Positions 1 through 64,000 of a stretch of 64,000 nucleotides of DNA are shown piece by piece (the stretch's first letter is position 1; every line of letters begins with the position of its first letter). The stretch is from Parcubacteria group bacterium M6-OD1-3. GTDB taxonomy: Bacteria > Patescibacteriota > Minisyncoccia > Moranbacterales > UBA9337. Both the position numbers and the translations under genes were made by a program. The stretch lies in the NCBI GenBank assembly GCA_003056165.1, contig LSNR01000002.1:2726-66725 (forward strand), given 5' to 3'. The notes under the pieces are model-generated. The model saw nothing but the letters and a program-made list of their open reading frames with translations. It had not been told where the DNA came from and did no database searches.

Positions 1-1529
1 ATTTTTCCATGATGTATTTTAACCATTTTCCTGCCAACATAAATTCCCAATCCCGTTCCCTCGGAACCCAAACGCTCCGTACTTGTTCCGCGCGAAAATT
101 TCTTGAACAAATTTGGCATATCTTTTTTTAAAATACCCACTCCAGTATCACTCACCGATATTCTAACTTTTTTATTATCGATGTTTTTTTCTTCTATTGT
201 TATTTTTCCTTTTCTTGTATATTTTATAGCATTATCAACAAGGTTTGAAAGCACTTCTCTAATTCGTTTGCTATCCATTTTTATTTTAGGCAAAGGTGTC
301 TCTGTTTTTTTTAAAATAAGTTTTAGACCTTTTTCCTTAGCTCTCATTTCAAAAGATTTATATACTTCGTCAACTATTTTCCTGCAATCCTGATTGTCCT
401 CAAAATTATATTGTATTCTACCTGATTCTATTCGAGAAATATCCAAAATATCTTCCACCAATTCAATTAACCTTTCATTTGAAACCAGCGTTCGCTTAAG
501 ATAATCCTTTATTTTTTCGTTTAAATTATCTCCACCCTCCTCTAATGCCATACTCACATAACCCTTTATAATCGTCGGTGGTGTTCTTAATTGATGTGCC
601 GCGATAGAAACGAATTCGTTCTTAGCATCATCCAATGCAATTAATTTCTCATTGGTTTTTTTTAATTTTTTAGCTAAGAATTTTAATTTTTCTTTTTGTG
701 CCACTTCTTGGTCAAAGCTTTTTTTCAATAAATAACTTGTAAAAGCAACTGCAACGAAAAATAACATTTTAACAATATATTCTTGTATTGTTTCTGAAAT
801 AAAGATATAGCTAAAAGCAACTACATTTAATAGTATTATCAGCGCATGCAAGGTTAACACTTTAATTTTTAAAAGCTTATATTGCGTTATTGCATACCCT
901 GTAATAATAGCAAAAAATAATCCAGATAAATAGAATATCGGAGGTACATTAACACCGTAAGCCGGCAAAAAGCCAACTGATCCAGTTGTTAATACTAGTA
1001 ATGCCAAAAATTCCGTTCGCGCTTTTTGTCTTAAAATACCCAAATTAGATCGACACAAAACAATTATCTCATTAAACATTAGCACTAGATATACAATAAA
1101 AAATATCAAAAAAAAGTGATGGAAAATCTGTGCTTTAGAATGAATCCCCCATGAATATTCATAAACATTATTAACAAATAGTTTTGTAAATAAATTCAAT
1201 AATAAAAAAATAAGCGAAAAAATATAACCAACAATAACAATCATTTTTCTTTTTTTAAATTTTTCAGCAAAAATAACAGCAAAATGATATACTGTTGAAG
1301 GAATAAAAATAACAGCAACATATATTAATTTATCCCAAAAAAACGCTTCTTCAGTTGTATGACTTTTAAGCATCATAAATGTTCCACTTAACCACGCAAA
1401 AATAATAAAAGAAAAAACCAAAAACAATATATTTAATTGATTTCTTTTTCCATTAACAAAAACAATTATTCCTAAAGCTAGTACAAATATAGAGCTTATT
1501 AATGGTAATAATTTTATAATATTATCCAT
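1..1529 (-). CDS. sensor histidine kinase, partial (C-terminus beyond window start); multi-TM N-terminal sensor + HisKA + HATPase_c
   Basis: Own translation of minus strand from ATG at 1529 stays open to position 1 (MDNIIKLLPL...). H-box 'SIAAHQLRTPPT', N-box 'LVDNAIKYT', G-boxes 'DTGVGI' and 'GTGLGI'. Absent from ORF track because no in-window stop. Confidence 0.75.
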   Translation of the reverse strand, partial: MDNIIKLLPLISSIFVLALGIIVFVNGKRNQLNILFLVFSFIIFAWLSGTFMMLKSHTTEEAFFWDKLIYVAVIFIPSTVYHFAVIFAEKFKKRKMIVIVGYIFSLIFLLLNLFTKLFVNNVYEYSWGIHSKAQIFHHFFLIFFIVYLVLMFNEIIVLCRSNLGILRQKARTEFLALLVLTTGSVGFLPAYGVNVPPIFYLSGLFFAIITGYAITQYKLLKIKVLTLHALIILLNVVAFSYIFISETIQEYIVKMLFFVAVAFTSYLLKKSFDQEVAQKEKLKFLAKKLKKTNEKLIALDDAKNEFVSIAAHQLRTPPTIIKGYVSMALEEGGDNLNEKIKDYLKRTLVSNERLIELVEDILDISRIESGRIQYNFEDNQDCRKIVDEVYKSFEMRAKEKGLKLILKKTETPLPKIKMDSKRIREVLSNLVDNAIKYTRKGKITIEEKNIDNKKVRISVSDTGVGILKKDMPNLFKKFSRGTSTERLGSEGTGLGIYVGRKMVKIHHGK

Positions 1530-1600
1530 TTATATTTAGATATTTTACTTTCTTATATTCAAAATATAACACAAAATTACCGTAAAACAAAATTAAAAAT

Positions 1601-1634
1601 ACCCGTGTCGCAACACAATAATTGCAACACGGGT
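1601..1634. terminator. 13-bp-stem hairpin (acccgtgtcgcaa / ttgcaacacgggt) downstream of the SDR gene
   Basis: Inverted repeat read directly, flanked by A/T runs. Confidence 0.5.
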
Positions 1635-1641
1635 AGGATTT

Positions 1642-2784
1642 CTAATTCAAAAGATGCATAATTTCATAAACACGAGACTTTTTGAACTCACACCTTAACG
1701 CAAAGTTCAAAAGCGTTTTTATAAGTTCTTGCGTGATCGGCGGATGCTCACAAAAAATATCGCCAAGAGCACAACGGCAGTTTTCTTGCGAAAAACGAGG
1801 AGTCCAAGATGTAAATGGTCTATAATCCCTTGTTCCTCGAGTAATTGCTGCCTGCAAAATACGCAGAACTCTTTTTGTAGTTTTTTTAGGATCTCTCCTG
1901 ACTGACGGCCCAGAAATTCCCAAGACATTTAAGCTCATTTGGAGCAATTCATCATACTCTGGAGCGTTGGCGTTCGTTATGTTAAACACGCCCGGAATAC
2001 CAACGGAAAATAAATTTGCTATCAACATCACAACATAATCAATTGTCACAACATTAATTGTTGCTCCAACAACTCCCGGTACTGCTACTGGAAGGTGTAA
2101 AGTTGAATCCGAAGAATGAAGGATTTTTTTGCGAACAAAACCTGTCCCATCACTCATCTTAGCAAAAGGTTTCATAAAACGGTACCAACCACCGTCCATA
2201 GAAGTAGTTAACCCATCTATACTACGCCCGATAACAATACTCGGAGCGTAGATAAAAACTTTCCGTTCCGACTTTTCTTTCCCCCATTTCATAACCTTAA
2301 CCTCTGCTAAAGCTTTTGGCATTGTATAGGAGTTTACAAAATCACTCAAACGAAGATCATCTTCTTTTACAATCCCGTTTTTCATAAAATCTCTGGCGAA
2401 TACCGTTGATACATAATGAAACTCGGGAATATTATGCCTGGACGCAAACGCCAACATTTTCTTCGTTCCTTCTAGATTGGTTGCCGAAATCTGCCCGGCA
2501 AACTTCTTTTCAAAACGAATATCGCCAGCACAGTGGAAAATCGCGTCAACATTTTTTCCTGCCCAATCAGGAATATTATCCAAATCGCCAGAAGCGACCA
2601 GGAAGTTTCCGTCAAGAGCGTTAGTATCAACAAGCGCAAGAGCATCTCGCACCCGAGTTTCAGCTAACAGCCCATGTTTTTCTCTGGCAAGAAAAACAAG
2701 TTGACAGTCTCTCTGAAGAAATTCAACAGCCAAAAACTGGCCGATAAATCCTGTACCACCGGTCAACAAAATTTTCTTGAACAT
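1642..2784 (-). CDS. NAD(P)-binding Rossmann protein, SDR/epimerase or thioester-reductase-like family
   Basis: N-terminal 'LLTGGTGFIGQFL' dinucleotide-binding motif; ORF track. Confidence 0.6.
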   Translation of the reverse strand: MFKKILLTGGTGFIGQFLAVEFLQRDCQLVFLAREKHGLLAETRVRDALALVDTNALDGNFLVASGDLDNIPDWAGKNVDAIFHCAGDIRFEKKFAGQISATNLEGTKKMLAFASRHNIPEFHYVSTVFARDFMKNGIVKEDDLRLSDFVNSYTMPKALAEVKVMKWGKEKSERKVFIYAPSIVIGRSIDGLTTSMDGGWYRFMKPFAKMSDGTGFVRKKILHSSDSTLHLPVAVPGVVGATINVVTIDYVVMLIANLFSVGIPGVFNITNANAPEYDELLQMSLNVLGISGPSVRRDPKKTTKRVLRILQAAITRGTRDYRPFTSWTPRFSQENCRCALGDIFCEHPPITQELIKTLLNFALRCEFKKSRVYEIMHLLN

Positions 2785-2902
2785 TGTTATCCTCCTTTTG
2801 TGATGACAAATACCAGTTTTTATTTTTTGCCGTTAAAAATTTTGCTAAATCAAAATACTACCATTTTTATACCACGCCGAAACAAATATGTCCAATAAAA
2901 AA

Positions 2903-2923
2903 CAGCGAGGTTGAACCTCGCTG
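2903..2923. terminator. hairpin cagcgagg-ttgaa-cctcgctg with flanking A/T runs (bidirectional)
   Basis: Read directly; lies just downstream of the ABC ATPase gene. Confidence 0.55.
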
Positions 2924-2955
2924 TTAAAATTATTACACTATACAAACACACCTCA

Positions 2956-3639
2956 TTATGTTGTTTGTAATTTTCCATCTTTCAACCACACTGATCTATC
3001 TACATATTTCTTATCATCTGGCTCGTGCGTGACCATAATAATTGTCTGATTATATTTGTCTGCTAATTCACGCATCACCTCCAAAACCGCTTCTGCCGCC
3101 TCAGAATCCAAATTCGCTGTCGGCTCATCAGCGAAAAGAATGTCAGGTTTATTCACAATTGCACGCGCGATTGAAACTCTTTGTTGTTCGCCACCGGACA
3201 ATTCCGAAGGTAAATTATTCTCACGACCATTTAATCCAACTCTCTCAAGGATTTCTTTAATATCTTTATTATACTGTCTTTTTGATTTTCCTAATGCCAT
3301 CATAGGCAAAGCAATATTCTCATATAGAGTTAATTCTGGAATTAAGGCATAATCTTGAAAGACATACCCCAACACTTCTAACCGAAACTTTGCCCGATCT
3401 TGTTCCGATAATTTCGAAACATCAATACCATTTATTTCTATATATCCAGATGTTGGTCGATCCAGTAAAGCAATCTGATGCAAAAAGGTAGATTTTCCAG
3501 AACCACTTCGCCCCATCAATGCCACGAATTCACCCTTTTTTAATTCTATATCAATCCCTTTCAATGCATAAACTGGACTAGCTGTATTCGCTTTATATGT
3601 CTTAACCAAATCTTTAGTTTTTAAAATATATTCTTTCAT
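2956..3639 (-). CDS. ABC transporter ATP-binding protein (MacB/LolD/FtsE-like)
   Basis: Walker A 'GRSGSGKST', signature 'LSGGEQQRVSIARA', Walker B 'ILFADEPT'. Confidence 0.9.
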   Translation of the reverse strand: MKEYILKTKDLVKTYKANTASPVYALKGIDIELKKGEFVALMGRSGSGKSTFLHQIALLDRPTSGYIEINGIDVSKLSEQDRAKFRLEVLGYVFQDYALIPELTLYENIALPMMALGKSKRQYNKDIKEILERVGLNGRENNLPSELSGGEQQRVSIARAIVNKPDILFADEPTANLDSEAAEAVLEVMRELADKYNQTIIMVTHEPDDKKYVDRSVWLKDGKLQTT

Positions 3640-3646
3640 ATAATAA

Positions 3647-4867
3647 TTAGCGCATTAAATCAAGAATTTTTTTACGGACTTCTTTTATTGCCGGCAAAAA
3701 TGATCCTATTAATCCAGCGATGATAAACAAGATTATGCTCATTTTCAAAGCCGACTTTTTTATTGATGGAACCATATCGCCCATCGGAAAATCAATTGGA
3801 TGTACTTTGAAAAAATTTATTACTCCAAATCTCATTAACAAATATCCTAATGCCATTCCTAATACAGTATAAAACATTCCCCGAATTACATAAGAATACA
3901 TTATAGCACCTTCTGGAATACCGATAGCTTTCAAAATTCCAATTTGTTTACGACGATTAACAATATCAACAAAAATAATAATAAATATTACCAATCCAGC
4001 TACAAATGATCCTATTACACGCAAAATTGAACCGATCATATCAAAGGATTTATTTATTGTTCTACCAAACTCCAATTTATTATTCCAGTCAGAGATATCA
4101 TATGCTCCAAGATTTAATTTTTCAAAATCAACAACAGCTACAGGCGATAAACTTCTATCAGTTAATCTTACAATAATTTCACTAGATTCATTTGTTGTTC
4201 CTAAAATTGACTTTAAATCATTTTGTGTCACTATCAACTTTGAATCGGTATCAAAATTTTTTGTTTTATATACACCGACAATTTCATAATCCCTACTTAT
4301 ATCATTATCATATTTTACAGTAATCGTATCACCAGGTCGAACACCTTCCAAATCATCTGGAAACACAGAGCTACCATAACCACCAGCAACATCCGCGCCA
4401 ATAATTGCTTTCCCATAGTCACCCTTTCTCAAATAACGACCACTGACTATTTTAGAAGAAACATCAATTGCTTTAGACTCTTTTTCTGGGTTAATACCAA
4501 TAACGCCCCCCGAAAAACGAACTACATCTCTGCCATCATTATTTTTATCATTTATTAGCGTAGCACCAGTTCGCAAATGCGAAGTAACCGCCTTTATATA
4601 ATAAAAATCTTTTATTTCATTGATGATGTCATTAGTATTTTTAATATATTTATCTCCATCTTGTGGCTCAAAAATAACCTCACCGTATTGATAATTTATT
4701 TTACCATTATCCATTGTTACAGAAATTCCAGTAAAAATTGAATCGATAAAAAGTAAATTTAAAAATACGACAAGCATGATTAATATTGTCAAAATGAATG
4801 AACCTTTATCTCCTCGTAAAATAGTTTTAATTGCTAAAAATATTGAAAGTTTTGCATTTTTAAACAT
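3647..4867 (-). CDS. ABC transporter permease, FtsX/MacB-type
   Basis: N- and C-terminal TM segments around a large extracytoplasmic domain; operon position next to the ATPase. Confidence 0.75.
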   Translation of the reverse strand: MFKNAKLSIFLAIKTILRGDKGSFILTILIMLVVFLNLLFIDSIFTGISVTMDNGKINYQYGEVIFEPQDGDKYIKNTNDIINEIKDFYYIKAVTSHLRTGATLINDKNNDGRDVVRFSGGVIGINPEKESKAIDVSSKIVSGRYLRKGDYGKAIIGADVAGGYGSSVFPDDLEGVRPGDTITVKYDNDISRDYEIVGVYKTKNFDTDSKLIVTQNDLKSILGTTNESSEIIVRLTDRSLSPVAVVDFEKLNLGAYDISDWNNKLEFGRTINKSFDMIGSILRVIGSFVAGLVIFIIIFVDIVNRRKQIGILKAIGIPEGAIMYSYVIRGMFYTVLGMALGYLLMRFGVINFFKVHPIDFPMGDMVPSIKKSALKMSIILFIIAGLIGSFLPAIKEVRKKILDLMR

Positions 4868-4881
4868 AATAATCTACTATT

Positions 4882-5877
4882 CTATTTATCTTGTGGCATC
4901 ACAATTTTATCATTAACATTCAGTCCAGATACAACCTCAACAAAATCATCCCCTACTAAGCCGACTTCAAAATGTTTTTTAACAAATTGACTATCATCAG
5001 AAGTCTTATCATCTAATACATAGACAAAATATCCATTTTCATCTTTTTTAGTAAAATCACGAGATACTGCTATAACATTTGTTTTTTTATTAATTTCAAT
5101 GTCAATTTCTGCATTCATTCCATCCAAGATAATCGCATCTTTTTTATCATCAAGAACTACAATCGCACGATAATATGTACTATTTTGGTCAACCGTACTT
5201 GAAGTATCAATTGATGTTAATTTTCCTTTCACAATTTTATTTGGATAAGCGTCTAAAGAGATAAACGCTTCATCACCTATAATAATTTTAGAAAAATCAA
5301 CCTCTGGGATTAAAGCCTCTAGCCTTAATGAAGTTGGATCAATAATTCTCATTATAATACCTTTAGCTACTTCTCCAACCTGAGCATCTTGCCTAATAAC
5401 GATGCCATTAATTGGCGATACAATCGTCGTCTTTTCAGCTTGTGCCAAAACTTCTCGCAAAGATTGTCGCGCTTGTTCTGTTGTTTTTTTAACATTTTCT
5501 CTTTCTTCTGGTTTTAGCATATCCCATTTTCGTCGTGCATTTATTTCTGCTAGTTCCGCTCGCTCTACTGCAAGTTTAGCATTTTCTGTCTGAGCCTTAA
5601 TAGAGTCTTTGTTTAAGGTAAACAAAACCTGCCCTTTTGTGACATGGTCATTAATTAATACATCTACAGTATCAATTAACGCTGGTAATTCCGAAGAAAT
5701 ATTGGCATAAATATCCGGCTTCACTTGTGCATCAACATTTATTGTTTTACGAATATCAGTCTTAACAACTTGATTCTCATTATATGGTTGTTCATTTTTT
5801 CGCGATCGTACAAAAAAAATAGCGGAAACTATTATAATAATTATAACAACAACGCTAATGATAGTATTTTTTTTCAT
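4882..5877 (-). CDS. HlyD/MacA-like periplasmic adaptor subunit
   Basis: N-terminal TM, coiled-coil region, beta-barrel-like C-terminus; adjacent to the ABC pair. Confidence 0.65.
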   Translation of the reverse strand: MKKNTIISVVVIIIIIVSAIFFVRSRKNEQPYNENQVVKTDIRKTINVDAQVKPDIYANISSELPALIDTVDVLINDHVTKGQVLFTLNKDSIKAQTENAKLAVERAELAEINARRKWDMLKPEERENVKKTTEQARQSLREVLAQAEKTTIVSPINGIVIRQDAQVGEVAKGIIMRIIDPTSLRLEALIPEVDFSKIIIGDEAFISLDAYPNKIVKGKLTSIDTSSTVDQNSTYYRAIVVLDDKKDAIILDGMNAEIDIEINKKTNVIAVSRDFTKKDENGYFVYVLDDKTSDDSQFVKKHFEVGLVGDDFVEVVSGLNVNDKIVMPQDK

Positions 5878-5970
5878 AGTATAATGTCTATATAAATAAT
5901 TTTATATTAAAAATAGATTAGAGTACTTCTTCATAGTATCACAATCCAATTAACTAAGCCAGGAAAGTCA

Positions 5971-6282
5971 CTAACTTTGTTTATTGTTTCCTGCAACTTT
6001 AATAACCATATCAAAATTGTCGTCATCAATAATTTTGTTTTTCTTTTTAAATCCGCACTTTATACATTTATGCAATACGCCGTACTTTCCGTTTTTTAAA
6101 TCAACACTAATTGGCTTCATCATTCCACCACATTTTTCCATTCTGTCGCCGGGATTTATATCAACATGCTTACTCCATAAACATTGCGGACAATGGTTGG
6201 TATATCCATTGCCATTGACCATTTGCCCACAATTCTCGCAAACAAAATTTTCTTTCTTTCTTTGAAATTTTTTACTTAACAT
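5971..6282 (-). CDS. RNHCP-domain zinc-ribbon protein
   Basis: Cys pairs 'CENCG', 'CPQC', 'CIKCG' and an 'NHCP' motif. Confidence 0.5.
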   Translation of the reverse strand: MLSKKFQRKKENFVCENCGQMVNGNGYTNHCPQCLWSKHVDINPGDRMEKCGGMMKPISVDLKNGKYGVLHKCIKCGFKKKNKIIDDDNFDMVIKVAGNNKQS

Positions 6283-6790
6283 TTGATTTTTTTAAATAAT
6301 CACCGATTTTAATCTTACACTTATTTATTTTTCCGGCATTTAATTCCAAAACTTGATTTATTGGTTTTGACGGGAAAACTGTTCGTCGAGATTTTTCCGA
6401 AAAATCTTTTTCAAAACCGACAACCTCTTCGTCTTTTAACCAAAGCAAATCAATTGGAAAACGCATATCTTTCATCCAAAAACCATACTTACCTTCTCGA
6501 GAAAATTTAAAAAACATTCCACAATCAACGCAAAGGCTATTTCTATCGGACAAACCCTTCCTCCTTACCTTCGGAGTTTCAGCAATTTCAATATTAAATC
6601 TGCAATCACCTACAACGATTGTCCGCCCAACAATTATTTTATCCCTGCTTAAAGTAGTACGCTCAGTATCAACTTTTTCTTTCAATTCAATAACCCCAAC
6701 GACAAAAAACAATCCGACAAAAACAATTATTCCCGCTAATAGTTTTTGTTTTTTATTCATAAGACTATAATATAATATTTTTTTCAACAA
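6272..6790 (-). CDS. DUF192-family protein with N-terminal TM anchor
   Basis: Pattern 'ETP..RRKGLSDR...GMFFKF...FWMKDMRFPIDLLWL' fits DUF192. Confidence 0.45.
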   Translation of the reverse strand: MLKKILYYSLMNKKQKLLAGIIVFVGLFFVVGVIELKEKVDTERTTLSRDKIIVGRTIVVGDCRFNIEIAETPKVRRKGLSDRNSLCVDCGMFFKFSREGKYGFWMKDMRFPIDLLWLKDEEVVGFEKDFSEKSRRTVFPSKPINQVLELNAGKINKCKIKIGDYLKKSNVK

Positions 6791-7830
6791 TGAGGATTAA
6801 CCTCACTATTGGAAACATCACTGTTAATATAAAATGTAACTAGCATAATTATTCCGACACAAAAAACAAATATTATTTTGCCAGCAGTGGAAACATTTAG
6901 TGCCAATATAGCAATTGCAAAAGTGATTGTGTAAAAAAATAATGATATTTTTCTTTGCGACCAACCTAATTTTAATAAACGATAATGTAGATGTTCCTGA
7001 TCCGGACTGAAAATTGATTTTCTATTCTTAATTCTTCTACCAATAACCCAAAAAAAATCAACAACGGGAACTGCCATAACCAACAATGTTGTAGCAATTT
7101 TTGTTCCGGCAAAAATTGATAATCCCACCAAAGCAAACCCCATAAAAAAAGCTCCGCTCGTTCCCGCCATAATTTTTGCCGGATAAAAATTAAAGCATAA
7201 AAACCCGACTAACCCGCCTGCTAAAATTATCGCAATTATGGCTACCGGCGGTTGATTCACTTCAGGCTTTAATGACAAAAAGAAAACTGTCATAATTGCA
7301 ATCAATGAAACTCCACCGCTCAAACCATCTATTCCATCCAGCCAATTTACCGCATTCATCAAAACCAACGCCCAGATTATCGTAATTAATGTTCCAATAA
7401 TTACCTTTACATTCGTATCAAAATAAAAAACTCCGCCAAATGGGTTAGTTATATAATTTATTTTTGCTCCGAAAATAAACAGTATTGAAATAACACAAAT
7501 TTGAAAAAATAATTGCCAACGCCAATCAATTTCCCCAAAATCATCCCATAATCCGACTATTAAAATAACGAAGCCTCCCAACATCATCCCCCATAAAATA
7601 TTACTGATTACTAAATTTCTGTCTAAAAAAACAGTAATCGCAAAAGATAGAATAAGCGCGATACCTCCCAATCTGGAAATATTTCTTTTATGAATATGTC
7701 GCTCCTCACCCCGCATCTTGGAAAAAATTTTTATTCCCTTTTTACCAACCTTATCGCTCCAAAATAAAACCAAAAAAATAACTCCTCCACTTATCACCAA
7801 CGCTATCAAAAATGGTTGTAAATATAACAT
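6784..7830 (-). CDS. glycosyltransferase family 4, MraY/WecA-like polyprenyl-phosphate hexosamine-1-phosphate transferase
   Basis: Polytopic membrane protein with 'NAVNWLDGIDGLSGG' motif. Confidence 0.8.
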   Translation of the reverse strand: MLYLQPFLIALVISGGVIFLVLFWSDKVGKKGIKIFSKMRGEERHIHKRNISRLGGIALILSFAITVFLDRNLVISNILWGMMLGGFVILIVGLWDDFGEIDWRWQLFFQICVISILFIFGAKINYITNPFGGVFYFDTNVKVIIGTLITIIWALVLMNAVNWLDGIDGLSGGVSLIAIMTVFFLSLKPEVNQPPVAIIAIILAGGLVGFLCFNFYPAKIMAGTSGAFFMGFALVGLSIFAGTKIATTLLVMAVPVVDFFWVIGRRIKNRKSIFSPDQEHLHYRLLKLGWSQRKISLFFYTITFAIAILALNVSTAGKIIFVFCVGIIMLVTFYINSDVSNSEVNPHC

Positions 7831-7833
7831 AAT

Positions 7834-8925
7834 CTAAATATTATTTTCCACAAACTCTTTTATTTTTTTCTTAAAAATTTCTCGGTCAAATTTTAAAGAT
7901 TTTGATCTGATATAATTTCCATCAAAGTCTTCACTGCGAAATTTTTTAACAGCGGTTACAACATCTCCAGCTCGCTGTTTTTCAAAAAAGATTCCAATTT
8001 TTCCTTCTTCCATATGTTCCGCAATATCTCCACCTCGATATGCAATAAGCGGTCGTCCCGATGCCATCGCTTCAATCGCCACAATTCCAAAATCTTCCTC
8101 TTGTGGGAAAATAAAAGCTTTGCAATTAGCATAATATTTCGGCAAGCTAGCATCATCAACTCTACCCAAAAATTCAATATTGCTTTTTGCCATTTTTTGC
8201 AAACGCTTCATCTCCGGACCACGTCCAATTATTTTTAACGACAATCCCAACCTATTAAAAGCTTCTATAACAATGTCGTGTCGCTTATAAGCAATCAATC
8301 TACCAACCATCAAGAAGTAACTTCCTCTTTTTTCTGAATTATTTTCAACATAAAAATTATCAACCGCTACCGGCGGATTTATGACTCTTGACTTTTTTCT
8401 ATAATATTTAGATATTCTCTTGGCGACAAAATTTGAGTTGGCAATAAATTTATCAACCCGTTCTGCACTAACCGAATCCCAAATACGAACGAAATTCATA
8501 AAAAACGGAATCGTTCTTTTAATAAATTTTGGAAAACCGAAATCATCCGTATATTTTTGACAATCATCCCACGCATAACGCATCGGCGTGTGCATATAAC
8601 AAATATGTGTAGTTTCCGGACCAGTAATAATTCCTTTGGCGTAACTTGAGGAATCCGAAAGAACAACATCATATTTTGAAAAATCAAATTGCTCTATTGC
8701 CGATGGCATTAACATTGGAAACAGACGATGCCTTTTTTTTGCCAAGGGAAATTTCTGTAAAAATGAAGTATGAATTTTTTTGTTTTCAAAAACACCATGC
8801 ATGACATCTTTGTCATACACAATAGTGTAAATATGAGCGTGTGGGAAAATTTCCGTAAAACATTCCAATACTCTCTCCGCCCCGCCATATTGAATAAGAT
8901 AATCGTGAACTAAAGCTATCTTCAT
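7834..8925 (-). CDS. glycosyltransferase, GT4 (GT-B) family
   Basis: C-terminal 'EDFGIVAIEAMASGRPLIA' motif. Confidence 0.8.
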   Translation of the reverse strand: MKIALVHDYLIQYGGAERVLECFTEIFPHAHIYTIVYDKDVMHGVFENKKIHTSFLQKFPLAKKRHRLFPMLMPSAIEQFDFSKYDVVLSDSSSYAKGIITGPETTHICYMHTPMRYAWDDCQKYTDDFGFPKFIKRTIPFFMNFVRIWDSVSAERVDKFIANSNFVAKRISKYYRKKSRVINPPVAVDNFYVENNSEKRGSYFLMVGRLIAYKRHDIVIEAFNRLGLSLKIIGRGPEMKRLQKMAKSNIEFLGRVDDASLPKYYANCKAFIFPQEEDFGIVAIEAMASGRPLIAYRGGDIAEHMEEGKIGIFFEKQRAGDVVTAVKKFRSEDFDGNYIRSKSLKFDREIFKKKIKEFVENNI

Positions 8926-9056
8926 ATATCTAAATAATAGCTTTTTTGTAAATTTTAATCAAATTGTTTGATTTACATTTAAATCTAAGTGCTCTATATT
9001 GAAAAAACGATTTTTAGTGAATTTTTATTTTCTCTATTCAATTATTTCCAATTGAA

Positions 9057-10061
9057 TTAATTTTTATTTGCAAGCTGTCCACAACCAGCATTGATGTCCG
9101 AACCAAAACTTTTTCGAACTGTTACATTAACACCCTCTTTTTTAAGAATTTTTTTAAACTTATTTACTCTATTTTCAGAAGAAGCCCTAAAATCACCAGT
9201 TGTATTATATTTAATCAAATTTACCATATATAATGGTTTTTTCATCAAACCAGCCAACTCTTTAGCGTGTCTTGCTGAATCATTTACATTTTCAATCAAC
9301 AAATATTCGAACATTACTTTTCGAGACTTTTTAACAATATATTCATCTACAACACCCAGCAACTCTTTTATTTTATTTTCTTTATTTGTTGGTATCAATT
9401 TTGACCGCAATTCATCATTCGGAGCATGCAATGAAATTGCTAAATTAATTTGCTCTTTTTCTTCGGTAAATTTTTTAATACCAACAATAATTCCAACGGT
9501 AGAAATTGAAATGTTTCGCGCCCCTAATCCAATAAACTCTTCTTTGTTTAAAATTTGCACTGCTGTCATCACTTGGTCATAATTTAAAAATGGCTCGCCC
9601 ATTCCCATAAATATCACATTGGTAATTTTTTCTTGGTCACCAAAATTCTTTTTTAAATAACGAGCGAAAAATAAAAACTGACTGATTATTTCCTCACTTG
9701 TTAAATTTCTATTAAACCCCATTTTTCCTGTTGCACAAAAAGCACAGCCTCCAGCGCAACCAACTTGTGAAGAAACACAAAGAGAATTTCGATTATCTTT
9801 ATTTCGCATTAGCACTGTTTCAATTTTAGCTCCATCACTAAAAGATAATAAAGCCTTAAAAGTTTTACCATCCGCTGAAGGAAAAATTTCTCCCTCTATC
9901 TCCAATAAACAATCTTTTTTTAATTCTTCTTTTAAATTATTTGGAATATTAGTCATTTCATCCCATTCGGAAATAAACTGCTTAAAAACAGCCTGCTGAA
10001 TTTGTTTTTGTCTATAACTAGGCTCCTTCTTTAATATTTTTTCCAAATTTTCTAAATTCAT
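9057..10061 (-). CDS. rlmN: 23S rRNA/tRNA adenine-C2 methyltransferase RlmN (radical SAM)
   Basis: 'CVSSQVGCAGGCAFCATG' radical-SAM cysteine cluster; RlmN-like length. Confidence 0.85.
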   Translation of the reverse strand: MNLENLEKILKKEPSYRQKQIQQAVFKQFISEWDEMTNIPNNLKEELKKDCLLEIEGEIFPSADGKTFKALLSFSDGAKIETVLMRNKDNRNSLCVSSQVGCAGGCAFCATGKMGFNRNLTSEEIISQFLFFARYLKKNFGDQEKITNVIFMGMGEPFLNYDQVMTAVQILNKEEFIGLGARNISISTVGIIVGIKKFTEEKEQINLAISLHAPNDELRSKLIPTNKENKIKELLGVVDEYIVKKSRKVMFEYLLIENVNDSARHAKELAGLMKKPLYMVNLIKYNTTGDFRASSENRVNKFKKILKKEGVNVTVRKSFGSDINAGCGQLANKN

Positions 10062-10070
10062 GATGATATT

Positions 10071-11522
10071 CTATTTCCCTAAATCTAATTCCTCATTAAT
10101 ACCTATCTGGTCAAGAAATGATTGAACATGACTAACGACAATCATTGCTCCCTCGTACGTCTTTAACGCTTCAGCAATTACCGGAATATGTCGAAAATTA
10201 ATATGATTTGTTGGCTCATCTAAAATCAAAAGTCCGGGTTGCAACAATACTAATTGAGCAAAAGCCACTAGTCCCTTCTGCCCCTCAGATAAATCACCAA
10301 TTTTAGCGTCCATAACATCACTACTTAATAAAAAACTGCTTGCCACTGAACGCATTTTTTCTTCCTCTTGTATTTTCATAACATTTAACAAAGCGTCAAA
10401 AACCGTATCATCAAAATTAAGAGTTGAAAAATCTTGTCGATAATAGCCTACTTGCACATCATCCAGAATTTTTGCACCAGCAGTGTTGCTTTTTGCTAAT
10501 TGTTCTAATAATGTTGTCTTACCAATTCCATTTGGTCCCTTTAATAACAAGTGTTCTTTTTTCTTTAATACAACATTGACTGCTCTCTTTGTCGGCTCGT
10601 TATTTTTCATTACAGTCACGGAAGTAATTGTAATTATATCGCCCACAAGATTTTCTTGAACAGGAATTGTGAAATCGCGAATTGTTTTATCTTCTTGACG
10701 CACATTTACTTTATCAGTTTCCATCTGTGTAATTTCATCACGCATTTTTTTAGCTACTAATCTCATCTTGCCACCCTTGTTTGCAAAATAATTCATCTTT
10801 TCCTTATTGTCGCGAATTTTCTTTTCAAACTGAGCGTTTTTCATATTCTCTTTTTCGATTTGTGCTTTGATATTCTCCACCACAACATAATAATCGCCGA
10901 CATACTGATTGATTTGATGGGTAAATATATCAAGATATAAAACACCATCAGTAAACATATTTAAAAAATCTGCATCATGAGAAATTATAACGCAAGTTTT
11001 TTCATACATCATCAAAAAAGTAAGCAAATGCCCTACTCCCTCATCATCAAGATTATTTGTTGGCTCATCTAAAAGTAAAATATCGGCATCTTGAATAAGA
11101 GCAGATGCTAACAATAATCTTGCTTGTTGTCCACCAGAAAAAGCTGAAATTGGCTTGTCCATTGGCAATGTTATATTCACCGCTGTCATCACTTCCTTGA
11201 TTTGCTTATCTAATTCGTAATCTTCGCCTTTAAAATATTTAGCAAGAAAATCTCGAATATTTAAAGTCAATTGTTCACGAGGAATTACTTGTTGCGCGCA
11301 AGCGACAGTTTGCCCATCAGCAATAAAAATATTACCAGCATCAGGATTAGTTACCCCCATAATCATATTAAAAAGCGAAGTTTTGCCAGCTCCATTTTGT
11401 CCCATTAAAGCAACCTTCATTCCACTACGCAAAGAAAAAGATGCTTCATCAAGAATCACCCTGCCATTTTCATATTTAAAATCTACATCGCTAAAGCGAA
11501 TTGCTATATCATTTTTTGCCAT
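10071..11522 (-). CDS. ABC-F family ATPase (two tandem ABC domains, no TM)
   Basis: Two Walker A motifs ('GQNGAGKTS', 'GPNGIGKTT'), two signature motifs ('LSGGQQARL', 'LSEGQKGLV'), charged linker between them. Confidence 0.8.
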   Translation of the reverse strand: MAKNDIAIRFSDVDFKYENGRVILDEASFSLRSGMKVALMGQNGAGKTSLFNMIMGVTNPDAGNIFIADGQTVACAQQVIPREQLTLNIRDFLAKYFKGEDYELDKQIKEVMTAVNITLPMDKPISAFSGGQQARLLLASALIQDADILLLDEPTNNLDDEGVGHLLTFLMMYEKTCVIISHDADFLNMFTDGVLYLDIFTHQINQYVGDYYVVVENIKAQIEKENMKNAQFEKKIRDNKEKMNYFANKGGKMRLVAKKMRDEITQMETDKVNVRQEDKTIRDFTIPVQENLVGDIITITSVTVMKNNEPTKRAVNVVLKKKEHLLLKGPNGIGKTTLLEQLAKSNTAGAKILDDVQVGYYRQDFSTLNFDDTVFDALLNVMKIQEEEKMRSVASSFLLSSDVMDAKIGDLSEGQKGLVAFAQLVLLQPGLLILDEPTNHINFRHIPVIAEALKTYEGAMIVVSHVQSFLDQIGINEELDLGK

Positions 11523-11828
11523 ATTATTATCGAAAAATCTATTAGACCTTTTGCAAAACTTCTTCGTTGCGAAATTTTTTAACTCTTAACGAAACGAGTA
11601 TACTAAGTAAATTATAATGTACTTAATGTACATTAAAAGATAATTTACGAAATTAGACGAAGTTGTAGTAAGAGTTAGGAAATTACAGTAGAAGAGGTTG
11701 TGTGAGAGGTCTATTACCTTATTACAAGTTTTAAGTATACGCCAAAAATAGTATTTATGCAATAAACATTTATTCTTCGAATTCAAACCTTCTTGAAGTT
11801 AATTTTTCTCTTTTTTTTAAAATTTATA

Positions 11829-11860
11829 AAAGGCTGTGGTAATTTTTACCAAAGCCTTTT
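11829..11860. terminator. long stem-loop (aaaggctgtggtaa...ttaccaaagccttt) downstream of the MFS gene
   Basis: Inverted repeat read directly. Confidence 0.45.
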
Positions 11861-11865
11861 CGCTT

Positions 11866-13047
11866 CTATACGGCTTTTTTCTTATAAACCATAAACAAAG
11901 TACTGCATCCCAAAAAAAGAAATATAATCCCTGAATAGAATATAGCTTCTTTAAGTGAAAAAACATCGCTTATCCACCCTACTATCGGACCAACTATTGA
12001 AAATAGAATTCTCGAAAATAGGTTTTTTATAGATAATATTGTAGCTCTTCTATTTGAAGATATCTGCCTATTGATATATGCTGAAACTATAGGATCATGA
12101 ATACCTCTTACCAAATAAAATAATCCCATAAAAATAATTGACCAGCTTGACCAAAAATACATTAAAGAAAAATAGCCTACACTAACCATAACCACCAAAG
12201 AAGTCAGTATTTTCTTTTCTCCAAAAAAATTTTTTATTTTTTCAGTATTCCAAGAAATAAAAGCAGATAGTAACATTAATCCAGCCCAGATTATTCCAAA
12301 AGCTCCTATAGATATACCAACTTCCTTAAGATAAGGTTGAATCATCCAAACCATAGTCAGCGTAGAAGCACTTATCACAGATGAATACAAAATTACCCAT
12401 TTAAGTCCATTGCCTTTGCGCAATAAATCCTTTATGATATCGAGAATTCCCTCCATTGCGTTTTTTTTATTTTCAACCGAACAAACAGCTGGCTCAACGA
12501 TTGAAAGCACTACCGGAAAAGAAGCTATTATCACAGTCGTTTCTAAATAAAGTGGCAACCTCAAACTAACAAGTGCAATAACTCCACCTAAAACGCTAGC
12601 TATAGCTTCTGACACTAACCCCGCAGAAAATCTCCTTCCTTCTAGTCTAGAATAATATTCTTCACCTCCTCCCTCTAATAAAGTATCATACAATAACGCT
12701 GTATCGGTTCCTGAAGAGAAACTAATACCAAAGCCCAAAAGAACTTCAGCTATTACAAATTGCCAAAATCCACTAGCTAAAGAATAACAGAAATATCCTC
12801 CGATAATAAACAAGTGTCCTGCAATTAAAGTTTTTCTTCGCCCTATCCTATCAGAAAAATATCCAGAAGGAATTTCCAAAAAAATAACAGCTACAGAAAA
12901 CAATGACTGCAAGACAAATATGTCATGCATAGAAAGTCCATTTTCCTTAAAAAATAGCGTAATTACCGGCATTATAAGCATAAAATTTCCCGCTATCTTA
13001 ACCACATAAAGCTTCCACACATTCGATGCTACATTTCTTTTTTTCAA
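11866..13047 (-). CDS. MFS transporter
   Basis: About 12 predicted TM segments; 'GYFSDRIGRRK' loop 2-3 motif. Confidence 0.75.
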   Translation of the reverse strand: MKKRNVASNVWKLYVVKIAGNFMLIMPVITLFFKENGLSMHDIFVLQSLFSVAVIFLEIPSGYFSDRIGRRKTLIAGHLFIIGGYFCYSLASGFWQFVIAEVLLGFGISFSSGTDTALLYDTLLEGGGEEYYSRLEGRRFSAGLVSEAIASVLGGVIALVSLRLPLYLETTVIIASFPVVLSIVEPAVCSVENKKNAMEGILDIIKDLLRKGNGLKWVILYSSVISASTLTMVWMIQPYLKEVGISIGAFGIIWAGLMLLSAFISWNTEKIKNFFGEKKILTSLVVMVSVGYFSLMYFWSSWSIIFMGLFYLVRGIHDPIVSAYINRQISSNRRATILSIKNLFSRILFSIVGPIVGWISDVFSLKEAIFYSGIIFLFLGCSTLFMVYKKKAV

Positions 13048-13374
13048 AATCTCCTCCCTATTATTAAGTTTTCAAAAAACTATACTAAACAAAAAACTCG
13101 ACTTTTGTTCAGCCGAGTTACCTAAAGTATAGTTTTTAGACTATTTTCATTGCCTATTTAAACTTAAATATTTTTTTAGATAATTACGGCTGAACAAAAT
13201 ATTCCGAAATGGAATAACAGAAAACGCACCACTCATAAGAGTGTTTGCTTTTTGTTTATTCAACTGATAATATCTATTATTCATAAATATTTAATAAATT
13301 ATTTTATACCTAATTTTTACCATTATTTACTAACTTTGTCAAATTTTATATTTTTACCTATTATTTTTTAACAC

Positions 13375-13406
13375 AAAAAAACAGAGCTAACTCCGTGTTT
13401 TTAATT
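13375..13406. terminator. hairpin element aaaaaaaCAGAGCTAACTCCGTGtttttaatt
   Basis: Read directly; a mirror-image copy lies at 13921-13954. Confidence 0.4.
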
Positions 13407-13513
13407 ATTGAGAAAAATAATTTTGAAATATCATTTCGTTGTTAGCCAAGGCGACACCGTTTTTTTCAACCCCCAGTCAATTCCCGAATAACTTTTCAAT
13501 TATTATTTAGAAA

Positions 13514-13550
13514 ACGAAGAGACCCTAAATGCTGGTCTCTTCGTTTTTAA
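13514..13550. terminator. 9-bp stem hairpin (gaagagacc...ggtctcttc) plus T-run, bidirectional
   Basis: Read directly; downstream of the small minus-strand ORF. Confidence 0.55.
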
Positions 13551-13639
13551 AAGCTATAACAGCTCAAGTTCAGCGAGAAGCATATTTCTGAGATGTACTA
13601 ATTTATCTTTTGCTCTCCTTAATGAAGATTTCTTCGTTG

Positions 13640-13792
13640 CTAACAATTTTTTTTATGTTGTTGAGGAATTTCAAACCTATCCATATCCTCATCAACAACT
13701 TCTTCCACAACCTTAAACTTAGCATCGATATCTTCAATAGCAACCTCGACACATTTTACCAGCCCAGCAACACCTCTCTTCCATTCTTTCAT
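13640..13792 (-). CDS. small hypothetical protein (50 aa, MKEWKRGVAGLVKCVEVAIEDIDAKFKVVEEVVDEDMDRFEIPQQHKKNC)
   Basis: Own translation; strong SD (aaggaggaagagtaATG) and a terminator hairpin downstream; under the ORF-track size cutoff. Confidence 0.35.
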   Translation of the reverse strand: MKEWKRGVAGLVKCVEVAIEDIDAKFKVVEEVVDEDMDRFEIPQQHKKNC

Positions 13793-13920
13793 TACTCTTC
13801 CTCCTTTTTATTTACGTTAACTCCCTTTCCGTCAGACTATCAACATTAATTATATGTGTCAAGTTGAATAAAAAATTTTATCTACATATATCTTACCACT
13901 TTTTTAAAACAAAAAAAACA

Positions 13921-13954
13921 AAAAAAATACGGAGTTAGCTCCGTATTTTTAATT
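13921..13954. terminator. hairpin element aaaaaaaTACGGAGTTAGCTCCGTatttttaatt (near reverse-complement of 13375-13406)
   Basis: Read directly. Confidence 0.4.
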
Positions 13955-13993
13955 CAAAACTTATATTTTACTGTTAGTAATCTACTTCTTTTT

Positions 13994-14143
13994 TTATTTT
14001 TTCCAATCTTCGATGATAATTTTGTTGCCACTTTTATGCACAGTTAATTTTTGTTTACCTCTCCATTTTAAATCTCGTACAATTTCAATGACATTTTTTA
14101 ATCTCAAATCTGTACAATCTCTTTTTGCTTGTTCTTCATTCAT
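13994..14143 (-). CDS. small AbrB/SpoVT (MazE-like swapped-hairpin) family protein, 49 aa (MNEEQAKRDCTDLRLKNVIEIVRDLKWRGKQKLTVHKSGNKIIIEDWKK)
   Basis: Own translation; ATG 8 nt downstream of the Fic stop (coupled); paralogous to the 58-aa ORF at 61211-61387. Confidence 0.45.
   Translation of the reverse strand: MNEEQAKRDCTDLRLKNVIEIVRDLKWRGKQKLTVHKSGNKIIIEDWKK
14001..14096. repeat. about 90-bp direct repeat, copy A (copy B at 15331-15423), flanking the Fic cassette
   Basis: Near-identical stretch 'ttcgatgataattttgtt...tatgcacagttaatttttgtttacctctccattttaaatctcgtacaatttcaa' read in both places. Confidence 0.8.
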
Positions 14144-14150
14144 ATTTACT

Positions 14151-15200
14151 TTAATTAAAATAATTTTTCACTGCATCTTCAAATTGTTCAATAAAAATTT
14201 GTTTAAAATACGAAATATTATTTATTTCATAAAAAAGCAAAGATGCTTTTTTATATTCTTCAACTTCCACAATCCTATAAGAAAGCGGCACAGAATTATG
14301 AGCCAGCAATATCGCATTTGAAAAGGTTCTCGCAGTCCTCTTATTTCCATCCTCAAAAGCTTGAATATAAGAAATCAAAATCAATCCCAAGAAAGCTTTC
14401 TCAAAAAATAATGCTTTTTTATTTATTAGCACAATCATTTTCTCCAAAGCTTCTTTAATCTGAAATGAATTATCTAGAGGTTTGTATTTCGTACCAGTAA
14501 TACCCACTCCACCATTTCTAATATTTTTTGTAATATCTAGTTTTTTAGTTAAAACAAAATGAAAATACTCTATATCAGAATAATTCAATTTTTTAAACTT
14601 CTCTTTATTTTGAATCGCCTCATTGAAAGCATCTTTATGATTCAAAATCATTTGAGTTTCTTTTTGAGTTTTTCCTTTTCCTGCGACATTTTCTTTGAGC
14701 AATGCCTCAGTGCCTAAAAGTGAATAAGTATTACCCTCAATAGCTGAGGACTTCCACGAAAACTCAATCATTATTCTTTCAAGTTCTTTATTAATTAAAG
14801 TTTGACTGTCATACTTTGAAAAATTTTTTATAAATTCAGTTTGTAATTTTTTAATCCTTTCTTGCTCCTCTGTTGTGAAAATATCATTTTCCAGAATTTC
14901 AAAAATTTCAAAATTAAAATTTTCTTTTATATCCCTTCTCATGTATGGTGTTTTGAAATATTCTTCAGCATCAATTGGTAAAAATATTTTATTTGCATCT
15001 GTAATACTATATTTTACTCCTCTTCCTGATCCAGTCTTTGAAATAAATCCTTGTTCTTGTAAATAATTTAAATCTCTTTGTAATGTTTTTCTTTCTATTT
15101 TAGCACCCAAAAAAGACAGTATATCTGACACTGCTACTTGTGTATCTCTATTTTCCAAAAAAGAAATAATCTTCTTTTGTCGTTCTTGTCTTTTATTCAT
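14151..15200 (-). CDS. Fic/Doc-family protein with N-terminal winged-HTH; Doc-type motif with catalytic His replaced by Gln (QAFEDGNKRTAR)
   Basis: ORF track plus own check of the DNA (caa gct ttt gag gat gga aat aag agg act gcg aga). Confidence 0.75.
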   Translation of the reverse strand: MNKRQERQKKIISFLENRDTQVAVSDILSFLGAKIERKTLQRDLNYLQEQGFISKTGSGRGVKYSITDANKIFLPIDAEEYFKTPYMRRDIKENFNFEIFEILENDIFTTEEQERIKKLQTEFIKNFSKYDSQTLINKELERIMIEFSWKSSAIEGNTYSLLGTEALLKENVAGKGKTQKETQMILNHKDAFNEAIQNKEKFKKLNYSDIEYFHFVLTKKLDITKNIRNGGVGITGTKYKPLDNSFQIKEALEKMIVLINKKALFFEKAFLGLILISYIQAFEDGNKRTARTFSNAILLAHNSVPLSYRIVEVEEYKKASLLFYEINNISYFKQIFIEQFEDAVKNYFN

Positions 15201-15216
15201 ATATACATTATATCAC

Positions 15217-15330
15217 TAATTGCGACATTTTTCAATACTAATTGCGACATTTTTTAAAGAATTTTCTTAAAAAGCCTTATTTTATAACAAATTAATTGCG
15301 ACATTTTCAACTGCTAATCACAACATTTTA
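15217..15330. promoter_or_regulatory. operator-like direct repeats TAATTGCGACATTTT x3 (15217, 15239, 15293) plus a degenerate 4th (15314), in two pairs 22 bp apart, immediately upstream of the Fic start
   Basis: Read directly. Confidence 0.45.
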
Positions 15331-15423
15331 TTTTTCCTAATCTTCGATGATAATTTTGTTGTTGCTTTTATGCACAGTTAATTTTTGTTTACCTCTCCAT
15401 TTTAAATCTCGTACAATTTCAAC
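15331..15423. repeat. about 90-bp direct repeat, copy B
   Basis: See copy A. Confidence 0.8.
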
Positions 15424-15478
15424 TGGCAAAGTGATGGCATAACTGCCATTACTTCGTTTTGATAACTTGCGGATGTTT
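15335..15478 (-). pseudogene. AbrB/SpoVT-like gene fragment without a start codon (…NIRKLSKRSNGSYAITLPVEIVRDLKWRGKQKLTVHKSNNKIIIED*), abutting the GIY-YIG remnant in another frame
   Basis: Own translation of minus strand; paralogue of 61211-61387. Confidence 0.35.
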
Positions 15479-15733
15479 TTACCCTGTTAAATAAGATTTG
15501 AGTCTCTTTTTTAGAAACATCTTTCCGTGATAAGTTTTTAGATATTTTTCTCTATGTGTAGCATCCTGTTGATTTAGACATGCTTCATAATAAATTAATT
15601 TTAAAGGTCTTCTGTTTTTAGTAGATTTAACTTACCCTTTATTGTGTTTCTCAAATCTTAATTTCAAATTTGCAGTATATCCTGTATAAAAATTGTTGTC
15701 CTTTAGTGAATATAAAACGTAAGTATAAAACAT
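15479..15733 (-). pseudogene. small GIY-YIG nuclease gene with an in-frame TAA (MFYTYVLYSLKDNNFYTGYTANLKLRFEKHNKG*VKSTKNRRPLKLIYYEACLNQQDATHREKYLKTYHGKMFLKKRLKSYLTG)
   Basis: Own translation; stop at 15632-15634 in the same frame as both halves. Confidence 0.55.
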
Positions 15734-15847
15734 TATTTTTTTGATTTGAAATTATTTAACAGGGCGAGCCCTTCCAATTTTCTTCTTGCCATATTTTTAT
15801 TTTTTATTATTTTATTAATTAATTTTTCACCCACCCTTAATTAAAAT

Positions 15848-15881
15848 TAATGACCACATTAATGACCACATTAATGTGGTC
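15848..15881. promoter_or_regulatory. tandem/palindromic element taATGACCACATTaATGACCACATTAATGTGGTC
   Basis: Read directly; sits in a non-coding stretch with an unusual GC-rich patch at 15960-16030. Confidence 0.3.
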
Positions 15882-16125
15882 GGTAAATATTTATTTTATT
15901 TTATATTTTTTGAATTTGCAACTATCATTTCATAACCTATCATTTATAATTTACCATTTTCCACCAATTCCTTCAACACCCAAAACACCCGCCCGCCCTC
16001 TGCTACTTACTCGCTCAAATCCCAATCCTATCTAACTGCTTCAATAAAATATTTTTCAATTGTTGCACTGTTTATATTGTCATATTATTTTTTTAAATTT
16101 TGAATTTTTTTCATTTTTACTTCTA

Positions 16126-16839
16126 TTATTTCTTTACAATTTTTAGTCCATCTCGTGTTAAAATTTCATATCTATCTGGTAAATTTACAAAATCTTCTCT
16201 ATGTTGTTTTTTGACTTTAAATGATAAACCTATAAGTTCATTATGCACCTCTGTCATGAAATCATCAAAAAAAGATGTCTCTCTGCCAAATATTTCATTC
16301 ATTTTTTTAGTTTCTTTTTCAATTTCTACAATATCCCATTTACTCCACTCATGTTGTTTAAATGATAAGTTTTGTATATATGCACTATATTCATTCAATT
16401 CCATGGTCAAAATTTTCATTCTATCAATAAATAATATTTCCTTCATTTCTTTTAATTTTGGCATAATACAGATCCACATATCAAAATAGTTCCATAACCG
16501 CAAATATGCTTTAATGAATCTTGACTTACTTTCATTGACCTTCATTACATAATCACTCCATATTTTCAATGCTTCAAAATTTTGTTGAATTGGATCATTT
16601 TTTAAAAGTGGCAATCTCATTTGTATAAATGGCAAATTATATTCACTGACTAAGACAGAGAATTCGATTGCGCATTCATCCATACTTCTTTTTAATTCAT
16701 AAATATTCTTATAAACTTCTAATTTCAATTTTTCTTTCATTATTTTTCTTTGTTGCCATATACCAAAGAAAAAGGCAGCACCCCAGCCAATTACAGTAAC
16801 TACAATAAATACAACTTGGATCCATTCTGTTTTATTCAT
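16126..16839 (-). CDS. hypothetical protein with single N-terminal TM helix
   Basis: ORF track; hydrophobic 'IQVVFIVVTVIGWGAAFFFGIW'. Confidence 0.5.
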   Translation of the reverse strand: MNKTEWIQVVFIVVTVIGWGAAFFFGIWQQRKIMKEKLKLEVYKNIYELKRSMDECAIEFSVLVSEYNLPFIQMRLPLLKNDPIQQNFEALKIWSDYVMKVNESKSRFIKAYLRLWNYFDMWICIMPKLKEMKEILFIDRMKILTMELNEYSAYIQNLSFKQHEWSKWDIVEIEKETKKMNEIFGRETSFFDDFMTEVHNELIGLSFKVKKQHREDFVNLPDRYEILTRDGLKIVKK

Positions 16840-16866
16840 ATTATTTTATTTAAAAAATATAATATA

Positions 16867-17754
16867 TTAATTATCTTTTTTATTATACTTCACTGCAACA
16901 AAACGTAAAAACGCTGCTGACATGCCTACTATCATCTCAACTTCATCACGATCAATTTGTCCTCCATTTCCATGCTTAATATCGTCCATTCTACTTTTAA
17001 TCTGTTTAAATATTTCTTTCTGCTTACCGTTTAAGCCAAGTTTTTTATGATCAACTTTGTCTGTTATGCTCTTAAAACTTTTGCATTTATTGTTTAATAC
17101 TACTTTTACAACTTCGTCACAAGATGCATGTAAATTGGCTATAACATTTTTCAAATCAGAATCATTTCTAGCCTTAGCAAAAAGCTTAACTGCTAACTCA
17201 AAATCATTTAATACGTTATGAAATTTTTCGACATCTAAAACGCCCAACGTATCCAAAATCTCTTGATTTAAATACTTTGCACTTAATGGTAATATTTGTG
17301 GTGCTTTTGTTTTATATTTTTTTATAATTATTCCAAGGATTGGAAAATCTTCTGCATATTTTTGCAATTCTTCAGATAAGTCTTCTAATTCATCAGAAAC
17401 AATTTTATATTTGTAGAATGAATTAAGTAAAATCTGCATATTAATTAAAATTTGTTCAAAAGCTCCATCTAAAATATCGTCTATAAATTCCGCTATCTCT
17501 TTATAATCCCACAAACTATCATACTTATATTCACTTCTATCTAAAAATATCTCTCTGCAACAATCATCCAAAATTCCTTCCCTAGCTTCATATAGTTGAT
17601 TTTGAATTTCCTCATGGCTATTCATTCTTCTAAATAGATATGTTGCCTCCCATATCTCATTTGCAACATACTTACGAAATCCATTTTCAACTTTTTTTCT
17701 ATCAATATCTAAGCCAAATCTTCTATATAAATTTTCATTTAAATTTTTGTTCAT
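16867..17754 (-). CDS. hypothetical protein; C-terminal 'RMDDIKH' resembles an Rx4-6H HEPN/Abi_C-type motif
   Basis: ORF track; motif read by eye only. Confidence 0.45.
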   Translation of the reverse strand: MNKNLNENLYRRFGLDIDRKKVENGFRKYVANEIWEATYLFRRMNSHEEIQNQLYEAREGILDDCCREIFLDRSEYKYDSLWDYKEIAEFIDDILDGAFEQILINMQILLNSFYKYKIVSDELEDLSEELQKYAEDFPILGIIIKKYKTKAPQILPLSAKYLNQEILDTLGVLDVEKFHNVLNDFELAVKLFAKARNDSDLKNVIANLHASCDEVVKVVLNNKCKSFKSITDKVDHKKLGLNGKQKEIFKQIKSRMDDIKHGNGGQIDRDEVEMIVGMSAAFLRFVAVKYNKKDN

Positions 17755-18154
17755 AAATTTATATATTAATATCTACACAAGTAACCCCTATATCAAACCT
17801 TTTCCATTTTTGTGCCTTGACTACTTGTGATTGTTTTAATTTTAATTATTATTTTAAACAAAATAAAAAAATGGAAAGTAAAATGGCGATATATTTTCAC
17901 CAGATAACTTTCCATCTTTTTAGAATTCTAAATTTTTTTAAATTTGTATTTTTTTATTTTTAAAATTTATCTTTTCCGAAAGTCAGATAAGCCGTCTGGC
18001 CATCATATTTTTCATTTCTTTTTATTTTTGAAGTCGTTTTTACTATCAACTTGCGTTAAGTATAACATATTTCAGCATAAAAGTCAAATTAGAAATCACA
18101 CGTTTAAATCATACAACTCATAAACCAACTTATCAATTTGTTTTTCTGATTATA

Positions 18155-18850
18155 TTATACAAAAATATTCCTCTCTTTAGCTCGCAAACTTGTATACCCA
18201 TTTTTTGATATAATAATATGATCAACTAAAGTGATACCGATTATTTTTCCCGCCTCTACAAGACGCTTAGTTATTATGATATCTTCTTCTGATGGACTGT
18301 GCTCACCCGACGGATGATTGTGTGCCACTACAACATGTGAGGCATTGCAACTAATGGCTTTATTAAAAACTTCTCGTGGATGCACTAAACTTGCATTTAA
18401 GATACCGACAGATACTCTATTAACAATTAATTTATTTTGCGTATCAAAAAATAAAATTATAAAATGCTCTTTTTCTTCTCTGCCAATCTTTTCCTTAAGA
18501 TAATTATAAATACTTTCTGAAGAATCTAATTTAAATGAGTTTTCCAATTTTCTTTCTTGATATATTTCTGATACTGCCTGTGATAATTTTAAACCAAATA
18601 CATTTGAAGGTCCGACTCCTTTAATTTGCATTAACTTTTCAATCGGAGCATCAAGCACAGCATCTATAGAATAAAAAGTTTTTAAAAGTTCTTTGGCAAT
18701 TTGCTTGCAATCCTTGCGAGGTGTACCAAGCGTTAAAAGTAATTCAATAATTTCATAGTCATGAAAACCACTCAATCCAGAATTAAGAAATTTTTCTCTC
18801 AATCTCTTGCGATGACCGTGTGATGAATTATTTGTAAATTTGTCATTCAT
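18155..18850 (-). CDS. radC: RadC-like JAB/MPN domain protein
   Basis: 'HNHPSGEHSPSEEDI' JAMM-like motif and 'KGVG' helix-hairpin-helix region. Confidence 0.85.
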   Translation of the reverse strand: MNDKFTNNSSHGHRKRLREKFLNSGLSGFHDYEIIELLLTLGTPRKDCKQIAKELLKTFYSIDAVLDAPIEKLMQIKGVGPSNVFGLKLSQAVSEIYQERKLENSFKLDSSESIYNYLKEKIGREEKEHFIILFFDTQNKLIVNRVSVGILNASLVHPREVFNKAISCNASHVVVAHNHPSGEHSPSEEDIIITKRLVEAGKIIGITLVDHIIISKNGYTSLRAKERNIFV

Positions 18851-18854
18851 AATT

Positions 18855-20768
18855 TTACATTATTGATGCACCATCAGAAATAACTCCGTAACTCTCCGGA
18901 TCTTTGGAAAATCTATTTCTAAAATATTCTCTTGTTTCCTCATCTTCTGAAAAAATATAGCACCCTTTCATCCCTCTAGTCATAAGTGTGCGATACGTAT
19001 TTTTTATAATAGGTTCAGCAAGTCTTTGCGCATATTCTTCACCTTTTTCTTTCGCTATTTTTTTAATACCTTTTAATGATTGATCTGAGGTAGCACGCTC
19101 TCTATAATCAGTAATAATTTTTTCATCACGCACAATTAAATCGCTACCAATGATAACGCCTACATAATCAAGCTCCAATCCTTGACAAGTATGAATACAA
19201 CCAACTTCATTCACTGAGTTTGGATGTATAATCCAAGCTTGTCCATGTTTCATTAAATTCCACCGCGCTTTATAATTCCCAATTTCAATATCAAATAATA
19301 TAGGTTCTTTTTTTGAAATCCATTTCCATGTATACCCCGCAATAACCCGTGATTTATTATTTATTTTATTTTTATTAATTATTTTACTATGCAAAACTTT
19401 TGGATTATCATATACGCCGAAATTATAATCAATATCATCAAGCGTATAATTTGCAGTTTTCCTAATTTGCAATACATCATCAAGCCATGCTAAATATCCA
19501 TCTGATCCATTACACCTAAACTGTGACTCAAGATTCATTTCCAATACATCAGCATCAGCTTTTTTAGCCCATTTTTTAATTTCTTCTTTTGAACCAATAT
19601 CCTTTAGCGTGACTCTTTGATCTTCGTCTATAAAAAATACTGCCAATTTTGCTGAGTCAATAATTTCCTTTATTTGATTCACTCCTAGATTGCCATACAA
19701 ACCAGATCTTTCATTTAATCTGTGTGCTTCATCAACTAATAGTACATCAAATAAATCAACTTCTGTTTTCGTATATGAGCCTGAACCTTTAAACATATTT
19801 TGAATACGAACGCGCGCATGCCCTCCTTCTGCTAATTTCCGACTAAAAACCTCCCTTGGCGCAGAATTCTTTGTTACATATTGCACAACTTTTTGTCTAT
19901 TAGTAAATTCAGATAATAAATTAATTGCGACAACAGACTTACCAGTTCCAGGACCACCTTCAATAATCAAAACTTGTTTACCTTTTGTTTCTGCTAATTT
20001 CGCTAAATACAACACTTTCTCATACACGACTTTTTGTTCATCTAAAAGTATAAATTCTTTATTGCCATTCAGCATTGATGCGAGTGAATCAGCCAAGGCT
20101 TTCGACGGACGAATTTTTCCATTTTCTATTTCATAAAGAATATTACCACCACCATATTTGACATGTGCCTTTATAAAATTTGTTAACTTCTCCTCATCAC
20201 CTTTAAAAAATAATGGGGCTTTTTTAATATATTTTTGATATTGCTTAGATTTAATATCTTCATCCTCCTTATAATTATGCAAATATGCACAAGGATCAAG
20301 ATTTATTTCTCCATCTTGAATTCCAGAATTATAATCCTCAAGAAATGTTACATACGACCAAACCTGATAAGAAGGATGACTAACCTCTCTTTGACCACCT
20401 CCTACATATGTTTCGACAACCACACCATCCATATCAGTCTCCTCTATAGCTTGCACTTTCTCCCATTGTTTTAGCTCAACTACAACAGCATTCTTTTGCT
20501 TTTCTTGATCCAATCCAGTAATTATAAAATCAATTCGTTTCGATGTCTGAGGTATCATATATTCGATTGCAATACCTGCCTCATTTGGAATCTCGTCATC
20601 GTCTATGACATTTCTCATGAATTGCATTGAGTTAATCCATGAAGTAACTTCTCTCGGTGATACACTATGTCCTGTTTCTCTAATCATAGCACCTTTAATG
20701 CGTGTATCAATACGATTAGCTACAACATCTTGTATAAAACCTTGCTTTGTTGCTGAATAAATTATCAT
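18855..20768 (-). CDS. DUF2075-family P-loop ATPase (Schlafen/helicase-like)
   Basis: N-terminal DUF2075-like region; Walker A 'GGPGTGKSV'; Walker B 'LLVDEAHRL'. Confidence 0.65.
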   Translation of the reverse strand: MIIYSATKQGFIQDVVANRIDTRIKGAMIRETGHSVSPREVTSWINSMQFMRNVIDDDEIPNEAGIAIEYMIPQTSKRIDFIITGLDQEKQKNAVVVELKQWEKVQAIEETDMDGVVVETYVGGGQREVSHPSYQVWSYVTFLEDYNSGIQDGEINLDPCAYLHNYKEDEDIKSKQYQKYIKKAPLFFKGDEEKLTNFIKAHVKYGGGNILYEIENGKIRPSKALADSLASMLNGNKEFILLDEQKVVYEKVLYLAKLAETKGKQVLIIEGGPGTGKSVVAINLLSEFTNRQKVVQYVTKNSAPREVFSRKLAEGGHARVRIQNMFKGSGSYTKTEVDLFDVLLVDEAHRLNERSGLYGNLGVNQIKEIIDSAKLAVFFIDEDQRVTLKDIGSKEEIKKWAKKADADVLEMNLESQFRCNGSDGYLAWLDDVLQIRKTANYTLDDIDYNFGVYDNPKVLHSKIINKNKINNKSRVIAGYTWKWISKKEPILFDIEIGNYKARWNLMKHGQAWIIHPNSVNEVGCIHTCQGLELDYVGVIIGSDLIVRDEKIITDYRERATSDQSLKGIKKIAKEKGEEYAQRLAEPIIKNTYRTLMTRGMKGCYIFSEDEETREYFRNRFSKDPESYGVISDGASIM

Positions 20769-20780
20769 AATTATTTAAAT

Positions 20781-21125
20781 TTACAAATCTGTATATTTTT
20801 TACTTATACCCTTAGCTTTTTTTATTGGATATTTCTTAGCATTTATTTTCATTTTGTCCTCAAGCGCTCCCAATAAATCTATATTATAATGATTAGAAAG
20901 CATAATAAGCCAATAAAGCACATCCGCTAATTCACTAGCAATTTCATTTTCTTTTTCTGGATTGATTTTATTATCTAATGTCCATTGAAAAAGCTCCAGC
21001 ACTTCCGAAGCCTCTAAATTAAGAGAAATGGCAAGATTTTTTGGATCATGAAACTGACTCCAATCACGCTCATCACAAAAATTTCTAATAGATTTAACTA
21101 TTTTTTTATATTTATCATCATTCAT
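20781..21125 (-). CDS. MazG-like nucleotide pyrophosphohydrolase
   Basis: 'EASEVLELF' and 'ELADVLYWL' EEXX(E/D) helices. Confidence 0.75.
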   Translation of the reverse strand: MNDDKYKKIVKSIRNFCDERDWSQFHDPKNLAISLNLEASEVLELFQWTLDNKINPEKENEIASELADVLYWLIMLSNHYNIDLLGALEDKMKINAKKYPIKKAKGISKKYTDL

Positions 21126-21513
21126 AATTTTTTAAAATAATACTCCTCTCAATGTTTTAAGTATACTCTTTTTGTGGTGGGAAATCAAAGGATGAGAAAA
21201 AAAGGAGGGGGATTATTTTGTTATTGTTACTGTTTTTATTGTTGCGTAATTAATAATTCCTTTGCTTTTTTGTGTTCTATGAAGTGCATAGTAATATCAG
21301 CGGTACTTTTTAAAAAAAGGAAGCTAAAGAGGGCAAGATTGTATAAAAAACGTCCCGATGAGCTGTCGATTAAAATGATGTCAAAAATAAAATTAGCTCC
21401 TGTTTAGAGAAATAGAAAAACCATTCTAATTGTCGAAAACATAAATAAATATTTAATGGGTTTCTTGGCTACCGACATATTCAGATTATACTTCGGCACT
21501 CTTATCACCAGCC

Positions 21514-22284
21514 CTAGCGAACCGATTTCCAAACCATTCTATTTTCATCTTTAAAGAATTCCTTTAATAAATAAACCAGACCAGAAGCAATAGCGACTAT
21601 TCCTAAAGCTGATCCAAATAATCCGCCAATAAATAATATGGAAAAATTATAAATGAAATGAATTATAATAGCAATTATCAATCCCTTAACAATAGAACTA
21701 TTACTATATCCAAACTTTTTTTTACCAATTGAAAGCCCCACTATTCCCGTTGTTACCATATGTGACATCAATGGCGCTACCGCTCTAATGAGTACAGAAA
21801 TAATTATTTGCCAATTGTCCATTGATTCTACTCTATTAAAATTAAAACTAATAAAATAAATAGTGTTTTCTACAAAAGCAAATCCCAATGCCACACTAAC
21901 ACCATAAATCACGCCATCTATAACTTGCGTAAAATACTTTGAATGAAAAGATCCCACCCACAATGTTATAAATTTTACCAATTCTTCAATAGATACATAA
22001 AGAAAAATAACAACATACGATATCGCTGAAAAGTTTATCGCATTGCTATCTCTCGTCAAAAAATCAAATTCTTTGTGGGAGCTTGGATCTATGACATTAT
22101 TCACAATACCTTCAATTCCAATAGATAATAACGCTGCCAACCCACCCCAAATCAAAACAAGTTTTAAAATCATTTTCTTCGGTTCAATATCACCAATATC
22201 ATTTTTTCGGAAAACCCAAAGCCAAAGTAGCACAGGGAATATAACTAATGTTATATATAACGCCACTATTAAAAATATATTCAT
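21514..22284 (-). CDS. PrsW-family intramembrane metalloprotease
   Basis: 'IEELVKF' (EExxK), 'GFAFVENTIYF' (FxxxEN) and 'HFIYNF' motifs in a polytopic membrane protein. Confidence 0.6.
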   Translation of the reverse strand: MNIFLIVALYITLVIFPVLLWLWVFRKNDIGDIEPKKMILKLVLIWGGLAALLSIGIEGIVNNVIDPSSHKEFDFLTRDSNAINFSAISYVVIFLYVSIEELVKFITLWVGSFHSKYFTQVIDGVIYGVSVALGFAFVENTIYFISFNFNRVESMDNWQIIISVLIRAVAPLMSHMVTTGIVGLSIGKKKFGYSNSSIVKGLIIAIIIHFIYNFSILFIGGLFGSALGIVAIASGLVYLLKEFFKDENRMVWKSVR

Positions 22285-22306
22285 CTATTTTTCTTTATCA
22301 AAAAAA

Positions 22307-22903
22307 TTATAAGGAAATTCCGCTAAAAGCATTTAAAATAAATCCGCCGGGAGGCGCCATGATACCGGTTTGTTGCATTTTCATAACATATACAATCACA
22401 AAAATTAATCCGGCAATCATACATACCACCGAAACAATAATAGCTGTTTTACCAAGAGATTTCGCTCCTTTATTTAAAGCGATATTGCCCATTATTATTC
22501 CTGCCGGACCGAGTATTATCGGAGCAAAGATTGCCGACATCGCACCAACAATAATCGCAATTATCCCCCAAATCATACCGACTCTTTGTTGTTTATCAGA
22601 CATCGTTTCAATCGGAACACCTTGTGCTTGGTAATGAGGTTGCTCTTCCGATTGATTTGGATTTGGAGTTGAATTTTGGTTTGGGTTTTGAGAATTATGC
22701 TGTTGTCGCATCGATGCATTATTCTGCACAGTGTTTTGTGCCAGATTTTCTCCCTGAATTTGATTATCGTCTTGATTGTTATCAATTTGAGTGCCATCAT
22801 CAAACTCAATACGACCCATATTTATCGATCGAACTTGATCATTTTGTGAAGCACTAACTTCATTATCAGAAATTTGTGTTTCGTTTTGTTTTTTATTTTC
22901 CAT
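22307..22903 (-). CDS. membrane protein with Q/N-rich low-complexity N-terminus and DUF4190-like glycine-zipper TM region
   Basis: ORF track. Confidence 0.45.
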   Translation of the reverse strand: MENKKQNETQISDNEVSASQNDQVRSINMGRIEFDDGTQIDNNQDDNQIQGENLAQNTVQNNASMRQQHNSQNPNQNSTPNPNQSEEQPHYQAQGVPIETMSDKQQRVGMIWGIIAIIVGAMSAIFAPIILGPAGIIMGNIALNKGAKSLGKTAIIVSVVCMIAGLIFVIVYVMKMQQTGIMAPPGGFILNAFSGISL

Positions 22904-23340
22904 TTTTCTTTAAATTCTTCTAAAATCGTCCTCTCTCGCAATTTCAAATTTCAACATTATTCTTGTTCATTTGAAAAATTTAAAAGTTTGTGACAAAAGG
23001 GATTCCTAAAGAAATCTATTAATTAATTAAATTAATTACTTTTATTAAAATAAACCATTTTCTCTTTGAGATATATCCTGCCCATATCGACAGGCAAAAA
23101 TTTAAATATAATTCTTAAATAACAAAAATTTTAGATAAACTCACTCTTTGATTATAATATCATATTGTTTTTATCTTCGCTAGTAAAAATTTCGACACAA
23201 GTTGTCCGTAAGTTATTGTATTTCGATAGACTGGATTGTAATAAACCAACAGGGAATTTTTTCATTAAAAAATAATCGCCTATTATATTAATACAATATA
23301 CTTTTCTAAATGATGCGAAGCATCTAAAAAGCCAATGAAA

Positions 23341-23361
23341 AAACACTCTTATTCAGAGTGT
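23341..23361 (-). terminator. hairpin aacactct-tattc-agagtgtt plus T-run, downstream of 16S
   Basis: Read directly. Confidence 0.5.
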
Positions 23362-23545
23362 TCTTTTGTATAAAGTAAATCCACAATCTTTTGTGGTTCC
23401 CCTCTTTAATTAAAAACCGAAGTTTTTAATATGAATGCTTGTATTCAGAGTCGTATTCGTTTGGTATTTCGCCGAGGCGAAATAACCGACCTTATAGATT
23501 CATCCCATTGCTATAAGCAATAGGAGTACACCTTAACTCCCTAGA

Positions 23546-25645
<2,100 letters not shown>

Positions 25646-26134
25646 AAATTGAGTAATTTTCCCATATTAGAAGTTTTCAGAACATCCTAGTAAGGATCCC
25701 TGTCCGCCTCTGGAGGAAAACTCTCAATAAAATGAGCAAAAAAAATAAATTTAATGCCACATTGAGATTTATTAAAATCTTAAAGATTTTAATTATCTAA
25801 AGAAAATAGAAAACTATTTTCAAAAATTTGAAACTATAACTCTGAAATAAACATTGATTAATATTTTAAAAAAATACTAATCTTCAGGGAACCACAAAAA
25901 ATAATGATTTTACTACTACCTAATCAATATCTGTTTTAGATATAAAAATATAACTAAAACTGATTTTTTATGATTCTGTCCAAATTTCTAACCGTCAAAA
26001 ATTAGAAAATTTGGAACTATTTATCCAGACACTAAATTTGGTGTCGGATTCTTGTCAAACTGCTGTCATTAACTGCAAATTGATATGGAGAAAAATATAT
26101 CGCTGTAAAAATTTCTCCAGATTATCTGAAGTTA

Positions 26135-26215
26135 AAAGGATGACAACCCGGGACAGGATAAAAATCCTGGCAGGAGGGGGGACCAGAAGGGAATTAGTCC
26201 CAGGTTGTCAAATCT
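26135..26215. ncRNA. GC-rich multi-stem candidate structured RNA (gacaacccgggac...gtcccaggttgtc enclosing cagga-taaaaa-tcctg)
   Basis: Nested inverted repeats read directly in a gene-free 1-kb AT-rich region upstream of 16S; class unknown. Confidence 0.2.
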
Positions 26216-26709
26216 CAAATAACTAAAAAAACACATTTCTATCCACTCTTAATATGGACAGGAATGTATTCTCAATTCACCCGAATTTCAAATATATTTT
26301 ATAAAACTAATTTTATGTTTTTTTGTTTAAAAATTATTGATTATATCTAAAACTTTTTCAATAAAATTTAACCGCTTAATAGAAATTAAAAAGAATTTTT
26401 TCCACCAGCGCATAAACATAATAGCACCCTCTCAAAATCTGTCAACCCCAAGTCTTAAAAAATATTAATTCTCACAAAAACAACTCTCACAAAATTAAAT
26501 TTCTTTTCATTCTTTCATTCCAATATTTTTTTCTGCACAAAACTTTTGATGAGATTTGGCTTTTAGAGTTTTGACTAACTTAATTTTTAGATGATATAAA
26601 TAAATAATGTGAATAAATATTAGTCATAAAATACAAGTGGTTTTTATGGACAACTAATATTTTATATGCTTTAATAGAGCAAAGCTAAAAATAGAAGGGG
26701 AGATATCTC

Positions 26710-27540
26710 ATGAATATAAAAACAACATTAATAGAATTTGGTAACGATGATATTTTGCGAGGAATTTTGGTTTTACCGAAAAATCCGCAAAAAGTAGTCG
26801 TAATGTCGGGTGGTTTTGAACGATCCGCCACAACGGAAAAGAAGTTTAAAAGCTTGGCAGATGAATTGACTAAACAAAATGTCGCTTCTTTTCGCTTTGA
26901 CTACACCGGTATCGGATTGTCTGATGGTGATTTTTCTCAATTGACTATCAAATCTTTGACAGAAGATTGGAAAAATGCTATTAAGATAGCAAAACAAGAA
27001 ACTAAATTATCAGAAGTTTCCGTGGTTGCTCATTCCTTATCGACTTGCACAGTTGCTGGGCTGAAAAAAGAAATGTCCTTTGACAAAATAGTTTTCATCG
27101 CTCCAGCATTAAACCAGCGCGAGTTGCTTCGTTATTGGTTTACAGTGTCAGAGATGAAAAAATCTCAATCGGAAATTGTTGTTGACTGGGATAATTTCCA
27201 AAAATATTTAGATGAAGAGAAATTTTTAGCTGATTGTCGAAAAGAAGACAAGATGACAAAAGTTAACTATATTTCTACCGAATATTTTTTGGAAAATCAG
27301 AACAAAAATTACGCAGAACTGTTGTCAAATGTGGAAAATATTCTCCATATTCATGGAGACTCTGATAACAAGGTTCCTCTAGAAAGTTTGTCAGTAAATT
27401 TTCCCAATCAAATCATCATCAAGGATGGTGATCATGATTTGGAAAATCCAAACACAATAAACCAATGGCTTGAAAAGGCCGTAATTTTTCTAACTTCTCA
27501 AGGAGGAAAGAATGGAAAAAAGAGTCTTAGCAATTCATAG
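26710..27540 (+). CDS. alpha/beta-fold hydrolase
   Basis: Nucleophile elbow 'VVAHSLSTC'; fold-typical length. Confidence 0.65.
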   Translation: MNIKTTLIEFGNDDILRGILVLPKNPQKVVVMSGGFERSATTEKKFKSLADELTKQNVASFRFDYTGIGLSDGDFSQLTIKSLTEDWKNAIKIAKQETKLSEVSVVAHSLSTCTVAGLKKEMSFDKIVFIAPALNQRELLRYWFTVSEMKKSQSEIVVDWDNFQKYLDEEKFLADCRKEDKMTKVNYISTEYFLENQNKNYAELLSNVENILHIHGDSDNKVPLESLSVNFPNQIIIKDGDHDLENPNTINQWLEKAVIFLTSQGGKNGKKSLSNS

Positions 27541-28183
27541 CAATGAACTTTTTTTCGGCAAAGATGCGCCGAATTTTTATCAATTTATCGCCAACAAGCG
27601 CGGTATTGGTGACGAGATGAACAAACTGCAAGAACAATATAAAGCCGAAAAAGAAAACAGCTCTCTGCTTTTGCAGAAAACCTATTCGCTAGCAATGAGT
27701 GGACTGACAAAATCTGAACTGGAAAGGTATATTGAAGAATTTTTTGTAAATCCTCAGGCGCTCACAACAATTAATTTTGTAAAAGTTATGGTAATGCTTG
27801 ATTTACTGCGACAGAAAGGCTATGAAATACTTGTCTTTACCTCATATCCTGTTGAAATTTACCAACACCCTGCTAATTTCAAGCAAAAAATATTTGGCCC
27901 AAACGCCAAATATGACGGGAGTAAAATTTGCGGATTTTATTTTACTAATTTTCGCTCTCCTAGTGCAGCATATACCGCTATGCTATATTTAGAATTGCTT
28001 CCGCCACGAGGAACTACTATAGGTGAACCTAACCGATATGGATTGGTTTACAAATTACTCGATATTATCATCACACAAAAAATTTCAACAGAAAACCTCT
28101 TTGTTCTCGGCTCCAGTGTCACCACTGAGCCGATGCACAAAATCGGCGGGAAAAGAATCAAGAAGTTGGAGGAGCTTTTATAA
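27512..28183 (+). CDS. hypothetical protein
   Basis: ORF track; overlaps the upstream gene by 29 nt. Confidence 0.45.
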   Translation: MEKRVLAIHSNELFFGKDAPNFYQFIANKRGIGDEMNKLQEQYKAEKENSSLLLQKTYSLAMSGLTKSELERYIEEFFVNPQALTTINFVKVMVMLDLLRQKGYEILVFTSYPVEIYQHPANFKQKIFGPNAKYDGSKICGFYFTNFRSPSAAYTAMLYLELLPPRGTTIGEPNRYGLVYKLLDIIITQKISTENLFVLGSSVTTEPMHKIGGKRIKKLEELL

Positions 28184-28214
28184 ATCTGAAAAACAAACCC
28201 CATTTAAATAATGA

Positions 28215-28254
28215 CGCGGGACAGGAGACATTTCTTCTGTTCCGTTTTTTTTAT
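28215..28254. terminator. hairpin cgggacagg...ctgttccg plus T8, between convergent genes
   Basis: Read directly. Confidence 0.55.
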
Positions 28255-28301
28255 TATCAATACAAAAAATTTTACTCAATTCCAAAAATTTGTAAATAAA
28301 T

Positions 28302-29418
28302 TTAACTGTTTTTTGTAGAGTTTATTTTCAAAAAACTCCAAATAAAATTATCTATATTTCCTTCCAAGACTTTTTCAACATTGTTTTCTTCATATTTGGT
28401 GCGATGATCTTTGACCATTTTATAAGGATGTAAAACATAAGAGCGAATTTGACTACCCCATTCAGCACTAGATCTTTCGCCACGCAACTCCGCCTCCTCT
28501 TTTTTAGCTTCTTCAATTTTCTGCTGTTGCAATTTGGCGCGTAAAATTTTTAAAGCGGTTTCTTTATTTTGCAACTGCGAGCGTTCATTTTGACAAGTAG
28601 CAACTAGGTTACTAGGCAAATGTGTTATTCGCACTGCACTATCGGTCGTGTTAACACTTTGCCCACCAGCACCCGAGGAACGAAAAGTATCAATTCGCAA
28701 ATCGCTTTCTTCAATTTCAATTTCAGTTTCATTTTTTACAATCGGCAAAATCTCTACTACTGCAAAAGATGTTTGTCGCAAATTATCTGAGTTAAATGGC
28801 GACAATCGTACCAAACGATGCGAACCAATTTCACTTCGCAAATAACCATAAGCCAATTCGCCAGAAATTTCCAATGTCACATTTTTAATTCCCGCTTCGC
28901 TACCAGCTGATTTATCCAAAATTTTAGTTTTAAATTTTTTATTTTCCGCCCAACGCAAATACATTCGCAACAACATTTCCGCCCAATCCTGCGCATCAGT
29001 TCCACCAGCTCCGGAACGAATAGTCATAATCACATCACTCGCATCGTATTTTCCGTCAAACAAAGTTTTTAATTCCAACTCCGCAAAACGCTTTTTTAAA
29101 TCAGCCAATTCAACAGTGAAACTCAGCTTCGCTGTTGGTGATTTCAAATTTTTTTCCTCCTCTGACAATTCTACTAGTTCATCCAAATCAGAAATTTCTT
29201 TTTCCAAATTAGCTACTGACTCAATGTCCTCTTTTGATTGTTCTAGCTTCTTCATTATTGATGAAGCGTTTCCTTGATTATTCCAAAAATCCGTTTGTTC
29301 ACTTTCCTTCTTCAACTTCGCAATTTCTTTTTTCTTTTTATCCAAGTCAAAGACGGTCCCGCAACCACGGGAGCTTATTTTTTAATTCCTCAATTTCAAC
29401 TTTGATTTCATTTGACAT
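28302..29418 (-). CDS. prfB: peptide chain release factor 2, with programmed +1 frameshift at CTT TGA C (29346-29352)
   Basis: GGQ motif 'SGAGGQSVNTTDSAVR'; own translation of N-terminal frame MSNEIKVEIEELKNKLPWLRDRL-[TGA] then +1 frame DLDKKKKEIAKL…. Confidence 0.85.
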
Positions 29419-29506
29419 AGTGTTAACAATATTCCATCTTACTTTAATCTAGCAAATTCACTAGATTATAGCAAATAATTACTAAACAAATTATTTGAAA
29501 AAAATA

Positions 29507-29542
29507 AAAAATCCGCTGGCATTAATCGCTGGCGGATTTTTT
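29507..29542. terminator. hairpin aaaaatccgc…gcggattttt
   Basis: Read directly. Confidence 0.5.
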
Positions 29543-29563
29543 AAGTTTTCAAATGCTATCCAC

Positions 29564-30445
29564 TTATTCAAAAGATTTTCTAAACTCTTTTTGAGCAGAT
29601 TTAACTTCTGCTTTGAATGTTTCAATTGCCTGTTTTATGGTTTCGTTTTTAGTCTTCGCCAATTCCCTAATTGTCTCGCCAATTTTTTTTGAGTTTTTAA
29701 ATCTCTCCTGATATTTATTTCCAGAGGATTTAATATTTGATCTTAAACTGCTTAGAGTAGTTTTTAATTCTTCATCATCAGTACTATCACTGCAAGCATT
29801 TTTTAATTTCTCGACTCTTTCCGTTTCATTTTTTTCAAATTCCTCCGCCAAACTATTAGCCAAAGATTTTCTCTCCTCAATAGCACTATCTACTCCGCTT
29901 CGCATTGTTTCAATCGCCTGATCGATTGTCGCTCTTCTGATTTTGACCGCCGTTTCAATGCTATTTTTAAATTTTTCTACCGCACTTTTTTGTTCAGTTG
30001 TCTGAGTTTTTGTTTCCAATTTACTATAAAGATTTTCACGCGCTTGGTCTCTTGCTTCTCGTCGCGTTTTCAGTGATTCATCTCTATTATTTCTTTTTTC
30101 ATTTAATTTTCCTTCACCATTATTAAATCGCTCTTTAACTCTTGATTTTTTATTGTTTAATCTTTTCTCTAATCTGCTCGCCATATTTTCCAACTTAGTG
30201 CATATTCTATTTTTTATTTTTTCCGCCTTTTTTTCAAGATTAGCTTCACGCTGAGCTTCTCTTTTTTCAACTCTTTCCTGAATTGCTTTATTTCTTTTTT
30301 GCAAATTAATTGACGCTCTTGATTCGGTCGCCGTAGTAGTGGTGCTTGTTTTCATTGTTGTTTCCACAGCATTTGTTCTTTCCTTTGCAAAAACAAAGGA
30401 AAACAATATTGCAATTAAACTTAAATATAGTATCCTGTTCTTCAT
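29564..30445 (-). CDS. secreted/anchored K/E-rich coiled-coil protein
   Basis: Signal-like N-terminus 'MKNRILYLSLIAILFSFVFA'. Confidence 0.5.
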   Translation of the reverse strand: MKNRILYLSLIAILFSFVFAKERTNAVETTMKTSTTTTATESRASINLQKRNKAIQERVEKREAQREANLEKKAEKIKNRICTKLENMASRLEKRLNNKKSRVKERFNNGEGKLNEKRNNRDESLKTRREARDQARENLYSKLETKTQTTEQKSAVEKFKNSIETAVKIRRATIDQAIETMRSGVDSAIEERKSLANSLAEEFEKNETERVEKLKNACSDSTDDEELKTTLSSLRSNIKSSGNKYQERFKNSKKIGETIRELAKTKNETIKQAIETFKAEVKSAQKEFRKSFE

Positions 30446-30468
30446 ATTTTTATTTTTAACAATTATGT

Positions 30469-30807
30469 TTAATATACTTCTGTATCCGCAGAGCTAAGGT
30501 CTAAGTTTTCGTCAAGATCTTTTACATCATCCAAGCTGTCATTGCTGAAATCTGCTTTATCAGCCTCAATATCAATATTTGTATCAGCTAAATTGGCTTC
30601 TTTTAATTGCTCAATATTATCTTTTTCAGTTACTGTTTTTTGATTATTGCTGTCGTTAGCTTTCTGTGAAGTTATATTTTTTTTAGCTATATTAAAACCA
30701 TTCATTTCACCATCTCTGTTGAAAATACCTCCCGCCATCAAAAAAGCCATTCCGACCAATATGGCAACGATTATAAATATTGCCCAATAATATTTATCAT
30801 TTTTCAT
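30469..30807 (-). CDS. small membrane-anchored acidic protein
   Basis: ORF track; single TM. Confidence 0.4.
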   Translation of the reverse strand: MKNDKYYWAIFIIVAILVGMAFLMAGGIFNRDGEMNGFNIAKKNITSQKANDSNNQKTVTEKDNIEQLKEANLADTNIDIEADKADFSNDSLDDVKDLDENLDLSSADTEVY

Positions 30808-30986
30808 ATTTTTATTTTTATTTTTAATTATATAAACAAATTTTAATATACTAATAATCTAATCTGGGTTTCTAGATAAAATTTCAAATCATATTTATTA
30901 TGCCACATTTTTAATTATTTTGCAAAATCCCAATTCTGCAAAACCCCACAGAGAGTTATGATGAAAAAATTAAGGAGAAATATCCA

Positions 30987-31946
30987 CTAATCCTTTATCT
31001 TCCGATAAATTTTCTTCACTGCCCAATAGATAATTGCTAAAAATATCACAAAAGGAATCAACGAAGGGACCCCCACTATCAAAAATCTAATTATGCCATC
31101 AATTAAGTTCTGGATATTATTAACTAAATCTTTAAAAGCTATTTTTACTGTTTGCCATGGTCGCCAATTATCGCCAACCGAAGCTATACCTGTATCTTCT
31201 TTTAAGTTTATCGTTATTGTTGACATTTCTGTTTGCGAATTCATATATTTAATCTGCCCTTGCAATCTTTCAATTTCTCCTCGCACTCTGGAAATTTGCT
31301 TTGTTACCGCCAACACATCATCAATTTTTCCAGCTCGATCTAAAATTTTCACAAAACTAATTTCTTCCGCTTGTTTATTTTTCAACCGTATTTGCAAGTC
31401 AGCATATTGTTCTGTTACATCTCTGCCAGTAGTTGATTCATTTACAACCTGAGTTGCTACATTTTTAATTTCAGAAATAGCTTCCGAAAATTTGGACACC
31501 GGAACTTTCACTGTCAAATTTCCTCTTCGCTGGCCTTTAACTCTTTCTTGAAAATTAGTGGAAAAAACTTCTCCCCCCAAATTTTTCACAATCTGACTAA
31601 TTTTCTCTGTCGCCATTTCTACTTTTTCAACTTTTAATGACAAATTTCCATTCTTGATTATTTTCTTATCTACTGCAAATTGCCCATCAGAAAGATTTGA
31701 AGGATCTGCAGTTTGTTTATTAATTCTGGATGCAAGACCGTCACTTTCCATTCTATTTGATGTTCCAGCATATTCAATATCCTCATGCATTTCACCCATC
31801 ATTGGCATTCCTTTCTGAACTACTGGCATTCTGTTTTTAAAAGATCTTCCTGAGAATAAATTGAACACTCCCCATAAAAATAACACACCAACTAGTATCC
31901 CAACCACTTTAAAATACTTTTTTATTTGTTCATTTAAATTAATCAT
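30987..31946 (-). CDS. membrane protein with N- and C-terminal TM helices around a coiled-coil domain (DUF4349-like)
   Basis: ORF track; topology read by eye. Confidence 0.45.
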   Translation of the reverse strand: MINLNEQIKKYFKVVGILVGVLFLWGVFNLFSGRSFKNRMPVVQKGMPMMGEMHEDIEYAGTSNRMESDGLASRINKQTADPSNLSDGQFAVDKKIIKNGNLSLKVEKVEMATEKISQIVKNLGGEVFSTNFQERVKGQRRGNLTVKVPVSKFSEAISEIKNVATQVVNESTTGRDVTEQYADLQIRLKNKQAEEISFVKILDRAGKIDDVLAVTKQISRVRGEIERLQGQIKYMNSQTEMSTITINLKEDTGIASVGDNWRPWQTVKIAFKDLVNNIQNLIDGIIRFLIVGVPSLIPFVIFLAIIYWAVKKIYRKIKD

Positions 31947-32058
31947 GAATATTTTTCAAATTATTTATTAATTAGTTTAATTGTACTCCATTTTTCTTCA
32001 TTTTTCAAATAAAAACTTAAAAAACTTCCTGCATTGTAATTACAATACAGGAAATAAA

Positions 32059-32214
32059 TTATTTTTTATTAGCAATAGCTTTTTTTGACAAGCTAATCAA
32101 TAAAGCTGTTGCTGACACTTTAGATATTTTAGAGGAATATACGCATATCTTACGAATGCCAATATATATCGGCCTAATTTCCCCAACCTTGTCTTTTTGC
32201 TTAATTAAAGTCAT
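32059..32214 (-). CDS. small hypothetical protein, 51 aa (MTLIKQKDKVGEIRPIYIGIRKICVYSSKISKVSATALLISLSKKAIANKK)
   Basis: Own translation; strong SD 'aaggaggattgtttATG'. Confidence 0.3.
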   Translation of the reverse strand: MTLIKQKDKVGEIRPIYIGIRKICVYSSKISKVSATALLISLSKKAIANKK

Positions 32215-32300
32215 AAACAATCCTCCTTCATATTATGAGTTTAACTACAAAAAATTATATTTCTATTTTTTGTAATCATATTGATAGCAATATAATGTAT

Positions 32301-32720
32301 CTACAATCCTTTTCTTTTCATATACCTTTTAGCCACTTTTATTCTATTCAGTTCTCGCTCCAAAGATGCCGCCACAAAGGCATAATCAGTATCATCAGCT
32401 GAAATTTTTTGCGATTTCAAATCTTCTGCTTTCTGTCGAGCTTTTTCAGCTTCTTTTAAATCAATTTCTTCCGCTCGCTCCGCTGTATCTGCCAAAACCG
32501 TTAACTCGTTATTGTGAAATTCAATAAAACCACCAGAAATTGCTAAGTCAACTTCTTCTTCACCTTTTTTTAAAATAGCCTCTCCCAATTTTAAAGCGGA
32601 AATATATGAGCGATGATTTGGCAAAATTGTTATTTCACCATCAATAGTCGGCAAAGTAATTTGCGATATCTCGTCTTCATAAACAACTTTTTCTGGAGTA
32701 ATAATTTTTAATTTAATCAT
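32301..32720 (-). CDS. atpC: F-ATPase epsilon subunit
   Basis: 'MIKLKIITPEKVVYEDEISQITLPTIDGEITILPNH'; ATG at 32720 preferred over the track's TTG at 32750. Confidence 0.85.
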   Translation of the reverse strand: MIKLKIITPEKVVYEDEISQITLPTIDGEITILPNHRSYISALKLGEAILKKGEEEVDLAISGGFIEFHNNELTVLADTAERAEEIDLKEAEKARQKAEDLKSQKISADDTDYAFVAASLERELNRIKVAKRYMKRKGL

Positions 32721-32728
32721 AGGTTTTA

Positions 32729-32829
32729 ATTTAGAATTTTTAATTTTCAATTTTGATTGAAATTCTAACTATCTAATTTATCATTCATTGTTGATAAAAT
32801 CTCTTTAGCTTCATTTTTTTAGTTTCATC
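32729..32829. repeat. decayed copy of the four-helix-bundle IVS-type element: one inverted terminal repeat (ttagaatttttaattttcaattttgattgaaattctaact) plus an internally deleted 3' remnant of the 4HB gene
   Basis: Compared by eye with 36495-36620. Confidence 0.55.
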
Positions 32830-32844
32830 TATTTATCATCAGTT

Positions 32845-33332
32845 GTCATCCTGGAAGTTAGAAATTCTTAAACGAACTTTGTCTGCCGATAGGCAGGCGA
32901 AGTGAGTTTGTAGAATTTCAACTATCTGGGATCTCAATAAAATTGCGCTAAACTTTACAAATTAATATATAAATCCTTCCATTCTGAATTTTCTTTTTCA
33001 ATTAATTCTATTTTCCATTTTCTCCTAAATCTTTTCAGCTTCTTTTCTCTTTCTATAGCACTAATTATATTCTCTGTTTGTTCATAGTATACTAGCTTAT
33101 CTAGGTTATATTTTTTCGTAAATCCATCTATATGTTTTTGCCTATGTTGCCAAATTCTCCGTTGCAAATTTCCAGTCACGCCAATATATAATACTCCTCT
33201 TTTTTTATTGGTGACAATGTAGATGCAATACTGTCGCATATTTTAGTTTTTTTATTTTTACTGAGATCCCGGACAAACTATTTTTCTATTACTCGCTTCG
33301 CTCATAATGAAAAATATGTTTTCCAGGATGAC
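32845..33332. mobile_element. about 490-bp GIY-YIG mini-element with about 90-bp imperfect inverted terminal repeats (ends gtcatcctggaa / ttccaggatgac; sub-terminal gcgaagtgagtttgtagaa…ctgggatc vs gatcccgg…ctattactcgcttcgc)
   Basis: Inverted repeats read directly; sits between atpD stop and atpC start. Confidence 0.65.
32955..33239 (-). CDS. GIY-YIG nuclease (small stand-alone family)
   Basis: 'CIYIVTNKKRGVLYIGVTGNLQRRIWQH' GIY…YIG signature. Confidence 0.8.
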   Translation of the reverse strand: MRQYCIYIVTNKKRGVLYIGVTGNLQRRIWQHRQKHIDGFTKKYNLDKLVYYEQTENIISAIEREKKLKRFRRKWKIELIEKENSEWKDLYINL

Positions 33333-33340
33333 ATAAAAAA

Positions 33341-34732
<1,392 letters not shown>

Positions 34733-34868
34733 TTAATTTATAATTTAAAGTTTTTTTACAATCTCCAATTTACAATCTATTTTCATAAATTGTAAATCTT
34801 GAATTATAAAATATTATTTTTTAACCCCGTTCTACAATTTGATTTATTCATATCCAAATCACCAATTC

Positions 34869-35267
34869 TTATCCCTCGTTAATAAATGGATTATTTCCCT
34901 CAAATAATATTTCCCTCACTTCATTGTTGATAAACCTTTCTGACACTCCATATTTTTGACTATATAATATACTAACTGGACCAAAAATTGCCTCATTATA
35001 GTTGAATCCCATTTTTTTACTAACTTTTTTTACAACTTTCTCCGACTTTCCTTCAATTTCTACAAACGGTTCTAAAAATGGCCATTCGTCAATCATAATT
35101 TCTACACCATCTACTTTCCAAATTTCTCGTCTAGTTTCCTGGTATGATTTTTTTTGACAGCCGATTGCTTTTAAAAATAATTCTGCTTGCTTGTAATTAT
35201 CAACTTCCAGTTCTATCTCTTTCTGACCTTTGATATCAGATTGATTATCAATGGATTTAAAAGTCAA
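34869..35267 (-). CDS. CYTH-like (CyaB/ThTPase-type) domain protein, possibly C-terminal half only
   Basis: 'VDGVEIMIDEWPFLEPFVEIEG' resembles the CYTH C-terminal strand; inserted between atpD and atpG. Confidence 0.35.
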   Translation of the reverse strand: MTFKSIDNQSDIKGQKEIELEVDNYKQAELFLKAIGCQKKSYQETRREIWKVDGVEIMIDEWPFLEPFVEIEGKSEKVVKKVSKKMGFNYNEAIFGPVSILYSQKYGVSERFINNEVREILFEGNNPFINEG

Positions 35268-35526
35268 AGTTATTTTTTCATTTTCATCTCTAACTCTCAG
35301 CCAACTTTTTTTAACTTTACAATCTTGTGGAGGTCGCCAAGTGCTTCTTTTTTGTAAAAATTCTTTTTTTATTAATTCCGCTCCAATTTCTTTTAATTTA
35401 ATCCCAATATCGTCTTTATTAATATTTTTAAATGTTGCCTCAATTCAATATTCATATTATTAACTTTCATATATTAGTTTCCAATTTCAGACAAATTTAT
35501 TAAATATTTATTTATAACTCATAATT

Positions 35527-36483
35527 TTATTCTAATGCGGCGCGACCAGCGGAAATTTCTGCTATTTCTTGAGTAATTTTTGTTTGCCTAATCTGATTAT
35601 ACGCCAATGTCAAACCCTCTGCCATATCATTAGCCGCATCAGTTGCACTCCGCATCGCCATCATTCGTGCTGATTCTTTAGAAGCATTTGACTCCAGAAT
35701 AGCGTGATAAATTTGCATTTCAATCAAACGAGGAATAATATGTGTTAAAACTTTTTTAGGACTTGGCTCCACCTTATATTCCATTTGCGGTTCATTTAAT
35801 CCATATTCTTTAGCTAGATTATCCATCTCCGCAATTTGCTTTTCTAAATCAATTTTGGAAACTGGTAGCAATTGTCTAATTTTCGGCTCTTGTGTCATTG
35901 TTGAAATATAATCAGTATAAGCGATAACAACTTTATCATATTTTTTTTCCAAATAGTCATCTATCACTATTTTTGATACAGGACGAACGCCTTCAATTTT
36001 TGGAAGATAAGTTAATTCGGGAAAAGTAGCAACAATTTCTTTGCCCAATTTTCGCACCAAATTTTCACCCTTCTTACCGACTGTGATAAAATCAATTTTC
36101 AAGTCTTTGTCAGCAATATCTGATTCTATTTTTTGCACACCAATTCTGTTTACTTTTAAACTAGCCGGTTTTGTAATTTCATTCTTAATTTTTTTAATAA
36201 TTTGGGCATTAAAAGAGCCACATAAACCACGATTGGAAGTAATGGCAATCACCAAAACTTTTTTAACCGGTCGCACTGCTAATAATCCATGTTCATATTT
36301 TTCAAAAGCTCTTGCCAAATTAGTTAAGACACTCCAAGCACTGTGTGCATATTCACGAATTTTCAAAACACTTTCTGTCGATTTACGCATTTTTGCAGCC
36401 GAAACCATCTCCATTGCTCGAGTTATTTTTGCCGTATTATTTATCGACTTTATCCGCCGATTTATATCTTTTAAATTAGTCAT
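35527..36483 (-). CDS. atpG: F-ATPase gamma subunit
   Basis: 'IKSINNTAKITRAMEMVSAAKMRK' N-terminus; conserved C-terminal helix. Confidence 0.9.
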   Translation of the reverse strand: MTNLKDINRRIKSINNTAKITRAMEMVSAAKMRKSTESVLKIREYAHSAWSVLTNLARAFEKYEHGLLAVRPVKKVLVIAITSNRGLCGSFNAQIIKKIKNEITKPASLKVNRIGVQKIESDIADKDLKIDFITVGKKGENLVRKLGKEIVATFPELTYLPKIEGVRPVSKIVIDDYLEKKYDKVVIAYTDYISTMTQEPKIRQLLPVSKIDLEKQIAEMDNLAKEYGLNEPQMEYKVEPSPKKVLTHIIPRLIEMQIYHAILESNASKESARMMAMRSATDAANDMAEGLTLAYNQIRQTKITQEIAEISAGRAALE

Positions 36484-36494
36484 TTTTAATTTAA

Positions 36495-36962
36495 TTTAGA
36501 ATTTCCAATTTCGAATTTTGATTGAAATTCCAATTATTTAATTCATTATTTCTTGTCCTTTTTCATTGTTGATAAAATTTTTCCAAATATCAATGTTAAT
36601 TCTTGTGCTTCATTCCAAATCTTTCTAGCTTCATCTTTTTTAGTTTCATCAGCGGTAGAAATCATTCTCAACCAATGTTTAGTTTCTTGAATTTCCTTCT
36701 TACAAATATGAATTTTATTTCTAAAATCTTTTTTTGAACTAGCTCCGTTAGCTTCCATGTAATTAGCTCCAACACTAGTAGCTGAACGAACTATTTGTGA
36801 TATTAATGGGTGCATTACAATATCCTTCTTAATTGTCCTACAAAAAATAATTACACTTTCTTCAAATTTAGCTGTCCGTTCTTCTAAATCAAAATTTTTA
36901 GACATCTATTTCAAAATTAATTCATTAAAGCATTCAATCAAAATTGGAAATTGGAAATTAAT
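36495..36962. mobile_element. IVS-type mini-element: four-helix-bundle protein gene flanked by about 45-bp inverted terminal repeats (core aatttccaatttcSaattttgattgaa)
   Basis: Left arm 36495-36545 and RC of right arm 36918-36962 align by eye. Confidence 0.65.
36546..36905 (-). CDS. four-helix-bundle protein (rRNA-intervening-sequence protein family)
   Basis: 'LISQIVRSATSVGANYMEA' signature. Confidence 0.8.
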   Translation of the reverse strand: MSKNFDLEERTAKFEESVIIFCRTIKKDIVMHPLISQIVRSATSVGANYMEANGASSKKDFRNKIHICKKEIQETKHWLRMISTADETKKDEARKIWNEAQELTLIFGKILSTMKKDKK

Positions 36963-36969
36963 CTACATC

Positions 36970-38460
36970 TTAAATCGTAAAATTGGTTATCGCTTTTTTC
37001 AATTTCGCCTCCATTCCCTCGCTCAACTCTCCACTCTCACGAATTTTATCCAAAACATCTTGGTGCATTGATTTCATATATTTGTGAAACTTCATTTCCC
37101 ACTCTGTAATTTTTTCTACATCTATTTCATCCATAAATCCATTTGTCAAAGCATACAAAATTGCTACTTGATTTTCTACTACTAATGGAGCATATTGTTT
37201 CTGTTTTAAAATTTCCACCGTTCGCTTTCCTCTTTCAATCTGTGCTCGAGTTTTTTCATCCAAGTCTGAACCAAATTGAGCGAAAGCTTCCAGCTCTCTA
37301 AACTGTGCCAAATCCAATCTGATTTTTCCAGCTACTTTTTTCATAGCTTTGATTTGTGCTGCTGACCCTACTCGCGAAACAGAAAGCCCCGCGTTAATTG
37401 CTGGCTTAATTCCTTTATTAAATAAATCTGTTTCCAAAAATATTTGTCCATCTGTAATAGAAATAACATTGGTCGGAATATAAGCGGAAACATCTCCAGC
37501 TTGCGTTTCAATAATTGGCAAAGCAGTAATTGAACCACCACCAAATTTTTCATCCAATTTTGCGCTTCGCTCTAATAAACGAGAATGCAAATAGAAAACA
37601 TCTCCAGGATAAGCCTCTCGTCCCGGTGGTCTTTTTAGAATTAAGGAAATTTGTCGATAAGCCCAAGCATGTTTACTTAAATCATCGTGAATTACTAAAA
37701 CATCTTTTCCTTGATCCATAAAATATTCAGCAATCGCTGTACCTGTGTATGGGGCAATATAAGAAAATGCTGCTGCCTCTGATGCTCCAGCAATCACTAC
37801 AATCGTGTGCTCCATTGCTCCAGCTTTTTCCAACTCCGCCACAATTCTAGCAACTTTTGATTCCTTCTGACCAATCGCCACATAAATACAAATCATATCT
37901 TGCCCTTTTTGATTGATAATTGTATCAACGGCAATGGCAGTTTTTCCAGTTTGACGGTCACCAATAATCAACTCTCTTTGTCCTCGTCCAACTGGAATCA
38001 TTGAGTCAATTGCTTTAATTCCCGTTTGCACCGGTTGATGAACTGATTTTCGTTCGATTACACCTGGCGCAATTTTTTCAATTGGATAAAATTTTTCTGA
38101 TTTTATTTCTCCTTTAGCATCAATCGCTTGCCCTAATGGATTTATAACTCTTCCAATCATTTTTTCTGAGACTGGCACTGAAAGAATTTTTCCAGTAGAT
38201 TTCACTTCATCACCCTCTTTAATTCCCTTATAATCTCCCAGAATCATCACACCAACTTGATCCTCTTCTAAATTCAAAGCTACACCCATTGTTCCATCTG
38301 AGAATTCTAACATTTCCGATGCCATAGCATCATCCAATCCTTCCACGCGTGCTACACCATCACCCACTTCTAAGACCTTTCCGACTTTTTCGGTTTTGGT
38401 TTCGGTTTCAAAACCGGCAATTTGCTTTTTTAATTGTTCTACAATGTAATCTTTTGACAT
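36970..38460 (-). CDS. atpA: F-ATPase alpha subunit
   Basis: P-loop 'GDRQTGKT'. Confidence 0.95.
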
Positions 38461-38477
38461 AAATTTTTCAATTATTA

Positions 38478-38570
38478 ATTTAGCATTTTGAATTTTGATT
38501 GAATGATTTAATGTTAAAATTTTTAATTAAAACATTAAATAACTAAGCTTTCAATCAAAATTCAAAATTT
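38478..38570. repeat. empty MITE-like copy of the 4HB element: two inverted terminal repeats facing each other with about 16 bp between
   Basis: ttagcattttgaattttgattgaatgatttaatgtt / aacattaaataactaagctttcaatcaaaattcaaaattt. Confidence 0.6.
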
Positions 38571-38586
38571 AATCCACAATTTATAA

Positions 38587-38988
38587 TTATTTTACCATCG
38601 CTTTTCTCAATTCCCGCAACTGTCTACTCACGCTTCCATCCAAAACCTCATCGCCAACCTTGATAATAACTCCACCTTTAATATTTTTATCTACTTTATT
38701 CTTTAAATGTACCTCCTTCGCTTGATATTTATTTTTTACAAATTCCTTAGTTTCATTTTGCAAACTTTCACTCAATTCTCGACGACTAATAACTTCCGCC
38801 TCCACAATCCCATTTTCTTTGTTCCAAATTTCCGAAAACTTTTTCACAATATCCGACAACAAATTTAACTGCCGATTTTTCTTCAATAGCTCCGCCAACT
38901 TTTTAATCACACCATCAACCTCACTCTCACTCTTTTTCTGAGTCAGCTCAAATAATGTCTGCGCATATTGTTTACTTGTTATTTTCAT
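38587..38988 (-). CDS. atpH: F-ATPase delta (OSCP) subunit, short form
   Basis: Operon position; conserved C-terminal 'GGVIIKVGDEVLDGSV'. Confidence 0.75.
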   Translation of the reverse strand: MKITSKQYAQTLFELTQKKSESEVDGVIKKLAELLKKNRQLNLLSDIVKKFSEIWNKENGIVEAEVISRRELSESLQNETKEFVKNKYQAKEVHLKNKVDKNIKGGVIIKVGDEVLDGSVSRQLRELRKAMVK

Positions 38989-39003
38989 AAATATAGTCAG
39001 TGT

Positions 39004-39156
39004 GTCATTCTGGAAAACATATTTTTCATCGTGAGCTTGCGAACGATAGAAAAATAGTTTATCCGGAATCTACCCTTTAATATATATCACAAATTATCAT
39101 ATAAATCCTTCTATTTTGGATTTTCTTTTTCAATTAATTCTATTTTTCAGGATGAC
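39004..39156. mobile_element. internally deleted (MITE-like) derivative of the GIY-YIG element: both termini (gtcattctggaa … ttcaggatgac), sub-terminal repeat and about 50 bp of the nuclease gene 3' end retained
   Basis: Compared by eye with 32845-33332. Confidence 0.6.
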
Positions 39157-39201
39157 AACTGGGATTACTTTATTTTATCCAAATTTTCAAATTAAATCCA
39201 A

Positions 39202-39693
39202 TCACTGTTTATTGACCATTGATTCTATTATCTCTTTGTCCTTTCCCTCATTAATTTTCTCGCCAACAATTTTATCCGTTGCCAAAGCCACTAAATCAAT
39301 TACTTCTGCTTTTACTTCTGTCAACATTTTCTGCTTTTCTTCTCTAATATTTTTTTTAGCATCACTAACTAATTTTTCCACTTTTTGTTTAGATTCAATA
39401 ATGATACCCTCACCACTCTTTTTTGCTTGCTCTTCAGCTTTTCCAATAATCCTTTGCGCCTCTTGCCTCGCTTTTTTTAAAACCTTCTTTTCTTTTTCCT
39501 CAATTTCTGTCAATTTTTTTTGTGATTTTTCCGCATCCTTTAATCCTTTTTCTATTTTATCTTTTCGTTCCTCAAGCACTTCTAAAACAGGCTTGTAAGC
39601 AAATTTTTTCAATACCCAAAGCAACACAAAAAAATTCACAATTTGCGCTAATAATAATTTTCCATTAATACCTAAATTTTGTAATAAATCCAT
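39202..39693 (-). CDS. atpF: F-ATPase b subunit
   Basis: ATG at 39693 (MDLLQNLGING… then TM helix) preferred over the track's longer 39753 start. Confidence 0.75.
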   Translation of the reverse strand: MDLLQNLGINGKLLLAQIVNFFVLLWVLKKFAYKPVLEVLEERKDKIEKGLKDAEKSQKKLTEIEEKEKKVLKKARQEAQRIIGKAEEQAKKSGEGIIIESKQKVEKLVSDAKKNIREEKQKMLTEVKAEVIDLVALATDKIVGEKINEGKDKEIIESMVNKQ

Positions 39694-39812
39694 ATTTTCA
39701 AATTTTAATTTGTTATTCTCAAACCGCAAACATTTATACAAACCTACAGACATAAATTCGTAGATTTGTATTTAATTTGTAGTTTCCCGCCATAGGCGGA
39801 TAGGCGTAGTGA

Positions 39813-40088
<276 letters not shown>

Positions 40089-40099
40089 TTATTAACTAT

Positions 40100-40151
40100 T
40101 AATTATAAATTATGAATTATTAAATATTTAATAATTCATAATTTATAATTA
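40100..40151. repeat. perfect 52-nt A/T palindrome in the atpB-atpE spacer
   Basis: taattataaattatgaattattaaata|tttaataattcataatttataatta. Confidence 0.8.
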
Positions 40152-40153
40152 AA

Positions 40154-40915
40154 CTAATGTGCTTCTGTTGCCATCTTGAAAAATACTAGCGTTAACATTG
40201 AAAAAACCATCGCTTGAATAAATCCTACAAAAATCTCTAACATCAAAAATGGTAATGGTATAAAATATGGGACTAACATCAACATCACCGTCAATAAAAC
40301 TTCTCCAGCAAAAATATTTCCAAACAAACGAAAGGAAAATGATACTACTTTGGCAAATTCTGAAATTATTTCCAATAATCCAACAAATGTTCCGATAAAA
40401 TAAGGTTTTTTAAACGGATTAACTAAAAATTTTCCAGAATATTTTTTAAATCCCAAAGCAGAAACACCCATTATTTGAGCAGTAATAACCGCAATCAACG
40501 CTATTGCCAAAGTCATATTAAGATCTGCACTATTGCTTCTAATAAAAGGAATTAATTCTGTCTCTCCATTGTGAATTTTATTTACACCGATTGTTCCCAA
40601 CCCTGGTATTAGTTCAATCCAATTTGACATTATAATGAAAATAAAAATTGTAGCTATATATGGAAAAAACTTTTTACTTTGTGTTCTGTCACCAGTAATA
40701 CTGTCAACTAATTCCAGCAATGCCTCTACTATATATTCTAGAATATTGTGCAGTCCCTTAGGCTTGTGTTTTGTTTTTGATTCTTTTGTTTTTTTATTCA
40801 AAAAAAATGAACTAGTTATAATTATACTACTTATAATTATAGTCATCAAAAAAGTATTAGTAATAGGAAATCCCCCAATCGTAGTTATTAATTCTGGAGT
40901 TAATGAAATTTGCAT
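40154..40915 (-). CDS. atpB: F-ATPase a subunit
   Basis: Polytopic; conserved Arg in penultimate helix ('FSFRLFGNIFAGE'). Confidence 0.9.
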   Translation of the reverse strand: MQISLTPELITTIGGFPITNTFLMTIIISSIIITSSFFLNKKTKESKTKHKPKGLHNILEYIVEALLELVDSITGDRTQSKKFFPYIATIFIFIIMSNWIELIPGLGTIGVNKIHNGETELIPFIRSNSADLNMTLAIALIAVITAQIMGVSALGFKKYSGKFLVNPFKKPYFIGTFVGLLEIISEFAKVVSFSFRLFGNIFAGEVLLTVMLMLVPYFIPLPFLMLEIFVGFIQAMVFSMLTLVFFKMATEAH

Positions 40916-40947
40916 ACTTTATTATAAACTTTATAATCAATATTAAT

Positions 40948-41211
40948 TTATATCTCGTTAATAATTTTTACCATCTTTTTATAAATCAACCAGCTGGTTA
41001 ACACTACTGAAATAAAGATACCTAGCAATAAAAACCACGGGGCACTATCTAACTTTTTATCTAACAATTTTCCACCTAACGCCAATAATACAATTGGAAT
41101 AGCAATAGTGTAACCCAACTCCATCGCCAAAGAAAAAACAGACCACTGTCCATCTATACTATTATTTTTCATTTTAATACAAAAACTAATTTTGTTTACT
41201 ACTAAACACAC
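40948..41211 (-). CDS. AtpI/AtpZ-like small membrane protein
   Basis: Position at head of atp operon; two TM segments. Confidence 0.45.
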   Translation of the reverse strand: MCLVVNKISFCIKMKNNSIDGQWSVFSLAMELGYTIAIPIVLLALGGKLLDKKLDSAPWFLLLGIFISVVLTSWLIYKKMVKIINEI

Positions 41212-41255
41212 CTATTATATCCAAAGCACTTATAAAAGTCAACTAAAATTTATTT

Positions 41256-42071
41256 TTATAAAGTAAACAATTTTCTAGCATTGTCAGTTGTTTGCTTCTC
41301 GACTTCTTTGATGTCAATTTTTAAAACATCTGCAATTTTTTTTGCCGTATATCTAACATTAATTGGTTCATTGCGACTATATCTCTCCAATGGTGATGGC
41401 GTTAAATATGGAGCATCTGTTTCTAGTATAATGTTTTTCAATCCAATTTCTTTTATTAATTTATCATAGCTTTCCGTATAAGTAACAATTCCATTTAAAC
41501 CAATTTTAAAACCCAGCTCAATAAACTTTTCCGCTGTTTTATAATTGCCAATAAAACTATGCACTACCCCTCTTCTTTTTACCAAGTTTTCTTTTAATAT
41601 TTCTAATAAATCATTGTACGCATCCCAACAATGTATAGCTATTGGTTTTTTTACTTCATTAGCAAGTCTGATGAATTCCTTAAAAACTTCTTTTTGTTTT
41701 TTCTTAATCTTCAATATTTCTTCTTCACCAAGCTTCTTATCGAAATGATGATAATCTAATCCCACTTCCCCAATTGCCACTACTTTTTTATTTTGTGCTA
41801 ATTGTAAATACTTTTTATAATTAAGTTTTTCAATATAATTTTCTTCGGGTAAAACATTTGGCGAATTAAAAAGATGGATTGGATGCAAACCTACTACCGC
41901 CCAAACTCCACTAGTATATTTTTCCGCATATTCAATTGCCCGCTGACTGGTTCGCCATTCTGCACCAACATTAATAAGCTGGACATCATTTTCTAGTGTC
42001 CGCTTAATCACCATATCTGCATCTTCTTTAAAATCCTTAAAATTTAAATGACAATGTGTGTCTATTAGCAT
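41256..42071 (-). CDS. tatD: TatD-family metal-dependent DNase
   Basis: 'MLIDTHCHLNF' N-terminus. Confidence 0.9.
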   Translation of the reverse strand: MLIDTHCHLNFKDFKEDADMVIKRTLENDVQLINVGAEWRTSQRAIEYAEKYTSGVWAVVGLHPIHLFNSPNVLPEENYIEKLNYKKYLQLAQNKKVVAIGEVGLDYHHFDKKLGEEEILKIKKKQKEVFKEFIRLANEVKKPIAIHCWDAYNDLLEILKENLVKRRGVVHSFIGNYKTAEKFIELGFKIGLNGIVTYTESYDKLIKEIGLKNIILETDAPYLTPSPLERYSRNEPINVRYTAKKIADVLKIDIKEVEKQTTDNARKLFTL

Positions 42072-42284
42072 AGCTTATTGTTTTATATACTTATTTTACT
42101 TATAATTAAAATACTTCTGACTTTAATACTAACTTATAATCTTATAACACACAAAAAATATGCAACACTATTTTCTTTCTAAAACAAAAATTCCAGAAAA
42201 CTTACCAGCAGAAATGCAAGATGCAATCAACAACTTAAAGCAATCTACTGACCAAAAAAATGTCTACACAAAGCCTACAAACTA

Positions 42285-42602
42285 ATGACTACTAAATACA
42301 GAGGCTATCGACTTAAAACATATCTTAATTTTTTTCAAATTTTTATATTTGATATTACAAAGCTATGGAATAGAACAGGATTTATTCATTGTCATAACGC
42401 CAACTATTTAATGAGAATATTATTGGTAAAAAGCGGTTTTTTTAAAAATAGCGATATTCAAAATAAATGGACACTGGTGTGGTATTTTTCTCCACATCAA
42501 TATCTACAAATAAAATTAAATAATGGCAGTACTATAAATATTGATATTTGGGGAAGTGCTTATGGAGTTAAATTTGGTAATTATGCGCATGGCATTCATT
42601 AA
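42285..42602 (+). CDS. small transglutaminase-like (Cys/His papain-fold) domain protein
   Basis: 'FIHCHNANYLMRILLVKSG…H…INIDIW' pattern; start overlaps (TAATG) a 41-aa upstream ORF at 42160-42285. Confidence 0.35.
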   Translation: MTTKYRGYRLKTYLNFFQIFIFDITKLWNRTGFIHCHNANYLMRILLVKSGFFKNSDIQNKWTLVWYFSPHQYLQIKLNNGSTINIDIWGSAYGVKFGNYAHGIH

Positions 42603-42640
42603 AGTTTTTTCAATTCCGTCTCCAAAACCTTTTTTCCATC
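42593..42640. repeat. 48-bp perfect direct repeat, left copy (right copy 52773-52820)
   Basis: cattcattaaagttttttcaattccgtctccaaaaccttttttccatc read identically at both sites. Confidence 0.9.
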
Positions 42641-42685
42641 TTCAGTGAATAGAAATTTAATAAAAAAAACCAATTTAGTAAAAAA

Positions 42686-43429
42686 CTAGCATTTCCTCCA
42701 AATAAATTTTAAAAAATTCATTTGCAATTTTGCCATTTCTCTATTTTCAATCACTACGCCAACAAAATTTGTTAAAGATATCATAGCAACTTTATCTCCA
42801 GAAACCAATAAATCTACATCAAACAAAAAATCTTTTGGCAATAATTTTGACTTACCTATATTATCAACAATGCCATTTTCAACATAACGCTTACCCTCCT
42901 TAGTATTCTCAACTAAGTCTCTTAACTCTCCGCCACTTTCATAAATATTTTTTAAAAATTCTCCACCATCTTTTTCACTAAATACAGTATAATATCTGTC
43001 GGCAGAAAAAATACTCCATAATCTTTTTGGTGTTTTAGTCATTTCCCGATAAATTGAGCGCATTCCTTCCTTACCTTCGTAAAATTTTACAGTTGGCTTC
43101 TTAGATGAAGTGTTATGCAAATCGACAAGCAATGGCAAAATCTCTTTCGCCTTTCTTTTTCTTTTTTCCAAAATGGTTAAAATCTTTTTAGGATTTTGTG
43201 GTATATAGTAAATGCGCTTTCCTTTAAAAGTTTTCTGCAGTAAGTCTTGTTTAAGCAATTTATCTACATAAATATACAATGCTGTTCTAATTATGTTAGA
43301 CTCGCGTGCAATTTCCGTGATATTAGCCACACCCAATCTCAACACGGCCAAATACACTTTGGCCTCATTTTTAGAAAAACCAAGTTCTCTCAGAATTTTC
43401 TCAATTTTTTGCTTATTTTCCATATACAT
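42686..43429 (-). CDS. TrmB-family transcriptional regulator
   Basis: N-terminal wHTH 'LGFSKNEAKVYLAVLRLGVANITEIARESNIIRTALYIYVDKLLKQDLL'. Confidence 0.7.
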   Translation of the reverse strand: MYMENKQKIEKILRELGFSKNEAKVYLAVLRLGVANITEIARESNIIRTALYIYVDKLLKQDLLQKTFKGKRIYYIPQNPKKILTILEKRKRKAKEILPLLVDLHNTSSKKPTVKFYEGKEGMRSIYREMTKTPKRLWSIFSADRYYTVFSEKDGGEFLKNIYESGGELRDLVENTKEGKRYVENGIVDNIGKSKLLPKDFLFDVDLLVSGDKVAMISLTNFVGVVIENREMAKLQMNFLKFIWRKC

Positions 43430-43707
43430 TTATTATGATTTTATGAAAATCTAACTATCATAAAAATTTATAAACTATTTTTATACTAATTAGGTTTTAC
43501 CTTATACTAAAAACTTAAAAGTGTCAACTTCTTTTGACACTTTTTTTAAAAAATAAACAGAATTGGGCTTAAAATAAGCGTTTTTACTAAAAATTTGACA
43601 ATAAAATTGTAAAAATTTGTATAAATTGTAGTATTCTAGTAGTTCATTGCATTCAAAAGCGCGAACGACGAATATCGTTTGAGCGCCAAAACCCGGGAGG
43701 TGGGAAA

Positions 43708-44310
43708 ATGAAGATAATCATTATCCGTCATGGTGTGGCGGAAAAAAGATTGAGCGGACAGGACGATTTGGATCGTCCTTTGATGAAAAATTGCGAGGAG
43801 TTTATCCCTCGACTCGGCGAATTTGATGCCGTTTTCTCTTCGCCGGCTCGCCGGTGTATTGAAACGGCAAAACTGGCGAGCGGACAAAACCCTATCGTTA
43901 TCAATTCTCTTTCCACTCATTTGTGGAATGTAAAAGTTGATAATGTTGAGGGTTGGGAACTAATTGAAAAATGTTACTATCTTCCGGATGGTAGCATGGC
44001 AGAAATTCCGCTCACTATGGCGTGGAAAAATATCTCTGCGCCGAAACAATCAGAAGCATGGAGACTTATTACCGGCGAGGCAATAAGTAAAATGTTTCAT
44101 GGCTACGGAATTGCGTGGAATCGCGTGCTTATTTGCATGCATCAATTCCACGCCCAAATGCTGGCGATTCGCCTGTTGGGCGAAAATCAGCCGGCAGTTG
44201 AAAAGTTTATTCGGGAAATGTATCTCCCTCCCGGAGGAACGATTCCATTAGAAGTTTTCCCCCTAGTGATTCGACCATCCAGAGGAAGAAATGGAGGAAT
44301 TTTTTTCTAG
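43708..44310 (+). CDS. histidine phosphatase superfamily (SixA / PGAM-like) protein
   Basis: 'IIIIRHGVAEK' RHG motif at N-terminus; locally GC-rich. Confidence 0.7.
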   Translation: MKIIIIRHGVAEKRLSGQDDLDRPLMKNCEEFIPRLGEFDAVFSSPARRCIETAKLASGQNPIVINSLSTHLWNVKVDNVEGWELIEKCYYLPDGSMAEIPLTMAWKNISAPKQSEAWRLITGEAISKMFHGYGIAWNRVLICMHQFHAQMLAIRLLGENQPAVEKFIREMYLPPGGTIPLEVFPLVIRPSRGRNGGIFF

Positions 44311-44318
44311 GTTTTTGG

Positions 44319-44358
44319 CCATTATCTCGTTATGGCTAAACGAGATAATGGTTTTCTT
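44319..44358 (+). terminator. 12-bp stem hairpin ccattatctcgt…acgagataatgg plus T-run
   Basis: Read directly. Confidence 0.55.
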
Positions 44359-44425
44359 ATAAAGTTTTCAAATTTAATTTGAAATTTTTTAAGGAAAGAC
44401 TATTTTAATAATTTAAAGCAAAAAT

Positions 44426-45817
44426 ATGGTTAAAAATAAAAATAAAAAAACCTCTTGGATTGACGACTATGCCAAAGCGGTAAAAGACTTTACTTATGAT
44501 CATGACCCGAATTCTCATCAACCTTTTGACGCCTTTTATTTCTATCCTTACTACTTTGATTTATGGTTGGATAAAATTTATCGCGCGATTGTTTTAATTA
44601 AAAGCAATGGAATTAACGATAAGGAAATTTTTTCCAAAATACCATCCCCTTCTTCTTTACGATTTGTATTTTACACAATCGTTAATATGACAGCTTATCT
44701 CAAATATCCAAAAACAAAATCTCGTGTTATTATTGATTTTTTCTTTAAATGTCTATCTAGTCAATCAAAAGATAATAATGTTTTTCATCAAGAAAGAATT
44801 TTGCTTAGAAGCAACGCAGAACTTAAAAAAATATTAACCGGCACCAAAAAAATAAAAACAAAATCCGAACAGCAATTAATTTCCAGATTGATCGGAACAT
44901 TATTGATGTATAATCACATTCTTTACAATGATTATTCAACTGACTATGGTTGCTGGATAGAGGGACCCTATAAAGTTGGTAATCGGATAATTTTAATTAG
45001 AAATTATCCGGATTTGTCGCCTAAAAATTTATGGCCGGAGTTGGAAAATCAATTCTTGAAAGACAAAAAGATTATAACCGTCTACAAAAATATTCCAATC
45101 AAAATGCAATATATGTCCAGCCACTTAGTTGCTAAAAATAATTATCAAAACAATCTTATCGCTTATCAAATATTCTCTAACGGCAAACCGCTCAATGATC
45201 TTTCCAGTTTGGACCAACTTATTAAAGACATTGCCAAGACAACCAGTCAACTGTACGAAAAAGTACGAAAAAAGAATATGACTGAAATTAAGGAACTTTT
45301 TTTACGACAGCAAGGATATGAACTAAAATGGCTATTTGATTTGGCTGGACTGGACTGGCGACCGGGCAACAAAAGACTTAAGCGAGCACAAAAAAGTAGA
45401 GTCCGCCGAAAAATTACTCCCGCCAGTAAACCGAAAACTCAAGAAGAATATGAATCACACATAGGAATTGATTTTTTGAGAAAATTATTTCAAAAAGATA
45501 TTACTCTTTATGGAAAAATAGCCAATAAAGGATTTGCTATCGGTAAAACGAAAATCGTTAAAACGCCAAAAGATTTTCGTTCATTTAAAATGGGTGATAT
45601 TTTGGTAACAACAATTACCAACCCCTCTTTTGTTGGCATCATTTCCAAAGCTGCCGCCATTATTACGGAACTAGGTGGCATCACTTCTCACCCGGCAATC
45701 ATTTCCCGAGAATTTAATTTGCCTTGTTTAGTTGGAGTCAAAAACGCCACCAAAAAATTAACTGATGGCGAATATATAGAAGTCAACGCTTACAAAGGGA
45801 AAGTCAAAGTTTTATAA
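44426..45817 (+). CDS. protein with unknown N-terminal domain (about 370 aa) and C-terminal PEP-utiliser mobile ('swivel') phosphohistidine domain
   Basis: 'GDILVTTITNPSFVGIISKAAAIITELGGITSHPAIISREFNLPCLVG'. Confidence 0.7.
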   Translation: MVKNKNKKTSWIDDYAKAVKDFTYDHDPNSHQPFDAFYFYPYYFDLWLDKIYRAIVLIKSNGINDKEIFSKIPSPSSLRFVFYTIVNMTAYLKYPKTKSRVIIDFFFKCLSSQSKDNNVFHQERILLRSNAELKKILTGTKKIKTKSEQQLISRLIGTLLMYNHILYNDYSTDYGCWIEGPYKVGNRIILIRNYPDLSPKNLWPELENQFLKDKKIITVYKNIPIKMQYMSSHLVAKNNYQNNLIAYQIFSNGKPLNDLSSLDQLIKDIAKTTSQLYEKVRKKNMTEIKELFLRQQGYELKWLFDLAGLDWRPGNKRLKRAQKSRVRRKITPASKPKTQEEYESHIGIDFLRKLFQKDITLYGKIANKGFAIGKTKIVKTPKDFRSFKMGDILVTTITNPSFVGIISKAAAIITELGGITSHPAIISREFNLPCLVGVKNATKKLTDGEYIEVNAYKGKVKVL

Positions 45818-45898
45818 TAATTACGAAATTTCAATAAAAAAAGCCTTGCCTCACATAAACTGTGTAAAGCAAGACTGAAATAATCTTAGACTTGGAAA

Positions 45899-46549
45899 CT
45901 ACAACGATAACTCAAAGCCGTCGTTGTAACCCTCGGAAACATTTTCCATTCCCATTTCTTTTCCGAAGTTATAAACACATTCACCATGGGTGATCACCCA
46001 GGCAATTGTGTCATCTTCTGCTCGTTTGAGCATTTCATAAATCTCAGTAATTACAAGACTCATTCTTTTGGCAATATGTTCGGGACCCTCCGCCCCAAAC
46101 CTCAATCGCTCCTCACGATATTGATCGGTCGAAAAAGCCTTCCAGAAATCCGCTCCCTGCCCCACACACTTTTTGCGGAGAAACTCAGCGAACGAAGTTT
46201 GGAACATAAGTGCCTCGCCCAGCCGGAAATCCAACCGAACATCAATAACGTTTCCGTTAGCATCCCGAATCTCCTCGGCAATTATTTTTGCCGTTTCATA
46301 AGCTCTTTGCCCCAATGTCGGGTCATCAAGCCAATAGGTTGGCGAGTACACGATTAGAAAATTCGTCGCTGGCACCATGTCAACCTCGGTAGATAGACGC
46401 AACAAGGTTTTAATCTTAACACCCTCAACACCCTTCGGAGTCAAACGACCCAATGTCGCCTGCTCCTCTGGAGTTGCGTTTCCTATGCCACCCTCCGGCC
46501 AACTGGAATCGTAGCGACCGTGTCGCTGGATAATAATTTTCTTCATCAC
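45899..46549 (-). CDS. histidine phosphatase superfamily protein (second copy)
   Basis: 'IIIQRHGRYD' RHG motif; locally GC-rich. Confidence 0.65.
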   Translation of the reverse strand: MMKKIIIQRHGRYDSSWPEGGIGNATPEEQATLGRLTPKGVEGVKIKTLLRLSTEVDMVPATNFLIVYSPTYWLDDPTLGQRAYETAKIIAEEIRDANGNVIDVRLDFRLGEALMFQTSFAEFLRKKCVGQGADFWKAFSTDQYREERLRFGAEGPEHIAKRMSLVITEIYEMLKRAEDDTIAWVITHGECVYNFGKEMGMENVSEGYNDGFELSL

Positions 46550-46659
46550 TATACCTCCTTTGTATCGTGATGTTTTTTCAAATTAAGCAAACTATATTAT
46601 TATATAGTTTACCTCCACTGACATTTCACTATCACATAAATGCAAAATAAAGTCAATAG

Positions 46660-47823
46660 CTATATAGTTTTTAAATCAAAATCAGTCAAATCAGGTGTCA
46701 TTACTTTTGCTTTTAATTCATCCGGCAAATACCAAACAAAGAAATAAAATGTTCCTGCATGTCCTGTTGGCTCGTCAATAAATTTAATCCCTTGCTTCTT
46801 TAATAATTTTTTCATTTTAACTTGAATTTCGCCGAGCCAGAGCGGAAGTAATACCGGGTCAATCATTCCCATCACATCTTTATACATTGCCAAGTTTTTT
46901 ACTTGCTCATAAGATAAAACGAATAATTCATATTCTTTTTTATTAAGTTTTTTCTTTGCTTCAAACTTTATTCTTCTTATTTTTTTCTTCATCAAAGCAT
47001 GTCTTTCTATCAACTTTTTGTTTCCCTTCCTAAACTCAACCGCATGAGTTAAAGCGTTATAAATAAGAGTTCTGTCACCACCTCGCATTTTAGTTTGCTC
47101 TATGGGAGTAAGAAGTAGCTTCTCTTTTAATACTTTAAAATCCTTTCGTTGAATAATATTATAAACTTTATCCCAAATCAAATTTATTTTCTTTTCATTT
47201 TTATCGACATTCTCATCTATCAAAATAATCGCTCTATTTAATAATTTTTTTATTTCAGGATCCTTAGATAAAATTTCTAAAATCTTTTGTCCGCCAAAAG
47301 AATCCAATAAATACAAGTCTGCATAATCTGTTTGTATTAAATCTCGTTGCAAAGAAGAAATCTTTTCCTCAAAATCTTCTGCGTCATTTCCAACATCAAC
47401 AATTTTGTATATAAGTCTTTTTAAATTGCTTATGAAAAACTCATGTAAAGGTCCATCAGAAAATAAATAATTAACTATCCAAAAACGATAGCAAATTAAT
47501 TTATTAAACCTTTGGTCTATACTAACTAAAAATTCCAGATCATTTTTATCACCGTTACCATAGTCTTTTTTGATTTTTGCAAAACCAACAAGTAATTCTT
47601 TTTGCGCCCAATCACCATATTTTCTAAATTTTTTTGGATTGTCAAAAACATTCTTAACAACACTTTCGTAATAAGAAATTATTGGAGGAAATTTATATGG
47701 ATAAAAACGCAAAAAACCTTCCAAATCGTTTGAAAGTGTTTGTGGAAATTTTAAGTATTTCTTATCAATCTTCATAAGTATAAATATTACCATTATCCCC
47801 ATCCAAAATAACTTTCTGTCCAT
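46660..47823 (-). CDS. hypothetical protein; possible paralogue of the N-terminal domain of 44426-45817 (shared F-x-F-YPY-x-F motif); start uncertain (overlaps upstream gene; alternative ATG at 47775)
   Basis: ORF track; similarity by eye only. Confidence 0.5.
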   Translation of the reverse strand: MDRKLFWMGIMVIFILMKIDKKYLKFPQTLSNDLEGFLRFYPYKFPPIISYYESVVKNVFDNPKKFRKYGDWAQKELLVGFAKIKKDYGNGDKNDLEFLVSIDQRFNKLICYRFWIVNYLFSDGPLHEFFISNLKRLIYKIVDVGNDAEDFEEKISSLQRDLIQTDYADLYLLDSFGGQKILEILSKDPEIKKLLNRAIILIDENVDKNEKKINLIWDKVYNIIQRKDFKVLKEKLLLTPIEQTKMRGGDRTLIYNALTHAVEFRKGNKKLIERHALMKKKIRRIKFEAKKKLNKKEYELFVLSYEQVKNLAMYKDVMGMIDPVLLPLWLGEIQVKMKKLLKKQGIKFIDEPTGHAGTFYFFVWYLPDELKAKVMTPDLTDFDLKTI

Positions 47824-49045
47824 CTTTTAAAACAATTGTTGCATTTTGAGTCCCAACTACGGCGGGAATATTAAATTCCCTTGACATAATGGCCGCATGG
47901 CACAAACTTCCTCCCAAGTCAGTGATAATTCCTTTAGATCTTTTTATTCCCAGTAAAAAAGGAGGTCTGGTCATCTTGGTAACAAGAATATCGCCTCTTT
48001 TTATTTTTGCCAATTCTTTACTCAAGCTTCCTGACATATTCATATCAATAATTCGAACAACACCGCTAACTTTTCCTCCTGAGGCTGAATACCCTGCCAA
48101 AACTCTTCTTGGCTTTCTTTCAAATTTCTTAAAATATATTCTCATTGCTTTTTCCAACGCCTGATATTCTATTGAAGATTGCAACCAACCTTTCTTATCG
48201 TGAGTAATTGGAATTCCTTCTATGTGCAGTTCTCCTATTATTTGCCGAATATCTTGATTTGGAGTAAGTCCAGTTTTATCATAGGTAGTCACAAGTCTTC
48301 CTCGTCTAAATGTGCTAAAACCATAATAACTTTTATTTAACCCAACCAATTGATACCCCCACCAACCAACGGCTTTACCTCCCTTAAATTTAATATTTAT
48401 TTTATTTTTCTTATCTTCAAGCAGCGTCGACTCGTAAGACTTACAATGACTTTTGTTAAAAATAATATCCACTTCCTTGTTGTTTATAAAAGGACCAAAC
48501 CTTGCTCCAAATTCAGTATTGATATTTTGCAATAATTTATCAGAAAATTTTACCTTTAGCTTTTTGATCACAACCACCGTGCCACTTGTTTTTTTATTTA
48601 CACCATTTTCAATATAAAATGGATATTCATTCCAATCTCCATTCTTCAACCAATCATCTTCACTGTATTTAATAATATATCTTTTATTAGAATTAATTTG
48701 AGTTGTATTTAATTCAAAAACCTTACCCAAAAATGATGTAGCTGTTTTTAATCCTAAGCCAAATTCTCCAAGTTTATTTTTCTTACTGGAAAATCCAAGT
48801 CTAATTGCTCTAGCGGACTCAATTTCACTCATTCCTCTTCCATTATCTATCACCTCAATTTTTTGAGGAGTTATGTTTATTTTTACTATCAATTTTTTAT
48901 TCGGTAAACGGGCGTCAATTGCATTATCAATAAGTTCAGATAAAGCTTCTTGAATAGAATATCCGGTCTGACTTATTTTTGTCAAAATACTCCTATGTGG
49001 AGTTATCTCAATAAACTTTTTCTCTATTTTTTTCGCCTTTTTCAT
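47765..49045 (-). CDS. GHKL (Bergerat-fold) ATPase fused to C-terminal PEP-utiliser swivel phosphohistidine domain
   Basis: N-box 'ELIDNAIDA', G1 'DNGRGM', G2 'GEFGLGLKTA'; C-terminus 'GDILVTKMTRPPFLLGIKRSKGIITDLGGSLCHAAIMSREFNIPAVVG'. Confidence 0.75.
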   Translation of the reverse strand: MKKAKKIEKKFIEITPHRSILTKISQTGYSIQEALSELIDNAIDARLPNKKLIVKINITPQKIEVIDNGRGMSEIESARAIRLGFSSKKNKLGEFGLGLKTATSFLGKVFELNTTQINSNKRYIIKYSEDDWLKNGDWNEYPFYIENGVNKKTSGTVVVIKKLKVKFSDKLLQNINTEFGARFGPFINNKEVDIIFNKSHCKSYESTLLEDKKNKINIKFKGGKAVGWWGYQLVGLNKSYYGFSTFRRGRLVTTYDKTGLTPNQDIRQIIGELHIEGIPITHDKKGWLQSSIEYQALEKAMRIYFKKFERKPRRVLAGYSASGGKVSGVVRIIDMNMSGSLSKELAKIKRGDILVTKMTRPPFLLGIKRSKGIITDLGGSLCHAAIMSREFNIPAVVGTQNATIVLKDGQKVILDGDNGNIYTYED

Positions 49046-49334
49046 TCCAAAATATTTTAAATTTTAAGTAATTTCAAAAATTCTACCATTAATTTCTATT
49101 ATTAACATATCTTTTTTATTATTCTCAGTCAAGTATCTGTACACGGTGTGTTTCATCTTATTTAGTATTATCATTGTCATGTTAATTACATTTAAAAATG
49201 TCATACCATTTATCAAATAGAAATGTCATGCTTTGAAAAATTTATTGATTTTTCAAATTTTAAAAAGTGGTCAAATTATGCACGTGCATAATTTGACCAC
49301 GGTCGAAAATTTATTTAATTTCTTTTGAAAAGTA

Positions 49335-51059
49335 TTATTTTGCTTTCTCCAAAATCCTCACAACGCCATTATCCGCATCAACTTCAACCAAATCACCGTC
49401 TTCCAAAACTTGTGTGGCAATTTTTGTTCCGATGATACACGGTTTTTTTAATTCACGAGCCACAATGGCAGCGTGACTTGTGATTCCTCCTTCATCTGTA
49501 ATAATTGCTTTAGCTTTTCTCATTAAGGGCATAAATTCTGGTCTTGTCATAGATGTAACTAAAATATCCCCTTTTTTGAATTTATTAAATTCTGAAAGTC
49601 TTAACACTGTTTTTACTTTACCTTCAATATCTCCTTTATATGCAACTTGCCCCATAAGCGATTCTTCGTCTCTTTTACAAGATTTAATATATTTTTCTTC
49701 CATTTTTTTCTTTATATCTTCAAAATTCTTATATTCAAATTCTGTAGAACCATCATAATTATGCAGAAATAAAACCCCTTCTTGTCTACTAATAATCTCC
49801 TCTTTTATTTTCTCTAAATAGTTTTTTCCTTTCAAAAACTCCTCAAAGGCACAATAATAAATTAATTCATTATTTAATCCAATTTCTCTAAAAAATCTTT
49901 CCCCAACTTTAAAGTTGATTACAATTCCCTTTCCCATAACATCTTTTTTCTTATCTCTTAAAACAAGAATTGTTTGTATATAATCGACTAATTGTTTTTC
50001 TTCTTTGTTTAATGAATCTCTCCAATTCTTAAAAGATTCTTTTGTTTCTTTGTATTCCAATTCTTCTTTTTTAAGTTCTTTAGATGCCATCTTATGATTC
50101 CTTAAGTATTCTGAGTAATCTTTCTTTATATTTTCTTCCATGTCTTTTATTGATTTTATTTCTATATATCCAGAGTAAGCATATTGCATCTCTTCAGCCA
50201 TATCCTTTACGTTTCTTAAATTTAATATTAAGTTTAGGATTTTTTTATGCCTTCTTTTATCAAAAGAATCCTCTGTTGGTATAATTGCTTTATCCCAGAC
50301 ATTTTCAACAACTTCAGGCTTTAAATCTAAATTGTGTTTATTAATAAATTCAAAGACAAGTTCCTTATCAAATTGTGTTGAGAACCATGCCGTGCAATTA
50401 TATTCCCTTACTAAACTAATTAGTCTTTCTAATTTTTTAATAATTTCTTCTTCTTTATAAGATTCTATATTTTTGTAAGACAAATCAAAATAAATTCCAT
50501 TTATCTCCTCCTCTAAAGTCTCTAAATATGAGATAGTTTTAGATAGTATTTTGTTATCTCTCATATACTTTACAAAAAAGTTTTCTGAAATCATATTATA
50601 CCTAGTTTCAGACATCAAAACAAAAGCTTTACCTTTTTTCATTGCTATAAGAAATTTTATATTTAAATCTTTAACTTTTCTGCCGAAATTAGGGGTAAAT
50701 CCTCCTGCTCCTGCAGCTAAAATTGAAACAGGAACTAAAGGATAAAAAACATCTCTTTCAAATCCTTTCATAAATTTACCTAAAAGTGTCTTGTGTTTTT
50801 GGATTATGCCACTAAGAGTCGTTATCGGTCTACTTTGCGTGATATAAAATTTTCCATTTTCTTGAGCCCATTCTATATCCTGCGGAAGTCCGTAATGGTC
50901 TTCTATTTTTTTAACAAGTTTCGCCAATTCTAAAATCTCTTTATCTGATAAAACTTGCTCTTGACCTTTTTCACCCAACTTCAACCACTCATTACCACCA
51001 CCATCTTTACGATAAAGTCCCCTGTCCTGCTCACTAATATTTTTTTCTAAAATTTTCAT
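49335..51059 (-). CDS. C-terminal fragment of a PEP-synthase / rifampin-phosphotransferase-like protein (end of ATP-grasp, central domain, swivel His domain)
   Basis: 'PQDIEWAQENGKFYITQSRPITTL' (end of PPDK_N) and 'GDILVTSMTRPEFMPLMRKAKAIITDEGGITSHAAIVARELKKPCIIG'. Confidence 0.75.
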   Translation of the reverse strand: MKILEKNISEQDRGLYRKDGGGNEWLKLGEKGQEQVLSDKEILELAKLVKKIEDHYGLPQDIEWAQENGKFYITQSRPITTLSGIIQKHKTLLGKFMKGFERDVFYPLVPVSILAAGAGGFTPNFGRKVKDLNIKFLIAMKKGKAFVLMSETRYNMISENFFVKYMRDNKILSKTISYLETLEEEINGIYFDLSYKNIESYKEEEIIKKLERLISLVREYNCTAWFSTQFDKELVFEFINKHNLDLKPEVVENVWDKAIIPTEDSFDKRRHKKILNLILNLRNVKDMAEEMQYAYSGYIEIKSIKDMEENIKKDYSEYLRNHKMASKELKKEELEYKETKESFKNWRDSLNKEEKQLVDYIQTILVLRDKKKDVMGKGIVINFKVGERFFREIGLNNELIYYCAFEEFLKGKNYLEKIKEEIISRQEGVLFLHNYDGSTEFEYKNFEDIKKKMEEKYIKSCKRDEESLMGQVAYKGDIEGKVKTVLRLSEFNKFKKGDILVTSMTRPEFMPLMRKAKAIITDEGGITSHAAIVARELKKPCIIGTKIATQVLEDGDLVEVDADNGVVRILEKAK

Positions 51060-51061
51060 AA

Positions 51062-52054
51062 TTATTTCTTTAACAACAACAAAAGCAAGCCGACAATTCG
51101 GTCTTTGTCTTTTGGTTTTGATTCTACTACCAAAAGAGTGATAGCAGTCAATGCTTCTGGAGTAATTTTATGTCTAAACTTTATGCCAACTTTTTGCAAA
51201 AACCAAATAAAAGCAAACGCTCCTGTTCGTTTGTTACCGTCGGTGAATGGATGATTTTTAACTACAAAATATAATAAGTGAATTGCTTTTTCTTCTACGG
51301 TTAAATAAACATCTTGACCAAAAACTGCCTGCAAAACATTTCCTAAAATTCCCTCTAAAGTTTTTTGTTTTTTCTCTTGGGCAAATAATTCTGTTGCTTG
51401 TTTTTTCTTAATTAGTTCTTTTTTGAATTTTGCCACTGCTTCATATAATTCATCAGCTTGAATTTTCACTTTCTTTTTAGTGCTTCCTTTAATCGGAAAT
51501 TTATCTTCATCATAAGATTCTAAAGATAACCACGCCCCGGAAAAAGATTTTATCAATTCTAAAATATCAGCAGTTTTTACTGCATTATTTTCGGGTAATA
51601 ATTTTTTGACATCATCAACTGCTTTGATGAATTTATCGTAATTTTTCCCGATGATTTCCGGATTCATATTATAACCTTGATAAATATATTGCCTTAATAT
51701 TCTATTTGACCATTTTCTAAATTTTACGGCTTGAGCTGAATTAGTACGATAACCAACTGCTAAAATAATATCCAAATTATAGAATTCAACTTGTCGTTTT
51801 ATTTCCCTTTTTCCCTCTTTTTGAACTTGTGCAAAAATTGCACTAGTTGAATTTTTATCAACCTCCTTATCTTTAAAAATATTTTTAATATGCTTAGTTG
51901 TCACAGAACGCTCTATTCCAAAAACCTCCGCAATTTGTTTTTGCGTCGCCCAAATAGTTTCATTACCAAAATCACCCCGTAATTCAATTCCGCCGTTTTT
52001 TGCTTGATAAATTACCAAGTTTTTATTTAATTTTACAATCTTTTTCTGAACCAT
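51062..52054 (-). CDS. Fic/Doc-family protein with N-terminal RhuM-like domain; intact Doc-type motif HPFTDGNKRTGAFA
   Basis: ORF track; motifs read directly. Confidence 0.8.
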   Translation of the reverse strand: MVQKKIVKLNKNLVIYQAKNGGIELRGDFGNETIWATQKQIAEVFGIERSVTTKHIKNIFKDKEVDKNSTSAIFAQVQKEGKREIKRQVEFYNLDIILAVGYRTNSAQAVKFRKWSNRILRQYIYQGYNMNPEIIGKNYDKFIKAVDDVKKLLPENNAVKTADILELIKSFSGAWLSLESYDEDKFPIKGSTKKKVKIQADELYEAVAKFKKELIKKKQATELFAQEKKQKTLEGILGNVLQAVFGQDVYLTVEEKAIHLLYFVVKNHPFTDGNKRTGAFAFIWFLQKVGIKFRHKITPEALTAITLLVVESKPKDKDRIVGLLLLLLKK

Positions 52055-52080
52055 ATTATTAACTCACTTTAATTAACTTT

Positions 52081-52779
52081 TTATTTTTTACCAACAACAT
52101 AACTATCCGGTGTGATTTGTCCAGAGACAATAGATTCTCCCAAACCAAATCCTGCTTCAATTATTATTTGATTTCTATCTTCTGTTACTGGATGAACAGA
52201 AAAAGCAATGCCTGATTTTTCAGAATTTATCATTTTTTGGATTACTACTGCGACGGAAATTTTATCTTTATTTAATTTTTTTTCAAAACGATAAAAGATT
52301 GCTCTCGACGTAAATAGTGAAGCCCAGCATTTTTTAACATTTTTCAATAAGTCTTTTTCGGTTGTATTTAAAAAAGAATCTAATTGTCCTGCCCAAGCAT
52401 TTTCTTGTCCGTCTTCCGCTGTAGCTGAGCTACGCACTGCAACAAACTTGGCATTTAACTTTTTAAATTCTTTTTCAATTTCTTTCTTGATTGCTTCTGG
52501 AATTTTTGCTTTTAAAATCAAAGACCGGATATTTTTTGACGCTTTTTCAACACTTTGAAGCTTTTTGACATTTACTTTTTTCAACTCTTTTTGTATTTTT
52601 GAAGTTAGATTATTTTTTTCTAAAAATTCTTCAAAAGTTTTTGTTAAAATCACAAAACCGTCTGGAACTGGAATTCCCGCTTGTGTCATCTCACCAAGTG
52701 AAGCCCCTTTACCTCCAGCAATATGAGTGTCTTTTTTTGATAGTTGTTCAAATGATTTGGTAAACATATCTTCATTCAT
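52081..52779 (-). CDS. N-terminal fragment of the same PEP-synthase-like ATP-grasp (PPDK_N) protein
   Basis: 'GGKGASLGEMTQAGIPVPDGFVIL'; ends …DSYVVGKK, where E. coli PpsA continues …DEFYVHKPT…. Confidence 0.75.
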   Translation of the reverse strand: MNEDMFTKSFEQLSKKDTHIAGGKGASLGEMTQAGIPVPDGFVILTKTFEEFLEKNNLTSKIQKELKKVNVKKLQSVEKASKNIRSLILKAKIPEAIKKEIEKEFKKLNAKFVAVRSSATAEDGQENAWAGQLDSFLNTTEKDLLKNVKKCWASLFTSRAIFYRFEKKLNKDKISVAVVIQKMINSEKSGIAFSVHPVTEDRNQIIIEAGFGLGESIVSGQITPDSYVVGKK

Positions 52780-52820
52780 TAAAGTTTTTTCAATTCCGTC
52801 TCCAAAACCTTTTTTCCATC
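52773..52820. repeat. 48-bp perfect direct repeat, right copy
   Basis: See 42593-42640; here it spans the NUDIX stop / PEP-synthase-fragment start. Confidence 0.9.
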
Positions 52821-53264
52821 CTTATTAAACAAAAAATTACCTTCAAAGTTTTTACCAGATAATAAAAGTGGCAACCAATACTGATCATCAACCCACATTT
52901 TTTTATAAGGAATTTCACTATGTTCAAACCATCTAGGCAACATTTCTTCCGTTTCTTCCGGCTCACCAATTATATTATCGCTGACAATAGAGAAAAAATT
53001 TACTTCCAAAATTTCTTTTAATTTATTTTCAAAACGAAAATCTATTATACCTCTTTTTATAAGACTCTCTTTGCTTTTTATTTTGAGACAACTTTCTTCA
53101 AATAATTCTCGCTCTGCTGCCTCAAAAATATTTTCATTTTTTTCTACTTTACCGCCAAAACCATTCCATTTCCCCATCCCAAACCCTCTCTTTTTCATTC
53201 CCAAAAGAATTTTTTCATTATCATAAACTAAAATCAGTGTCAGTTTTTGTTTTTTCATTATCAT
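52779..53264 (-). CDS. NUDIX hydrolase
   Basis: Nudix box 'GGKVEKNENIFEAAERELFEESCL'. Confidence 0.8.
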   Translation of the reverse strand: MIMKKQKLTLILVYDNEKILLGMKKRGFGMGKWNGFGGKVEKNENIFEAAERELFEESCLKIKSKESLIKRGIIDFRFENKLKEILEVNFFSIVSDNIIGEPEETEEMLPRWFEHSEIPYKKMWVDDQYWLPLLLSGKNFEGNFLFNKDGKKVLETELKKL

Positions 53265-53282
53265 AATAATATGGAGGCCTAA

Positions 53283-53305
53283 TATGGAGGCCTTGCCTCC
53301 ATATT
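53283..53305. repeat. REP-like GC-rich hairpin atatggaggc-ctt-gcctccatat (half-copy at 53269-53280; further copies at 53780-53798 and 53991-54013)
   Basis: Read directly. Confidence 0.7.
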
Positions 53306-53308
53306 CAT

Positions 53309-54010
53309 CTATTCAAAACTATTTTTTAATATTTCTTTATTTTTTAAAATACCCCGTAGCTGTCTATTGGCAAACTGCTCATACTCTTTCTTATCCCTAG
53401 TGAAAGAATCTAAAATATATCCAGTTGTACAAAGATTAGTTTTCATATTTTTTATATATTCAGGAAGGCTGGTTCTATATTTATTATTTCTGCCACTTTC
53501 ATCTCTTTTAATTTTGTGGACTTTAAAATTTAAATTGACATATACTGATAATCTATTCAAATATTCTTGTGTGCCAATATGCTTAGCTTTAAATTTCCCT
53601 TGAAACAAAGATCCATTTCTTTTGTTTTTCTTATTAAAATACATAGTATAACCTGTTCCAATCTTTTGCATAAATTTAGAAATACCACCTTCAATATTTT
53701 GTCTCAAGATAAAATGAAAATGATTTGGCAACAAACAAAATGCCACTACTTCTACTAACATGGAGGCCTTGCCTCCATTCTTAATCTTTTTAGAATACTT
53801 GTATTGTGGGACACCACCTAGAGAGTTTTCTTGATTAAATAAATCAATAATTTGTAAAAATTTAAAAAAATCTTGGCTATCTTCAAAAATAACTCTTCTA
53901 TCTATACCTCTATTGTAAATATGATAAAATTCGTCTGTGCTAAATCTTATTTTTCTTATACTCATACTCAATTTTATATCATTTTCCCCATATGGAGGCA
54001 AGGCCTCCAT
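53309..54010 (-). CDS. REP-associated tyrosine transposase (RAYT, IS200/IS605-like HuH Y1)
   Basis: 'FYHIYNRGIDRRVIFED', HuH 'LLPNHFHFIL', 'YTMYFNKKNKRNGSLFQGKFK'. Confidence 0.75.
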   Translation of the reverse strand: MEALPPYGENDIKLSMSIRKIRFSTDEFYHIYNRGIDRRVIFEDSQDFFKFLQIIDLFNQENSLGGVPQYKYSKKIKNGGKASMLVEVVAFCLLPNHFHFILRQNIEGGISKFMQKIGTGYTMYFNKKNKRNGSLFQGKFKAKHIGTQEYLNRLSVYVNLNFKVHKIKRDESGRNNKYRTSLPEYIKNMKTNLCTTGYILDSFTRDKKEYEQFANRQLRGILKNKEILKNSFE

Positions 54011-54027
54011 ATAGTTCTTGCAACTAT

Positions 54028-55446
54028 TTATTTTATTCTTTCAAACAAAATTTCTTTTTTACCTGTTTCTAGTTGTTGTTTTATTTTAATTGAAGTTTCT
54101 GGCATAAATGATTCTAGAAGCTGAGCTATAAAATACAAATCTTCAACTAATTTTTCCATTACTTTCTCAAATTCTTTCTTACTACTTTTTGCTAGTTCCC
54201 ACGGCTTTGTTTCTTCAATGTATTTATTACTCTTCTGAACAAGATGACTCCAAATTCTTTCTAGCGCCTTATCAAACCATAAGCTTTCGATAAACATTTT
54301 ATTCCACTGTATTGGATCATATATTTTTCTTTCAATATTACTAAAATCAATATTTTCACTTAATTTCACAACTCGCGAAACCAAATTTCCCAAACCATTT
54401 GCTAGATCAGCATTATATTTTTCAACCATTCTTTCTATTGTAATATCAATATCTTCTCCGAAAGTTCCAGCTGAAAGTAAAAGATAGCGTGTACCATCTG
54501 TACCAAATTTCTCCAACATCTCATCAATACTAATCACATTGCCGATTGTTTTACTCATCTTTTTTCCGTCCGATAAAATATGTCCGTGCACAAAAAGCTG
54601 TTTTGGCAACTCAATTCCTAAGTGCATTAACATTATTGGCCAAATTGTAGCGTGAACCCGTAAAATATCTTTACCCAACATTTGAATATTCGCTGGCCAA
54701 AAATCTGGAATTTTATTTACATCACCATTCCACCCTAGTCCTGTTAAATAATTTAACAAAGCATCAAACCAAACGTAAGCCGTGTGCGTTTCGTCAAATG
54801 GCAACGGAATTCCCCAATTAACATTTTTTCGTGAAATAGATAAATCTTCCAACTCATTATTTTTTAGAAATGACAAGATTTCCTTTTTATATTTTTCTGG
54901 TCTAATTTTAAAGTCATCACTTTCAATTTTTTGAATCAATTCAGTTTGTCTTTCATCCATTTTCATCATATAGCTTTCTTCCTTCATCACTTCCGGTTCT
55001 ACATTATGATCCGGACATTTTCCATCCACTAAATCACTTTCGTTTTTAAATTGCTCACAACCAACGCAATATAATCCTTCATATTCTCCCTTATAAATCA
55101 CTCCTTTATCATATAAAGTTTGCAAAGAAACCTGAATTGCTTTTTTGTGTTCAGGATTTGTCGTTCGAATAAAATTATCATATTCAATATCTAATTCTTG
55201 CCAAAGTTTTTTAAAGTCATCTGAAACTTCATTTACCAATTCCTGGGGTTTTTTGCTTTCCTCTTTTGCTTTTTGTGCAATTTTTGCTCCATGTTCATCC
55301 ATTCCCGTTAAAAAGAAGGTTTTTGTTTTTTGTAATTTATAGAATCGTGCTAATGCATCAGTCGCGACAGTTGTATATGCATGCCCAATATGCGGTTGTG
55401 CGTTAGCATAATAAATTGGAGTTGTTATATAAAATTTATTTTTCAT
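54028..55446 (-). CDS. metG: methionyl-tRNA synthetase (short form)
   Basis: 'HIGH' in 'AQPHIGHAYT', 'KMSKT', Zn knuckle 'CVGCEQF…CPDH'. Confidence 0.9.
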   Translation of the reverse strand: MKNKFYITTPIYYANAQPHIGHAYTTVATDALARFYKLQKTKTFFLTGMDEHGAKIAQKAKEESKKPQELVNEVSDDFKKLWQELDIEYDNFIRTTNPEHKKAIQVSLQTLYDKGVIYKGEYEGLYCVGCEQFKNESDLVDGKCPDHNVEPEVMKEESYMMKMDERQTELIQKIESDDFKIRPEKYKKEILSFLKNNELEDLSISRKNVNWGIPLPFDETHTAYVWFDALLNYLTGLGWNGDVNKIPDFWPANIQMLGKDILRVHATIWPIMLMHLGIELPKQLFVHGHILSDGKKMSKTIGNVISIDEMLEKFGTDGTRYLLLSAGTFGEDIDITIERMVEKYNADLANGLGNLVSRVVKLSENIDFSNIERKIYDPIQWNKMFIESLWFDKALERIWSHLVQKSNKYIEETKPWELAKSSKKEFEKVMEKLVEDLYFIAQLLESFMPETSIKIKQQLETGKKEILFERIK

Positions 55447-55500
55447 AAAAAATTGTATTTTAAAAAATATGACAAAACAACTATAGACTCACGAATTTTG

Positions 55501-55585
55501 CGGTGAGGACAGGATTCGAACCTGCGAAGAGTTGCCCCTTACACGCTTTCCAAGCGTGCTCCTTCAACCACTCGGACACCTCACC
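55501..55585 (-). tRNA. tRNA-Ser (anticodon GGA)
   Basis: Own fold: acceptor GGTGAGG/CCTCACC, discriminator G, anticodon stem-loop cacgc-TTGGAAA-gcgtg, long variable arm, T-arm caGGTTCGAATCCtg. Confidence 0.85.
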
Positions 55586-55588
55586 ATT

Positions 55589-57031
55589 TTAATTACTAAT
55601 TTTTTTAACGCCGATTAATCGCATCTTTTTGCCGGCAGGAGAACGTCCGATTATTATTATAATTTTATCATCCTTCTCCAACTTCTTATCATTCTTAGCT
55701 TTTTTTACCAATTTGTCAATAAATACACTCAGGTTTTTTTGCTTTTCAAATAAGTAACAATCTACACCCCACAGAAGAGAAAGTTGATTAAATGTTTTTT
55801 TATTGTTAGTCGCCACTAAAATTTGTTGCTCCGGACGAAAATGGGAAACCAATTTAGCTGTAAAACCACTAATGCTTATCATACAAATTGCCTCAGCATC
55901 AAAACTTTTAGCTAGTTCATACGCGCTTTTTACAACTACCGCGTATTCCGATTTAATTTTATAATCCAATGCCTCATAAATATCATCGTAAATGGATTCT
56001 TCGGTTTTTTCGATAATTTTACTCATAATAGAAACGCTTTCCGTTGGATATTTTCCAGTAGCGCTTTCGCCGGAAAGCATCACCGCATCAACATGATCAA
56101 TGATTGCATTAGTTACATCACCAACTTCGGCGCGTGTCGGTCGCGGATTATCTATCATACTATTCAACATTTGTGTCGCCACAATAACCGGCTTAACACA
56201 TTTTATACTCTTGGAAATAATTTCTTTTTGCAATATTATTACCCTACTTTGATCCATTTCTATTCCGAGATCTCCTCTAGCCACCATTATTGCGTCTGTC
56301 TCTTTAATAATTTCATCCAAATTGTCAATCGCTTCCTGTCGCTCAATCTTAGCGATAATTTGCGGATAATGACTCTTCTTTTTCTTTTGAATTATCTTCC
56401 GAAGCCTTTTAATATCTTTAGCATTTTTTACAAAAGAAAGTGCTACGAAATCAACATCGTTTTTTAAAGCAAAGTCCAAATCCTTTTTATCCTTAGTAGT
56501 AATAACATCAATATCCAAGTTTGCTCCAGGAATATTAACGCCCTTGTGATTTCTGATTATTCCCCCATCAATAACTTTCACCTGACAACTTTTTTTATTA
56601 TTTTTAATTATGCGTAATTTTATCAAGCCATCTTCGATTAAAATATCCTGTCCCTTTTTTAACCCTTCAAGAATATTTTTTTTATCTAAATAAACTATTT
56701 TTGCATCAATTGAATTATCTTTTTTAGATTTGCTATCAATCTCACAAATTTTAATCTTATCACCACTTTTTACAACAATTTCTTTTTCAACCGCAACTCT
56801 AATTCTTGGGCCTTGCAAATCTGCCAAAATTCCAACATTAACATTGAGTTTTTCAGAAACTTTTCGAACTCTAGTCATCACCTGTTTGTGCCAACTATGT
56901 TCTCCGTGTGAAAAATTAAAGCGTGCAACATTTAATCCGGATTGCATCATCTTCTTTAAAACCTCTTCACTTTCCGAAGCCGGTCCAATTGTCGCCACAA
57001 TTTTTGTTCTTTTTTGTTTGTATTTATTCAT
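55589..57031 (-). CDS. pyk: pyruvate kinase
   Basis: 'KIVATIGPAS', 'NFSHG'. Confidence 0.9.
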   Translation of the reverse strand: MNKYKQKRTKIVATIGPASESEEVLKKMMQSGLNVARFNFSHGEHSWHKQVMTRVRKVSEKLNVNVGILADLQGPRIRVAVEKEIVVKSGDKIKICEIDSKSKKDNSIDAKIVYLDKKNILEGLKKGQDILIEDGLIKLRIIKNNKKSCQVKVIDGGIIRNHKGVNIPGANLDIDVITTKDKKDLDFALKNDVDFVALSFVKNAKDIKRLRKIIQKKKKSHYPQIIAKIERQEAIDNLDEIIKETDAIMVARGDLGIEMDQSRVIILQKEIISKSIKCVKPVIVATQMLNSMIDNPRPTRAEVGDVTNAIIDHVDAVMLSGESATGKYPTESVSIMSKIIEKTEESIYDDIYEALDYKIKSEYAVVVKSAYELAKSFDAEAICMISISGFTAKLVSHFRPEQQILVATNNKKTFNQLSLLWGVDCYLFEKQKNLSVFIDKLVKKAKNDKKLEKDDKIIIIIGRSPAGKKMRLIGVKKISN

Positions 57032-57083
57032 AAAAATATCGTAATTAACAAATAATGTTAATTATAAACCAAAATTAGAAAAT

Positions 57084-57662
57084 TTAAAAATTAGAAAAAA
57101 TAAATTCAATTAGTCTATCCTTATTTAGAAATGTTTTGGCGGAATATGGTAGAAATTTAGCATTGTCACTTAACTGATCTTTAATTTTTTCAATAATTTT
57201 ATGCTCCACGCTTTTTTTAACTTTATCCATCTTATTTGCTACAACAATTGTTTTAATATTTTCTTCTTGTAGCAAACTGAGCATTTCTATATCAAACTCT
57301 TTAATTCCGACCCTAGCATCTATTATCAGAATAACTCTATGAGGTTTTACTCCCGAATAGGTCAAATACCAGATAATCATTTTTCTAATTTTCTCTCTTT
57401 TTCGCTTTGAAGTTTTGGCAAATCCATATCCAGGAAGATCAACAAAATAAGTTCTATTATTTATTAGAAAAAAATTTATCTCCTGCGTTCTTCCTGGTGT
57501 CGAGCTAGACCTCGCTAAGTCTTTAACTCCCACCAAAGAATTTATCAAACTAGATTTTCCAACGTTTGACCTTCCTACAAAAGCAACTTGTTTTTTTCCA
57601 TCTTCCAATATTTCATTTGTCCCCGTAATTCCCTTAATAAATTCTGCTGTTTTAATTTTCAT
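57084..57662 (-). CDS. engB: ribosome-biogenesis GTPase EngB/YsxC
   Basis: G1 'GRSNVGKSS'; G4 'NKMDK'. Confidence 0.85.
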   Translation of the reverse strand: MKIKTAEFIKGITGTNEILEDGKKQVAFVGRSNVGKSSLINSLVGVKDLARSSSTPGRTQEINFFLINNRTYFVDLPGYGFAKTSKRKREKIRKMIIWYLTYSGVKPHRVILIIDARVGIKEFDIEMLSLLQEENIKTIVVANKMDKVKKSVEHKIIEKIKDQLSDNAKFLPYSAKTFLNKDRLIEFIFSNF

Positions 57663-57744
57663 AAAATTATAAGTTATTAATTTTTTAGCTAAGCTATCCG
57701 CAAATAAAATATTTTAAAAAATTAGTTATTTAAAATTTAAAATT

Positions 57745-60477
57745 TTACAATTCTCCCCAATTTTTCCCAATTTTAATATCAGCAATTAAAGGAACTGCTA
57801 GTTTATAAACTCCCTCCATTATTTCTTTAGTTTTTTTAGCAACTTCCTCAGACTTATCTTCGCTCACTTCCAAAATAATTTCATCGTGAATTTGCAAAAT
57901 CATATCAACATATTTGTCTTTTCTGAAAAAATCATACACCGCAATCATCGCCAATTTCATAATATCGGCAGCTAATCCTTGAATCGGCATATTGATTGCC
58001 ATTCGCTCAGCCATCGCTTGAACTTGGAAATTCGGCGAATTTATTTCTGGCAAATATCGTCGTCGTCCCGTTTCTGTTTCTACAAAACCGTTTTTCTTCG
58101 CAGACTCTTTTGTTTCCCCTATGAACTTTGCCACATCAGAAAAATTTTTCATATACTGGGCGATAAATTCACCAGCATCTTCCCGTGAAATATCCGCTGA
58201 CTGTGAAAAACCGAAACTACTCATTCCGTAAATAACCCCAAAATTCAATGCTTTAGCTTGTCGTCGCATTTTTTTTGTGACAGCGGAATGCGGTACTTTA
58301 TTTACTTCCGCCGCGGTCTTAGTATGAATATCCTCTCCCGCCCAAAAAGCTTCTATCATTTTTTTATCTTTGCTCATATGTGCCATCACTCGCAAATCAA
58401 TTTGCGAGTAATCCGCTGAAACCAAAACTTTGCCATCATTCGCTTCAAAGGCTGTCCTAATTATCTTTCCTAAGTCCGTACGAATAGGAATATTTTGCAA
58501 ATTTGGATTTTCCGAAGAAAGCCTTCCTGTTGCCGTCACTGCCTGATTAAATGTGGTATGAATTCTTCCGTCGCTTTGTACTAATTTTGGAAAAGCATCC
58601 AAATAAGTTGTTTTTAATTTAAATAATTCGCGATATTTTTCAATTTTCTCGATAATTTCGTGTTTATTTTTTAATTTGTACAATTCTGGAGCAGCTGTTG
58701 AAAAGCCAGTTTTATTTTTTTTAATTCCCTGTGTGGAAATTTTTAATTTTTCAAAAAGAATTTTTCTAAGCTGTTGCGTAGAATTAACATTAAAATTTTC
58801 TCCAGCCAATTTTTGAATTTTTTCTTCCAAATTTTCAACCTGCTTATTTATTTTCTCAGCAATACCTTTAAAAATAATTTTGTTTAATTTTATTCCTTTA
58901 AGTTCCATTTCCGCCAAGACTGGGATTAGTGGGATTTCAATTTTAGTAAAAACATTTTTTAAATTTCTTTCTGTAGAAATATTTTTCTGCTCCTTACTTA
59001 TTTTATCTATTTTGTCCTCCAAAATATTTTTTAATTTAAAAAGATAATCAGCTTTTCGACATAATTTCTCAGCAACATCTTCTGTTGATGCTATTGAAAT
59101 TAAACTTATCTGTCCCATTTTTTCTTCCGAAAATTCTTCTCCCAACTCTTCGGCAATTGTCTCACTTAAATCTATTTTTAACCCGGAGTTCAAAAGATAA
59201 TCCATTAACATCACATCCTGACACAGAATCTTTTTTTTATTATCAATATAATCAATTAATTTTAAATTAATATTTCTATTTTTAAAATGTTTGTAAATAT
59301 TTTTTAATTTCCAGCCAATTTTTATAATATCTTTACTCTCTAAAATCTGTTTTAATTTTTTCAAATCTTTCTTAGCTGAAAATTCCAAGAAATATGTTTG
59401 TCCTATTTTCCAAGAAAACGCCATTTGCACATTTCCATTTTCCAAAAAATCACCGACGATAACAACCTCTTTTTGCTTTGATAATTTTTTGATAAATTTA
59501 TCAAAATCTGAATTTGCAATAATATCACACTTAAAGTTTTCTATACCAACTGGTTTTTTTTCCTCAGAATTACCAGCATCTTTCTCTCCATTGTTTTTTA
59601 AAAATCGTTTAATCAAGCTATGGAAACCAAGTTCGCGGAAAAGAATAATCAATTTATTTCGATCGAAATCATCGGTTTTGCATTTTTGCAAATTAAATTT
59701 AATCGGAACATTTGTTTTAATCGTTCCTAAATCTTTAGAAAGAAACGCTTGTGCTTTATCAGTCTCCAATTTATCTTTCACTGCTCCCTTAATTTCATCT
59801 ATATTTTTATAAACGCCTTCTAATGTTTTGTATTTTGTCAATAAATTTATAGCACCTTTTTCACCAATCCCTTTTACTCCTGGAATATTATCCGAAGTGT
59901 CTCCACACAAACCTTTATAATCTTTTAGTTGTTCTGGTTTCAAGGTATACCTTTTCCAAACCGCTTTTTTATCATACAAAACAGCTTTACTAATACCGCG
60001 ACTCATTGTATAAACTTTAACATTTGGTCGCACCAATTGTAGCGTATCTAAATCTCCAGTAACAATAATTGTTTCTAAATTGTGGTCATCGGAATTTTCC
60101 GCCATTTCAAAAGCAATAGTTCCAATAAGATCATCTGCTTCAAATCCTTCTTTTTCATAAATTGGGATTCCGAACGCTCGCACGATCTCTTTAACTCTTT
60201 CTATTTGCGCATAAAGCTCATCCGGACCCTTTACTCTGGTCGCCTTATATTCTTTAAATTTTTTGTGTCGAAAAGTCGGAGCTTTCAAGTCAAATGTAGC
60301 CACAATATATTCCGGCTGGAATTTATCAATTACAGTTAAAAGCGTTGATGCAAATCCATAAACTGCATTAACCAACTCACCTTTCTTTGTCGTAAATGGT
60401 GGTAAAGCATGAAAAGACCGATGGATAATCGCATTTCCATCAATAAGTACCAATTTTTTCTTTTGCTTTTTTGACAT
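57745..60477 (-). CDS. polA: DNA polymerase I
   Basis: 5'-3' exonuclease N-terminus, motif A 'DYSQIDLRV', motif B 'RRQAKALNFGVIYG', motif C 'HDE'. Confidence 0.9.
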   Translation of the reverse strand: MSKKQKKKLVLIDGNAIIHRSFHALPPFTTKKGELVNAVYGFASTLLTVIDKFQPEYIVATFDLKAPTFRHKKFKEYKATRVKGPDELYAQIERVKEIVRAFGIPIYEKEGFEADDLIGTIAFEMAENSDDHNLETIIVTGDLDTLQLVRPNVKVYTMSRGISKAVLYDKKAVWKRYTLKPEQLKDYKGLCGDTSDNIPGVKGIGEKGAINLLTKYKTLEGVYKNIDEIKGAVKDKLETDKAQAFLSKDLGTIKTNVPIKFNLQKCKTDDFDRNKLIILFRELGFHSLIKRFLKNNGEKDAGNSEEKKPVGIENFKCDIIANSDFDKFIKKLSKQKEVVIVGDFLENGNVQMAFSWKIGQTYFLEFSAKKDLKKLKQILESKDIIKIGWKLKNIYKHFKNRNINLKLIDYIDNKKKILCQDVMLMDYLLNSGLKIDLSETIAEELGEEFSEEKMGQISLISIASTEDVAEKLCRKADYLFKLKNILEDKIDKISKEQKNISTERNLKNVFTKIEIPLIPVLAEMELKGIKLNKIIFKGIAEKINKQVENLEEKIQKLAGENFNVNSTQQLRKILFEKLKISTQGIKKNKTGFSTAAPELYKLKNKHEIIEKIEKYRELFKLKTTYLDAFPKLVQSDGRIHTTFNQAVTATGRLSSENPNLQNIPIRTDLGKIIRTAFEANDGKVLVSADYSQIDLRVMAHMSKDKKMIEAFWAGEDIHTKTAAEVNKVPHSAVTKKMRRQAKALNFGVIYGMSSFGFSQSADISREDAGEFIAQYMKNFSDVAKFIGETKESAKKNGFVETETGRRRYLPEINSPNFQVQAMAERMAINMPIQGLAADIMKLAMIAVYDFFRKDKYVDMILQIHDEIILEVSEDKSEEVAKKTKEIMEGVYKLAVPLIADIKIGKNWGEL

Positions 60478-60539
60478 AATTAATTCAAATTAGTAAAACT
60501 TTCAATTTAAAATATATTATTATCTCTTACACTTCAAAT

Positions 60540-60764
60540 TTATTGTACTCCTGCGTCATTCAGTGTTTCTTTCAAATGATCGTTTTCCTTCTCCACAGCA
60601 GTATTTATTTTAACTTTAGACCGGTCATAGGTTTTTACCATACTAGTTGGGCTAAATGGATTTATCGTTTCAGTTTCGGGTTTTTTTGTCGCGTGATTTC
60701 CGCAACCACTTATAAAAACAGGCACCACTCCAATCAAAAACAAAATTATAATTTTCTTTCTCAT
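60540..60764 (-). CDS. small lipoprotein
   Basis: Signal peptide plus lipobox 'FISGC'. Confidence 0.45.
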   Translation of the reverse strand: MRKKIIILFLIGVVPVFISGCGNHATKKPETETINPFSPTSMVKTYDRSKVKINTAVEKENDHLKETLNDAGVQ

Positions 60765-60897
60765 AAACTAAAAAATACTAAACATATTACAAACGCTTAG
60801 CATTATTATACACTATTATTGATAAATTATAAAAAGTTTATTTTGTAAAACCTCAGCATCTAAACTGTAAAATTATCTATCAACTACAGTTATTTTT

Positions 60898-60935
60898 TAT
60901 TTTAAGCCTATTTTTTTGTCGGAGCACTGGGATTC
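60898..60935. repeat. 37-bp duplicate of the tRNA-Pro 3' end plus its 3' flank (identical to 61029-61064)
   Basis: ttttaagcctatttttttgtcggagcactgggattc read at both sites. Confidence 0.8.
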
Positions 60936-61046
60936 CTCTCCGAGCCTGAATGCTCACAAGTTCGCATCCTTCGAATCCCATCATCTAAATTGAAGATTAT
61001 TTATAAATCACAACCATTTCTCACTTTTTTAAGCCTATTTTTTTGT

Positions 61047-61119
61047 CGGAGCACTGGGATTCGAACCCAAACTACACGGTCCCAAACCGTGCGTGCTAGC
61101 CGTTGACACCATGCTCCGC
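61047..61119 (-). tRNA. tRNA-Pro (anticodon TGG), C1:G72, A73
   Basis: Own fold: acceptor CGGAGCA/TGCTCCG, anticodon stem-loop cacgg-TTTGGGA-ccgtg, T-arm tGGGTTCGAATCCCa. Confidence 0.85.
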
Positions 61120-61210
61120 ATTTCACTTTTGATATATTTTAAAACTATATGTTATCTTACACTCAAATAACAACTTAGTCAATGATACTAGTTTTTCCTA
61201 TTTTATAAGA

Positions 61211-61387
61211 TTATTTTTTCCAATCCTCAATAATTATTTTACTTCCTCTTTTTTTAACAACCACCTTTTGTTTCTCTCGCCATTTTAATTTTCTAACAAT
61301 CTCAATAGGAATTGTAACAGCAATTGATTGCTTACCAACCTTAGTCAATTTTCTTATGTTTCTATCTTCTAATTTTCTTGTAGACAT
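61211..61387 (-). CDS. AbrB/SpoVT (MazE-like) family small DNA-binding protein, 58 aa (MSTRKLEDRNIRKLTKVGKQSIAVTIPIEIVRKLKWREKQKVVVKKRGSKIIIEDWKK)
   Basis: Own translation; swapped-hairpin signature 'GKQSIAVTIPIEIVRKL'. Confidence 0.55.
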   Translation of the reverse strand: MSTRKLEDRNIRKLTKVGKQSIAVTIPIEIVRKLKWREKQKVVVKKRGSKIIIEDWKK

Positions 61388-61450
61388 TTGTTTTGTTCTA
61401 TTATTTTTTAAATTATTCTATTAAATTCTATTCAAACAAATCCAATTTCT

Positions 61451-61486
61451 ATGTAAGTAATGTATTACGTAATACATTACTTACAT
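61451..61486. promoter_or_regulatory. perfect 36-bp palindrome ATGTAAGTAATGTATTAC|GTAATACATTACTTACAT, 64 bp upstream of the AbrB-like gene
   Basis: Read directly. Confidence 0.5.
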
Positions 61487-61567
61487 CTATAGCACTACTC
61501 TCACCTAAAAACTTAATATCAGTTACTAACTAATTGCTAAACATAAAAAATATGCTCTCTTTTAAAA

Positions 61568-63469
61568 TTAAGCGCTATTTTTTTCATCATTAGTTTTAAG
61601 ATGATTTTTCTCATCTTTTATTTTGCTTTCATCAGTTATCTTTTCAGTTTCAAAGCCCATAATTTCATCAAATTCTTCTTTTTCAATAATTTCTTTTTTA
61701 AGTAAGGTCTTGGCGATTTTATCCAAAACATCTTTTTTATCTCTAATAATTTTTTGAGACGCCTCCTTAGCAGAATTAACAAAACTAGAAACTGCTTTAT
61801 CAATGCTTATCGCAGTTTGTTCAGAATAATCTTTTTCTTCACTAATTTCTTTTCCAAGAAAAACTAATTCTTCTTTTTTACCAAATGTTCTTGGACCTAG
61901 ACTACTCATCCCATATCGCATAACCATATCTCGTGCCATTCTTGTCACTCTTTCCAAGTCATTAGATGCTCCAGTCGTCACATCACCAAATGTTTCCGAT
62001 TCACTAACATATCCCCCCAATAAAACTGCCAGCTCATCTATAAAATGTGCTCGGGAATGTAATCGCTTATCCTCAGTCGGAACAGACATAGTATATCCAC
62101 CAGCACTACCTCTGGAAATAATGGAAATTTTTTGCACCGGATCAGCCTCTTTAGACAACGCAGCTACAAGAGCATGTCCAGCTTCATGATAAGCTATTAT
62201 TTTTTTTTCTTCCTTACTGATAGCCCGACTTTTTCTCTCTGCTCCCATCATTACTTTTTCAATGGACTCTCTTAATTCAAGCATTCCAATTTTTTTCTTA
62301 TTTTGTCGTGCCGATGAAATAGCCGCTTCATTAATAAGGTTCGCCAAGTCCGCCCCAGAAAATCCCGGCGTTCTTTGCGCAATATTTACTAAATTAACAT
62401 CCTCTTTAAACTTTTTATTTTTACTGTGAATTTTCAAAATCGCTTTTCTTTCATTAATATCCGGCAAGTCCATAGTCACTCGTCGGTCAAATCTACCTGG
62501 ACGCAAAAGTGCTGGGTCCAAAACATCAGGCCTATTTGTTGCTGCCATCACGATAATATTAACATTCGTTTCAAAGCCATCCATCTCAACCAATATTTGA
62601 TTAAGCGTCTGTTCTCGCTCATCATTGCCTCCGCCCAATCCAGCTCCACGATGCCTTCCAACAGCATCAATCTCATCAATAAAAACAATTGCTGGAGCAT
62701 TTTTCTTCGCTTGTTTGAAAAGGTCTCGAACTCTTGAAGCTCCAACTCCCACAAACATTTCTACAAATTCTGACCCACTAATATTAAAAAATGGAACACC
62801 AGCTTCGCCAGCGACAGCCTTGGCAATCAAAGTTTTTCCAGTTCCAGGAGGTCCTAATAGTAAAATTCCTTTTGGAATTTTCGCCCCCATATCCAAAAAT
62901 TTCTTGGGATTTTTTAGAAAATCAACTACTTCCATCAATTCTTCTTTTGCCTCCTTGGCTCCGGCAACATTTTTAAATGTCGTTCGTTTCTTTTTATCTT
63001 TCGGATCCGTCATTCTGGCCTTACTCATTCCAAAAGAAAGTGCTTGGGAATTGCCTCGCTGAGCTTGCTTCATCATAAACCAAAGAAACCCACCAATCAA
63101 AAGGATAGGCAATAAAAATGGCAAAATTATTCCCGCCCAAACGACCAAGCCAGAAGCACCTTTGATATCAATATTAACTTCTTGTAACTTCTTTTTATCA
63201 ACTCCGTAGTTACTTAAAGTTTCCACTAGAGAACTTTCCGCTTCCTTGGAAGATTTTTCTTTTACTCCATCAGCTAATTCAACTTCAAGTTTCTCTCCTC
63301 TAACAACAATTTTTTTAACATTGCCTTTATCAATTTGTGACACAATAGTAGAAAGTGCAACTTCTTTCACTTTTTCAGTAGAAGAATTATATATGGTCAT
63401 AAGCCCCGAAATTAATAAAAAAACTATTAGTGTCGGCGCAACAATGTTTTTAAATATTTTATCCATCAT
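61568..63469 (-). CDS. ftsH: ATP-dependent zinc metalloprotease FtsH
   Basis: Walker A 'GPPGTGKT', SRH region, 'HEAGHA' zinc motif. Confidence 0.95.
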
Positions 63470-63488
63470 AAATATATTAGTGTGTTAT

Positions 63489-64000
63489 TTAAAATATTAA
63501 CATATGAAGTTTACCACCTTTTCTTTCTATTTTCAAGCCAGTAAACACCTTAAATTGTCTCTTGTTTTTAGTACTTTTTATTATCTTTAAAATTTCTTCA
63601 ATATGGGTATTTTGAACATCTTTCAAATCTCCTTTAATTTTAAAAATTGATTGTCGTAAGATTTGTCGCTGAACAGCTGGATGTTTTTTCTTAAATTTTA
63701 AAATATCAATTTCAATTTCGTTCTCTTTTTCAGTCAGAATAACTTCATTCTGTATTTTTTTTGCTTCAACATCAATAAAATCATAATCATCGGCGATGCT
63801 TTCAACCGCATCTGACAAAGTTTTTTTAATTACCAAATTATATTTTTTTTCCAAATAAGGAATTAATTGCTGACGAATTTTATTTCTAAAAAATCGAATG
63901 TCTGCATTGCTTTTATCAATTCTATAATCCAATTTAGTTTCTTTTAAATAGCTCAGAATTTCTTCCCGGCTTGTCTTAAGCAATGGTCTAATAATTTTTC
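63489..64000 (-). CDS. tilS: tRNA(Ile)-lysidine synthetase, C-terminal part (N-terminus beyond window end)
   Basis: C-terminal domain similarity; canonical tilS-ftsH gene order. Confidence 0.65.
   Translation of the reverse strand, partial: KIIRPLLKTSREEILSYLKETKLDYRIDKSNADIRFFRNKIRQQLIPYLEKKYNLVIKKTLSDAVESIADDYDFIDVEAKKIQNEVILTEKENEIEIDILKFKKKHPAVQRQILRQSIFKIKGDLKDVQNTHIEEILKIIKSTKNKRQFKVFTGLKIERKGGKLHMLIF

Follow-up and report, generated by a model that had tools for sequence, protein, structure and literature searches.

The region around the Fic gene in the window (the whole 64-kb stretch of DNA that was analysed) is best read as what is left of a type I restriction-modification (R-M) locus in a genome of the Patescibacteria, with an autoregulated Fic gene kept in it; we put the probability of this reading at about 0.6. 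An ancestral R-M locus would have suffered a deletion that fused the start of hsdR to the end of an AbrB-like gene, with the intact Fic gene remaining (Table 1). In the closest relative, locus L003, the gene order is hsdM-(KilA-N)-hsdS-Fic-hsdR-AbrB-like, known from hsdM onward, just upstream of which the contig ends. Fic is likewise flanked by hsdS and hsdR (or hsdM) in three further relatives, with the order hsdS-Fic-hsdR in L009 and L010 and hsdS-Fic-hsdM in L012, and hsdR starts 8 nt after the Fic stop codon in L003 and L009 and 6 nt after it in L010. The window, by comparison, holds only an 18-codon hsdR stub, and tblastn searches of the window with HsdR, HsdS and HsdM gave no hsd remnant beyond it. 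Stubs of hsdR also stand behind solo Fic genes, independently, in three other lineages (L008, L089/L090 and L091/L092), and present or past R-M linkage is seen in 8 of the 14 loci of the CPR clade.

Table 1. Features of the Fic region and the reference paralogue, in window coordinates.
Feature	Position	Strand	Description or basis
Terminator-like hairpin with T run	13923..13950	-	Ends the Fic transcription unit
AbrB/MazE-like copy B, 3' end	13994..14089	-	Last 30 codons and stop, fused in frame to the hsdR stub; aligned to 58-aa genes
hsdR 5' stub, about 18 codons (MNEEQAKRDCTDLRLKNV)	14090..14143	-	First part of the 49-codon ORF
wHTH-Fic(Gln) gene	14151..15200	-	349 aa, intact; ORF listing, Pfam, AF2, Foldseek, dN/dS
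Fic motif QAFEDGNKRTAR	14328..14363	-	Q280 at the catalytic His position; read from the DNA, aligned to FICD
Inhibitory-helix motif S151-S-A-I-E155-G-N	14730..14750	-	Form (S/T)xxxE(G/N); FICD alignment
N-terminal wHTH of the Fic protein	14976..15200	-	AF2 secondary structure, weak profile matches, operator covariation
Candidate promoter TTGAAA-17 nt-TATAAT with TG extension	15207..15235	-	11/12 positions; best site in 13800-16000
Proximal operator pair, two exact AAAATGTCGCAATTA, 22 nt apart	15217..15253	-	One fills the -35/-10 spacer, the other abuts the -35
Distal operator pair, 22 nt apart	15293..15329	-	Exact copy 15293-15307; 3-mismatch copy 15315-15329
Left copy of the 97-nt direct repeat	15326..15422	-	3' end of AbrB-like copy A; partner 13992-14088, 95%
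AbrB-like copy A, 3' portion (NIRKLSKRSNGSYAITLPVEIVRDLKW...IIIED)	15337..15476	-	TGG-to-TAG at codon 56; without start codon
GIY-YIG gene unit inside AbrB-like copy A	15477..15771	-	Pfam GIY-YIG 2.8e-15
AbrB-like copy A, first 7 codons (MARRKLE)	15772..15792	-	ORF listing, alignment
Palindromic operator-like site (GACCACATTAATGTGGTC, partly duplicated)	15852..15881	-	Upstream of AbrB-like copy A
Intact 58-aa AbrB/MazE-like paralogue	61211..61387	-	MazE_antitoxin 27.9 bits vs 24.7; reference for the two broken copies

The hsdR stub lies in a 49-codon ORF (13994-14143) that begins about 7-8 nt past the Fic stop. The first 51 nt of this ORF are identical to the hsdR start of L003 at 41 of 51 positions, the spacer after the Fic stop is also the same, and in the alignments the sequence then switches from the hsdR-like start to an AbrB-like 3' end. 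These alignments show the ORF to be a chimera, evidently formed by a deletion with its ends at about codon 18 of hsdR and at codon 29 of the AbrB-like gene. The first 18-19 or so residues replace the N-terminus of the AbrB-like domain (approximately residues 1-27 of the 58-aa protein), so that the complete swapped-hairpin domain of PF04014 is not present, and a Pfam scan of the whole 49-aa ORF returned zero matches; the intact 58-aa AbrB-like relatives pass the Pfam MazE_antitoxin model with 27.9 and 28.8 bits against a cut-off of 24.7. The earlier note on this DNA had called the small ORF AbrB-like, a description that holds for the last 30 residues and does not extend to the hsdR-derived first 51 nt. 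A short ORF located tight behind a gene may thus be the stub of the next gene in the operon, fused by deletion.

The composition of this ORF bears on an explanation according to which the Fic protein is a toxin with a translationally coupled AbrB/MazE-like antitoxin downstream, in the reverse of the phd-doc order, the cassette having inserted in an older AbrB-like gene and duplicated its end. In its favour, the ORF starts 8 nt past the Fic stop and resembles AbrB over its C-terminal 30 residues, 97-nt direct repeats stand on both sides of the Fic gene, and SoFic has a known small downstream antitoxin (PMC12249575). The hsdR origin of the N-terminal 18 codons, the missing AbrB-like N-terminus and the lack of a Pfam match speak against it, as do a Fic protein without the catalytic His and an hsdR remnant within the supposed cassette border. 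Conservation of the small ORF beside homologous Fic genes, on which the proposal had been staked beforehand, was not found: none of more than 90 such loci has an ORF of this type. Within loci L001-L087, AbrB-like matches are confined to the window, to L001 and L002, which are near-identical to it, and, past hsdR, to the contig of L003; Fic was found in none of 80 AbrB-like metagenome loci, and the AbrB-like gene is not a regular neighbour of Fic. The conserved adjacency of a type II toxin-antitoxin pair of Fic and AbrB/MazE is therefore lacking. Because the small ORF is an hsdR/AbrB fusion, absent next to homologous Fic genes, and no conserved coupled antitoxin, the reversed phd-doc order is baseless. 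We rejected the toxin-antitoxin reading, which we regard as scarcely credible.

The direct repeats do flank the gene as the earlier note had described, at 13992-14088 and 15326-15422 in place of 14001-14096 and 15331-15423, and they measure 97 nt (95% identical) in place of 90. Since the hsdR remnant sits between Fic and the right-hand repeat, the repeats are not supported as a target duplication made by the insertion of a cassette. On the alignments they are the 3' ends of two copies, both dead, of a multi-copy AbrB-like gene family.

The assignment of the protein as Doc-type was not borne out either. It scores 15.6 bits with the NCBIfam Doc model TIGR01550 (cut-off 38.65), and its alignment with class II FICD extends to the inhibitory motif. 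Doc of phage P1 (phd-doc) is a single-domain protein of about 125 aa, whereas the window protein is 349 aa long and carries both a wHTH and an inhibitory helix; an upstream Phd-type antitoxin is absent here, and so is the His that is essential in Doc. Common to both is the Lys in ...NKR (K287, invariant in the family), and autoregulation through a wHTH is conceptually Phd-like.

The Fic gene itself is unbroken, and dN/dS values of 0.06-0.12 against relatives, solo copies among them, show purifying selection. Pfam Fic (PF02661) matches residues 205-298 of the protein with 37.4 bits (cut-off 24; E 4.6e-9). The AF2 model has a mean pLDDT of 94, and its top PDB fold match by Foldseek is FICD (6i7k; TM 0.60, E 1.2e-9, 240 columns); together, the model and the Foldseek match identify a Fic fold. 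The N-terminal wHTH that had been claimed is present in the model (H3-16, H24-31, H37-49, E53-56 and E63-66), and this region has weak Pfam matches to HTH_DeoR, Penicillinase_R and Arg_repressor. NCBIfam profile searches with the Fic protein found no specific model, only weak HTH and Doc matches, and PADLOC recorded generic Fic similarity only, with SoFic at 2e-14 and a weak match to PDC-S04.

In the alignment to FICD, the Fic motif of the window protein lies on HPFTDGNGRTAR, with Gln (Q280, codon CAA at 14361-14363) opposite the catalytic His. Compared with the pattern HxFx(D/E)GN(G/K)R, QAFEDGNKR deviates at the His and agrees at every other position. The H-to-Q change proposed from the sequence is genuine and family-wide, with Gln at this position in 118 of the 120 closest homologues and in 110 of 112 motif-bearing cluster representatives; the family spans Patescibacteria, Bacteroidota and other phyla and comprises at least 2151 clusters at 50% identity. 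A sequencing error at the CAA codon, which had been considered, can be dismissed because the Gln is conserved throughout this very large family. Among 42 diverse members, Q280, F282, D284, G285, N286, K287, R288 and R291 are invariant, as are S151, E155 and G156 of the inhibitory-helix motif, where SSAIEGN aligns to TVAIEGN of FICD. This motif precedes the Fic core in the same chain, as in class II Fic proteins (FICD/HYPE, C. elegans FIC-1, Shewanella SoFic and C. difficile Fic), with which the window protein shares the fold, an inhibitory helix that aligns residue by residue, and the motif residues F, D, G, N, R and R. It differs from them in the Gln for the catalytic His and a Lys for the second Gly, the sequence identity is only 18-20%, and the wHTH is N-terminal here, whereas it is C-terminal in SoFic.

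Variants of Fic with Gln for His have already been noted in two papers (PMC4454073, PMC3948609). QAFEDGNKR satisfies the motif Qx[F/Y]x[D/E][G/V]NKR of the 'clade D2' Fic/Doc proteins, for which 45 sequences were listed (Khater and Mohanty, 2015, PMC4454073), and the Fic/Doc protein ORF25, with the motif QFFFDGNKRTAR, was non-toxic on overexpression in E. coli (Vercammen et al., 2013, PMC3948609). Both have Gln for His plus NKR as in the window family, a likeness that is established at the level of the motif only; in the two papers the proteins are termed Doc-like single-domain, and a wHTH, an inhibitory motif, direct-repeat operators and R-M embedding are not described there. The window copy is an ordinary member of this uncharacterised Fic clade already noticed in the literature.

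What a Fic domain of this kind does is suggested by the pattern of conservation. Given that Gln replaces His, yet the phosphate-binding nest (D, G, N, K, R..R) and the inhibitory Glu are invariant, the domain may be neither a toxin nor an AMP-transferase; the family-wide Gln, the absence of a partner in 80 loci, the non-toxic QFFFDGNKRTAR ORF and the low dN/dS (0.06-0.12) all argue against a toxin. Most likely, it would have a regulatory role, binding a nucleotide or ligand and modulating the binding of DNA. That the Gln and the entire nucleotide-binding motif are strictly conserved is also compatible with an enzyme of altered chemistry, which would serve as an auto-inhibited effector of abortive infection and be coupled to type I R-M as PrrC is to EcoprrI. 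One form of it would be a hydrolase whose water is positioned by the inhibitory-helix Glu together with the Gln; another would be a phosphotransferase of the Doc kind that employs the motif Lys. In either form, the wHTH would do no more than hold the dose low. PrrC sits between hsdS and hsdR in its R-M locus, which is the position of Fic in L003, L009 and L010. In addition, the motif is invariant save for the His, with a Gln that is strictly conserved and not variable, and the setting is defence-like: there are the weak PADLOC matches to SoFic and PDC-S04, and the Fic gene adjoins a helicase with AbiO/Nhi-like matches. Fic/Doc and RhuM genes also occur within R-M operons, and Fic/Doc toxins have been recorded in R-M neighbourhoods (PMC3710099). 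The general base is gone, however, and no family-specific replacement for it was found; H214 is invariant but was ruled out as a substitute, as the aligned FICD also carries that His. Gln-Fic proteins are, compared with R-M-embedded effectors, devoid of an ABC-ATPase, a HEPN domain and the catalytic His, and most of them are unlinked to R-M, being solo genes in housekeeping contexts; the Gln-variant ORF25 was non-toxic in E. coli. We consider the altered-chemistry enzyme unlikely. With all Fic active-site residues kept except the catalytic base, the family is a tractable case for the function of 'dead' Fic proteins, a question that in Patescibacteria also bears on how type I restriction systems decay and are controlled.

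The regulatory part of our preferred reading, a Fic gene kept under its own control, draws on the DNA upstream of the gene. Three exact copies of the 15-nt repeat unit AAAATGTCGCAATTA start at 15217, 15239 and 15293, with no other exact match in the 64-kb window, and a fourth copy with 3 mismatches follows in the same 22-nt phase at 15315, in agreement with the three to four repeats in 22-nt pairs that had been described. A fifth 'repeat' inside the coding sequence (14682-14693) was discarded as a chance occurrence, being a truncated match that relatives do not share. The site that best matches a promoter lies partly on the proximal operators. Its -10 hexamer ends 6 nt before the ATG, a distance that is the same in the CPR relatives, and the mRNA is therefore predicted to be leaderless. 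The layout of four sites at about -130/-108/-55/-33 is kept in all CPR relatives with lineage-specific cores. Upstream of Fic homologues, an 11-mer repeat at exactly 22 nt was present in 40 of 80 loci, compared to 0-6 loci for the other spacings from 12 to 44 nt, and 34 of 73 more distant loci have the 22-nt repeat, compared to 0.45 expected from shuffles.

The operator core co-varies with residues 26-31 and 39 of the protein, that is, with helix 2 and the start of helix 3, the presumed recognition helix. TGTCGC operators pair with SDILSFL..RKT (7 loci) and TGCAGC operators with SEILDFL..RTT (5 loci). The weight of the covariation is tempered by its being drawn from two operator classes with phylogenetically related members. 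In the window protein, though, the backbone resembles that of L003 and the recognition residues are those of the other class, so shared descent is unlikely to be the whole cause. The four-site layout, the 22-nt pairs in 40 of 80 loci and the covariation of operator and helix strongly support the autoregulation through upstream repeats that the earlier note had suggested: the N-terminal wHTH probably binds the four direct repeats as two pairs spaced 22 nt, and the Fic protein probably represses its own leaderless promoter from them, with the proximal pair covering the -35/-10 spacer and the -35 flank. A Phd-like role in the regulation of fic expression was proposed earlier for fusions of an HTH to Fic (Kinch et al., 2009, PMC2686095). 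Those fusions mostly have an ArsR-type or DUF-type HTH and the canonical His, whereas in the Gln-Fic family the cis-elements are directly legible, as 22-nt spaced repeats that co-vary with helix 2 and the start of helix 3.

In relatives embedded in R-M loci, the operator-controlled Fic promoter would also drive hsdR, and the Fic protein may in this way gate expression of the restriction subunit. The arrangement recalls the C proteins of type II R-M systems, each encoded by a gene that likewise directly precedes the restriction gene, shares a transcript with it and is itself preceded by repeated operators. C proteins are Xre-type HTH dimers of about 80 aa that act on inverted repeats (C-boxes), whereas here there is a 349-aa wHTH-Fic protein, direct repeats at 22 nt and a type I hsdR as neighbour; as a member of the C-protein class the Fic protein is similar in gene position alone, and the comparison is one of working principle only. 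If such gating holds, Gln-Fic would be the first controller, a working analogue of C proteins, described for type I R-M.

A narrower explanation makes the Fic protein a dedicated controller of the restriction subunit that is a functionless leftover in the window, its R-M genes being gone. It would account for an hsdR that follows 6-8 nt past the Fic stop without a promoter of its own in L003, L009 and L010, for operators located between hsdS and Fic, and for the present or former R-M linkage in the CPR clade. Solo copies, that of the window among them, are nevertheless full length, with intact operators and low dN/dS, despite decayed hsdR stubs, and homologues in Bacteroidota and other phyla have 22-nt repeats without R-M neighbours. 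We regard this narrower explanation as very doubtful. Since R-M neighbours are lacking for most Gln-Fic members beyond the CPR clade, hsdR control cannot be what the family does in general. In the 80 loci, 111 neighbour proteins were scanned with Pfam and 1424 flanking ORFs were clustered all against all, and apart from the R-M genes of the CPR clade no conserved partner gene emerged. A combined account, in which Gln-Fic is a nucleotide-sensing pseudoenzyme and repressor that gates hsdR via the four-operator leaderless promoter and stays a general sensor-repressor after R-M decay, would be rather improbable when taken as a whole.

On the other side of the Fic promoter, AbrB-like copy A abuts the distal operator, which could be due to a second deletion, with loss of hsdM and hsdS, or to a tandem duplication. 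Copy A is evidently dead: a GIY-YIG unit interrupts it after codon 7, and W56 has become a stop codon. The inserted unit has 13-nt inverted ends (15482-15494 and 15752-15764) and an in-frame TAA at 15632-15634; the ends are the same in L138/L139 and occur as compensated variants in L141/L142/L134. Further upstream, the GACCACATTAATGTGGTC site is homologous to a site upstream of the AbrB-like gene of L003.

The features reported in the earlier note are present on the minus strand of 13994–15423. The Fic gene encodes a protein of 349 aa that scores 37.4 bits with the Pfam Fic model (cut-off 24), and its motif, QAFEDGNKRTAR, carries Gln (Q280, codon CAA) at the position of the catalytic His, as the earlier note had read in the DNA. 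A word-indexed search with this protein returned 7977 significant matches; in the best 120 of these, which are 69–100% identical and nearly always 345–358 aa long, Q-x-F-x-D-G-N-K-R is present in 118. When 50%-identity representatives were searched exhaustively, 2151 clusters were found (197 at E<=1e-30), and among the 150 best clusters Gln was found in 110 of the 112 representatives with a recognisable motif. Relatives are encoded in at least 494 species-level genomes, with Patescibacteria, Bacteroidota, Alphaproteobacteria and Cloacimonadota among the phyla and classes represented. In a 42-member alignment reaching down to 31% identity, Q280, F282, D284, G285, N286, K287, R288 and R291 are invariant, as are S151, E155 and G156 of the SxxxEGN motif, and the Fic genes of the CPR clade remain intact, with dN/dS of 0.06–0.12. 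The His-to-Gln change is a trait of the family. The Gln variant is already on record: ‘Doc clade D2’ comprises 45 sequences whose motif is Qx[F/Y]x[D/E][G/V]NKR (Khater and Mohanty, 2015; PMC4454073), and a metagenomic ORF of the Fic/Doc type carrying QFFFDGNKRTAR had no toxic effect on E. coli upon overexpression (Vercammen et al., 2013; PMC3948609). The window locus is an ordinary member of this large Fic clade, previously noticed and not characterised. One relative, L005, carries another Fic-family gene, shorter at 306 aa, 1.5 kb upstream of its Gln-Fic gene.

The label ‘Doc-type’ had to be dropped, as the protein scores 15.6 bits with the NCBIfam Doc model (cut-off 38.65) and class II FICD proteins are its best solved relatives in both sequence and fold. 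In the alignment, QAFEDGNKRTAR falls on HPFTDGNGRTAR of FICD and SSAIEGN falls on the FICD inhibitory motif TVAIEGN; the one feature of the protein that recalls Doc is the Lys in NKR. Judged by these comparisons, the protein is not Doc-type. The invariant H214 was considered as a replacement base and rejected, because FICD carries His at the same aligned position. The AF2 model (pLDDT 94, pTM 0.86) places an N-terminal winged helix (H-H-H-strand-strand) at residues 3–66, where a wHTH had been claimed, followed by a helical Fic core.

The small ORF directly after the Fic stop had been taken for a coupled AbrB-like antitoxin gene. In L003, the closest relative with context (Fic 86% identical), the gene order is hsdM, a KilA-N gene, hsdS, Fic, hsdR and a 58-aa AbrB/MazE-like gene; hsdR (770 aa) starts 8 nt past the Fic stop with MNEEQTKRDYIDPKLKDAGW, and the AbrB/MazE-like product is MARRKLENRNTRKLSKQTNGSYTVTLPIEIVRELKWRDKQKLVVRKSGDKIIIEDWKK. 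The product of the 49-codon ORF is MNEEQAKRDCTDLRLKNVI followed by EIVRDLKWRGKQKLTVHKSGNKIIIEDWKK. Over its first 51 nt the ORF matches the start of L003 hsdR at 41 positions, after which identity collapses and the AbrB-like 3' end takes over. A Pfam scan of this chimeric ORF gave no match; intact 58-aa AbrB-like proteins score above the MazE_antitoxin cut-off. The ORF is thus a deletion scar in which the hsdR start is joined to an AbrB-like 3' end. The order hsdS-Fic-hsdR also occurs in L009 and L010 and hsdS-Fic-hsdM in L012, and in four lineages a Fic gene otherwise standing alone is directly followed by a decayed hsdR 5' stub of ~6–18 codons, with the same short spacer each time. By these hsd neighbours and stubs, 8 of the 14 loci of the CPR clade have a present or past linkage to type I restriction-modification (R-M), and the window Fic gene appears to sit in a decayed locus of this type. 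In the four lineages, the hsdR-removing deletions repeatedly stopped within the first 20 hsdR codons. Metagenome contigs L088, L089 and L091 end no more than 100–400 nt past the Fic gene; these ends, together with protein identities of 70–86% across CPR lineages, suggest that the region is strain-variable or horizontally mobile, breaking assemblies.

Features of the Fic locus, its relatives and its surroundings (window positions unless a locus or contig, L plus number, is named)
Feature	Position	Strand	Remark
Fic gene	14151-15200	-	ORF of 349 aa
Q280 codon	14361-14363	-	CAA
49-codon ORF	13994-14143	-	start 7-8 nt past Fic stop
hsdR stub, window	14090-14143	-	first part of 49-codon ORF
hsdR stub, L008	5589-5640		MNETEAGG...
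hsdR stub, L089/L090	L089:5077-5140		INESKTRAEHTNPKF..., ATG changed to ATA
hsdR stub, L091/L092	L091:5047-5085		MDEVEARDEE-stop
Direct repeat	13992-14088 and 15326-15422		97 nt, 95% identical
AbrB-like copy A	15337-15792	-	first 7 codons 15772-15792, remainder 15337-15476
Palindrome of copy A	15852-15881
AbrB-like third copy	61211-61387	-	intact
AbrB-like family, other loci	L160-L165, L130, L167/L171, L102, L003/L173
GIY-YIG unit	15477-15771	-	~300 nt
GIY-YIG, further site	L173:11775-12020
AAAATGTCGCAATTA, exact copies	15217, 15239, 15293
AAAATGTCGCAATTA, fourth copy	15315		3 mismatches
Promoter-like site	15235-15207		TTGAAA-17-TATAAT + TG extension
Extended -10 to Fic ATG	15200-15212
Terminator-like hairpin	13923-13950		3' of 49-codon ORF
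Terminator-like segments	13364-13406 and 13900-13954		~45-55 nt
50-aa ORF	13640-13792
Second Fic-family gene	L005:531-1451
Upstream context	16126-20768	-
16S rRNA gene	23545-25647	-	2103 nt
135-aa ORF	25062-25469		opposite to 16S

The direct repeats flanking the Fic gene had been explained by insertion of a Fic cassette into an older AbrB-like gene. The upstream repeat consists of the 3' end of another AbrB-like gene, copy A. This gene still has its own promoter, along with a palindrome homologous to that preceding the AbrB-like gene of L003. Copy A is split by a GIY-YIG gene and has TAG in place of TGG at codon 56, and is dead. Given the AbrB-like copies in the window, the flanking repeats are the ends of paralogous genes, and the boundary of the right-hand one was fixed by the deletion that removed hsdR; the repeat remains an AbrB-like 3' end, and its duplication by cassette insertion falls away. 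Since an AbrB-like gene immediately precedes hsdM in L160–L165 and immediately follows hsdR in L003, an ancestor with the order AbrB-hsdM-hsdS-Fic-hsdR-AbrB is plausible, from which two deletions would have left copy A abutting the distal operator. Tandem duplication is an alternative origin of this junction, and the L003 contig stops too soon to separate the two.

The 58-aa AbrB/MazE-fold family has 231 metagenome relatives and is multi-copy in the genomes inspected; its members are found immediately 5' of R-M genes of several types (type I hsdM, type III mod, type ISP) or just past a restriction helicase. Each of the four copies examined, two from the window and two from L003/L173, is preceded by a different palindrome. 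The family may be an R-M controller with the AbrB fold. The GIY-YIG unit, placed after codon 7 of copy A, has 13-nt inverted ends (CCCTGTTAAATAA / TTATTTAACAGGG); Lys34 of the window gene is changed to TAA. Identical ends in L138/L139 flank a GIY-YIG gene 80% identical to the window one, and a compensated variant (CCCAGTGAAATAA / TTATTTCACGGGG) flanks a GIY-YIG gene in L141/L142/L134. Such units, recurrently adjoining AbrB-like genes, may be small mobile elements or homing units.

Ahead of the Fic gene, AAAATGTCGCAATTA is present in three exact copies, counted over the whole 64-kb window, with the imperfect fourth in the same 22-nt phase. All close CPR relatives have four direct repeats here, forming one pair near -130/-108 and another near -55/-33 relative to the ATG, with a spacing of 22 nt in each pair and lineage-specific cores (TGTCGCAAT, TGCAGCAAT, TGTCGTGAA, TGTCTTATT). 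When 80 loci were scanned for 11-mer repeats (<=1 mismatch, spacings of 12 to 44 nt), 40 had one at exactly 22 nt, against 0–6 at any other spacing; among distant loci the count was 34 of 73, where shuffles expect 0.45. The TGTCGC core goes with SDILSFL...RKTLQRDL (7 loci) and the TGCAGC core with SEILDFL...RTTLQRDL (5 loci), and the window protein has TGTCGC-type helix residues on a backbone otherwise like that of the TGCAGC-type L003 protein; the putative operator core co-varies with the Fic protein. The proximal putative operator occupies the spacer of the best promoter-like site of the region. Taken together, the repeat layout, the 22-nt spacing, the core covariation and the promoter overlap support repression by the Fic protein of its own promoter through its own wHTH, in line with the autoregulation proposed in the earlier note. 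HTH-Fic fusions with proposed autoregulation were described in 2009 (PMC2686095). In most close CPR loci (the window and homologous positions in L003–L013), the extended -10 (TGnTATAAT) ends 6 nt ahead of the Fic ATG, leaving no space for a ribosome-binding site, so the mRNA is predicted to be leaderless. Downstream of the 49-codon ORF is a terminator-like hairpin. Two terminator-like segments, 84–94% identical, form a direct repeat 536–548 nt apart and bracket a 50-aa ORF.

No conserved Fic partner gene emerged when 111 immediate neighbours were scanned with Pfam and 1424 flanking ORFs of the 80 loci were clustered, apart from the hsd genes found in the CPR clade. A toxin-antitoxin reading was rejected on the refuting condition set in the earlier note, as the small ORF is not conserved beside homologous Fic genes. 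The Fic gene is a single-gene module with its own putative operators. On the best reading, its product is a DNA-binding self-repressor, and the Fic domain would have lost transfer chemistry and kept a phosphate-binding pocket as a sensor. In R-M-embedded relatives, the operator-bearing Fic promoter would have to drive hsdR as well. The main rival makes Gln-Fic an R-M-linked effector, an enzyme whose chemistry has been altered; Fic/Doc toxins are documented in R-M operons (PMC3710099).

The stretch upstream of the Fic locus looks like a defence island: it contains a gene for a 637-aa helicase, which PADLOC matches to AbiO, Nhi and PDC-S41, together with a RadC-like gene and two ORFs (237 and 295 aa) of unknown function. 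The 16S rRNA gene, at 2103 nt against a 1533-position model, contains ~570 nt of insertions, and a 135-aa ORF without a Pfam match lies on the strand opposite to it.

Follow-up and report, generated by a model that had tools for sequence, protein, structure and literature searches.

Nhi and the Nhi-like proteins (Millman 2022) have been shown experimentally to act in defence, and their defining layout joins a predicted N-terminal nuclease to a DUF2075 SF1 helicase; eukaryotic Schlafen group 3 is comparable in layout. In Staphylococcus, Nhi is a single gene. PDC-S32, a PADLOC candidate for phage defence, and the NCBIfam family STM4504/CBY_0614 are embedded in restriction-modification (R-M) operons. 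HEPN abortive-infection and toxin proteins (Abi_C/AbiJ, the C-terminal part of AbiA, MNT-HEPN and PrrC/RloC) carry a conserved Rx4-6H motif, and PrrC/RloC also have an NTPase domain. Two further families are of relevance here: DCTPP1 (RS21-C6), an all-alpha MazG-type NTP pyrophosphatase, and RadC (UPF0758/JAB).

We compared with these systems a 64-kb stretch of DNA (the window) from a MAG contig of the Patescibacteria (CPR). A preliminary description had read 7 kb of it as one variable defence or toxin-antitoxin (TA) island. All of the open reading frames it listed were found, on the minus strand and at the same coordinates. Its overall reading is supported in part: the stretch is defence-like, yet appears to hold two unrelated neighbouring modules rather than a single variable island. 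The first is a conserved operon encoding a MazG-like protein, a DUF2075 protein and RadC (the triad), and the second centres on a gene for a 295-aa protein (X). X is absent from every triad locus, and the triad is absent from every X locus; the 7-kb 'island' is therefore best read as a juxtaposition. On balance we lean towards two independent modules acting on nucleic acids, with functions that we infer, placed side by side next to a decaying segment of low GC content. The GC content of positions 13048-18154 is 23.5-28%, and that of radC, the DUF2075 gene and an MFS gene is 31.5-33%.

The triad consists of three genes.

20781-21125, minus strand: triad gene 1, a MazG-like, DCTPP1-like nucleotide pyrophosphohydrolase of 114 aa (PF12643, 7.6e-16)
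18855-20768, minus strand: triad gene 2, a 637-aa protein with an N-terminal PD-(D/E)xK-like nuclease motif and a DUF2075 SF1 helicase (PF09848, 7e-102)
18155-18850, minus strand: triad gene 3, RadC, 231 aa, with UPF0758 N-terminal HhH and JAB domains (PF04002, 1.6e-42; PF20582)

These family matches bear out the earlier identification of RadC, a DUF2075 ATPase and MazG, though not their assignment to a variable island. The PF09848 match in the 637-aa protein spans residues 264-609, and DUF2075 is now named SLFN-g3_helicase (Schlafen group 3). Walker A (GGPGTGKS, 271-278) and DEAH (346-349) are invariant in 20/20 homologues, as are E69, D80 and E98-x-K100. The protein is predicted to combine a PD-(D/E)xK nuclease, recognised solely by its motif pattern, with the DUF2075 helicase, which is the layout of Nhi. 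Partial PADLOC matches to PDC-S41, AbiO and Nhi were obtained (~1e-15), and the Nhi and AbiO models align only at the P-loop core, residues 236-438. Unlike Nhi, the window system has an obligate-looking MazG-like partner, plus RadC in CPR, and its 637-aa protein is very highly conserved, which is unusual among defence genes.

The best solved relatives of the MazG-like protein are dCTP pyrophosphatase 1 / RS21-C6 (9.9e-20, residues 14-114), with which it shares the EXXE...EXXD motif; a metal-binding motif, EASE...ELAD, is visible in its sequence. It differs from DCTPP1 in being a minimal version that is genetically coupled to a helicase-nuclease. RadC shows the motif HNHPSG...SPSEED and scores 214 bits against the NCBIfam equivalog NF000642 (cut-off 180). 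It is of the ordinary full-length type, but here it takes third place in a conserved DUF2075 operon, 4 nt from the DUF2075 gene.

The preliminary description had proposed comparing the interval among relatives for variability. The triad is instead kept as an adjacent block in six CPR lineages (the window and loci L011/12, L013/14, L015/16, L031 and L032/33), while the flanks are unlike in each. The MazG-like gene lies directly upstream of DUF2075, followed by RadC, and gene boundaries overlap or nearly touch in all six. Identity to the window declines roughly in step for the three proteins (RadC from 75 to 56%, DUF2075 from 71 to 60%, MazG-like from 60 to 46%). Homologues of the 637-aa protein fill more than 8000 clusters, the best 120 of which are 58-73% identical over the full length and include Paceibacterota, Microgenomates, Levybacteria and Roizmanbacteria, among other groups; averaged over alignment columns, identity across CPR phyla is 76%. 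Outside CPR, homologues with 41-54% full-length identity were found in Halomonas, Methanosphaera, Hymenobacter, Marivirga, Halalkalicoccus, Priestia and Microcystis phage Mwe-JY31. In 5/7 of these non-CPR loci a MazG-like gene lies at most 1 kb from DUF2075, and the pair recurs on bacterial plasmids, archaeal plasmids and in one cyanophage. The Priestia pair lies in a plasmid region near genes for a DUF3578 protein, a restriction endonuclease, type I R-M and an ABC-three-component system. Among the papers searched, none named DUF2075 together with RadC.

The triad may be an Nhi-type module for DNA surveillance, in which the helicase-nuclease would unwind and cut foreign or aberrant DNA, the MazG-like pyrophosphatase would clear non-canonical (d)NTPs, and RadC would have been recruited in CPR as a third component.

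A housekeeping role in reduced CPR genomes, be it DNA repair, nucleotide-pool sanitising or the processing of incoming DNA, is possible but on the doubtful side. Conservation of the triad is unusually high for an immune gene, as the identities of the best 120 clusters and the mean column identity show, and at L015 the flanking genes are housekeeping ones (RecR, CysS, YchF, S6 and SSB), so on these points a housekeeping repair role fits as well as defence. In Bacillus and Streptococcus, RadC belongs to the late competence genes, hence the idea of DNA processing, and the idea of nucleotide cleaning comes from the resemblance to DCTPP1, a house-cleaning enzyme. The ordinary equivalog type of RadC points the same way. 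What argues against housekeeping is that the pair occurs at ~50% identity on distant bacterial and archaeal plasmids and in the cyanophage, as is typical of accessory systems that move horizontally, that the Priestia copy is located among restriction genes, and that genes of a mobilome or defence-like kind often flank the triad in CPR (Bro-N, Fic, AAA_15, Mrr_cat-nSTAND3, NOV_C). In addition, a proven defence protein, Nhi, has an equal layout.

The second module and the hairpins around it comprise the following features.

17884-17902, minus strand: terminator-like hairpin between radC and X (consensus scan and inverted repeat)
16867-17754, minus strand: X, 295 aa, from a CPR family that is related to PDC-S32 of PADLOC (39 homologues, profile comparison)
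16870-17286, minus strand: C-terminal HEPN-fold domain of X, residues 157-295
16969-16986, minus strand: X motif D257-D-I-K260-H261-G262, family signature [DN]-x-x-[KR]-H-[GA] (27-sequence alignment)
16126-16839, minus strand: ORFan of 237 aa with one N-terminal TM helix, 27 nt downstream of X (homology and hydrophobicity)
15852-15881, minus strand: terminator-like hairpin of 13 pairs, after the X/TM pair (consensus scan)

The spacer between radC and X is 400 nt long with 23.5% GC. The 237- and 295-codon reading frames exceed the longest stop-free stretch (174 codons) in 200 shuffles of the AT-rich region and are therefore not chance ORFs. The smaller protein had been proposed as a single-TM partner of X. 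It does have one hydrophobic segment, its only one, at residues ~5-29, but a conserved partner it is not: a search of 5.8 billion protein clusters matched only the protein itself, the family libraries (Pfam, NCBIfam, PADLOC) gave no match, and tblastn of the related loci gave none in any.

X consists of an all-alpha N-terminal domain, a beta-hairpin and the C-terminal HEPN-fold domain (AF2 model, pLDDT 85.7). The N-terminal domain resembles nothing known, and a Foldseek search of the full model against PDB returned nothing significant. The earlier designation as HEPN-like holds for the C-terminal fold but not for sequence models, since neither Abi_C nor any other HEPN model matched any of the 27 family and 68 superfamily members tested. 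The RMDDIKH string, which had been placed at the very end of the protein, is present ~30 residues before the C-terminus, within S-R-M-D-D-I-K-H-G-N-G-G (residues 254-265). Its reading as Rx4-6H fails: family members have W, L or R at the position of R255, and that motif is thus not conserved. In contrast to the HEPN toxins, X has a basic residue at -1 and Asp/Asn at -4 from the His, and it is without the NTPase domain of PrrC/RloC. Invariant in 27/27 family sequences are D257, I259, K260 and H261. All of the 39 homologues that carry names are CPR.

Profile comparison (hhalign) links X to a superfamily of ~270-aa proteins (probability 99.9, E 1.9e-32, 263 aligned columns, X residues 4-295) with the signature N-x-x-R-H-A, then E-V-E...F-I-R. 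PDC-S32 is matched by 35/68 superfamily members and NF046078, weakly, by 8/68. X has in common with PDC-S32 and STM4504/CBY_0614 an N-terminal RF(G/N)(L/I) motif, a C-terminal [DN]xx[KR]H...ExE...FIR signature and the embedding in R-M operons. However, the window protein does not reach the PDC-S32 models (4/27 family members match, at ~3e-3), and its CPR clade has K-H-G where the PDC-S32 superfamily has R-H-A. PDC-S32 is a candidate system only, and the likeness transfers no function to X.

The link of the X family to defence is strong, with members inside or adjoining R-M systems at 13 other loci. At most of the other loci X is enclosed in an R-M operon, usually 3' of a mod, hsdS or methyltransferase gene and 5' of the gene for the restriction subunit, and its start often overlaps the stop codon of the upstream gene; partners include methyltransferases of type I, of type III and of the stand-alone kind. 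No R-M gene was found in the 64-kb window, and the window X is without such a partner. Solitary copies with intact family-invariant residues also occur at L009 and L021, so X may work on its own or have no activity.

We suggest that X could serve as a second-line effector that is tied to R-M, much as PrrC is, and released once restriction is disabled. It would probably be a metal-independent RNase using H261 with K260 and D257; retention of a His, a basic residue and an Asp/Asn in a superfamily diverged to ~20% identity suggests an active site. In the window the R-M partner would have been lost or never present, and X, which is intact, is probably co-transcribed with the unrelated single-TM ORFan. 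In an unlikely alternative, X regulates R-M systems or forms an accessory subunit of them. Its HEPN-like domain would then be non-catalytic, by analogy to sacsin or MNT-associated binding domains, and X might serve methylase/restriction balance, anti-restriction sensing or assembly. The position directly 3' of the modification genes, the missing canonical catalytic Arg and the occurrence alike with all three kinds of methyltransferase would suit this reading, but these R-M types function without such a subunit, the solitary copies keep every family-invariant residue, and the three invariant positions speak for catalysis.

The segment 3' of the X/TM pair, at 13.1-16.1 kb, is made up of decayed mobile or TA-like genes, namely a GIY-YIG pseudogene, a Fic gene whose active-site motif is degenerate, and a small ORF that is partly duplicated.

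15490-15733, minus strand: GIY-YIG pseudogene with an in-frame TAA at 15632-15634
14151-15200, minus strand: HTH and Fic protein of 349 aa whose active-site motif, QAFEDGNKRTAR, is degenerate (PF02661, 4.6e-09)
13992-14143, minus strand: small ORF of 49 aa, putative 'AbrB-like' (direct repeat; weak phrog_8262 match, 8.5e-4)

Read through the stop, the GIY-YIG frame matches PF01541 (2.4e-15); the family had been named correctly, but the in-frame TAA makes it a pseudogene and not an intact gene. Similarly, of the proposed Fic-AbrB pair the Fic family is upheld, with a degenerate motif, whereas the AbrB assignment is not, the Pfam, NCBIfam and PADLOC models being unmatched. A direct repeat of 97 nt (95% identity) joins 13992-14088, the 3' part of the 49-aa ORF, to 15326-15422, so direct repeats flank fic.

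Such surroundings raise the question of whether X and the 237-aa protein are themselves the defunct remains of an R-M island since lost, decaying like the GIY-YIG and AbrB-like fragments. The low GC of the segment, the 64 kb devoid of R-M genes and the X-containing R-M operons of L006 and L027, which lie directly 3' of a RadC gene as does X in the window, are consistent with this. We nevertheless consider it improbable, as both ORFs are intact and far above chance length, X keeps 17/17 family-invariant residues, and the identical pair is present on contigs of three independent samples.

That the whole 7 kb (Fic/AbrB, GIY-YIG, HEPN and TM, RadC, DUF2075 and MazG) was gained together as one variable island is very unlikely: each component class recurs in defence islands, the 13-18 kb segment is low in GC, Fic and DUF2075 give partial PADLOC matches, and L027 has a Fic gene and a RadC paralogue ahead of its X-holding R-M operon, but the triad is a block with unrelated flanks in six lineages and is never found alongside X, radC and DUF2075 have the GC of the genome background, terminator-like hairpins set the units apart, and the PADLOC models recognise no complete known system. 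The Fic matches in PADLOC are to SoFic (2.2e-14) and PDC-S04 (6.8e-14), and a promoter-like site lies near fic at 15235-15207 (11/12 match).

The stretch between 13 and 21 kb of the window consists of two independent modules plus debris. The preliminary description had read the genes at 16126–21125, together with adjoining Fic, AbrB and GIY-YIG genes, as a single 7-kb defence/TA island. Its account of the sequence was correct, but its interpretation is only partly supported. A link to defence is real for the gene encoding a 295-aa protein, here called X, judged by context and by homology to a candidate family, and a defence role is plausible for the pair of MazG-like and DUF2075 genes. PADLOC models recognised no complete defence system in the window. 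The window is AT-rich (GC about 32%), its sequence is matched by contig LSNT01000008.1 of assembly GCA_003056105.1, and all named homologues of its genes come from Patescibacteria (CPR). All genes of interest lie on the minus strand and are given here in the order of transcription.

Features of the region in transcription order
20781–21125, minus: MazG-like protein, first gene
18855–20768, minus: 637-aa DUF2075 protein, second gene
18155–18850, minus: RadC, third gene
Spacer of 400 nt between RadC and X: AT-rich, contains a terminator-like hairpin
16867–17754, minus: X, 295 aa
16126–16839, minus: 237-aa protein with one N-terminal TM helix (TM_237)
15881–15852, minus: strong terminator-like hairpin
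15490–15733, minus: small GIY-YIG nuclease frame, followed by a truncated small ORF
14151–15200, minus: HTH-Fic gene
About 13992–14143, minus: 49-aa ORF

The intergenic gaps are 12 nt between the MazG-like and DUF2075 genes, 4 nt between DUF2075 and RadC, and 27 nt between X and the TM gene. The ORFs of X and TM_237 are far longer than expected by chance for the local composition. Among relatives the MazG-like/DUF2075/RadC triad is conserved and its surroundings are variable; the part of the window from 13 to 18 kb is marked by low GC and pseudogenes.

The 637-aa protein carries a DUF2075 helicase domain (PF09848, 7e-102), whose Walker A motif (GGPGTGKS, residues 271–278) and DEAH box (346–349) are invariant in 20 homologues. 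Residues 1–235 match no HMM or PDB sequence. Also invariant in 20 homologues are E69, D80 and E98-x-K100, which form a PD-(D/E)xK-like pattern. With a putative nuclease ahead of DUF2075, the layout would be that of Nhi and Nhi-like proteins, which are proven defence proteins. However, the PADLOC Nhi and AbiO models (about 3e-15) match only residues 236–438 and about one third of each model, so that neither is matched at full length and both align with the P-loop core only. Nhi acts as a single-gene system, whereas the DUF2075 gene in the window has conserved partners. The first of these, the MazG-like protein, scores 58.6 bits against PF12643 (cut-off 27), has the EXXE...EXXD metal motif (EASE...ELAD in translation) and resembles dCTP pyrophosphatase 1 (DCTPP1; 9.9e-20). 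RadC is of the ordinary full-length type (NF000642 equivalog, 214.3 bits against a cut-off of 180), with the JAB HxHxxG...D motif present in translation as HNHPSGEHSPSEED.

Homologues of the 637-aa protein fall into more than 8000 clusters, and the best 120 of these align over the full length with 58–73% identity, their named sources falling in many CPR classes. In every CPR locus examined the triad is contiguous and in the same order, with wholly different flanks; besides the window, these loci represent five further lineages, down to 60% identity. In a Microgenomates locus it is flanked by genes for RecR, CysS, YchF, S6 and SSB. Identities of the three proteins to those of the window fall roughly together across loci, which share no core genes against which this conservation could be benchmarked. 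Contrary to what had first been supposed, the MazG-like, DUF2075 and RadC genes are a conserved operon and not part of a variable island.

Full-length DUF2075 homologues with 41–54% identity were also identified at seven loci outside CPR: on plasmids of Halomonas, Hymenobacter, Marivirga and Priestia, in the archaea Methanosphaera and Halalkalicoccus, and in Microcystis phage Mwe-JY31. In five of the seven (loci L034, L035, L038, L039 and L040 of the related loci compared here), a MazG-like gene lies beside the DUF2075 gene. These pairs are carried by the Marivirga, Halomonas and Priestia plasmids, by a Halalkalicoccus plasmid and by the Microcystis phage. The Priestia pair has as neighbours a DUF3578 protein, a restriction endonuclease, type I restriction-modification (R-M) genes and an ABC-three-component gene. 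The papers searched contain no mention of DUF2075 together with either MazG or RadC, and no description of the pair. Among the incidental results of this analysis, the cross-domain pair, to which RadC is added in CPR, is the most novel.

A housekeeping role of the triad in repair or nucleotide sanitation stays a serious rival, because its conservation is so high. The reading we favour is that of a mobile DNA-surveillance module that was fixed in CPR together with RadC. Defence-like genes often flank the triad in CPR: an Mrr_cat-nSTAND3 gene lies downstream in L013 (11244–13514), an AAA_15/AAA_21 ATPase gene upstream in L011 (4643–6553), and Bro-N/Fic genes nearby in L013 and L031. Variable regions may be its preferred location.

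The second module is centered on X, which has no match beyond noise among Pfam, NCBIfam, PADLOC and PHROGs models. We identified 39 homologues with 30–61% identity, and every named one is from CPR. The preliminary description had proposed a HEPN protein of the Abi_C type on the basis of an Rx5H motif, 'RMDDIKH', near the C-terminus. This motif argument does not hold: in an alignment of 27 family members the position of R255 is occupied by W, L or R, and because of this variation a conserved Rx4–6H catalytic motif is absent from the family. Membership in Abi_C (PF14355) or any other Pfam HEPN family was rejected, with no HMM match in 95 sequences (none at E ≤ 1 for the 27 family members and none at E ≤ 0.01 for 68 members of the wider superfamily introduced below). 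D257, I259, K260 and H261 are invariant in the 27 sequences. The canonical HEPN motif is R-[NDH]-x-x-x-H; compared with it, the X family and its wider superfamily appear to keep the polar residue at –4 and to have the basic residue at –1 rather than –5, which would place it one helical turn from the canonical position.

At the level of the fold, the HEPN proposal is borne out. In the AlphaFold model of X (pLDDT 85.7), the N-terminal domain is all-alpha and is followed by a beta-hairpin and by a helical C-terminal domain with a predicted four-helix up-down HEPN fold. Residues 157–295 modelled separately (pLDDT 91.5, pTM 0.86) reproduce the same outcome, and this agreement assigns the predicted fold to the domain with the invariant His. 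In the numbering of this 139-residue domain, H261 becomes residue 105. The HEPN toxin 7AE2 has 141 residues, and its entry title names H107 as the mutated residue, which we take to be its HEPN motif His; judged by position in the sequence rather than by superposition, H261 is probably equivalent to H107. A Foldseek search of the PDB with the full model returned only insignificant GPCR and helical-bundle matches. Sequence searches of the PDB with profiles of X and its superfamily gave nothing significant, the entry 9wwz ('Dandelion') being a weak match (E 0.052).

A profile search of 1.84 billion representatives yielded 129 relatives, most of them about 270 aa long, with the match covering the C-terminal half or more. 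Profile-profile alignment (hhalign) of X with this superfamily extends over 263 columns and residues 4–295 of X (probability 99.9, E 1.9e-32). Common to both is the signature [DN]-x-x-[KR]-H-[GA], followed by E-[VI]-E and then F-[IL]-R. These relatives correspond to no Pfam family; 35 of 68 superfamily members match the PADLOC phage-defence candidate PDC-S32 (best 1.8e-38), and eight of the 68 weakly match STM4504/CBY_0614, an uncharacterised NCBIfam family. Within the X family itself, 4 of 27 sequences match PDC-S32 HMMs, at about 3e-3, and the X of the window does not at E ≤ 0.1. What defines PDCs is purely that they are embedded in loci for BREX, DISARM and type I R-M ('guilt-by-embedding'), and they are candidates only. 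None of the papers searched describes PDC-S32, the supplements of the PDC paper included, nor does any assign a function to STM4504. A tblastn search with P0244 found no superfamily member on plasmids. X is best placed in the PDC-S32/STM4504-like candidate family, as a divergent new variant from CPR whose HEPN motif is non-canonical.

Gene context independently supports a link of X to defence. Thirteen X-family loci adjoin R-M or methyltransferase genes, and the upstream gene's stop codon is often overlapped by X.

R-M and methyltransferase contexts of X-family genes
Type I R-M, X between or just after hsdS and ahead of hsdR: L006, L008, L024, L027
Type I R-M, hsdS end directly upstream of X on a short contig: L017
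Type III R-M, X between mod and res (mod first) or following res: L005, L007/L025, L022, L029, L030
Stand-alone methyltransferase beside X: L004, L020, L028 (L028 also with a GmrSD/HNH gene)

Clearly solitary copies are confined to the window, L009 and L021. In the 64 kb of the window no R-M partner of X is present, the rest being housekeeping genes, and the embedding in R-M, BREX or DISARM loci that defines PDC-S32 is therefore seen for the X family but not for the window copy. The reading with the best support makes X a second-line effector linked to R-M, with a logic similar to that of PrrC. It would act through the invariant His, probably as an RNase; what has been shown for X is its fold, homology and context, and its activity and trigger are inferred. 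The predicted HEPN fold with its non-canonical motif offers a hypothesis testable by mutagenesis of H261, K260 and D257.

Two of these loci contain further genes of note. Beside the type III R-M operon holding X in L005 is a gene for a 795-aa protein (13649–16036), DUF262/GmrSD-like by our reading of the sequence, whose C-terminus, 'KEYRNAVKHGRG', has an R-N-x-x-x-H HEPN motif of canonical appearance. Because a gene for a serine recombinase is found nearby, the whole block may be mobile. In L027 (3031–3699) and L006 (20–364), a divergent RadC paralogue is located directly upstream of hsdM and overlaps it; the L027 copy has 35% identity to the RadC of the window and is preceded by HTH and Fic genes. 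Because of this abutment, RadC-like genes may themselves travel with R-M islands in CPR.

The TM protein had been regarded as a partner of X, and we rejected TM_237 as a conserved one: a search of 5.8 billion clusters gave no homologue, tblastn gave no match in 40 related loci, and comparison with the analogous TM protein of L029 gives a BLASTP E of 0.58. Small proteins that are not homologous to one another but have a single TM helix at the N-terminus do follow X directly in L029 (7884–8315), L030 (7912–8061) and L019 (1560–1868). These three loci and the window, out of about 15, are not clearly above chance, and the recurrence may be fortuitous because CPR encode many small TM proteins. We treat TM_237 as an ORFan that is probably co-transcribed with X.

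Going beyond fold, homology and gene context, we infer a reading of both modules that is possible but, taken as a whole, rather doubtful. In it, the DCTPP1-like pyrophosphatase and the PD-(D/E)xK/Schlafen-type (DUF2075) helicase would make up a two-gene module of nucleic-acid immunity that has not been described before. Horizontal transfer would have carried this module among bacteria and archaea, plasmids and phages, and in CPR it would have become fixed, with RadC added, as a three-gene system that is near-universal. Separately, the X/PDC-S32 superfamily would be an R-M-guarding RNase of a HEPN type in which the catalytic Arg has shifted from –5 to –1. CPR genomes are tiny and poor in CRISPR, and to our knowledge they hold few recognised defence systems; RadC has long lacked a known function. 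If the reading of the first module is true, RadC gains a first defined functional context, alongside a Schlafen-type helicase and a nucleotide-pool enzyme, and CPR gain a common innate defence. Should experiments bear them out, two elements could change the picture of sparse defence in CPR: X, as a CPR-specific branch of the 'embedded' PDC-S32 candidate with a predicted HEPN fold and a non-canonical motif, and the DCTPP1-like/DUF2075 pair, which is conserved across domains of life.

The Fic/GIY-YIG end looks like decaying mobile or TA-type material. The segment 13048–18154 has a GC content of 23.5–28%, compared with 31.5–33% in neighbouring genes. The Fic protein begins with a winged-helix/DeoR-like HTH and is matched by the Fic fold HMM; it also matches PADLOC SoFic (2.2e-14), PDC-S04 (6.8e-14) and phrog_11900 (5.7e-27). 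Its active-site motif reads Q-A-F-E-D-G-N-K-R-T-A-R (QAFEDGNKRTAR), a degenerate form that lacks the catalytic His and departs from HxFx(D/E)GNGRxxR. Direct repeats of 97 nt with 95% identity (13992–14088 and 15326–15422) flank fic and arise from duplication of the 49-aa ORF's 3' part; they suggest recombination as the means by which the fic cassette was inserted or duplicated. This ORF had been labelled AbrB, a name without backing: it is matched by no model of Pfam, NCBIfam or PADLOC, those of the AbrB/SpoVT/MazE domain included. The GIY-YIG gene is a pseudogene, because it is interrupted by an in-frame TAA (15632–15634). An alternative genetic code that would rescue it was rejected, as the stop is TAA and all other genes are clean with table 11. 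Just upstream of fic, at 15217–15329, are three to four copies of TAATTGCGACATTTT that overlap an 11/12 promoter-like site (15235–15207); the array looks like a putative operator for autoregulation.

The 16S rRNA gene of the window (23545–25647, minus strand) is 2103 nt long, compared with 1533 positions in the model. Large insertions are typical of CPR 16S genes. Here, a 438-nt insertion at about 24790–25224, near model position 458–464, contains a 76-aa ORF (24893–25123, minus strand), and the gene exceeds the model by some 130 bases more than this insertion accounts for.

Follow-up and report, generated by a model that had tools for sequence, protein, structure and literature searches.

The stretch of DNA analyzed here, a window of 64,000 nucleotides, belongs to an uncultured Moranbacteria (CPR) bacterium and contains, between two core genes, an insertion of about 10 kb that consists of accessory genes. 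The genes and features at the locus, with positions counted from the first nucleotide of the window, are as follows.

41256-42071, minus strand: TatD, a core flank located directly downstream of NUDIX in relatives.
42160-42602, plus strand: a small conserved Patescibacteria gene, convergent with NUDIX; 147 aa in relatives, with an invariant HC..H..D.
42593-42659, minus strand: the attR-like copy of the repeat at the left, a 67-nt orphan NUDIX 3′ fragment (aa 143-161, stop, and 6 nt; core 42593-42640).
42660-52772, no strand assigned: the inserted island, 10,113 bp between two 67-nt units, with nine genes and no recombinase.
42686-43429, minus strand: a TrmB-family HTH regulator in the conserved left arm of the island; strains diverge past 43648.
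43708-44310, plus strand: a histidine phosphatase (His_Phos_1) with GC of 0.449 and GC3 of 0.428, atypical here.
44426-45817, plus strand: an N-terminal region without an assigned domain, followed by a C-terminal PEP-utilizers swivel domain.
45899-46549, minus strand: a weak histidine-phosphatase match, below the Pfam cut-off (GC 0.473, GC3 0.498).
46660-47823, minus strand: a conserved Patescibacteria protein with no function assigned, 371 aa from an internal Met.
47765-49045, minus strand: a MORC-like GHKL ATPase with an S5-fold domain and a swivel domain.
49335-51059, minus strand: the C-terminal part (PPDK_N end and swivel) of a rifampin-phosphotransferase-like (ATP-grasp / middle / swivel) gene.
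51062-52054, minus strand: a RhuM/Fic-Doc cassette interrupting the ATP-grasp gene; PADLOC candidate PDC-S23.
52081-52779, minus strand: the N-terminal part of the split ATP-grasp gene (PPDK_N positions 3-224), beginning either at the right repeat or 12 nt beyond it.
52773-52839, minus strand: the right repeat copy, attL-like (NUDIX codons 143-161, stop, and 6 nt; perfect core 52773-52820).
52779-53264, minus strand: the NUDIX hydrolase, the target gene, 161 aa; sources call its homologues 8-oxo-dGTP diphosphatase (MutT-like).
53275-54012, minus strand: a RAYT (Y1_Tnp) insertion outside the island (gene 53309-54010).
54028-55446, minus strand: methionyl-tRNA synthetase (MetRS), a core flank located directly upstream of NUDIX in relatives.

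The originally predicted pair of identical 48-bp direct repeats is confirmed by exact search, which finds the 48-mer exactly twice in the window (42593-42640 and 52773-52820), on the same strand and with 0 mismatches, and by dinucleotide-preserving shuffles, none of which (0/100) held a 48-mer match. No third copy occurs in the window with up to 3 mismatches allowed, and no degraded one lies between the small convergent gene and TatD. As a full unit, 48 bp did not stand: ungapped similarity of the two copies runs to 67 nt (42593-42659 versus 52773-52839, 60 of 67 positions identical), and the true repeat unit is 67 nt with a perfect core of 48 nt. Similarity beyond the 67 nt is not significant in either the left flanks (P = 0.08, due to a common 9-mer) or the right flanks (P = 0.45 to 0.61). 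The left copy has no Rfam match and no folding signal of an RNA element. Contigs L004, L005, and L007 cross the left junction, and contigs L001, L002, and L003 cross the right one, in both cases from different assemblies and at 99.8 to 100% identity, and proteins encoded on either side of the island and within it are found together on one 70,085-bp NCBI contig. Short-k assemblies break within the left repeat (L006 at 42622, L100 and L101 at 42611).

The right copy comprises the NUDIX C-terminus, its stop codon (TAA, 52781-52779), and the start of the next gene, as predicted: the ORF at 52081-52779 begins with an ATG (52779-52777) overlapping that stop, and gene callers on related contigs choose for it an ATG 12 nt further on. 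Translated on the minus strand, the left copy gives NUDIX aa 144-161 with 16 of 18 residues identical, and it is the sole such fragment in the window. The repeats are thus a duplicated tail of the housekeeping NUDIX (MutT-like) gene. The left copy does not stem from a second NUDIX paralogue, since the further NUDIX genes present in L001 and L107 are unrelated to it.

The left copy also supplies, as claimed, the last codons and stop of an ORF described as transglutaminase-like: the plus-strand ORF at 42285-42602 ends in GGC ATT CAT TAA, and its last 10 nt fall in the repeat. Because homologues of this small gene end in AHG[F/I]H before the stop, its end in the repeat is native and not made by the repeat. 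In the window, the gene is split into 41 and 105 aa by a frameshift at an A7 run (42254-42260), and this small Cys-His-Asp gene has no match in Pfam. Given that the 6 duplicated nt past the NUDIX stop are native last codons of the convergent gene, the duplicated unit is a chromosomal junction at which both flanking genes are kept.

In three related lineages (L012/L013, L102-L104, and L105/L106), MetRS, NUDIX, TatD, and ATP synthase are contiguous. The gaps between NUDIX and TatD in these relatives are 15, 40, and 74 nt (NUDIX 69 to 73% identical), compared with 10.7 kb in the window, and, therefore, the enclosed genes are an insertion. The unbroken gene order in the three lineages agrees with the earlier view of the segment as an island added at the locus; these lineages have an empty NUDIX-adjacent site, and none was found among close strains. 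The repeats do not bound everything extra at the locus, because the empty sites also lack the small Cys-His-Asp gene, which lies beyond the left repeat, and for the same reason at least one further event is needed. As predicted island limits, the repeats thus enclose the 10-kb insertion but not all the extra DNA. The NUDIX gene beside a small-gene homologue in L107 was rejected as an empty site: it is an unrelated NUDIX paralogue, and the two genes are co-directional.

The same NUDIX-PPDK_N junction (TAATGAATG joined to AAGATATG) is present in L008/L009, where an AbiE pair, not RAYT, lies upstream. A second lineage thus also has this site occupied, with different genes upstream. Because the PPDK_N region of L008 has only 79% nucleotide identity to that of the window, the L008 lineage is not the immediate donor. 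A second NUDIX tail downstream of NUDIX was found at none of 91 other NUDIX loci, so that repeated use of the site is shown for at most two lineages. In a scan of genome contigs, the matches listed were all distant relatives (46 to 58% identity) without synteny. Cassettes around NUDIX differ by lineage (RAYT, an AbiE pair upstream or downstream, the island), and the region is a hotspot with varying cassettes across lineages. No direct repeats flank the AbiE cassettes of L008 and L010.

The content of the island varies among strains. Contig L001 is 99.83% identical to the window over 12.4 kb and diverges at 50814, and its alternative version of the island holds an IS1595 transposase; L100 diverges at 43648. 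The strain-variable cargo is accessory and defence-like (the RhuM/Fic cassette that corresponds to PDC-S23, and the MORC-like ATPase). The predicted lack of an integrase inside the repeats holds against Pfam, NCBIfam, PHROGs, and PADLOC, which revealed no integrase, transposase, relaxase, or phage gene among the nine island proteins, and no recombinase was found among the 29 other window proteins scanned. The 371-aa protein was considered as a cryptic recombinase and rejected: its AF2 model (pLDDT 93.5) is all-alpha and matches no fold in the PDB, and it is therefore not a known recombinase fold. Nor does it convincingly resemble the N-terminus of the 463-aa island protein, whose N-terminal 340 aa are left without an assigned domain by the recombinase scans. 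Because no recombinase was found, the designation of the repeats as att sites stays putative.

The comparison of GC content and codon usage inside and outside the repeats, proposed with the original prediction, gave a negative result: GC content is 0.3216 in the island and 0.3214 outside, and neither GC nor tetranucleotide usage marks the island. The only composition outliers within it are the two His-phosphatase genes (GC3 of 0.43 and 0.50, versus 0.19 to 0.30). Since the GC content of the island equals that of the genome, any donor must have been a close relative. A core-pattern scan of metagenome contigs for an empty site or a circle junction retrieved only three contigs, all with occupied junctions, and exact-protein look-ups at the contig level in close strains retrieved occupied contexts only. 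Searches for a viral, plasmid, or phage origin gave no match, and no related integrase-bearing element targeting this NUDIX site turned up in viral, plasmid, phage, or metagenome data.

The differences between the two repeat copies are not evenly spread. All seven fall in the distal 19 of the 67 nt (P = 5.8e−5 under random placement), and the distal 19 nt of the left copy carry the allele found in L008/L009. Across the whole unit, the left copy matches the L008 NUDIX allele at 65 of 67 positions, versus 60 of 67 for the window's own NUDIX gene; within the 48-nt core, the window and L008 differ by 1 nt. The codons AAA and TTC are common to the left copy and L008/L009 and are absent from the window NUDIX and from the outgroups L010, L012, L102, and L105. 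The patch in the window NUDIX instead has AAT and TTT, the states shared with the outgroups, which makes AAA and TTC derived states common to the left copy and L008. The mosaic pattern shows that a recombination breakpoint lies at the boundary of the 48-nt core and points to a probable reciprocal crossover inside the core with DNA of another lineage. We infer a lateral origin of the left copy. The original interpretation as an att-site duplication or recombination scar is partly supported, by the insertion, the duplicated NUDIX 3′ end, and the mosaic breakpoint; the recombinase is missing.

The locus is thus a strain-variable island that lacks an integrase and has attL/attR-like repeats at its borders, for which a recombination mechanism is a proposal. 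We consider it fairly probable that the repeats are the attR- and attL-like junctions of an island of about 10.1 kb that arose by one Campbell-type crossover at the NUDIX 3′ end. The incoming DNA would have brought its own 67-nt junction copy from an earlier host with an L008-like NUDIX allele, and a single reciprocal crossover would have occurred inside the now-identical 48 nt, where NUDIX meets the convergent small gene. Because the crossover would have fallen inside these 48 nt, it would have left the resident NUDIX and the convergent gene both intact, and an orphan NUDIX tail with a foreign allele would have remained at the far end of the island. The intermediate may have been circular or otherwise recombining, and the recombination perhaps site-specific as opposed to homologous. 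The responsible enzyme would not be encoded by the island: either an integrase module was lost from an element that has since decayed and retains its att-like ends alone, or the short homology was used by homologous recombination of the host. The interior would have been reshuffled since insertion among near-identical strains.

The mosaic could also have formed on an old, vertically inherited island, which we regard as unlikely but as the strongest competing explanation. The duplication would then have happened once, in the ancestor of the window and L008, with both copies L008-like, and a short tract of gene conversion or homologous recombination from a third allele would later have overwritten about 19 nt of the functional window NUDIX. 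The identical right junction in L008/L009 agrees with such a history, as does the 79 to 90% nucleotide identity of the L008/L009 PPDK_N, which shared descent predicts; the lack of differences in the 48 nt fits a moderate age, given the 1-nt difference between the window and L008 over this stretch. This history, however, requires an additional event with a tract stopping precisely at the core edge. Because the patch in the window NUDIX shares the outgroup states (AAT and TTT), and AAA and TTC are derived, the gene would have to have re-imported ancestral-type sequence. The data from the L008 lineage, moreover, cover the right junction and not the left end of the island.

Rather improbable is a one-off scar, in which a linear fragment of a relative's chromosome (MetRS...NUDIX-island...TrmB) recombined homologously upstream of NUDIX and illegitimately at resident codon 143, so that the final 67 nt of the resident gene stayed behind and the repeats never served as recombination sites. 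The lack of a recombinase, the hotspot around NUDIX with its different cassettes (RAYT, AbiE pair, island), and an island GC content that implies a closely related donor are all compatible with this scenario. It allows for the tail to be the resident allele and the full gene to be the donor allele, but it leaves unexplained the identical end point of the two copies, 6 nt past the stop, the presence of this right junction in L008/L009 with a different upstream context, and the base-exact preservation of the two flanking genes.

Mobilization of the island by RAYT or another transposase, with the repeats as its target-site duplication, is very improbable. The original prediction had pointed to a RAYT transposase some 500 bp outside the repeats, and the Y1_Tnp (RAYT) gene indeed lies 489 bp from the right copy; the IS1595 transposase in the alternative island version of L001 is a further point in favor, and, as in a transposon or IS insertion, direct repeats of target sequence flank the insert. 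However, REP-like hairpins (53282-53304, 53758-53780, and 53990-54012) surround only the RAYT gene and, unlike in a RAYT/REP system, none lies at the island borders. No terminal inverted repeats are located next to the direct repeats, and no transposase lies inside the island. The target duplications made by transposases are far shorter than the 67 nt seen here. No RAYT is present between MetRS and NUDIX in relatives, and, therefore, RAYT is an independent insertion; the hint of its involvement is not upheld. Chance similarity or an assembly artefact, which has nothing in its favor beyond AT-rich composition and the breaks of short-k assemblies inside the repeat, is already refuted by the shuffles and the 70,085-bp contig and excluded by the independent contigs from different assemblies that span each junction, and we give it practically no weight.

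Two other cassettes in the window resemble the island in having duplicated gene ends. One is a Fic gene, bracketed by a duplicated 97-nt gene end (95% identical) from an AbrB/MazE-like gene; the other is the RhuM/Fic gene within the split ATP-grasp gene, bracketed by about 22 nt of duplicated gene end. With considerable doubt, we suggest that the three recombinase-less cassettes (island, Fic, RhuM/Fic) could mark a common, undescribed insertion route in CPR bacteria. In such a route, host recombination, or else a recombinase supplied in trans, would integrate circular or linear DNA bearing a short gene-end copy, and the flanking genes would be kept. If true, this would amount to integrase-free cassette exchange at fixed hotspots, and, if general, it would bear on gene flow in lineages with few recognizable mobile elements. 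The locus itself provides a base-accurate case of an uncultured, reduced-genome CPR bacterium gaining and reshuffling accessory genes at a core-gene hotspot, with junctions and empty sites documented. For the swivel / His-phosphatase / MORC / RhuM-Fic set, it defines the limits of a probably horizontally acquired, strain-variable unit, whose function is thus to be assigned as accessory or possibly defence-related and not as core metabolism.

Several known systems share parts of this structure. An IMEX, which integrates at dif through the host XerCD, has a 28-bp dif-like site at both borders; inspected by eye, the repeat here is the coding end of a gene and reveals no obvious dif-like dyad. In Campbell-type, or homology-facilitated, RecA integration, one crossover in a short identity between the chromosome and a circular or linear donor gives a repeat-flanked insert with no element-encoded enzyme, and a crossover in the 48-nt identity would yield exactly the structure of the island. 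The homology here, 48 to 67 nt, comes close to the minimum that efficient RecA-dependent recombination requires, and this process alone does not account for the origin of the donor's junction copy. A cis-mobilizable element (CIME) keeps attL and attR without integration and transfer genes (PMC5704250). Such an element derives by decay from an ICE or IME and can be mobilized by the integrase of a related element. The island likewise has both att-like ends and neither kind of gene, but it differs from a CIME in lacking remnants of the conjugation or integration modules of an ICE or IME, and no cognate integrase-bearing element was found for the NUDIX site. It differs from att-flanked genomic islands and integrative elements in gene 3′ ends in having no tyrosine or serine recombinase at either end or inside, no deviation in composition, neither an excision product nor an empty site among contigs of the same population, and a CPR/Patescibacteria host. 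It is like them in its direct repeats, which are the 3′ end of the target gene, in keeping that gene intact, in its accessory or defence-like cargo, in its absence from the orthologous site of relatives, and in an orphan copy that holds a "fossil" allele of a former host. Unusual only in its missing integrase, the locus bears a familiar genomic-island signature.

Exactly two copies of the 48-mer CATTCATTAAAGTTTTTTCAATTCCGTCTCCAAAACCTTTTTTCCATC are present in the window, at 42593-42640 and 52773-52820 on the same strand, as the original prediction had claimed. No additional copy was found in the window with 3 mismatches permitted, and the match arose in 0/100 dinucleotide-preserving shuffles. 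The ungapped likeness of the two copies reaches 67 nt (42593-42659 versus 52773-52839, 60/67 identical), and among repeats involving these genes it is the only one of its kind in 64 kb. The window chromosome is AT-rich (32% GC), with nearly every gene on the minus strand, along which the genes run in the following order, nine accessory genes being enclosed between the right and left copies.

54028-55446, minus strand: MetRS, preceded by PolA, EngB, pyruvate kinase and tRNA-Ser
53309-54010, minus strand: RAYT/Y1 transposase, between MetRS and NUDIX
52779-53264, minus strand: NUDIX hydrolase, 161 aa, followed by the right repeat
52081-52779 and 49335-51059, minus strand: rifampin-phosphotransferase-like ATP-grasp/swivel gene, in two parts
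51062-52054, minus strand: RhuM/Fic-Doc gene that splits the ATP-grasp gene (PADLOC candidate PDC-S23)
47765-49045, minus strand: MORC-like GHKL ATPase fused to a swivel domain
46660-47823, minus strand: conserved protein with no assigned function
45899-46549, minus strand: histidine phosphatase, weak match
44426-45817, plus strand: swivel-domain protein of 463 aa with an uncharacterised N-terminus (340 aa)
43708-44310, plus strand: histidine phosphatase
42686-43429, minus strand: TrmB regulator
42160-42602, plus strand: small convergent gene, after the left repeat
41256-42071, minus strand: TatD, followed by the F-type ATP synthase operon

On the minus strand, the NUDIX gene ends in the right copy (...N F L F N K D G K K V L E T E L K K L, stop, TGAATG). 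NUDIX homologues carry the source name 8-oxo-dGTP diphosphatase and are nearest in Moranbacteria and Patescibacteria MAGs. Read in that frame, the left copy gives K F L F T E D G K K V L E T E L K K L and a stop, and it is the sole other NUDIX-like stretch in the window (tblastn, amino acids 144-161, 16/18). It is therefore an orphan 67-nt fragment of the NUDIX 3′ end, starting at codon 143; it matches no RNA family and gives no folding signal. On the plus strand, the closing codons and stop of the small gene (G I H, then stop) coincide with the first 10 nt of the left copy. Given that this end is native to the small gene, the 6 nt past the NUDIX stop derive, in both copies, from the convergent gene. 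The duplicated unit is therefore the chromosomal junction between the two convergent genes, with both intact to the base.

Comparison of gene order with related contigs shows that the enclosed segment is an insertion. The order MetRS-NUDIX-TatD-(ATP synthase) is found in three lineages whose NUDIX genes are 69-73% identical to the window's, and their NUDIX-to-TatD gaps measure only 74 nt (L012/L013), 15 nt (L102-L104) and 40 nt (L105/L106), against 10,707 nt in the window. In a fourth lineage (L010, NUDIX 74%), an AbiE toxin-antitoxin pair follows NUDIX, and in a fifth (L008/L009, from ERZ23491265 and JGI 3300028843, NUDIX 95%), the AbiE pair precedes NUDIX and PPDK_N, the N-terminal domain of the split ATP-grasp gene, follows it. 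Given these varied placements, the surroundings of NUDIX constitute a hotspot. The AbiEi/AbiEii pair lies upstream of NUDIX at 345-1716 of L008, downstream of it at 9903-11274 of L010, and at 5796-7201 of contig L097, where its neighbour is a PPDK_N gene that is not split. Identity between the copies in L008 and L010 is 78-80%, and neither of the two has flanking direct repeats; the pair is another cassette roaming around the same genes.

The small gene lies outside the repeats, yet it is also absent from the relatives' empty sites, and there is no third repeat copy between it and TatD. Its family is 147 aa long, is confined to Patescibacteria-like genomes, and has a conserved C-terminus (AHG[F/I]H) and invariant HC...H...D residues. 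It has no Pfam match, and its earlier label, "transglutaminase-like", is plausible. In the window, a frameshift at an A7 run (42254-42260) divides this Cys-His-Asp gene, whose length is 147 aa in every relative, into parts of 41 and 105 aa. The identical split is called in four independent contigs (L004, L005, L006 and L098), and the gene is a pseudogene or else prone to slippage.

The differences between the two copies are not spread evenly: all 7 lie in the distal 19 nt (P = 5.8e-5 if random over 67 positions). The distal patch of the left copy, AAATTTCTATTCACTGAA, matches the L008/L009 NUDIX gene at 18/19 positions (65/67 over the whole unit), and that of the window's own NUDIX gene reads AATTTTTTGTTTAATAAG. 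Codons AAA and TTC are common to the left copy and L008, and are missing from the window's NUDIX and from outgroups L010, L012, L102 and L105. Because the copies are identical up to a sharp boundary and have separate histories beyond it, we interpret the mosaic, from sequence comparison, as the trace of a reciprocal crossover that fell inside the 48-nt core and involved the resident gene and DNA bearing a junction copy of an L008-like lineage. The right junction of L008/L009 is exactly that of the window (TAATGAATG / AAGATATG...PPDK_N), with PPDK_N only 79-90% identical in nucleotides, so a second lineage has a related island at this site. When L008 is compared with window 52300-53264, nucleotide identity is 95% in NUDIX and 79% in PPDK_N, where it forms a gradient along the gene, from 88-90% down to 73%; the adjacent MetRS end is 74% identical. 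This pattern may reflect recombinational exchange with NUDIX at its centre.

A Campbell-type integration at the NUDIX tail, which would have duplicated the 67-nt junction, is the best-supported reading. An empty site left by excision would read ...TTTAATAAGGATGG + 48-nt core + CCATGCGCATAATTACC, and the junction of an excised circle ...TTTTTTTTATTAAATTTCTATTCACTGAAGATGG + core + AAGATATGTTTACC. The original prediction saw no integrase inside the repeats, and searches with Pfam, NCBIfam, PHROGs and PADLOC likewise found no integrase, transposase, relaxase or phage protein in the island; a scan of 29 other window proteins was equally negative. The recombinase may since have been lost from the island or may never have been there. 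One wholly uncharacterised island protein (371 aa) belongs to a widespread Patescibacteria family; its confidently predicted all-alpha model (pLDDT 93.5) has no fold match in the PDB. Any descent of the island from an ICE or IME is hypothetical. Host homologous recombination on the 48-67 nt of identity is a possible alternative. The reading first proposed for the repeats, a recombination or att-type duplication that bounds an acquired island, is supported in substance, with the enzymatic mechanism still hypothetical. Vertical descent, with one ancient insertion and a later short conversion tract in the window's NUDIX gene, is unlikely, as it requires an extra event that stops exactly at the core boundary. 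An assembly artefact, a concern raised with the original prediction, is ruled out: contigs of different assemblies, at 99.8-100% identity to the window, span the left junction of small gene, repeat and TrmB (L004, L005, L007) and the right junction of PPDK_N, repeat and NUDIX (L001, L002, L003), and one NCBI contig of 70,085 bp carries proteins from both flanks and the island interior. Short-k Logan contigs end within the repeat, as expected of a two-copy sequence.

The picture of a mobile element is weakened by several observations. The suggested comparison of GC inside and outside the repeats gave no difference (0.3216 in the island versus 0.3214 in the rest of the window); no empty site or circular junction was detected in contig collections; the searched collections yielded no viral, plasmid or phage relatives; a downstream NUDIX tail is present in 0/91 other NUDIX loci examined; and the small gene's absence from empty sites adds to these. 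The only GC outliers are the two histidine-phosphatase genes (GC 0.45-0.47, GC3 0.43-0.50 versus 0.19-0.30 elsewhere). With GC 0.45 and GC3 0.43 at 43708-44310, and GC 0.47 and GC3 0.50 at 45899-46549, they resemble a more foreign acquisition nested in the island.

Among near-identical strains, the interior of the island is undergoing reshuffling, with both junction arms conserved. Contig L001 (LSNT01000006.1, GCA_003056105.1) is 99.83% identical to the window across 50814-63264, lacks 49075-50813, keeps 48966-49074, and then carries a radical-SAM gene, an IS1595 transposase and other non-window genes. Its alternative interior (12452-20486) has a truncated ATP-grasp gene and the first 26 codons of the MORC-like gene. 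Contig L100 and the window diverge at 43648, just beside the high-GC phosphatase gene (43708-44310), and several contigs stop at 42821 or 43614.

The nearby RAYT gene, initially offered as a lead, is a separate insertion unrelated to the repeats: its REP-like hairpins are confined to its own surroundings, and it is absent between MetRS and NUDIX in L010, L012 and L102, where both genes overlap or abut (the gap in L105 is 460 nt). Perfect inverted hairpins (ATATGGAGGCCTTGCCTCCATAT) flank the gene at 53282-54012, a third copy lies within its own reading frame (53758-53780), and the annotated start codon falls inside the upstream hairpin.

Elsewhere in the window, a Fic/Doc gene (14151-15200, minus strand) lies between 97-nt direct repeats (13992-14088 and 15326-15422, 95% identical) that correspond to the 3′ part of a 49-aa AbrB/MazE-like gene. 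The full copy of that gene is at 13994-14143, a truncated copy with a premature stop at 15337-15429, and a diverged third copy of the repeat at 61209-61305. The segment 13992-15422 is a second cassette that lacks a recombinase and is bracketed by a duplicated gene end. The RhuM/Fic gene (51062-52054) lies exactly inside the ATP-grasp gene, whose halves stay open (232 aa + 574 aa); the cassette ends form an imperfect repeat of ~22 nt (52081-52102 versus 51062-51084, shuffle p about 0.007), and the unsplit homologue at 4806-5783 of L097 is continuous across the insertion point. The 16S rRNA gene (23545-25647) spans 2.1 kb versus a 1533-position model, with ~570 nt of inserted sequence; such insertions are frequent in CPR bacteria. 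The ATP synthase operon region (32700-39150) holds several families of repeated intergenic sequence, direct and inverted (for example, 32725-32791 / 36490-36556, 32957-33017 / 39089-39149, and 33264-33333 versus 39003-39071), and a 23S_rRNA_IVP-type gene is called in this region on contig L004.

In kind, the NUDIX-tail duplication is an ordinary genomic-island signature, here in an uncultured CPR bacterium. What goes beyond the ordinary is the absence of an integrase, together with two more recombinase-less cassettes with duplicated gene ends in the same window.

Follow-up and report, generated by a model that had tools for sequence, protein, structure and literature searches.

In the PTS (Enzyme I, HPr, EIIA) a single enzyme charges a number of His carriers, and SixA, a protein with the histidine-phosphatase fold, strips phosphate from a His carrier. 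Plant glucan, water dikinase is paired with a dedicated phosphoglucan phosphatase, the two cycling phosphate on the substrate. In HpeHI, CreHI and PpsAB a PPDK_N-type ATP-grasp on its own polypeptide charges a swivel domain on another polypeptide and ATP is converted via His~P to AMP, Pi and a phospho-acceptor, the catalytic-His consensus of the swivel being GGXTS/CHAAI/VI/VA/SR (PMC12167813).

The window (the whole stretch of DNA analysed, 64 kb from Parcubacteria group bacterium M6-OD1-3) contains a cluster that, judged by its sequences, appears to be a multi-subunit relative, so far undescribed, of these known dikinases. There is a roughly even chance that it encodes two analogous multi-subunit members of the PEP-synthase/rifampin-phosphotransferase 'dikinase' superfamily which share one ATP-grasp. 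No description of the cassette was found in the searchable literature, in agreement with the initial annotation, which knew of no described system of such composition. The domain identities, catalytic residues and gene linkage that were observed are given below, together with terminator-like elements from a consensus scan.

42686–43429, minus strand: TrmB-family HTH regulator, divergent from HPA/Y1-swivel (PF01978, E 1.3e-12)
43708–44310, plus strand: HPA, short histidine-phosphatase-fold protein with RHG at residues 7–9, SPARRC and the second His in CMHQFH (PF00300, E 2e-7)
44317–44353, plus strand: terminator-like hairpin with a 15-bp stem between HPA and Y1-swivel (consensus scan only)
44426–45817, plus strand: Y1-swivel ORF, 463 aa (PF00391 at the C-terminus, E 3e-22, 78.5 bits)
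44426–45490, plus strand: Y1, orphan alpha+beta domain (~355 aa) forming the N-terminal part of Y1-swivel
45491–45817, plus strand: swivel phosphohistidine domain of Y1-swivel (GGITSH)
45842–45876, minus strand: terminator-like hairpin after HPB, putative end of the GHKL cassette transcript (consensus scan only)
45899–46549, minus strand: HPB, divergent histidine-phosphatase-fold protein, gene 3 of the GHKL cassette (PF00300, 19.2 bits; family profile)
46660–47775, minus strand: Y2, orphan all-alpha protein, 371 aa from the ATG at 47775
47765–49045, minus strand: GHKL-swivel ORF, MORC-type GHKL ATPase, S5 transducer and swivel (GGSLCH, His383), from Pfam, homologue alignment and PDB profile matches (PF00391 at the C-terminus, E 5e-25, 87.3 bits)
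49267–49300, minus strand: strong terminator-like hairpin with a 15-bp stem and a T tract, parting the RPH-like gene from the GHKL cassette (consensus scan)
49335–51059, minus strand: RPH-like ORF, C-terminal quarter of the ATP-grasp (PPDK_N positions 228–319, E 1.2e-17), ~370-aa central domain and swivel (GGITSH; PF00391 at the C-terminus, E 4.5e-27, 93.9 bits), an RPH/PRK06241-type dikinase body
51062–52054, minus strand: RhuM/Fic gene within the ATP-grasp ORF (RhuM E 7.6e-22, Fic E 1.9e-12, PADLOC PDC-S23 E 3e-105)
52081–52779, minus strand: PEP-synthase-type ATP-grasp, N-terminal three quarters (PPDK_N positions 3–224 of 328, E 2.2e-77)

The profile search placed PF00391 at the C-termini of three ORFs in the cluster, all above the gathering score (GA) of 23.1 bits, and an HMM scan of the whole window found the domain in these three ORFs only. 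The swivel motifs GGITSHPAIISREF, GGSLCHAAIMSREF and GGITSHAAIVAREL were all found in the translations and agree with the published catalytic-His consensus (PMC12167813); the His loops of Y1-swivel and the RPH-like protein (GGITSH in both) and of GHKL-swivel (GGSLCH) all fit GGxx[S/C]H, and H383 of GHKL-swivel is invariant across 30 homologues. The three neighbouring genes ending in a PEP-utiliser swivel with a GGxxxH core, from which the initial annotation had started, are thus confirmed, and a phospho-His carrier central to the cluster is supported.

The partners of GHKL-swivel were surveyed in 29 species-representative genomes (CPR phyla, gut Clostridia and Christensenella), with 28 loci evaluable for partners. 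Y2 follows GHKL-swivel in 29/29 genomes, a histidine-phosphatase-fold gene is present in 27/28 evaluable loci (HPB in 23/28, the related HP367 family in four more) and a stand-alone PPDK_N ATP-grasp in 26/28. A Campbellbacteria genome and Firmicute contigs show the same gene order; the GHKL-swivel and Y2 genes overlap by 11 nt in the window and in the Firmicute loci examined, and Y2 is translationally coupled to GHKL-swivel. This co-occurrence bears out the proposal that the genes form a functional cluster. Cassette A consists of the MORC-type GHKL-swivel with its coupled Y2, HPB and the PPDK_N ATP-grasp, and is kept across CPR phyla and gut Clostridia. Cassette B, which consists of TrmB, HPA and the Y1-swivel fusion, is rare, Y1 being rarer than GHKL-swivel. 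HPA lies upstream of the fused Y1-swivel at every such locus, and the divergent layout of TrmB and HPA–Y1-swivel, with the regulator correctly recognized from the outset at the island edge, is also seen at loci L008 and L010; TrmB lies a few kilobases from the GHKL cassette at L023, L037, L040, L095 and L096.

Operons with an unfused Y1 pair it with a free swivel of 108 aa, an HPB-like phosphatase-fold protein and, in 6/7 loci, a PPDK_N ATP-grasp; GHKL is absent there, and the alignment of the HPB-like protein with the HPB profile spans 231 columns and takes in the RH and GH motifs. Many CPR/DPANN loci carry one stand-alone PPDK_N beside 2–6 different X-swivel genes, which fits one charger for several carriers; the three swivel proteins of this cluster match the pattern. 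The RPH/PEP-synthase-like gene had been regarded as a mere neighbour; given its recurrence in both kinds of locus, the ATP-grasp is a core cassette component. The cluster could also be read as independent RPH/HpeHI-type small-molecule dikinases (acting on xenobiotics, antibiotics or nutrients) that are merely clustered, the HisPase-fold genes being unrelated metabolic phosphatases or mutases; diversified X-swivel genes do occur in arrays in CPR/DPANN genomes, two-component dikinases are already known, and the 574-aa protein encoded by the RPH-like ORF has partial PRK06241/RPH-type NCBIfam matches, all under the cut-offs. The co-occurrence of GHKL-swivel, Y2, HPB and ATP-grasp, together with the translational coupling, is however too strict for chance, the HPB-like gene recurs in the operons of the non-homologous Y1, and dPGM, SixA and CobC equivalogs all fail to match the HisPase-fold proteins, which makes such an assembly of independent enzymes very unlikely.

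In the window the ATP-grasp of cassette A is not stand-alone and belongs to the adjacent RPH-like gene as its N-terminal domain, the consecutive PPDK_N matches on the two ORFs agreeing with the PEP-synthase-type ATP-grasp initially assigned to them. When rejoined, the halves align without loss to intact stand-alone ATP-grasps (72% for L010, 64% for the L001 cassette gene), and the identity to a cassette ATP-grasp–swivel fusion is 60%. The PPDK_N ATP-grasp of dikinases is therefore present, though interrupted in the window by the Fic gene. This RhuM/Fic gene between the halves, which was not mentioned in the earlier description, is bounded by a 19-nt imperfect direct repeat with a spacing of 1018 nt. 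It was absent from the equivalent position in the other loci compared, the sole other match being a fragment ~3 kb downstream of the L006 cassette. It is an insertion interrupting the system and not a member of it; because the only ATP-grasp of the window is cut in two by the Fic cassette, the local copy may be impaired.

The PDC-S23 assignment of the RhuM/Fic gene would suit a defence island, in which the cluster would be an anti-phage or conflict system with a MORC-like ATPase as sensor or effector and a phospho-His switch that arms or restrains it. GHKLs of the MORC type are characteristic of conflict systems, the N-terminus of the GHKL gives a weak MzaB match (E 7e-9), AbiEi/AbiEii adjoin the cluster in L008, solitary relatives at times adjoin DNA methyltransferases, and the identity of 55–70% between CPR and Clostridia suggests horizontal transfer. 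Against this, the Fic gene is a non-conserved insertion that accounts for the strong PDC-S23 match, PADLOC 2.0 gave the cassette genes nothing beyond the weak MzaB match, the neighbouring genes are for the most part of the housekeeping kind (tRNA synthetases, ScpAB, sporulation genes) and no GHKL-swivel fusion turned up among 50,697 phage records, among 72,556 plasmids or in IMG/VR. A defence role was accordingly considered improbable.

GHKL-swivel belongs to a family of at least 598 proteins. The canonical GHKL ATPase initially assigned to this gene was recovered as HATPase_c_3 (Pfam, E 1.3e-17), with a borderline Morc6_S5 transducer (26.3 bits; cut-off, 26.2). In addition to H383, residues E37, N41, D44, D67, G71, G93, G96, G98 and H282-D-K-K285 are invariant in the 30 homologues, and the protein has the features of a GHL ATPase, i.e. 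the Bergerat motifs ExxxNxxD, DxGxG and GxxGxG and the S5 catalytic Lys (the HDKK lysines). In the PDB profile search the best sequence matches of the GHKL part were MORC3/4/2 and SMCHD1 (MORC3, E 3.3e-16), and the swivel part matched PEPS/RPH (PEPS, E 2.7e-28). The closest relatives of the GHKL are solitary MORC-like ATPases of 500–560 aa that have no swivel and share an N-terminal ITPHRS motif with GHKL-swivel.

In a histidine-kinase-like relay that builds on the initial annotation, the GHKL would be the ATP-driven phosphodonor: it would phosphorylate the His of its own swivel with the gamma-phosphate, the phosphate would pass to Y, the HisPases would reset the system and the ATP-grasp would serve the RPH-like enzyme only. 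The direct fusion of GHKL to swivel and the invariance of all of the ATP-binding and hydrolysis residues would agree with this, as would the four cassettes with no ATP-grasp in the locus DNA examined (L008, L039, L041 and L096), which also count against the dikinase reading. GHL ATPases, however, are generally hydrolytic clamps and not protein kinases, and the present one is of this type, with S5 and with swivel-less closest relatives. HisKA, HPt and Response_reg gave no Pfam match in any of the ten ORFs between 42686 and 53264, and the cluster proteins lack the HisKA/DHp domain with its His and the cognate REC of a sensor histidine kinase. The ATP-grasp in most GHKL cassettes, and the Y1 modules with an ATP-grasp but no GHKL, also speak against such a relay. 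It was judged unlikely, and less likely than dikinase-type chemistry.

Y2 (46660) had been thought to be related to the N-terminal domain of the ORF at 44426. The best BLASTP match between Y2 and Y1 had an E value of 0.018 over 42 aa, the hhalign probability was 0.35% (0.1% in a second run) and the predicted folds differ, Y2 being modelled as an orphan all-alpha and Y1 as an alpha+beta protein; by these comparisons the two are not detectably related. Neither matched RPH or other X-swivel N-domains in sequence or in fold, and Y1, Y2 and the GHKL showed no homology to the substrate domain, of RIF-binding type, that known small-molecule dikinases carry, so that 'substrate-binding subunit' is a label given by position only.

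The two His phosphatases with an RHG motif fared differently. HPA exceeds the PF00300 GA (31.3 versus 21.7 bits, confined to residues 3–64), its R7, H8, G9, R49, H145 and H148 are invariant among three orthologues, and with this profile match and these residues it has the features of branch 1 of the histidine phosphatase superfamily. HPB is below the GA as a single sequence (19.2 versus 21.7 bits), but R9, H10, S69, R82, T86, H188 and G189, and with them the RH and GH motifs, are invariant in its family (n = 20 sequences) and the family profile matches the PGAM-fold structure 3eoz (E 2e-7), so that HPB probably belongs to branch 1. The description 'SixA-like' was not supported: SixA gave no NCBIfam match at E 0.01 or better for HPA or HPB. 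The best NCBIfam match of HPA was CobC, with 21 bits where the cut-off is 162.9, and HPB had none. GpmA-type/dPGM equivalogs likewise gave no NCBIfam match to either, and the ordinary-dPGM identity that would have counted against the initial proposal thus does not apply; by their Pfam and NCBIfam profiles the cluster proteins are not an ordinary PEP synthase, PTS or dPGM. HPA and HPB showed no similarity by profile comparison and are not close paralogues. Since Y1 and Y2 lack homology and HPA and HPB lack profile similarity, the two modules, previously called paralogous, are analogous.

With the Y1–Y2 kinship, the HPA–HPB kinship and the SixA match failing, and with the ATP-grasp as a core cassette part, the sequences point to dikinase-type chemistry (ATP-grasp to swivel His to second site) as most likely. 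Every step of phosphotransfer in the following scheme is inferred, as is an acceptor bound to Y. The ATP-grasp would bind ATP and put the beta-phosphate on the swivel His with release of AMP and Pi, as in PEPS, RPH and HpeHI. The swivel would then deliver the phosphate to a second site made up of a variable specificity subunit (Y1 or Y2) and a constant phosphatase-fold partner, which might serve as a relay or eraser by accepting the phosphate on the His of its RH(G) motif or might dephosphorylate the product; resetting of the carrier by the phosphatase-fold proteins is possible. If the phosphatase did no more than hydrolyse His~P on the carrier, the system would be a futile ATPase, which is a point against dikinase-type chemistry. 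The GHKL-S5 part, a complete ATPase by its residues, would most likely work as a clamp or effector powered by ATP, with its state tied to the phosphorylation of its own swivel; as it carries every residue for its own ATP use, a second ATP-dependent step is left over when the cluster is read as a dikinase.

Compared with prokaryotic and eukaryotic MORC proteins (GHL-type GHKL plus S5), the Bergerat motifs and S5 lysines are kept and ITPHRS occurs in the solitary relatives, whereas the C-terminal region is swapped for a phospho-His carrier and the gene lies within a phosphotransfer operon. The cluster would share with the PTS and SixA/NPr the principle of one charger for several His carriers and a phosphatase-fold partner; unlike in the PTS, the expected energy source is ATP via the ATP-grasp and not PEP. 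Pfam found no PEP-utilizers_C TIM barrel, EI N-terminal helical domain, HPr or EII domain in the ORFs of the cluster, no SixA family match was obtained from NCBIfam, and EI models matched the swivel part only, far under the cut-offs. The pairing of a dikinase with a phosphatase, and the nearby sugar-type regulator TrmB, recall glucan, water dikinase by analogy only, since the cassette has no carbohydrate-binding modules and a histidine phosphatase rather than a DSP fold. PEP synthase and pyruvate phosphate dikinase likewise combine an ATP-grasp with a swivel, to which the swivel profile matches as given above, but the proteins of the window have no PEP/pyruvate-binding TIM barrel (PF02896, Pfam) and the parts are spread over several genes. 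A second-substrate domain of a known dikinase type (PEP/pyruvate TIM barrel or RIF-binding) was not recognized in the cluster, the 574-aa protein alone being partly RPH/PRK06241-like, and no swivel subunit is homologous to HpeH/PpsA. The two-component dikinases HpeHI, CreHI and the phenylphosphate synthase PpsAB, taken together with single-chain RPH, resemble the cassettes in that PPDK_N is on its own polypeptide beside a swivel subunit, with TxxGGxxCH/GGxTSH on another chain, and the same chemistry would be expected. They differ from the cassettes in that the swivel partner here is a MORC-type GHKL or Y1 instead of a RIF-binding-type domain, and the cassette adds Y2 and a histidine-phosphatase-fold protein, both as obligate companions.

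The island consists of ten ORFs, listed below with two terminator-like hairpins, and has housekeeping genes on either side: those for ATP synthase subunits and TatD come before it, those for MetRS and pyruvate kinase after it. The swivel is the PEP-utiliser mobile domain (PF00391) carrying a catalytic phospho-His, and PPDK_N is the PEP-synthase-type ATP-grasp. GHKL-swivel, Y2, HPB and the ATP-grasp are referred to as the cassette, and HPA/Y1-swivel with TrmB as the Y1 module.

Features of the island
42686–43429 (−): TrmB-family regulator (E = 1.3e-12)
43708–44310 (+): HPA, histidine-phosphatase fold
44426–45817 (+): Y1-swivel, orphan domain plus swivel
45842–45876: terminator-like hairpin
45899–46549 (−): HPB, histidine-phosphatase fold
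46660–47823 (ORF, −): Y2, orphan protein
47765–49045 (−): GHKL-swivel, MORC-type ATPase plus swivel
49267–49300: terminator-like hairpin
49335–51059 (−): RPH-like body (ATP-grasp C-part, central domain and swivel)
51062–52054 (−): RhuM/Fic, inserted gene (PADLOC PDC-S23, E = 3e-105)
52081–52779 (−): ATP-grasp N-part, PPDK_N
52779–53264 (−): NUDIX hydrolase

The hairpins at 49267–49300 and 45842–45876 suggest that GHKL-swivel, Y2 and HPB are carried on a transcript of their own. A further terminator-like hairpin with a 15-bp stem (44317–44353, +) lies between HPA and Y1-swivel and may act in this two-gene unit as an attenuator or as a leaky terminator. Scanning positions 41000–55000 against Rfam gave no meaningful riboswitch or other RNA clue. 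The NUDIX stop and the start of the ATP-grasp N-part share one base; the NUDIX gene (52779–53264) was rejected as a member of the system because no equivalent lies beside the cassette in other loci.

At least 598 homologues of GHKL-swivel (426 aa) were found in many CPR lineages and phyla and in uncultured gut Clostridia; the best 120 are full-length at 53–71% identity, and one 90%-identity cluster of the family holds 613 member sequences. The order GHKL-swivel, ∼370-aa protein, 230–280-aa protein and stand-alone PPDK_N recurs in a Campbellbacteria genome, a sporulating Firmicute and a Clostridia MAG. Cassettes were counted in one genome per species by a family-profile scan, with all ORFs annotated using HMMs from our own alignments. 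Y2 directly follows GHKL-swivel in all loci with a full-length GHKL-swivel (29/29), a PPDK_N ATP-grasp lies within 26 of the 28 evaluable cassettes (in two of these, and also in the window, as a fusion with a swivel of its own) and HPB was found in 23 of the 28. The genes therefore occur together widely in other genomes, and the ATP-grasp, treated as a neighbour in the initial annotation, is integral. Four of the remaining cassettes contain HP367 (350–386 aa; motifs VRHLxH, SRT and HGQ), a family related to HPB (hhalign 91.6%, E = 8e-7) and without a match in Pfam or PDB sequences.

HP367 genes in homologous loci from other genomes and metagenomes
L010: 12791–13894
L016: 8891–9967
L018: 12408–13568
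L038: 12734–13843
L040: 12402–13451
L094: 12928–14001
L096: 7888–8991

The real start of Y2 in the window is the ATG at 47775, so that Y2 and the end of GHKL-swivel have 11 nt in common, just as they do in the Firmicute locus; this arrangement implies translational coupling of the two genes. When 1.84 billion representatives were searched with a profile of Y2, only 49 relatives were recovered, all from the same family, with no remote relatives or fusions. Conserved residues of Y2 are N16, D17, Y25, K28, K92, W99, N102, Y103, E136, D153, K299, D300 and D306. Further unusual swivel genes were observed in other loci. Arrays in CPR/DPANN (L077, L079, L083, L085, L087 and L089) contain one stand-alone PPDK_N adjoining 2–6 consecutive X-swivel genes, each with a different N-terminal domain (∼240 or ∼370 aa) before the swivel, which suggests multi-paralogue split dikinase arrays. 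A 562-aa protein with HTH_26 and PEP-utilizers domains (L096 1–891), with a GHKL cassette a few kb away, is by its domain matches another unusual swivel fusion, of a DNA-binding domain with a phospho-His carrier.

The window PPDK_N was recovered by Pfam in two parts, covering positions 3–224 (52081–52779) and 228–319 (49335–51059). The RhuM/Fic gene lies exactly within the ATP-grasp ORF and almost no host residues are lost: the N-part ends in ...YVVGKK-stop, the C-part starts with MKILEKNISEQ 2 nt after the Fic stop, and the joined halves align contiguously to intact homologues, with 64% identity to one cassette ATP-grasp and 60% to a cassette ATP-grasp-swivel fusion. Nothing is missing from the joined protein in these alignments; the window thus contains every one of the four cassette parts, with the ATP-grasp preceding the other three rather than following them. 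In the Clostridial locus L003 the set is intact. The insert (51062–52102, −) is bracketed by a 19-nt imperfect direct repeat (84%; 51066–51084 and 52084–52102, spacing 1018 nt) and looks like a ∼1-kb gene-cassette insertion with target duplication. No insertion at the same ATP-grasp position was seen in other loci, and Fic, which is not conserved elsewhere, was discarded as a system member. The two ATP-grasp halves may or may not still assemble, so the window system may be impaired.

Y1-swivel is rare: 5.8 billion clusters yielded five fused proteins, four with a free Y1 and a single distant relative. The fused form always occurs in the arrangement TrmB | HPA–Y1-swivel; this module adjoins a GHKL cassette in L008, and other swivel, phosphatase-fold and PPDK_N genes in L010. 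Seven loci have a TrmB gene at most a few kb away, but such regulators may be common enough to explain this recurrence by chance. Free Y1 is encoded in operons from seven metagenome loci together with PPDK_N, a 281–313-aa protein and a free 107–112-aa swivel, in either gene order. By hhalign (73%, E = 3e-5), the 281–313-aa protein and the HPB profile share 231 aligned columns, among them those of the RH and GH motifs. The free Y1 operons and the GHKL cassettes thus each place a different orphan protein among three parts that are homologous between them, an ATP-grasp, an HPB-like protein and a swivel. Homology between Y1 and Y2 was rejected (BLASTP E = 0.018 over 42 residues; hhalign probability 0.35% and 0.1% in two runs), and their predicted folds are unlike, Y2 being all-alpha (AF2 pLDDT 94) and Y1 alpha+beta (pLDDT 78). 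Paralogy of HPA and HPB was likewise rejected (hhalign probability 0.4%). On these comparisons the Y1 module and the GHKL cassette are analogous, and the two paralogous modules proposed in the initial annotation are not retained.

All three swivel domains were identified by Pfam (E = 3e-22, 5e-25 and 4.5e-27), and their His loops, present as quoted in the initial annotation, fit the published catalytic-His consensus GGXTS/CHAAI/VI/VA/SR (PMC12167813); the catalytic His, His383 in GHKL-swivel, is conserved. GHKL-swivel matched HATPase_c_3 (E = 1.3e-17) and, at the borderline, Morc6_S5; every Bergerat motif is kept and the S5 lysines are invariant. The closest solved relatives of the GHKL module are MORC3, MORC4, MORC2 and SMCHD1. 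Its closest sequence relatives are solitary 500–560-aa GHKL-S5 proteins of CPR, DPANN and other phyla (L043–L073, with the match at ∼10001–11600 in most), which are 36–46% identical to the window GHKL part, share its N-terminal ITPHRS motif and have a charged C-terminal region in place of the swivel; their neighbours are variable, with DNA methyltransferases nearby in ∼7 loci. No HisKA, HPt or REC domain was detected by Pfam. The module is accordingly predicted to hydrolyse ATP as a GHL-type ATPase rather than to act as the catalytic domain of a histidine kinase, which makes its proposed role as phosphodonor unlikely. His_Phos_1 was matched by HPA at 31.3 bits, above the threshold of 21.7 and over the N-terminal 64 residues only, and by HPB at 19.2 bits, below it. 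In NCBIfam, no assignment to PEPS, PtsI, RPH, SixA or GpmA exceeded a cut-off; the phosphatase-fold genes are thus not ordinary dPGMs, and the description 'SixA-like' is unsupported.

A conflict or anti-phage role of the cassette would fit the MORC-type GHKL with its weak MzaB match, the PDC-S23 RhuM/Fic gene inside the window cluster, the high identity of GHKL-swivel across phyla and the AbiEii/AbiEi toxin–antitoxin pair (L008 11405–12696) directly downstream of Y1-swivel in the sole other genome with both modules adjacent. This role is considered quite improbable, however, as PADLOC returned no matches for the cassette genes, the cassette neighbours are for the most part housekeeping genes and no GHKL-swivel fusion turned up in collections of phages, plasmids or viral contigs (IMG/VR); a mobile origin was dismissed on the last ground. 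Directly downstream of the L008 cassette lie 3 kb without an ORF of at least 100 aa (2040–5086), possibly a 23S rRNA gene.

Dikinase chemistry is favoured for the system, since the GHKL module appears to be of GHL type without HisKA, HPt or REC and charging by an ATP-grasp is established in HpeHI, CreHI and PpsAB, in which a separate ATP-grasp subunit phosphorylates the swivel His on another polypeptide with AMP as product (PMC12167813). The ATP-grasp would load the swivel His, and the swivel would bring the phosphate to a second site, most simply formed by both the phosphatase-fold protein and Y, the former being the constant companion and the latter variable. The phosphatase-fold His could serve as relay or eraser; alternatively, this protein might act on the product. 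One charger may serve several carriers, including the three window swivels, and the many CPR/DPANN arrays of PPDK_N with 2–6 X-swivel genes fit this. GHKL might act as an ATP-driven clamp linked to whether its own swivel is phosphorylated; this is a guess, and the model is weakest on the role of this ATPase. A hitherto unrecognized His-to-His phosphorelay from dikinase-type ATP-grasp via free or fused swivel to the catalytic His of a dedicated phosphatase-fold partner (His10 in HPB), which in the main cassette of CPR and abundant gut Clostridia would gate the MORC-type ATPase as it acts, together with Y2, on some macromolecular target, is a tentative and rather doubtful reading.

The earlier observation was largely right. 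No prior description of the domain combination was found in the searchable literature, the paper on two-component dikinases being the only relevant one recovered; GHKL-swivel and its obligate partners carry no annotation and no publication on them was found, and Y1 and Y2 have no Pfam family. The fusion is the first found of a phospho-His carrier with a MORC-type ATPase, and the system yields a concrete hypothesis for a conserved function in minimal-genome organisms, cheaply testable by beta- versus gamma-phosphate labelling. TDLGGSLCH, the loop of GHKL-swivel, is similar to the TxxGGxxCH form found in HpeHI, CreHI and PpsAB. In those enzymes the swivel subunit can by itself transfer phosphate from one substrate to another (PMC12167813). 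The dikinase superfamily is the best place for the system, as a multi-subunit variant of a new kind that extends the recently recognized two-component dikinases to four-part systems by a constant histidine-phosphatase-fold subunit and interchangeable orphan subunits with a putative role in specificity.
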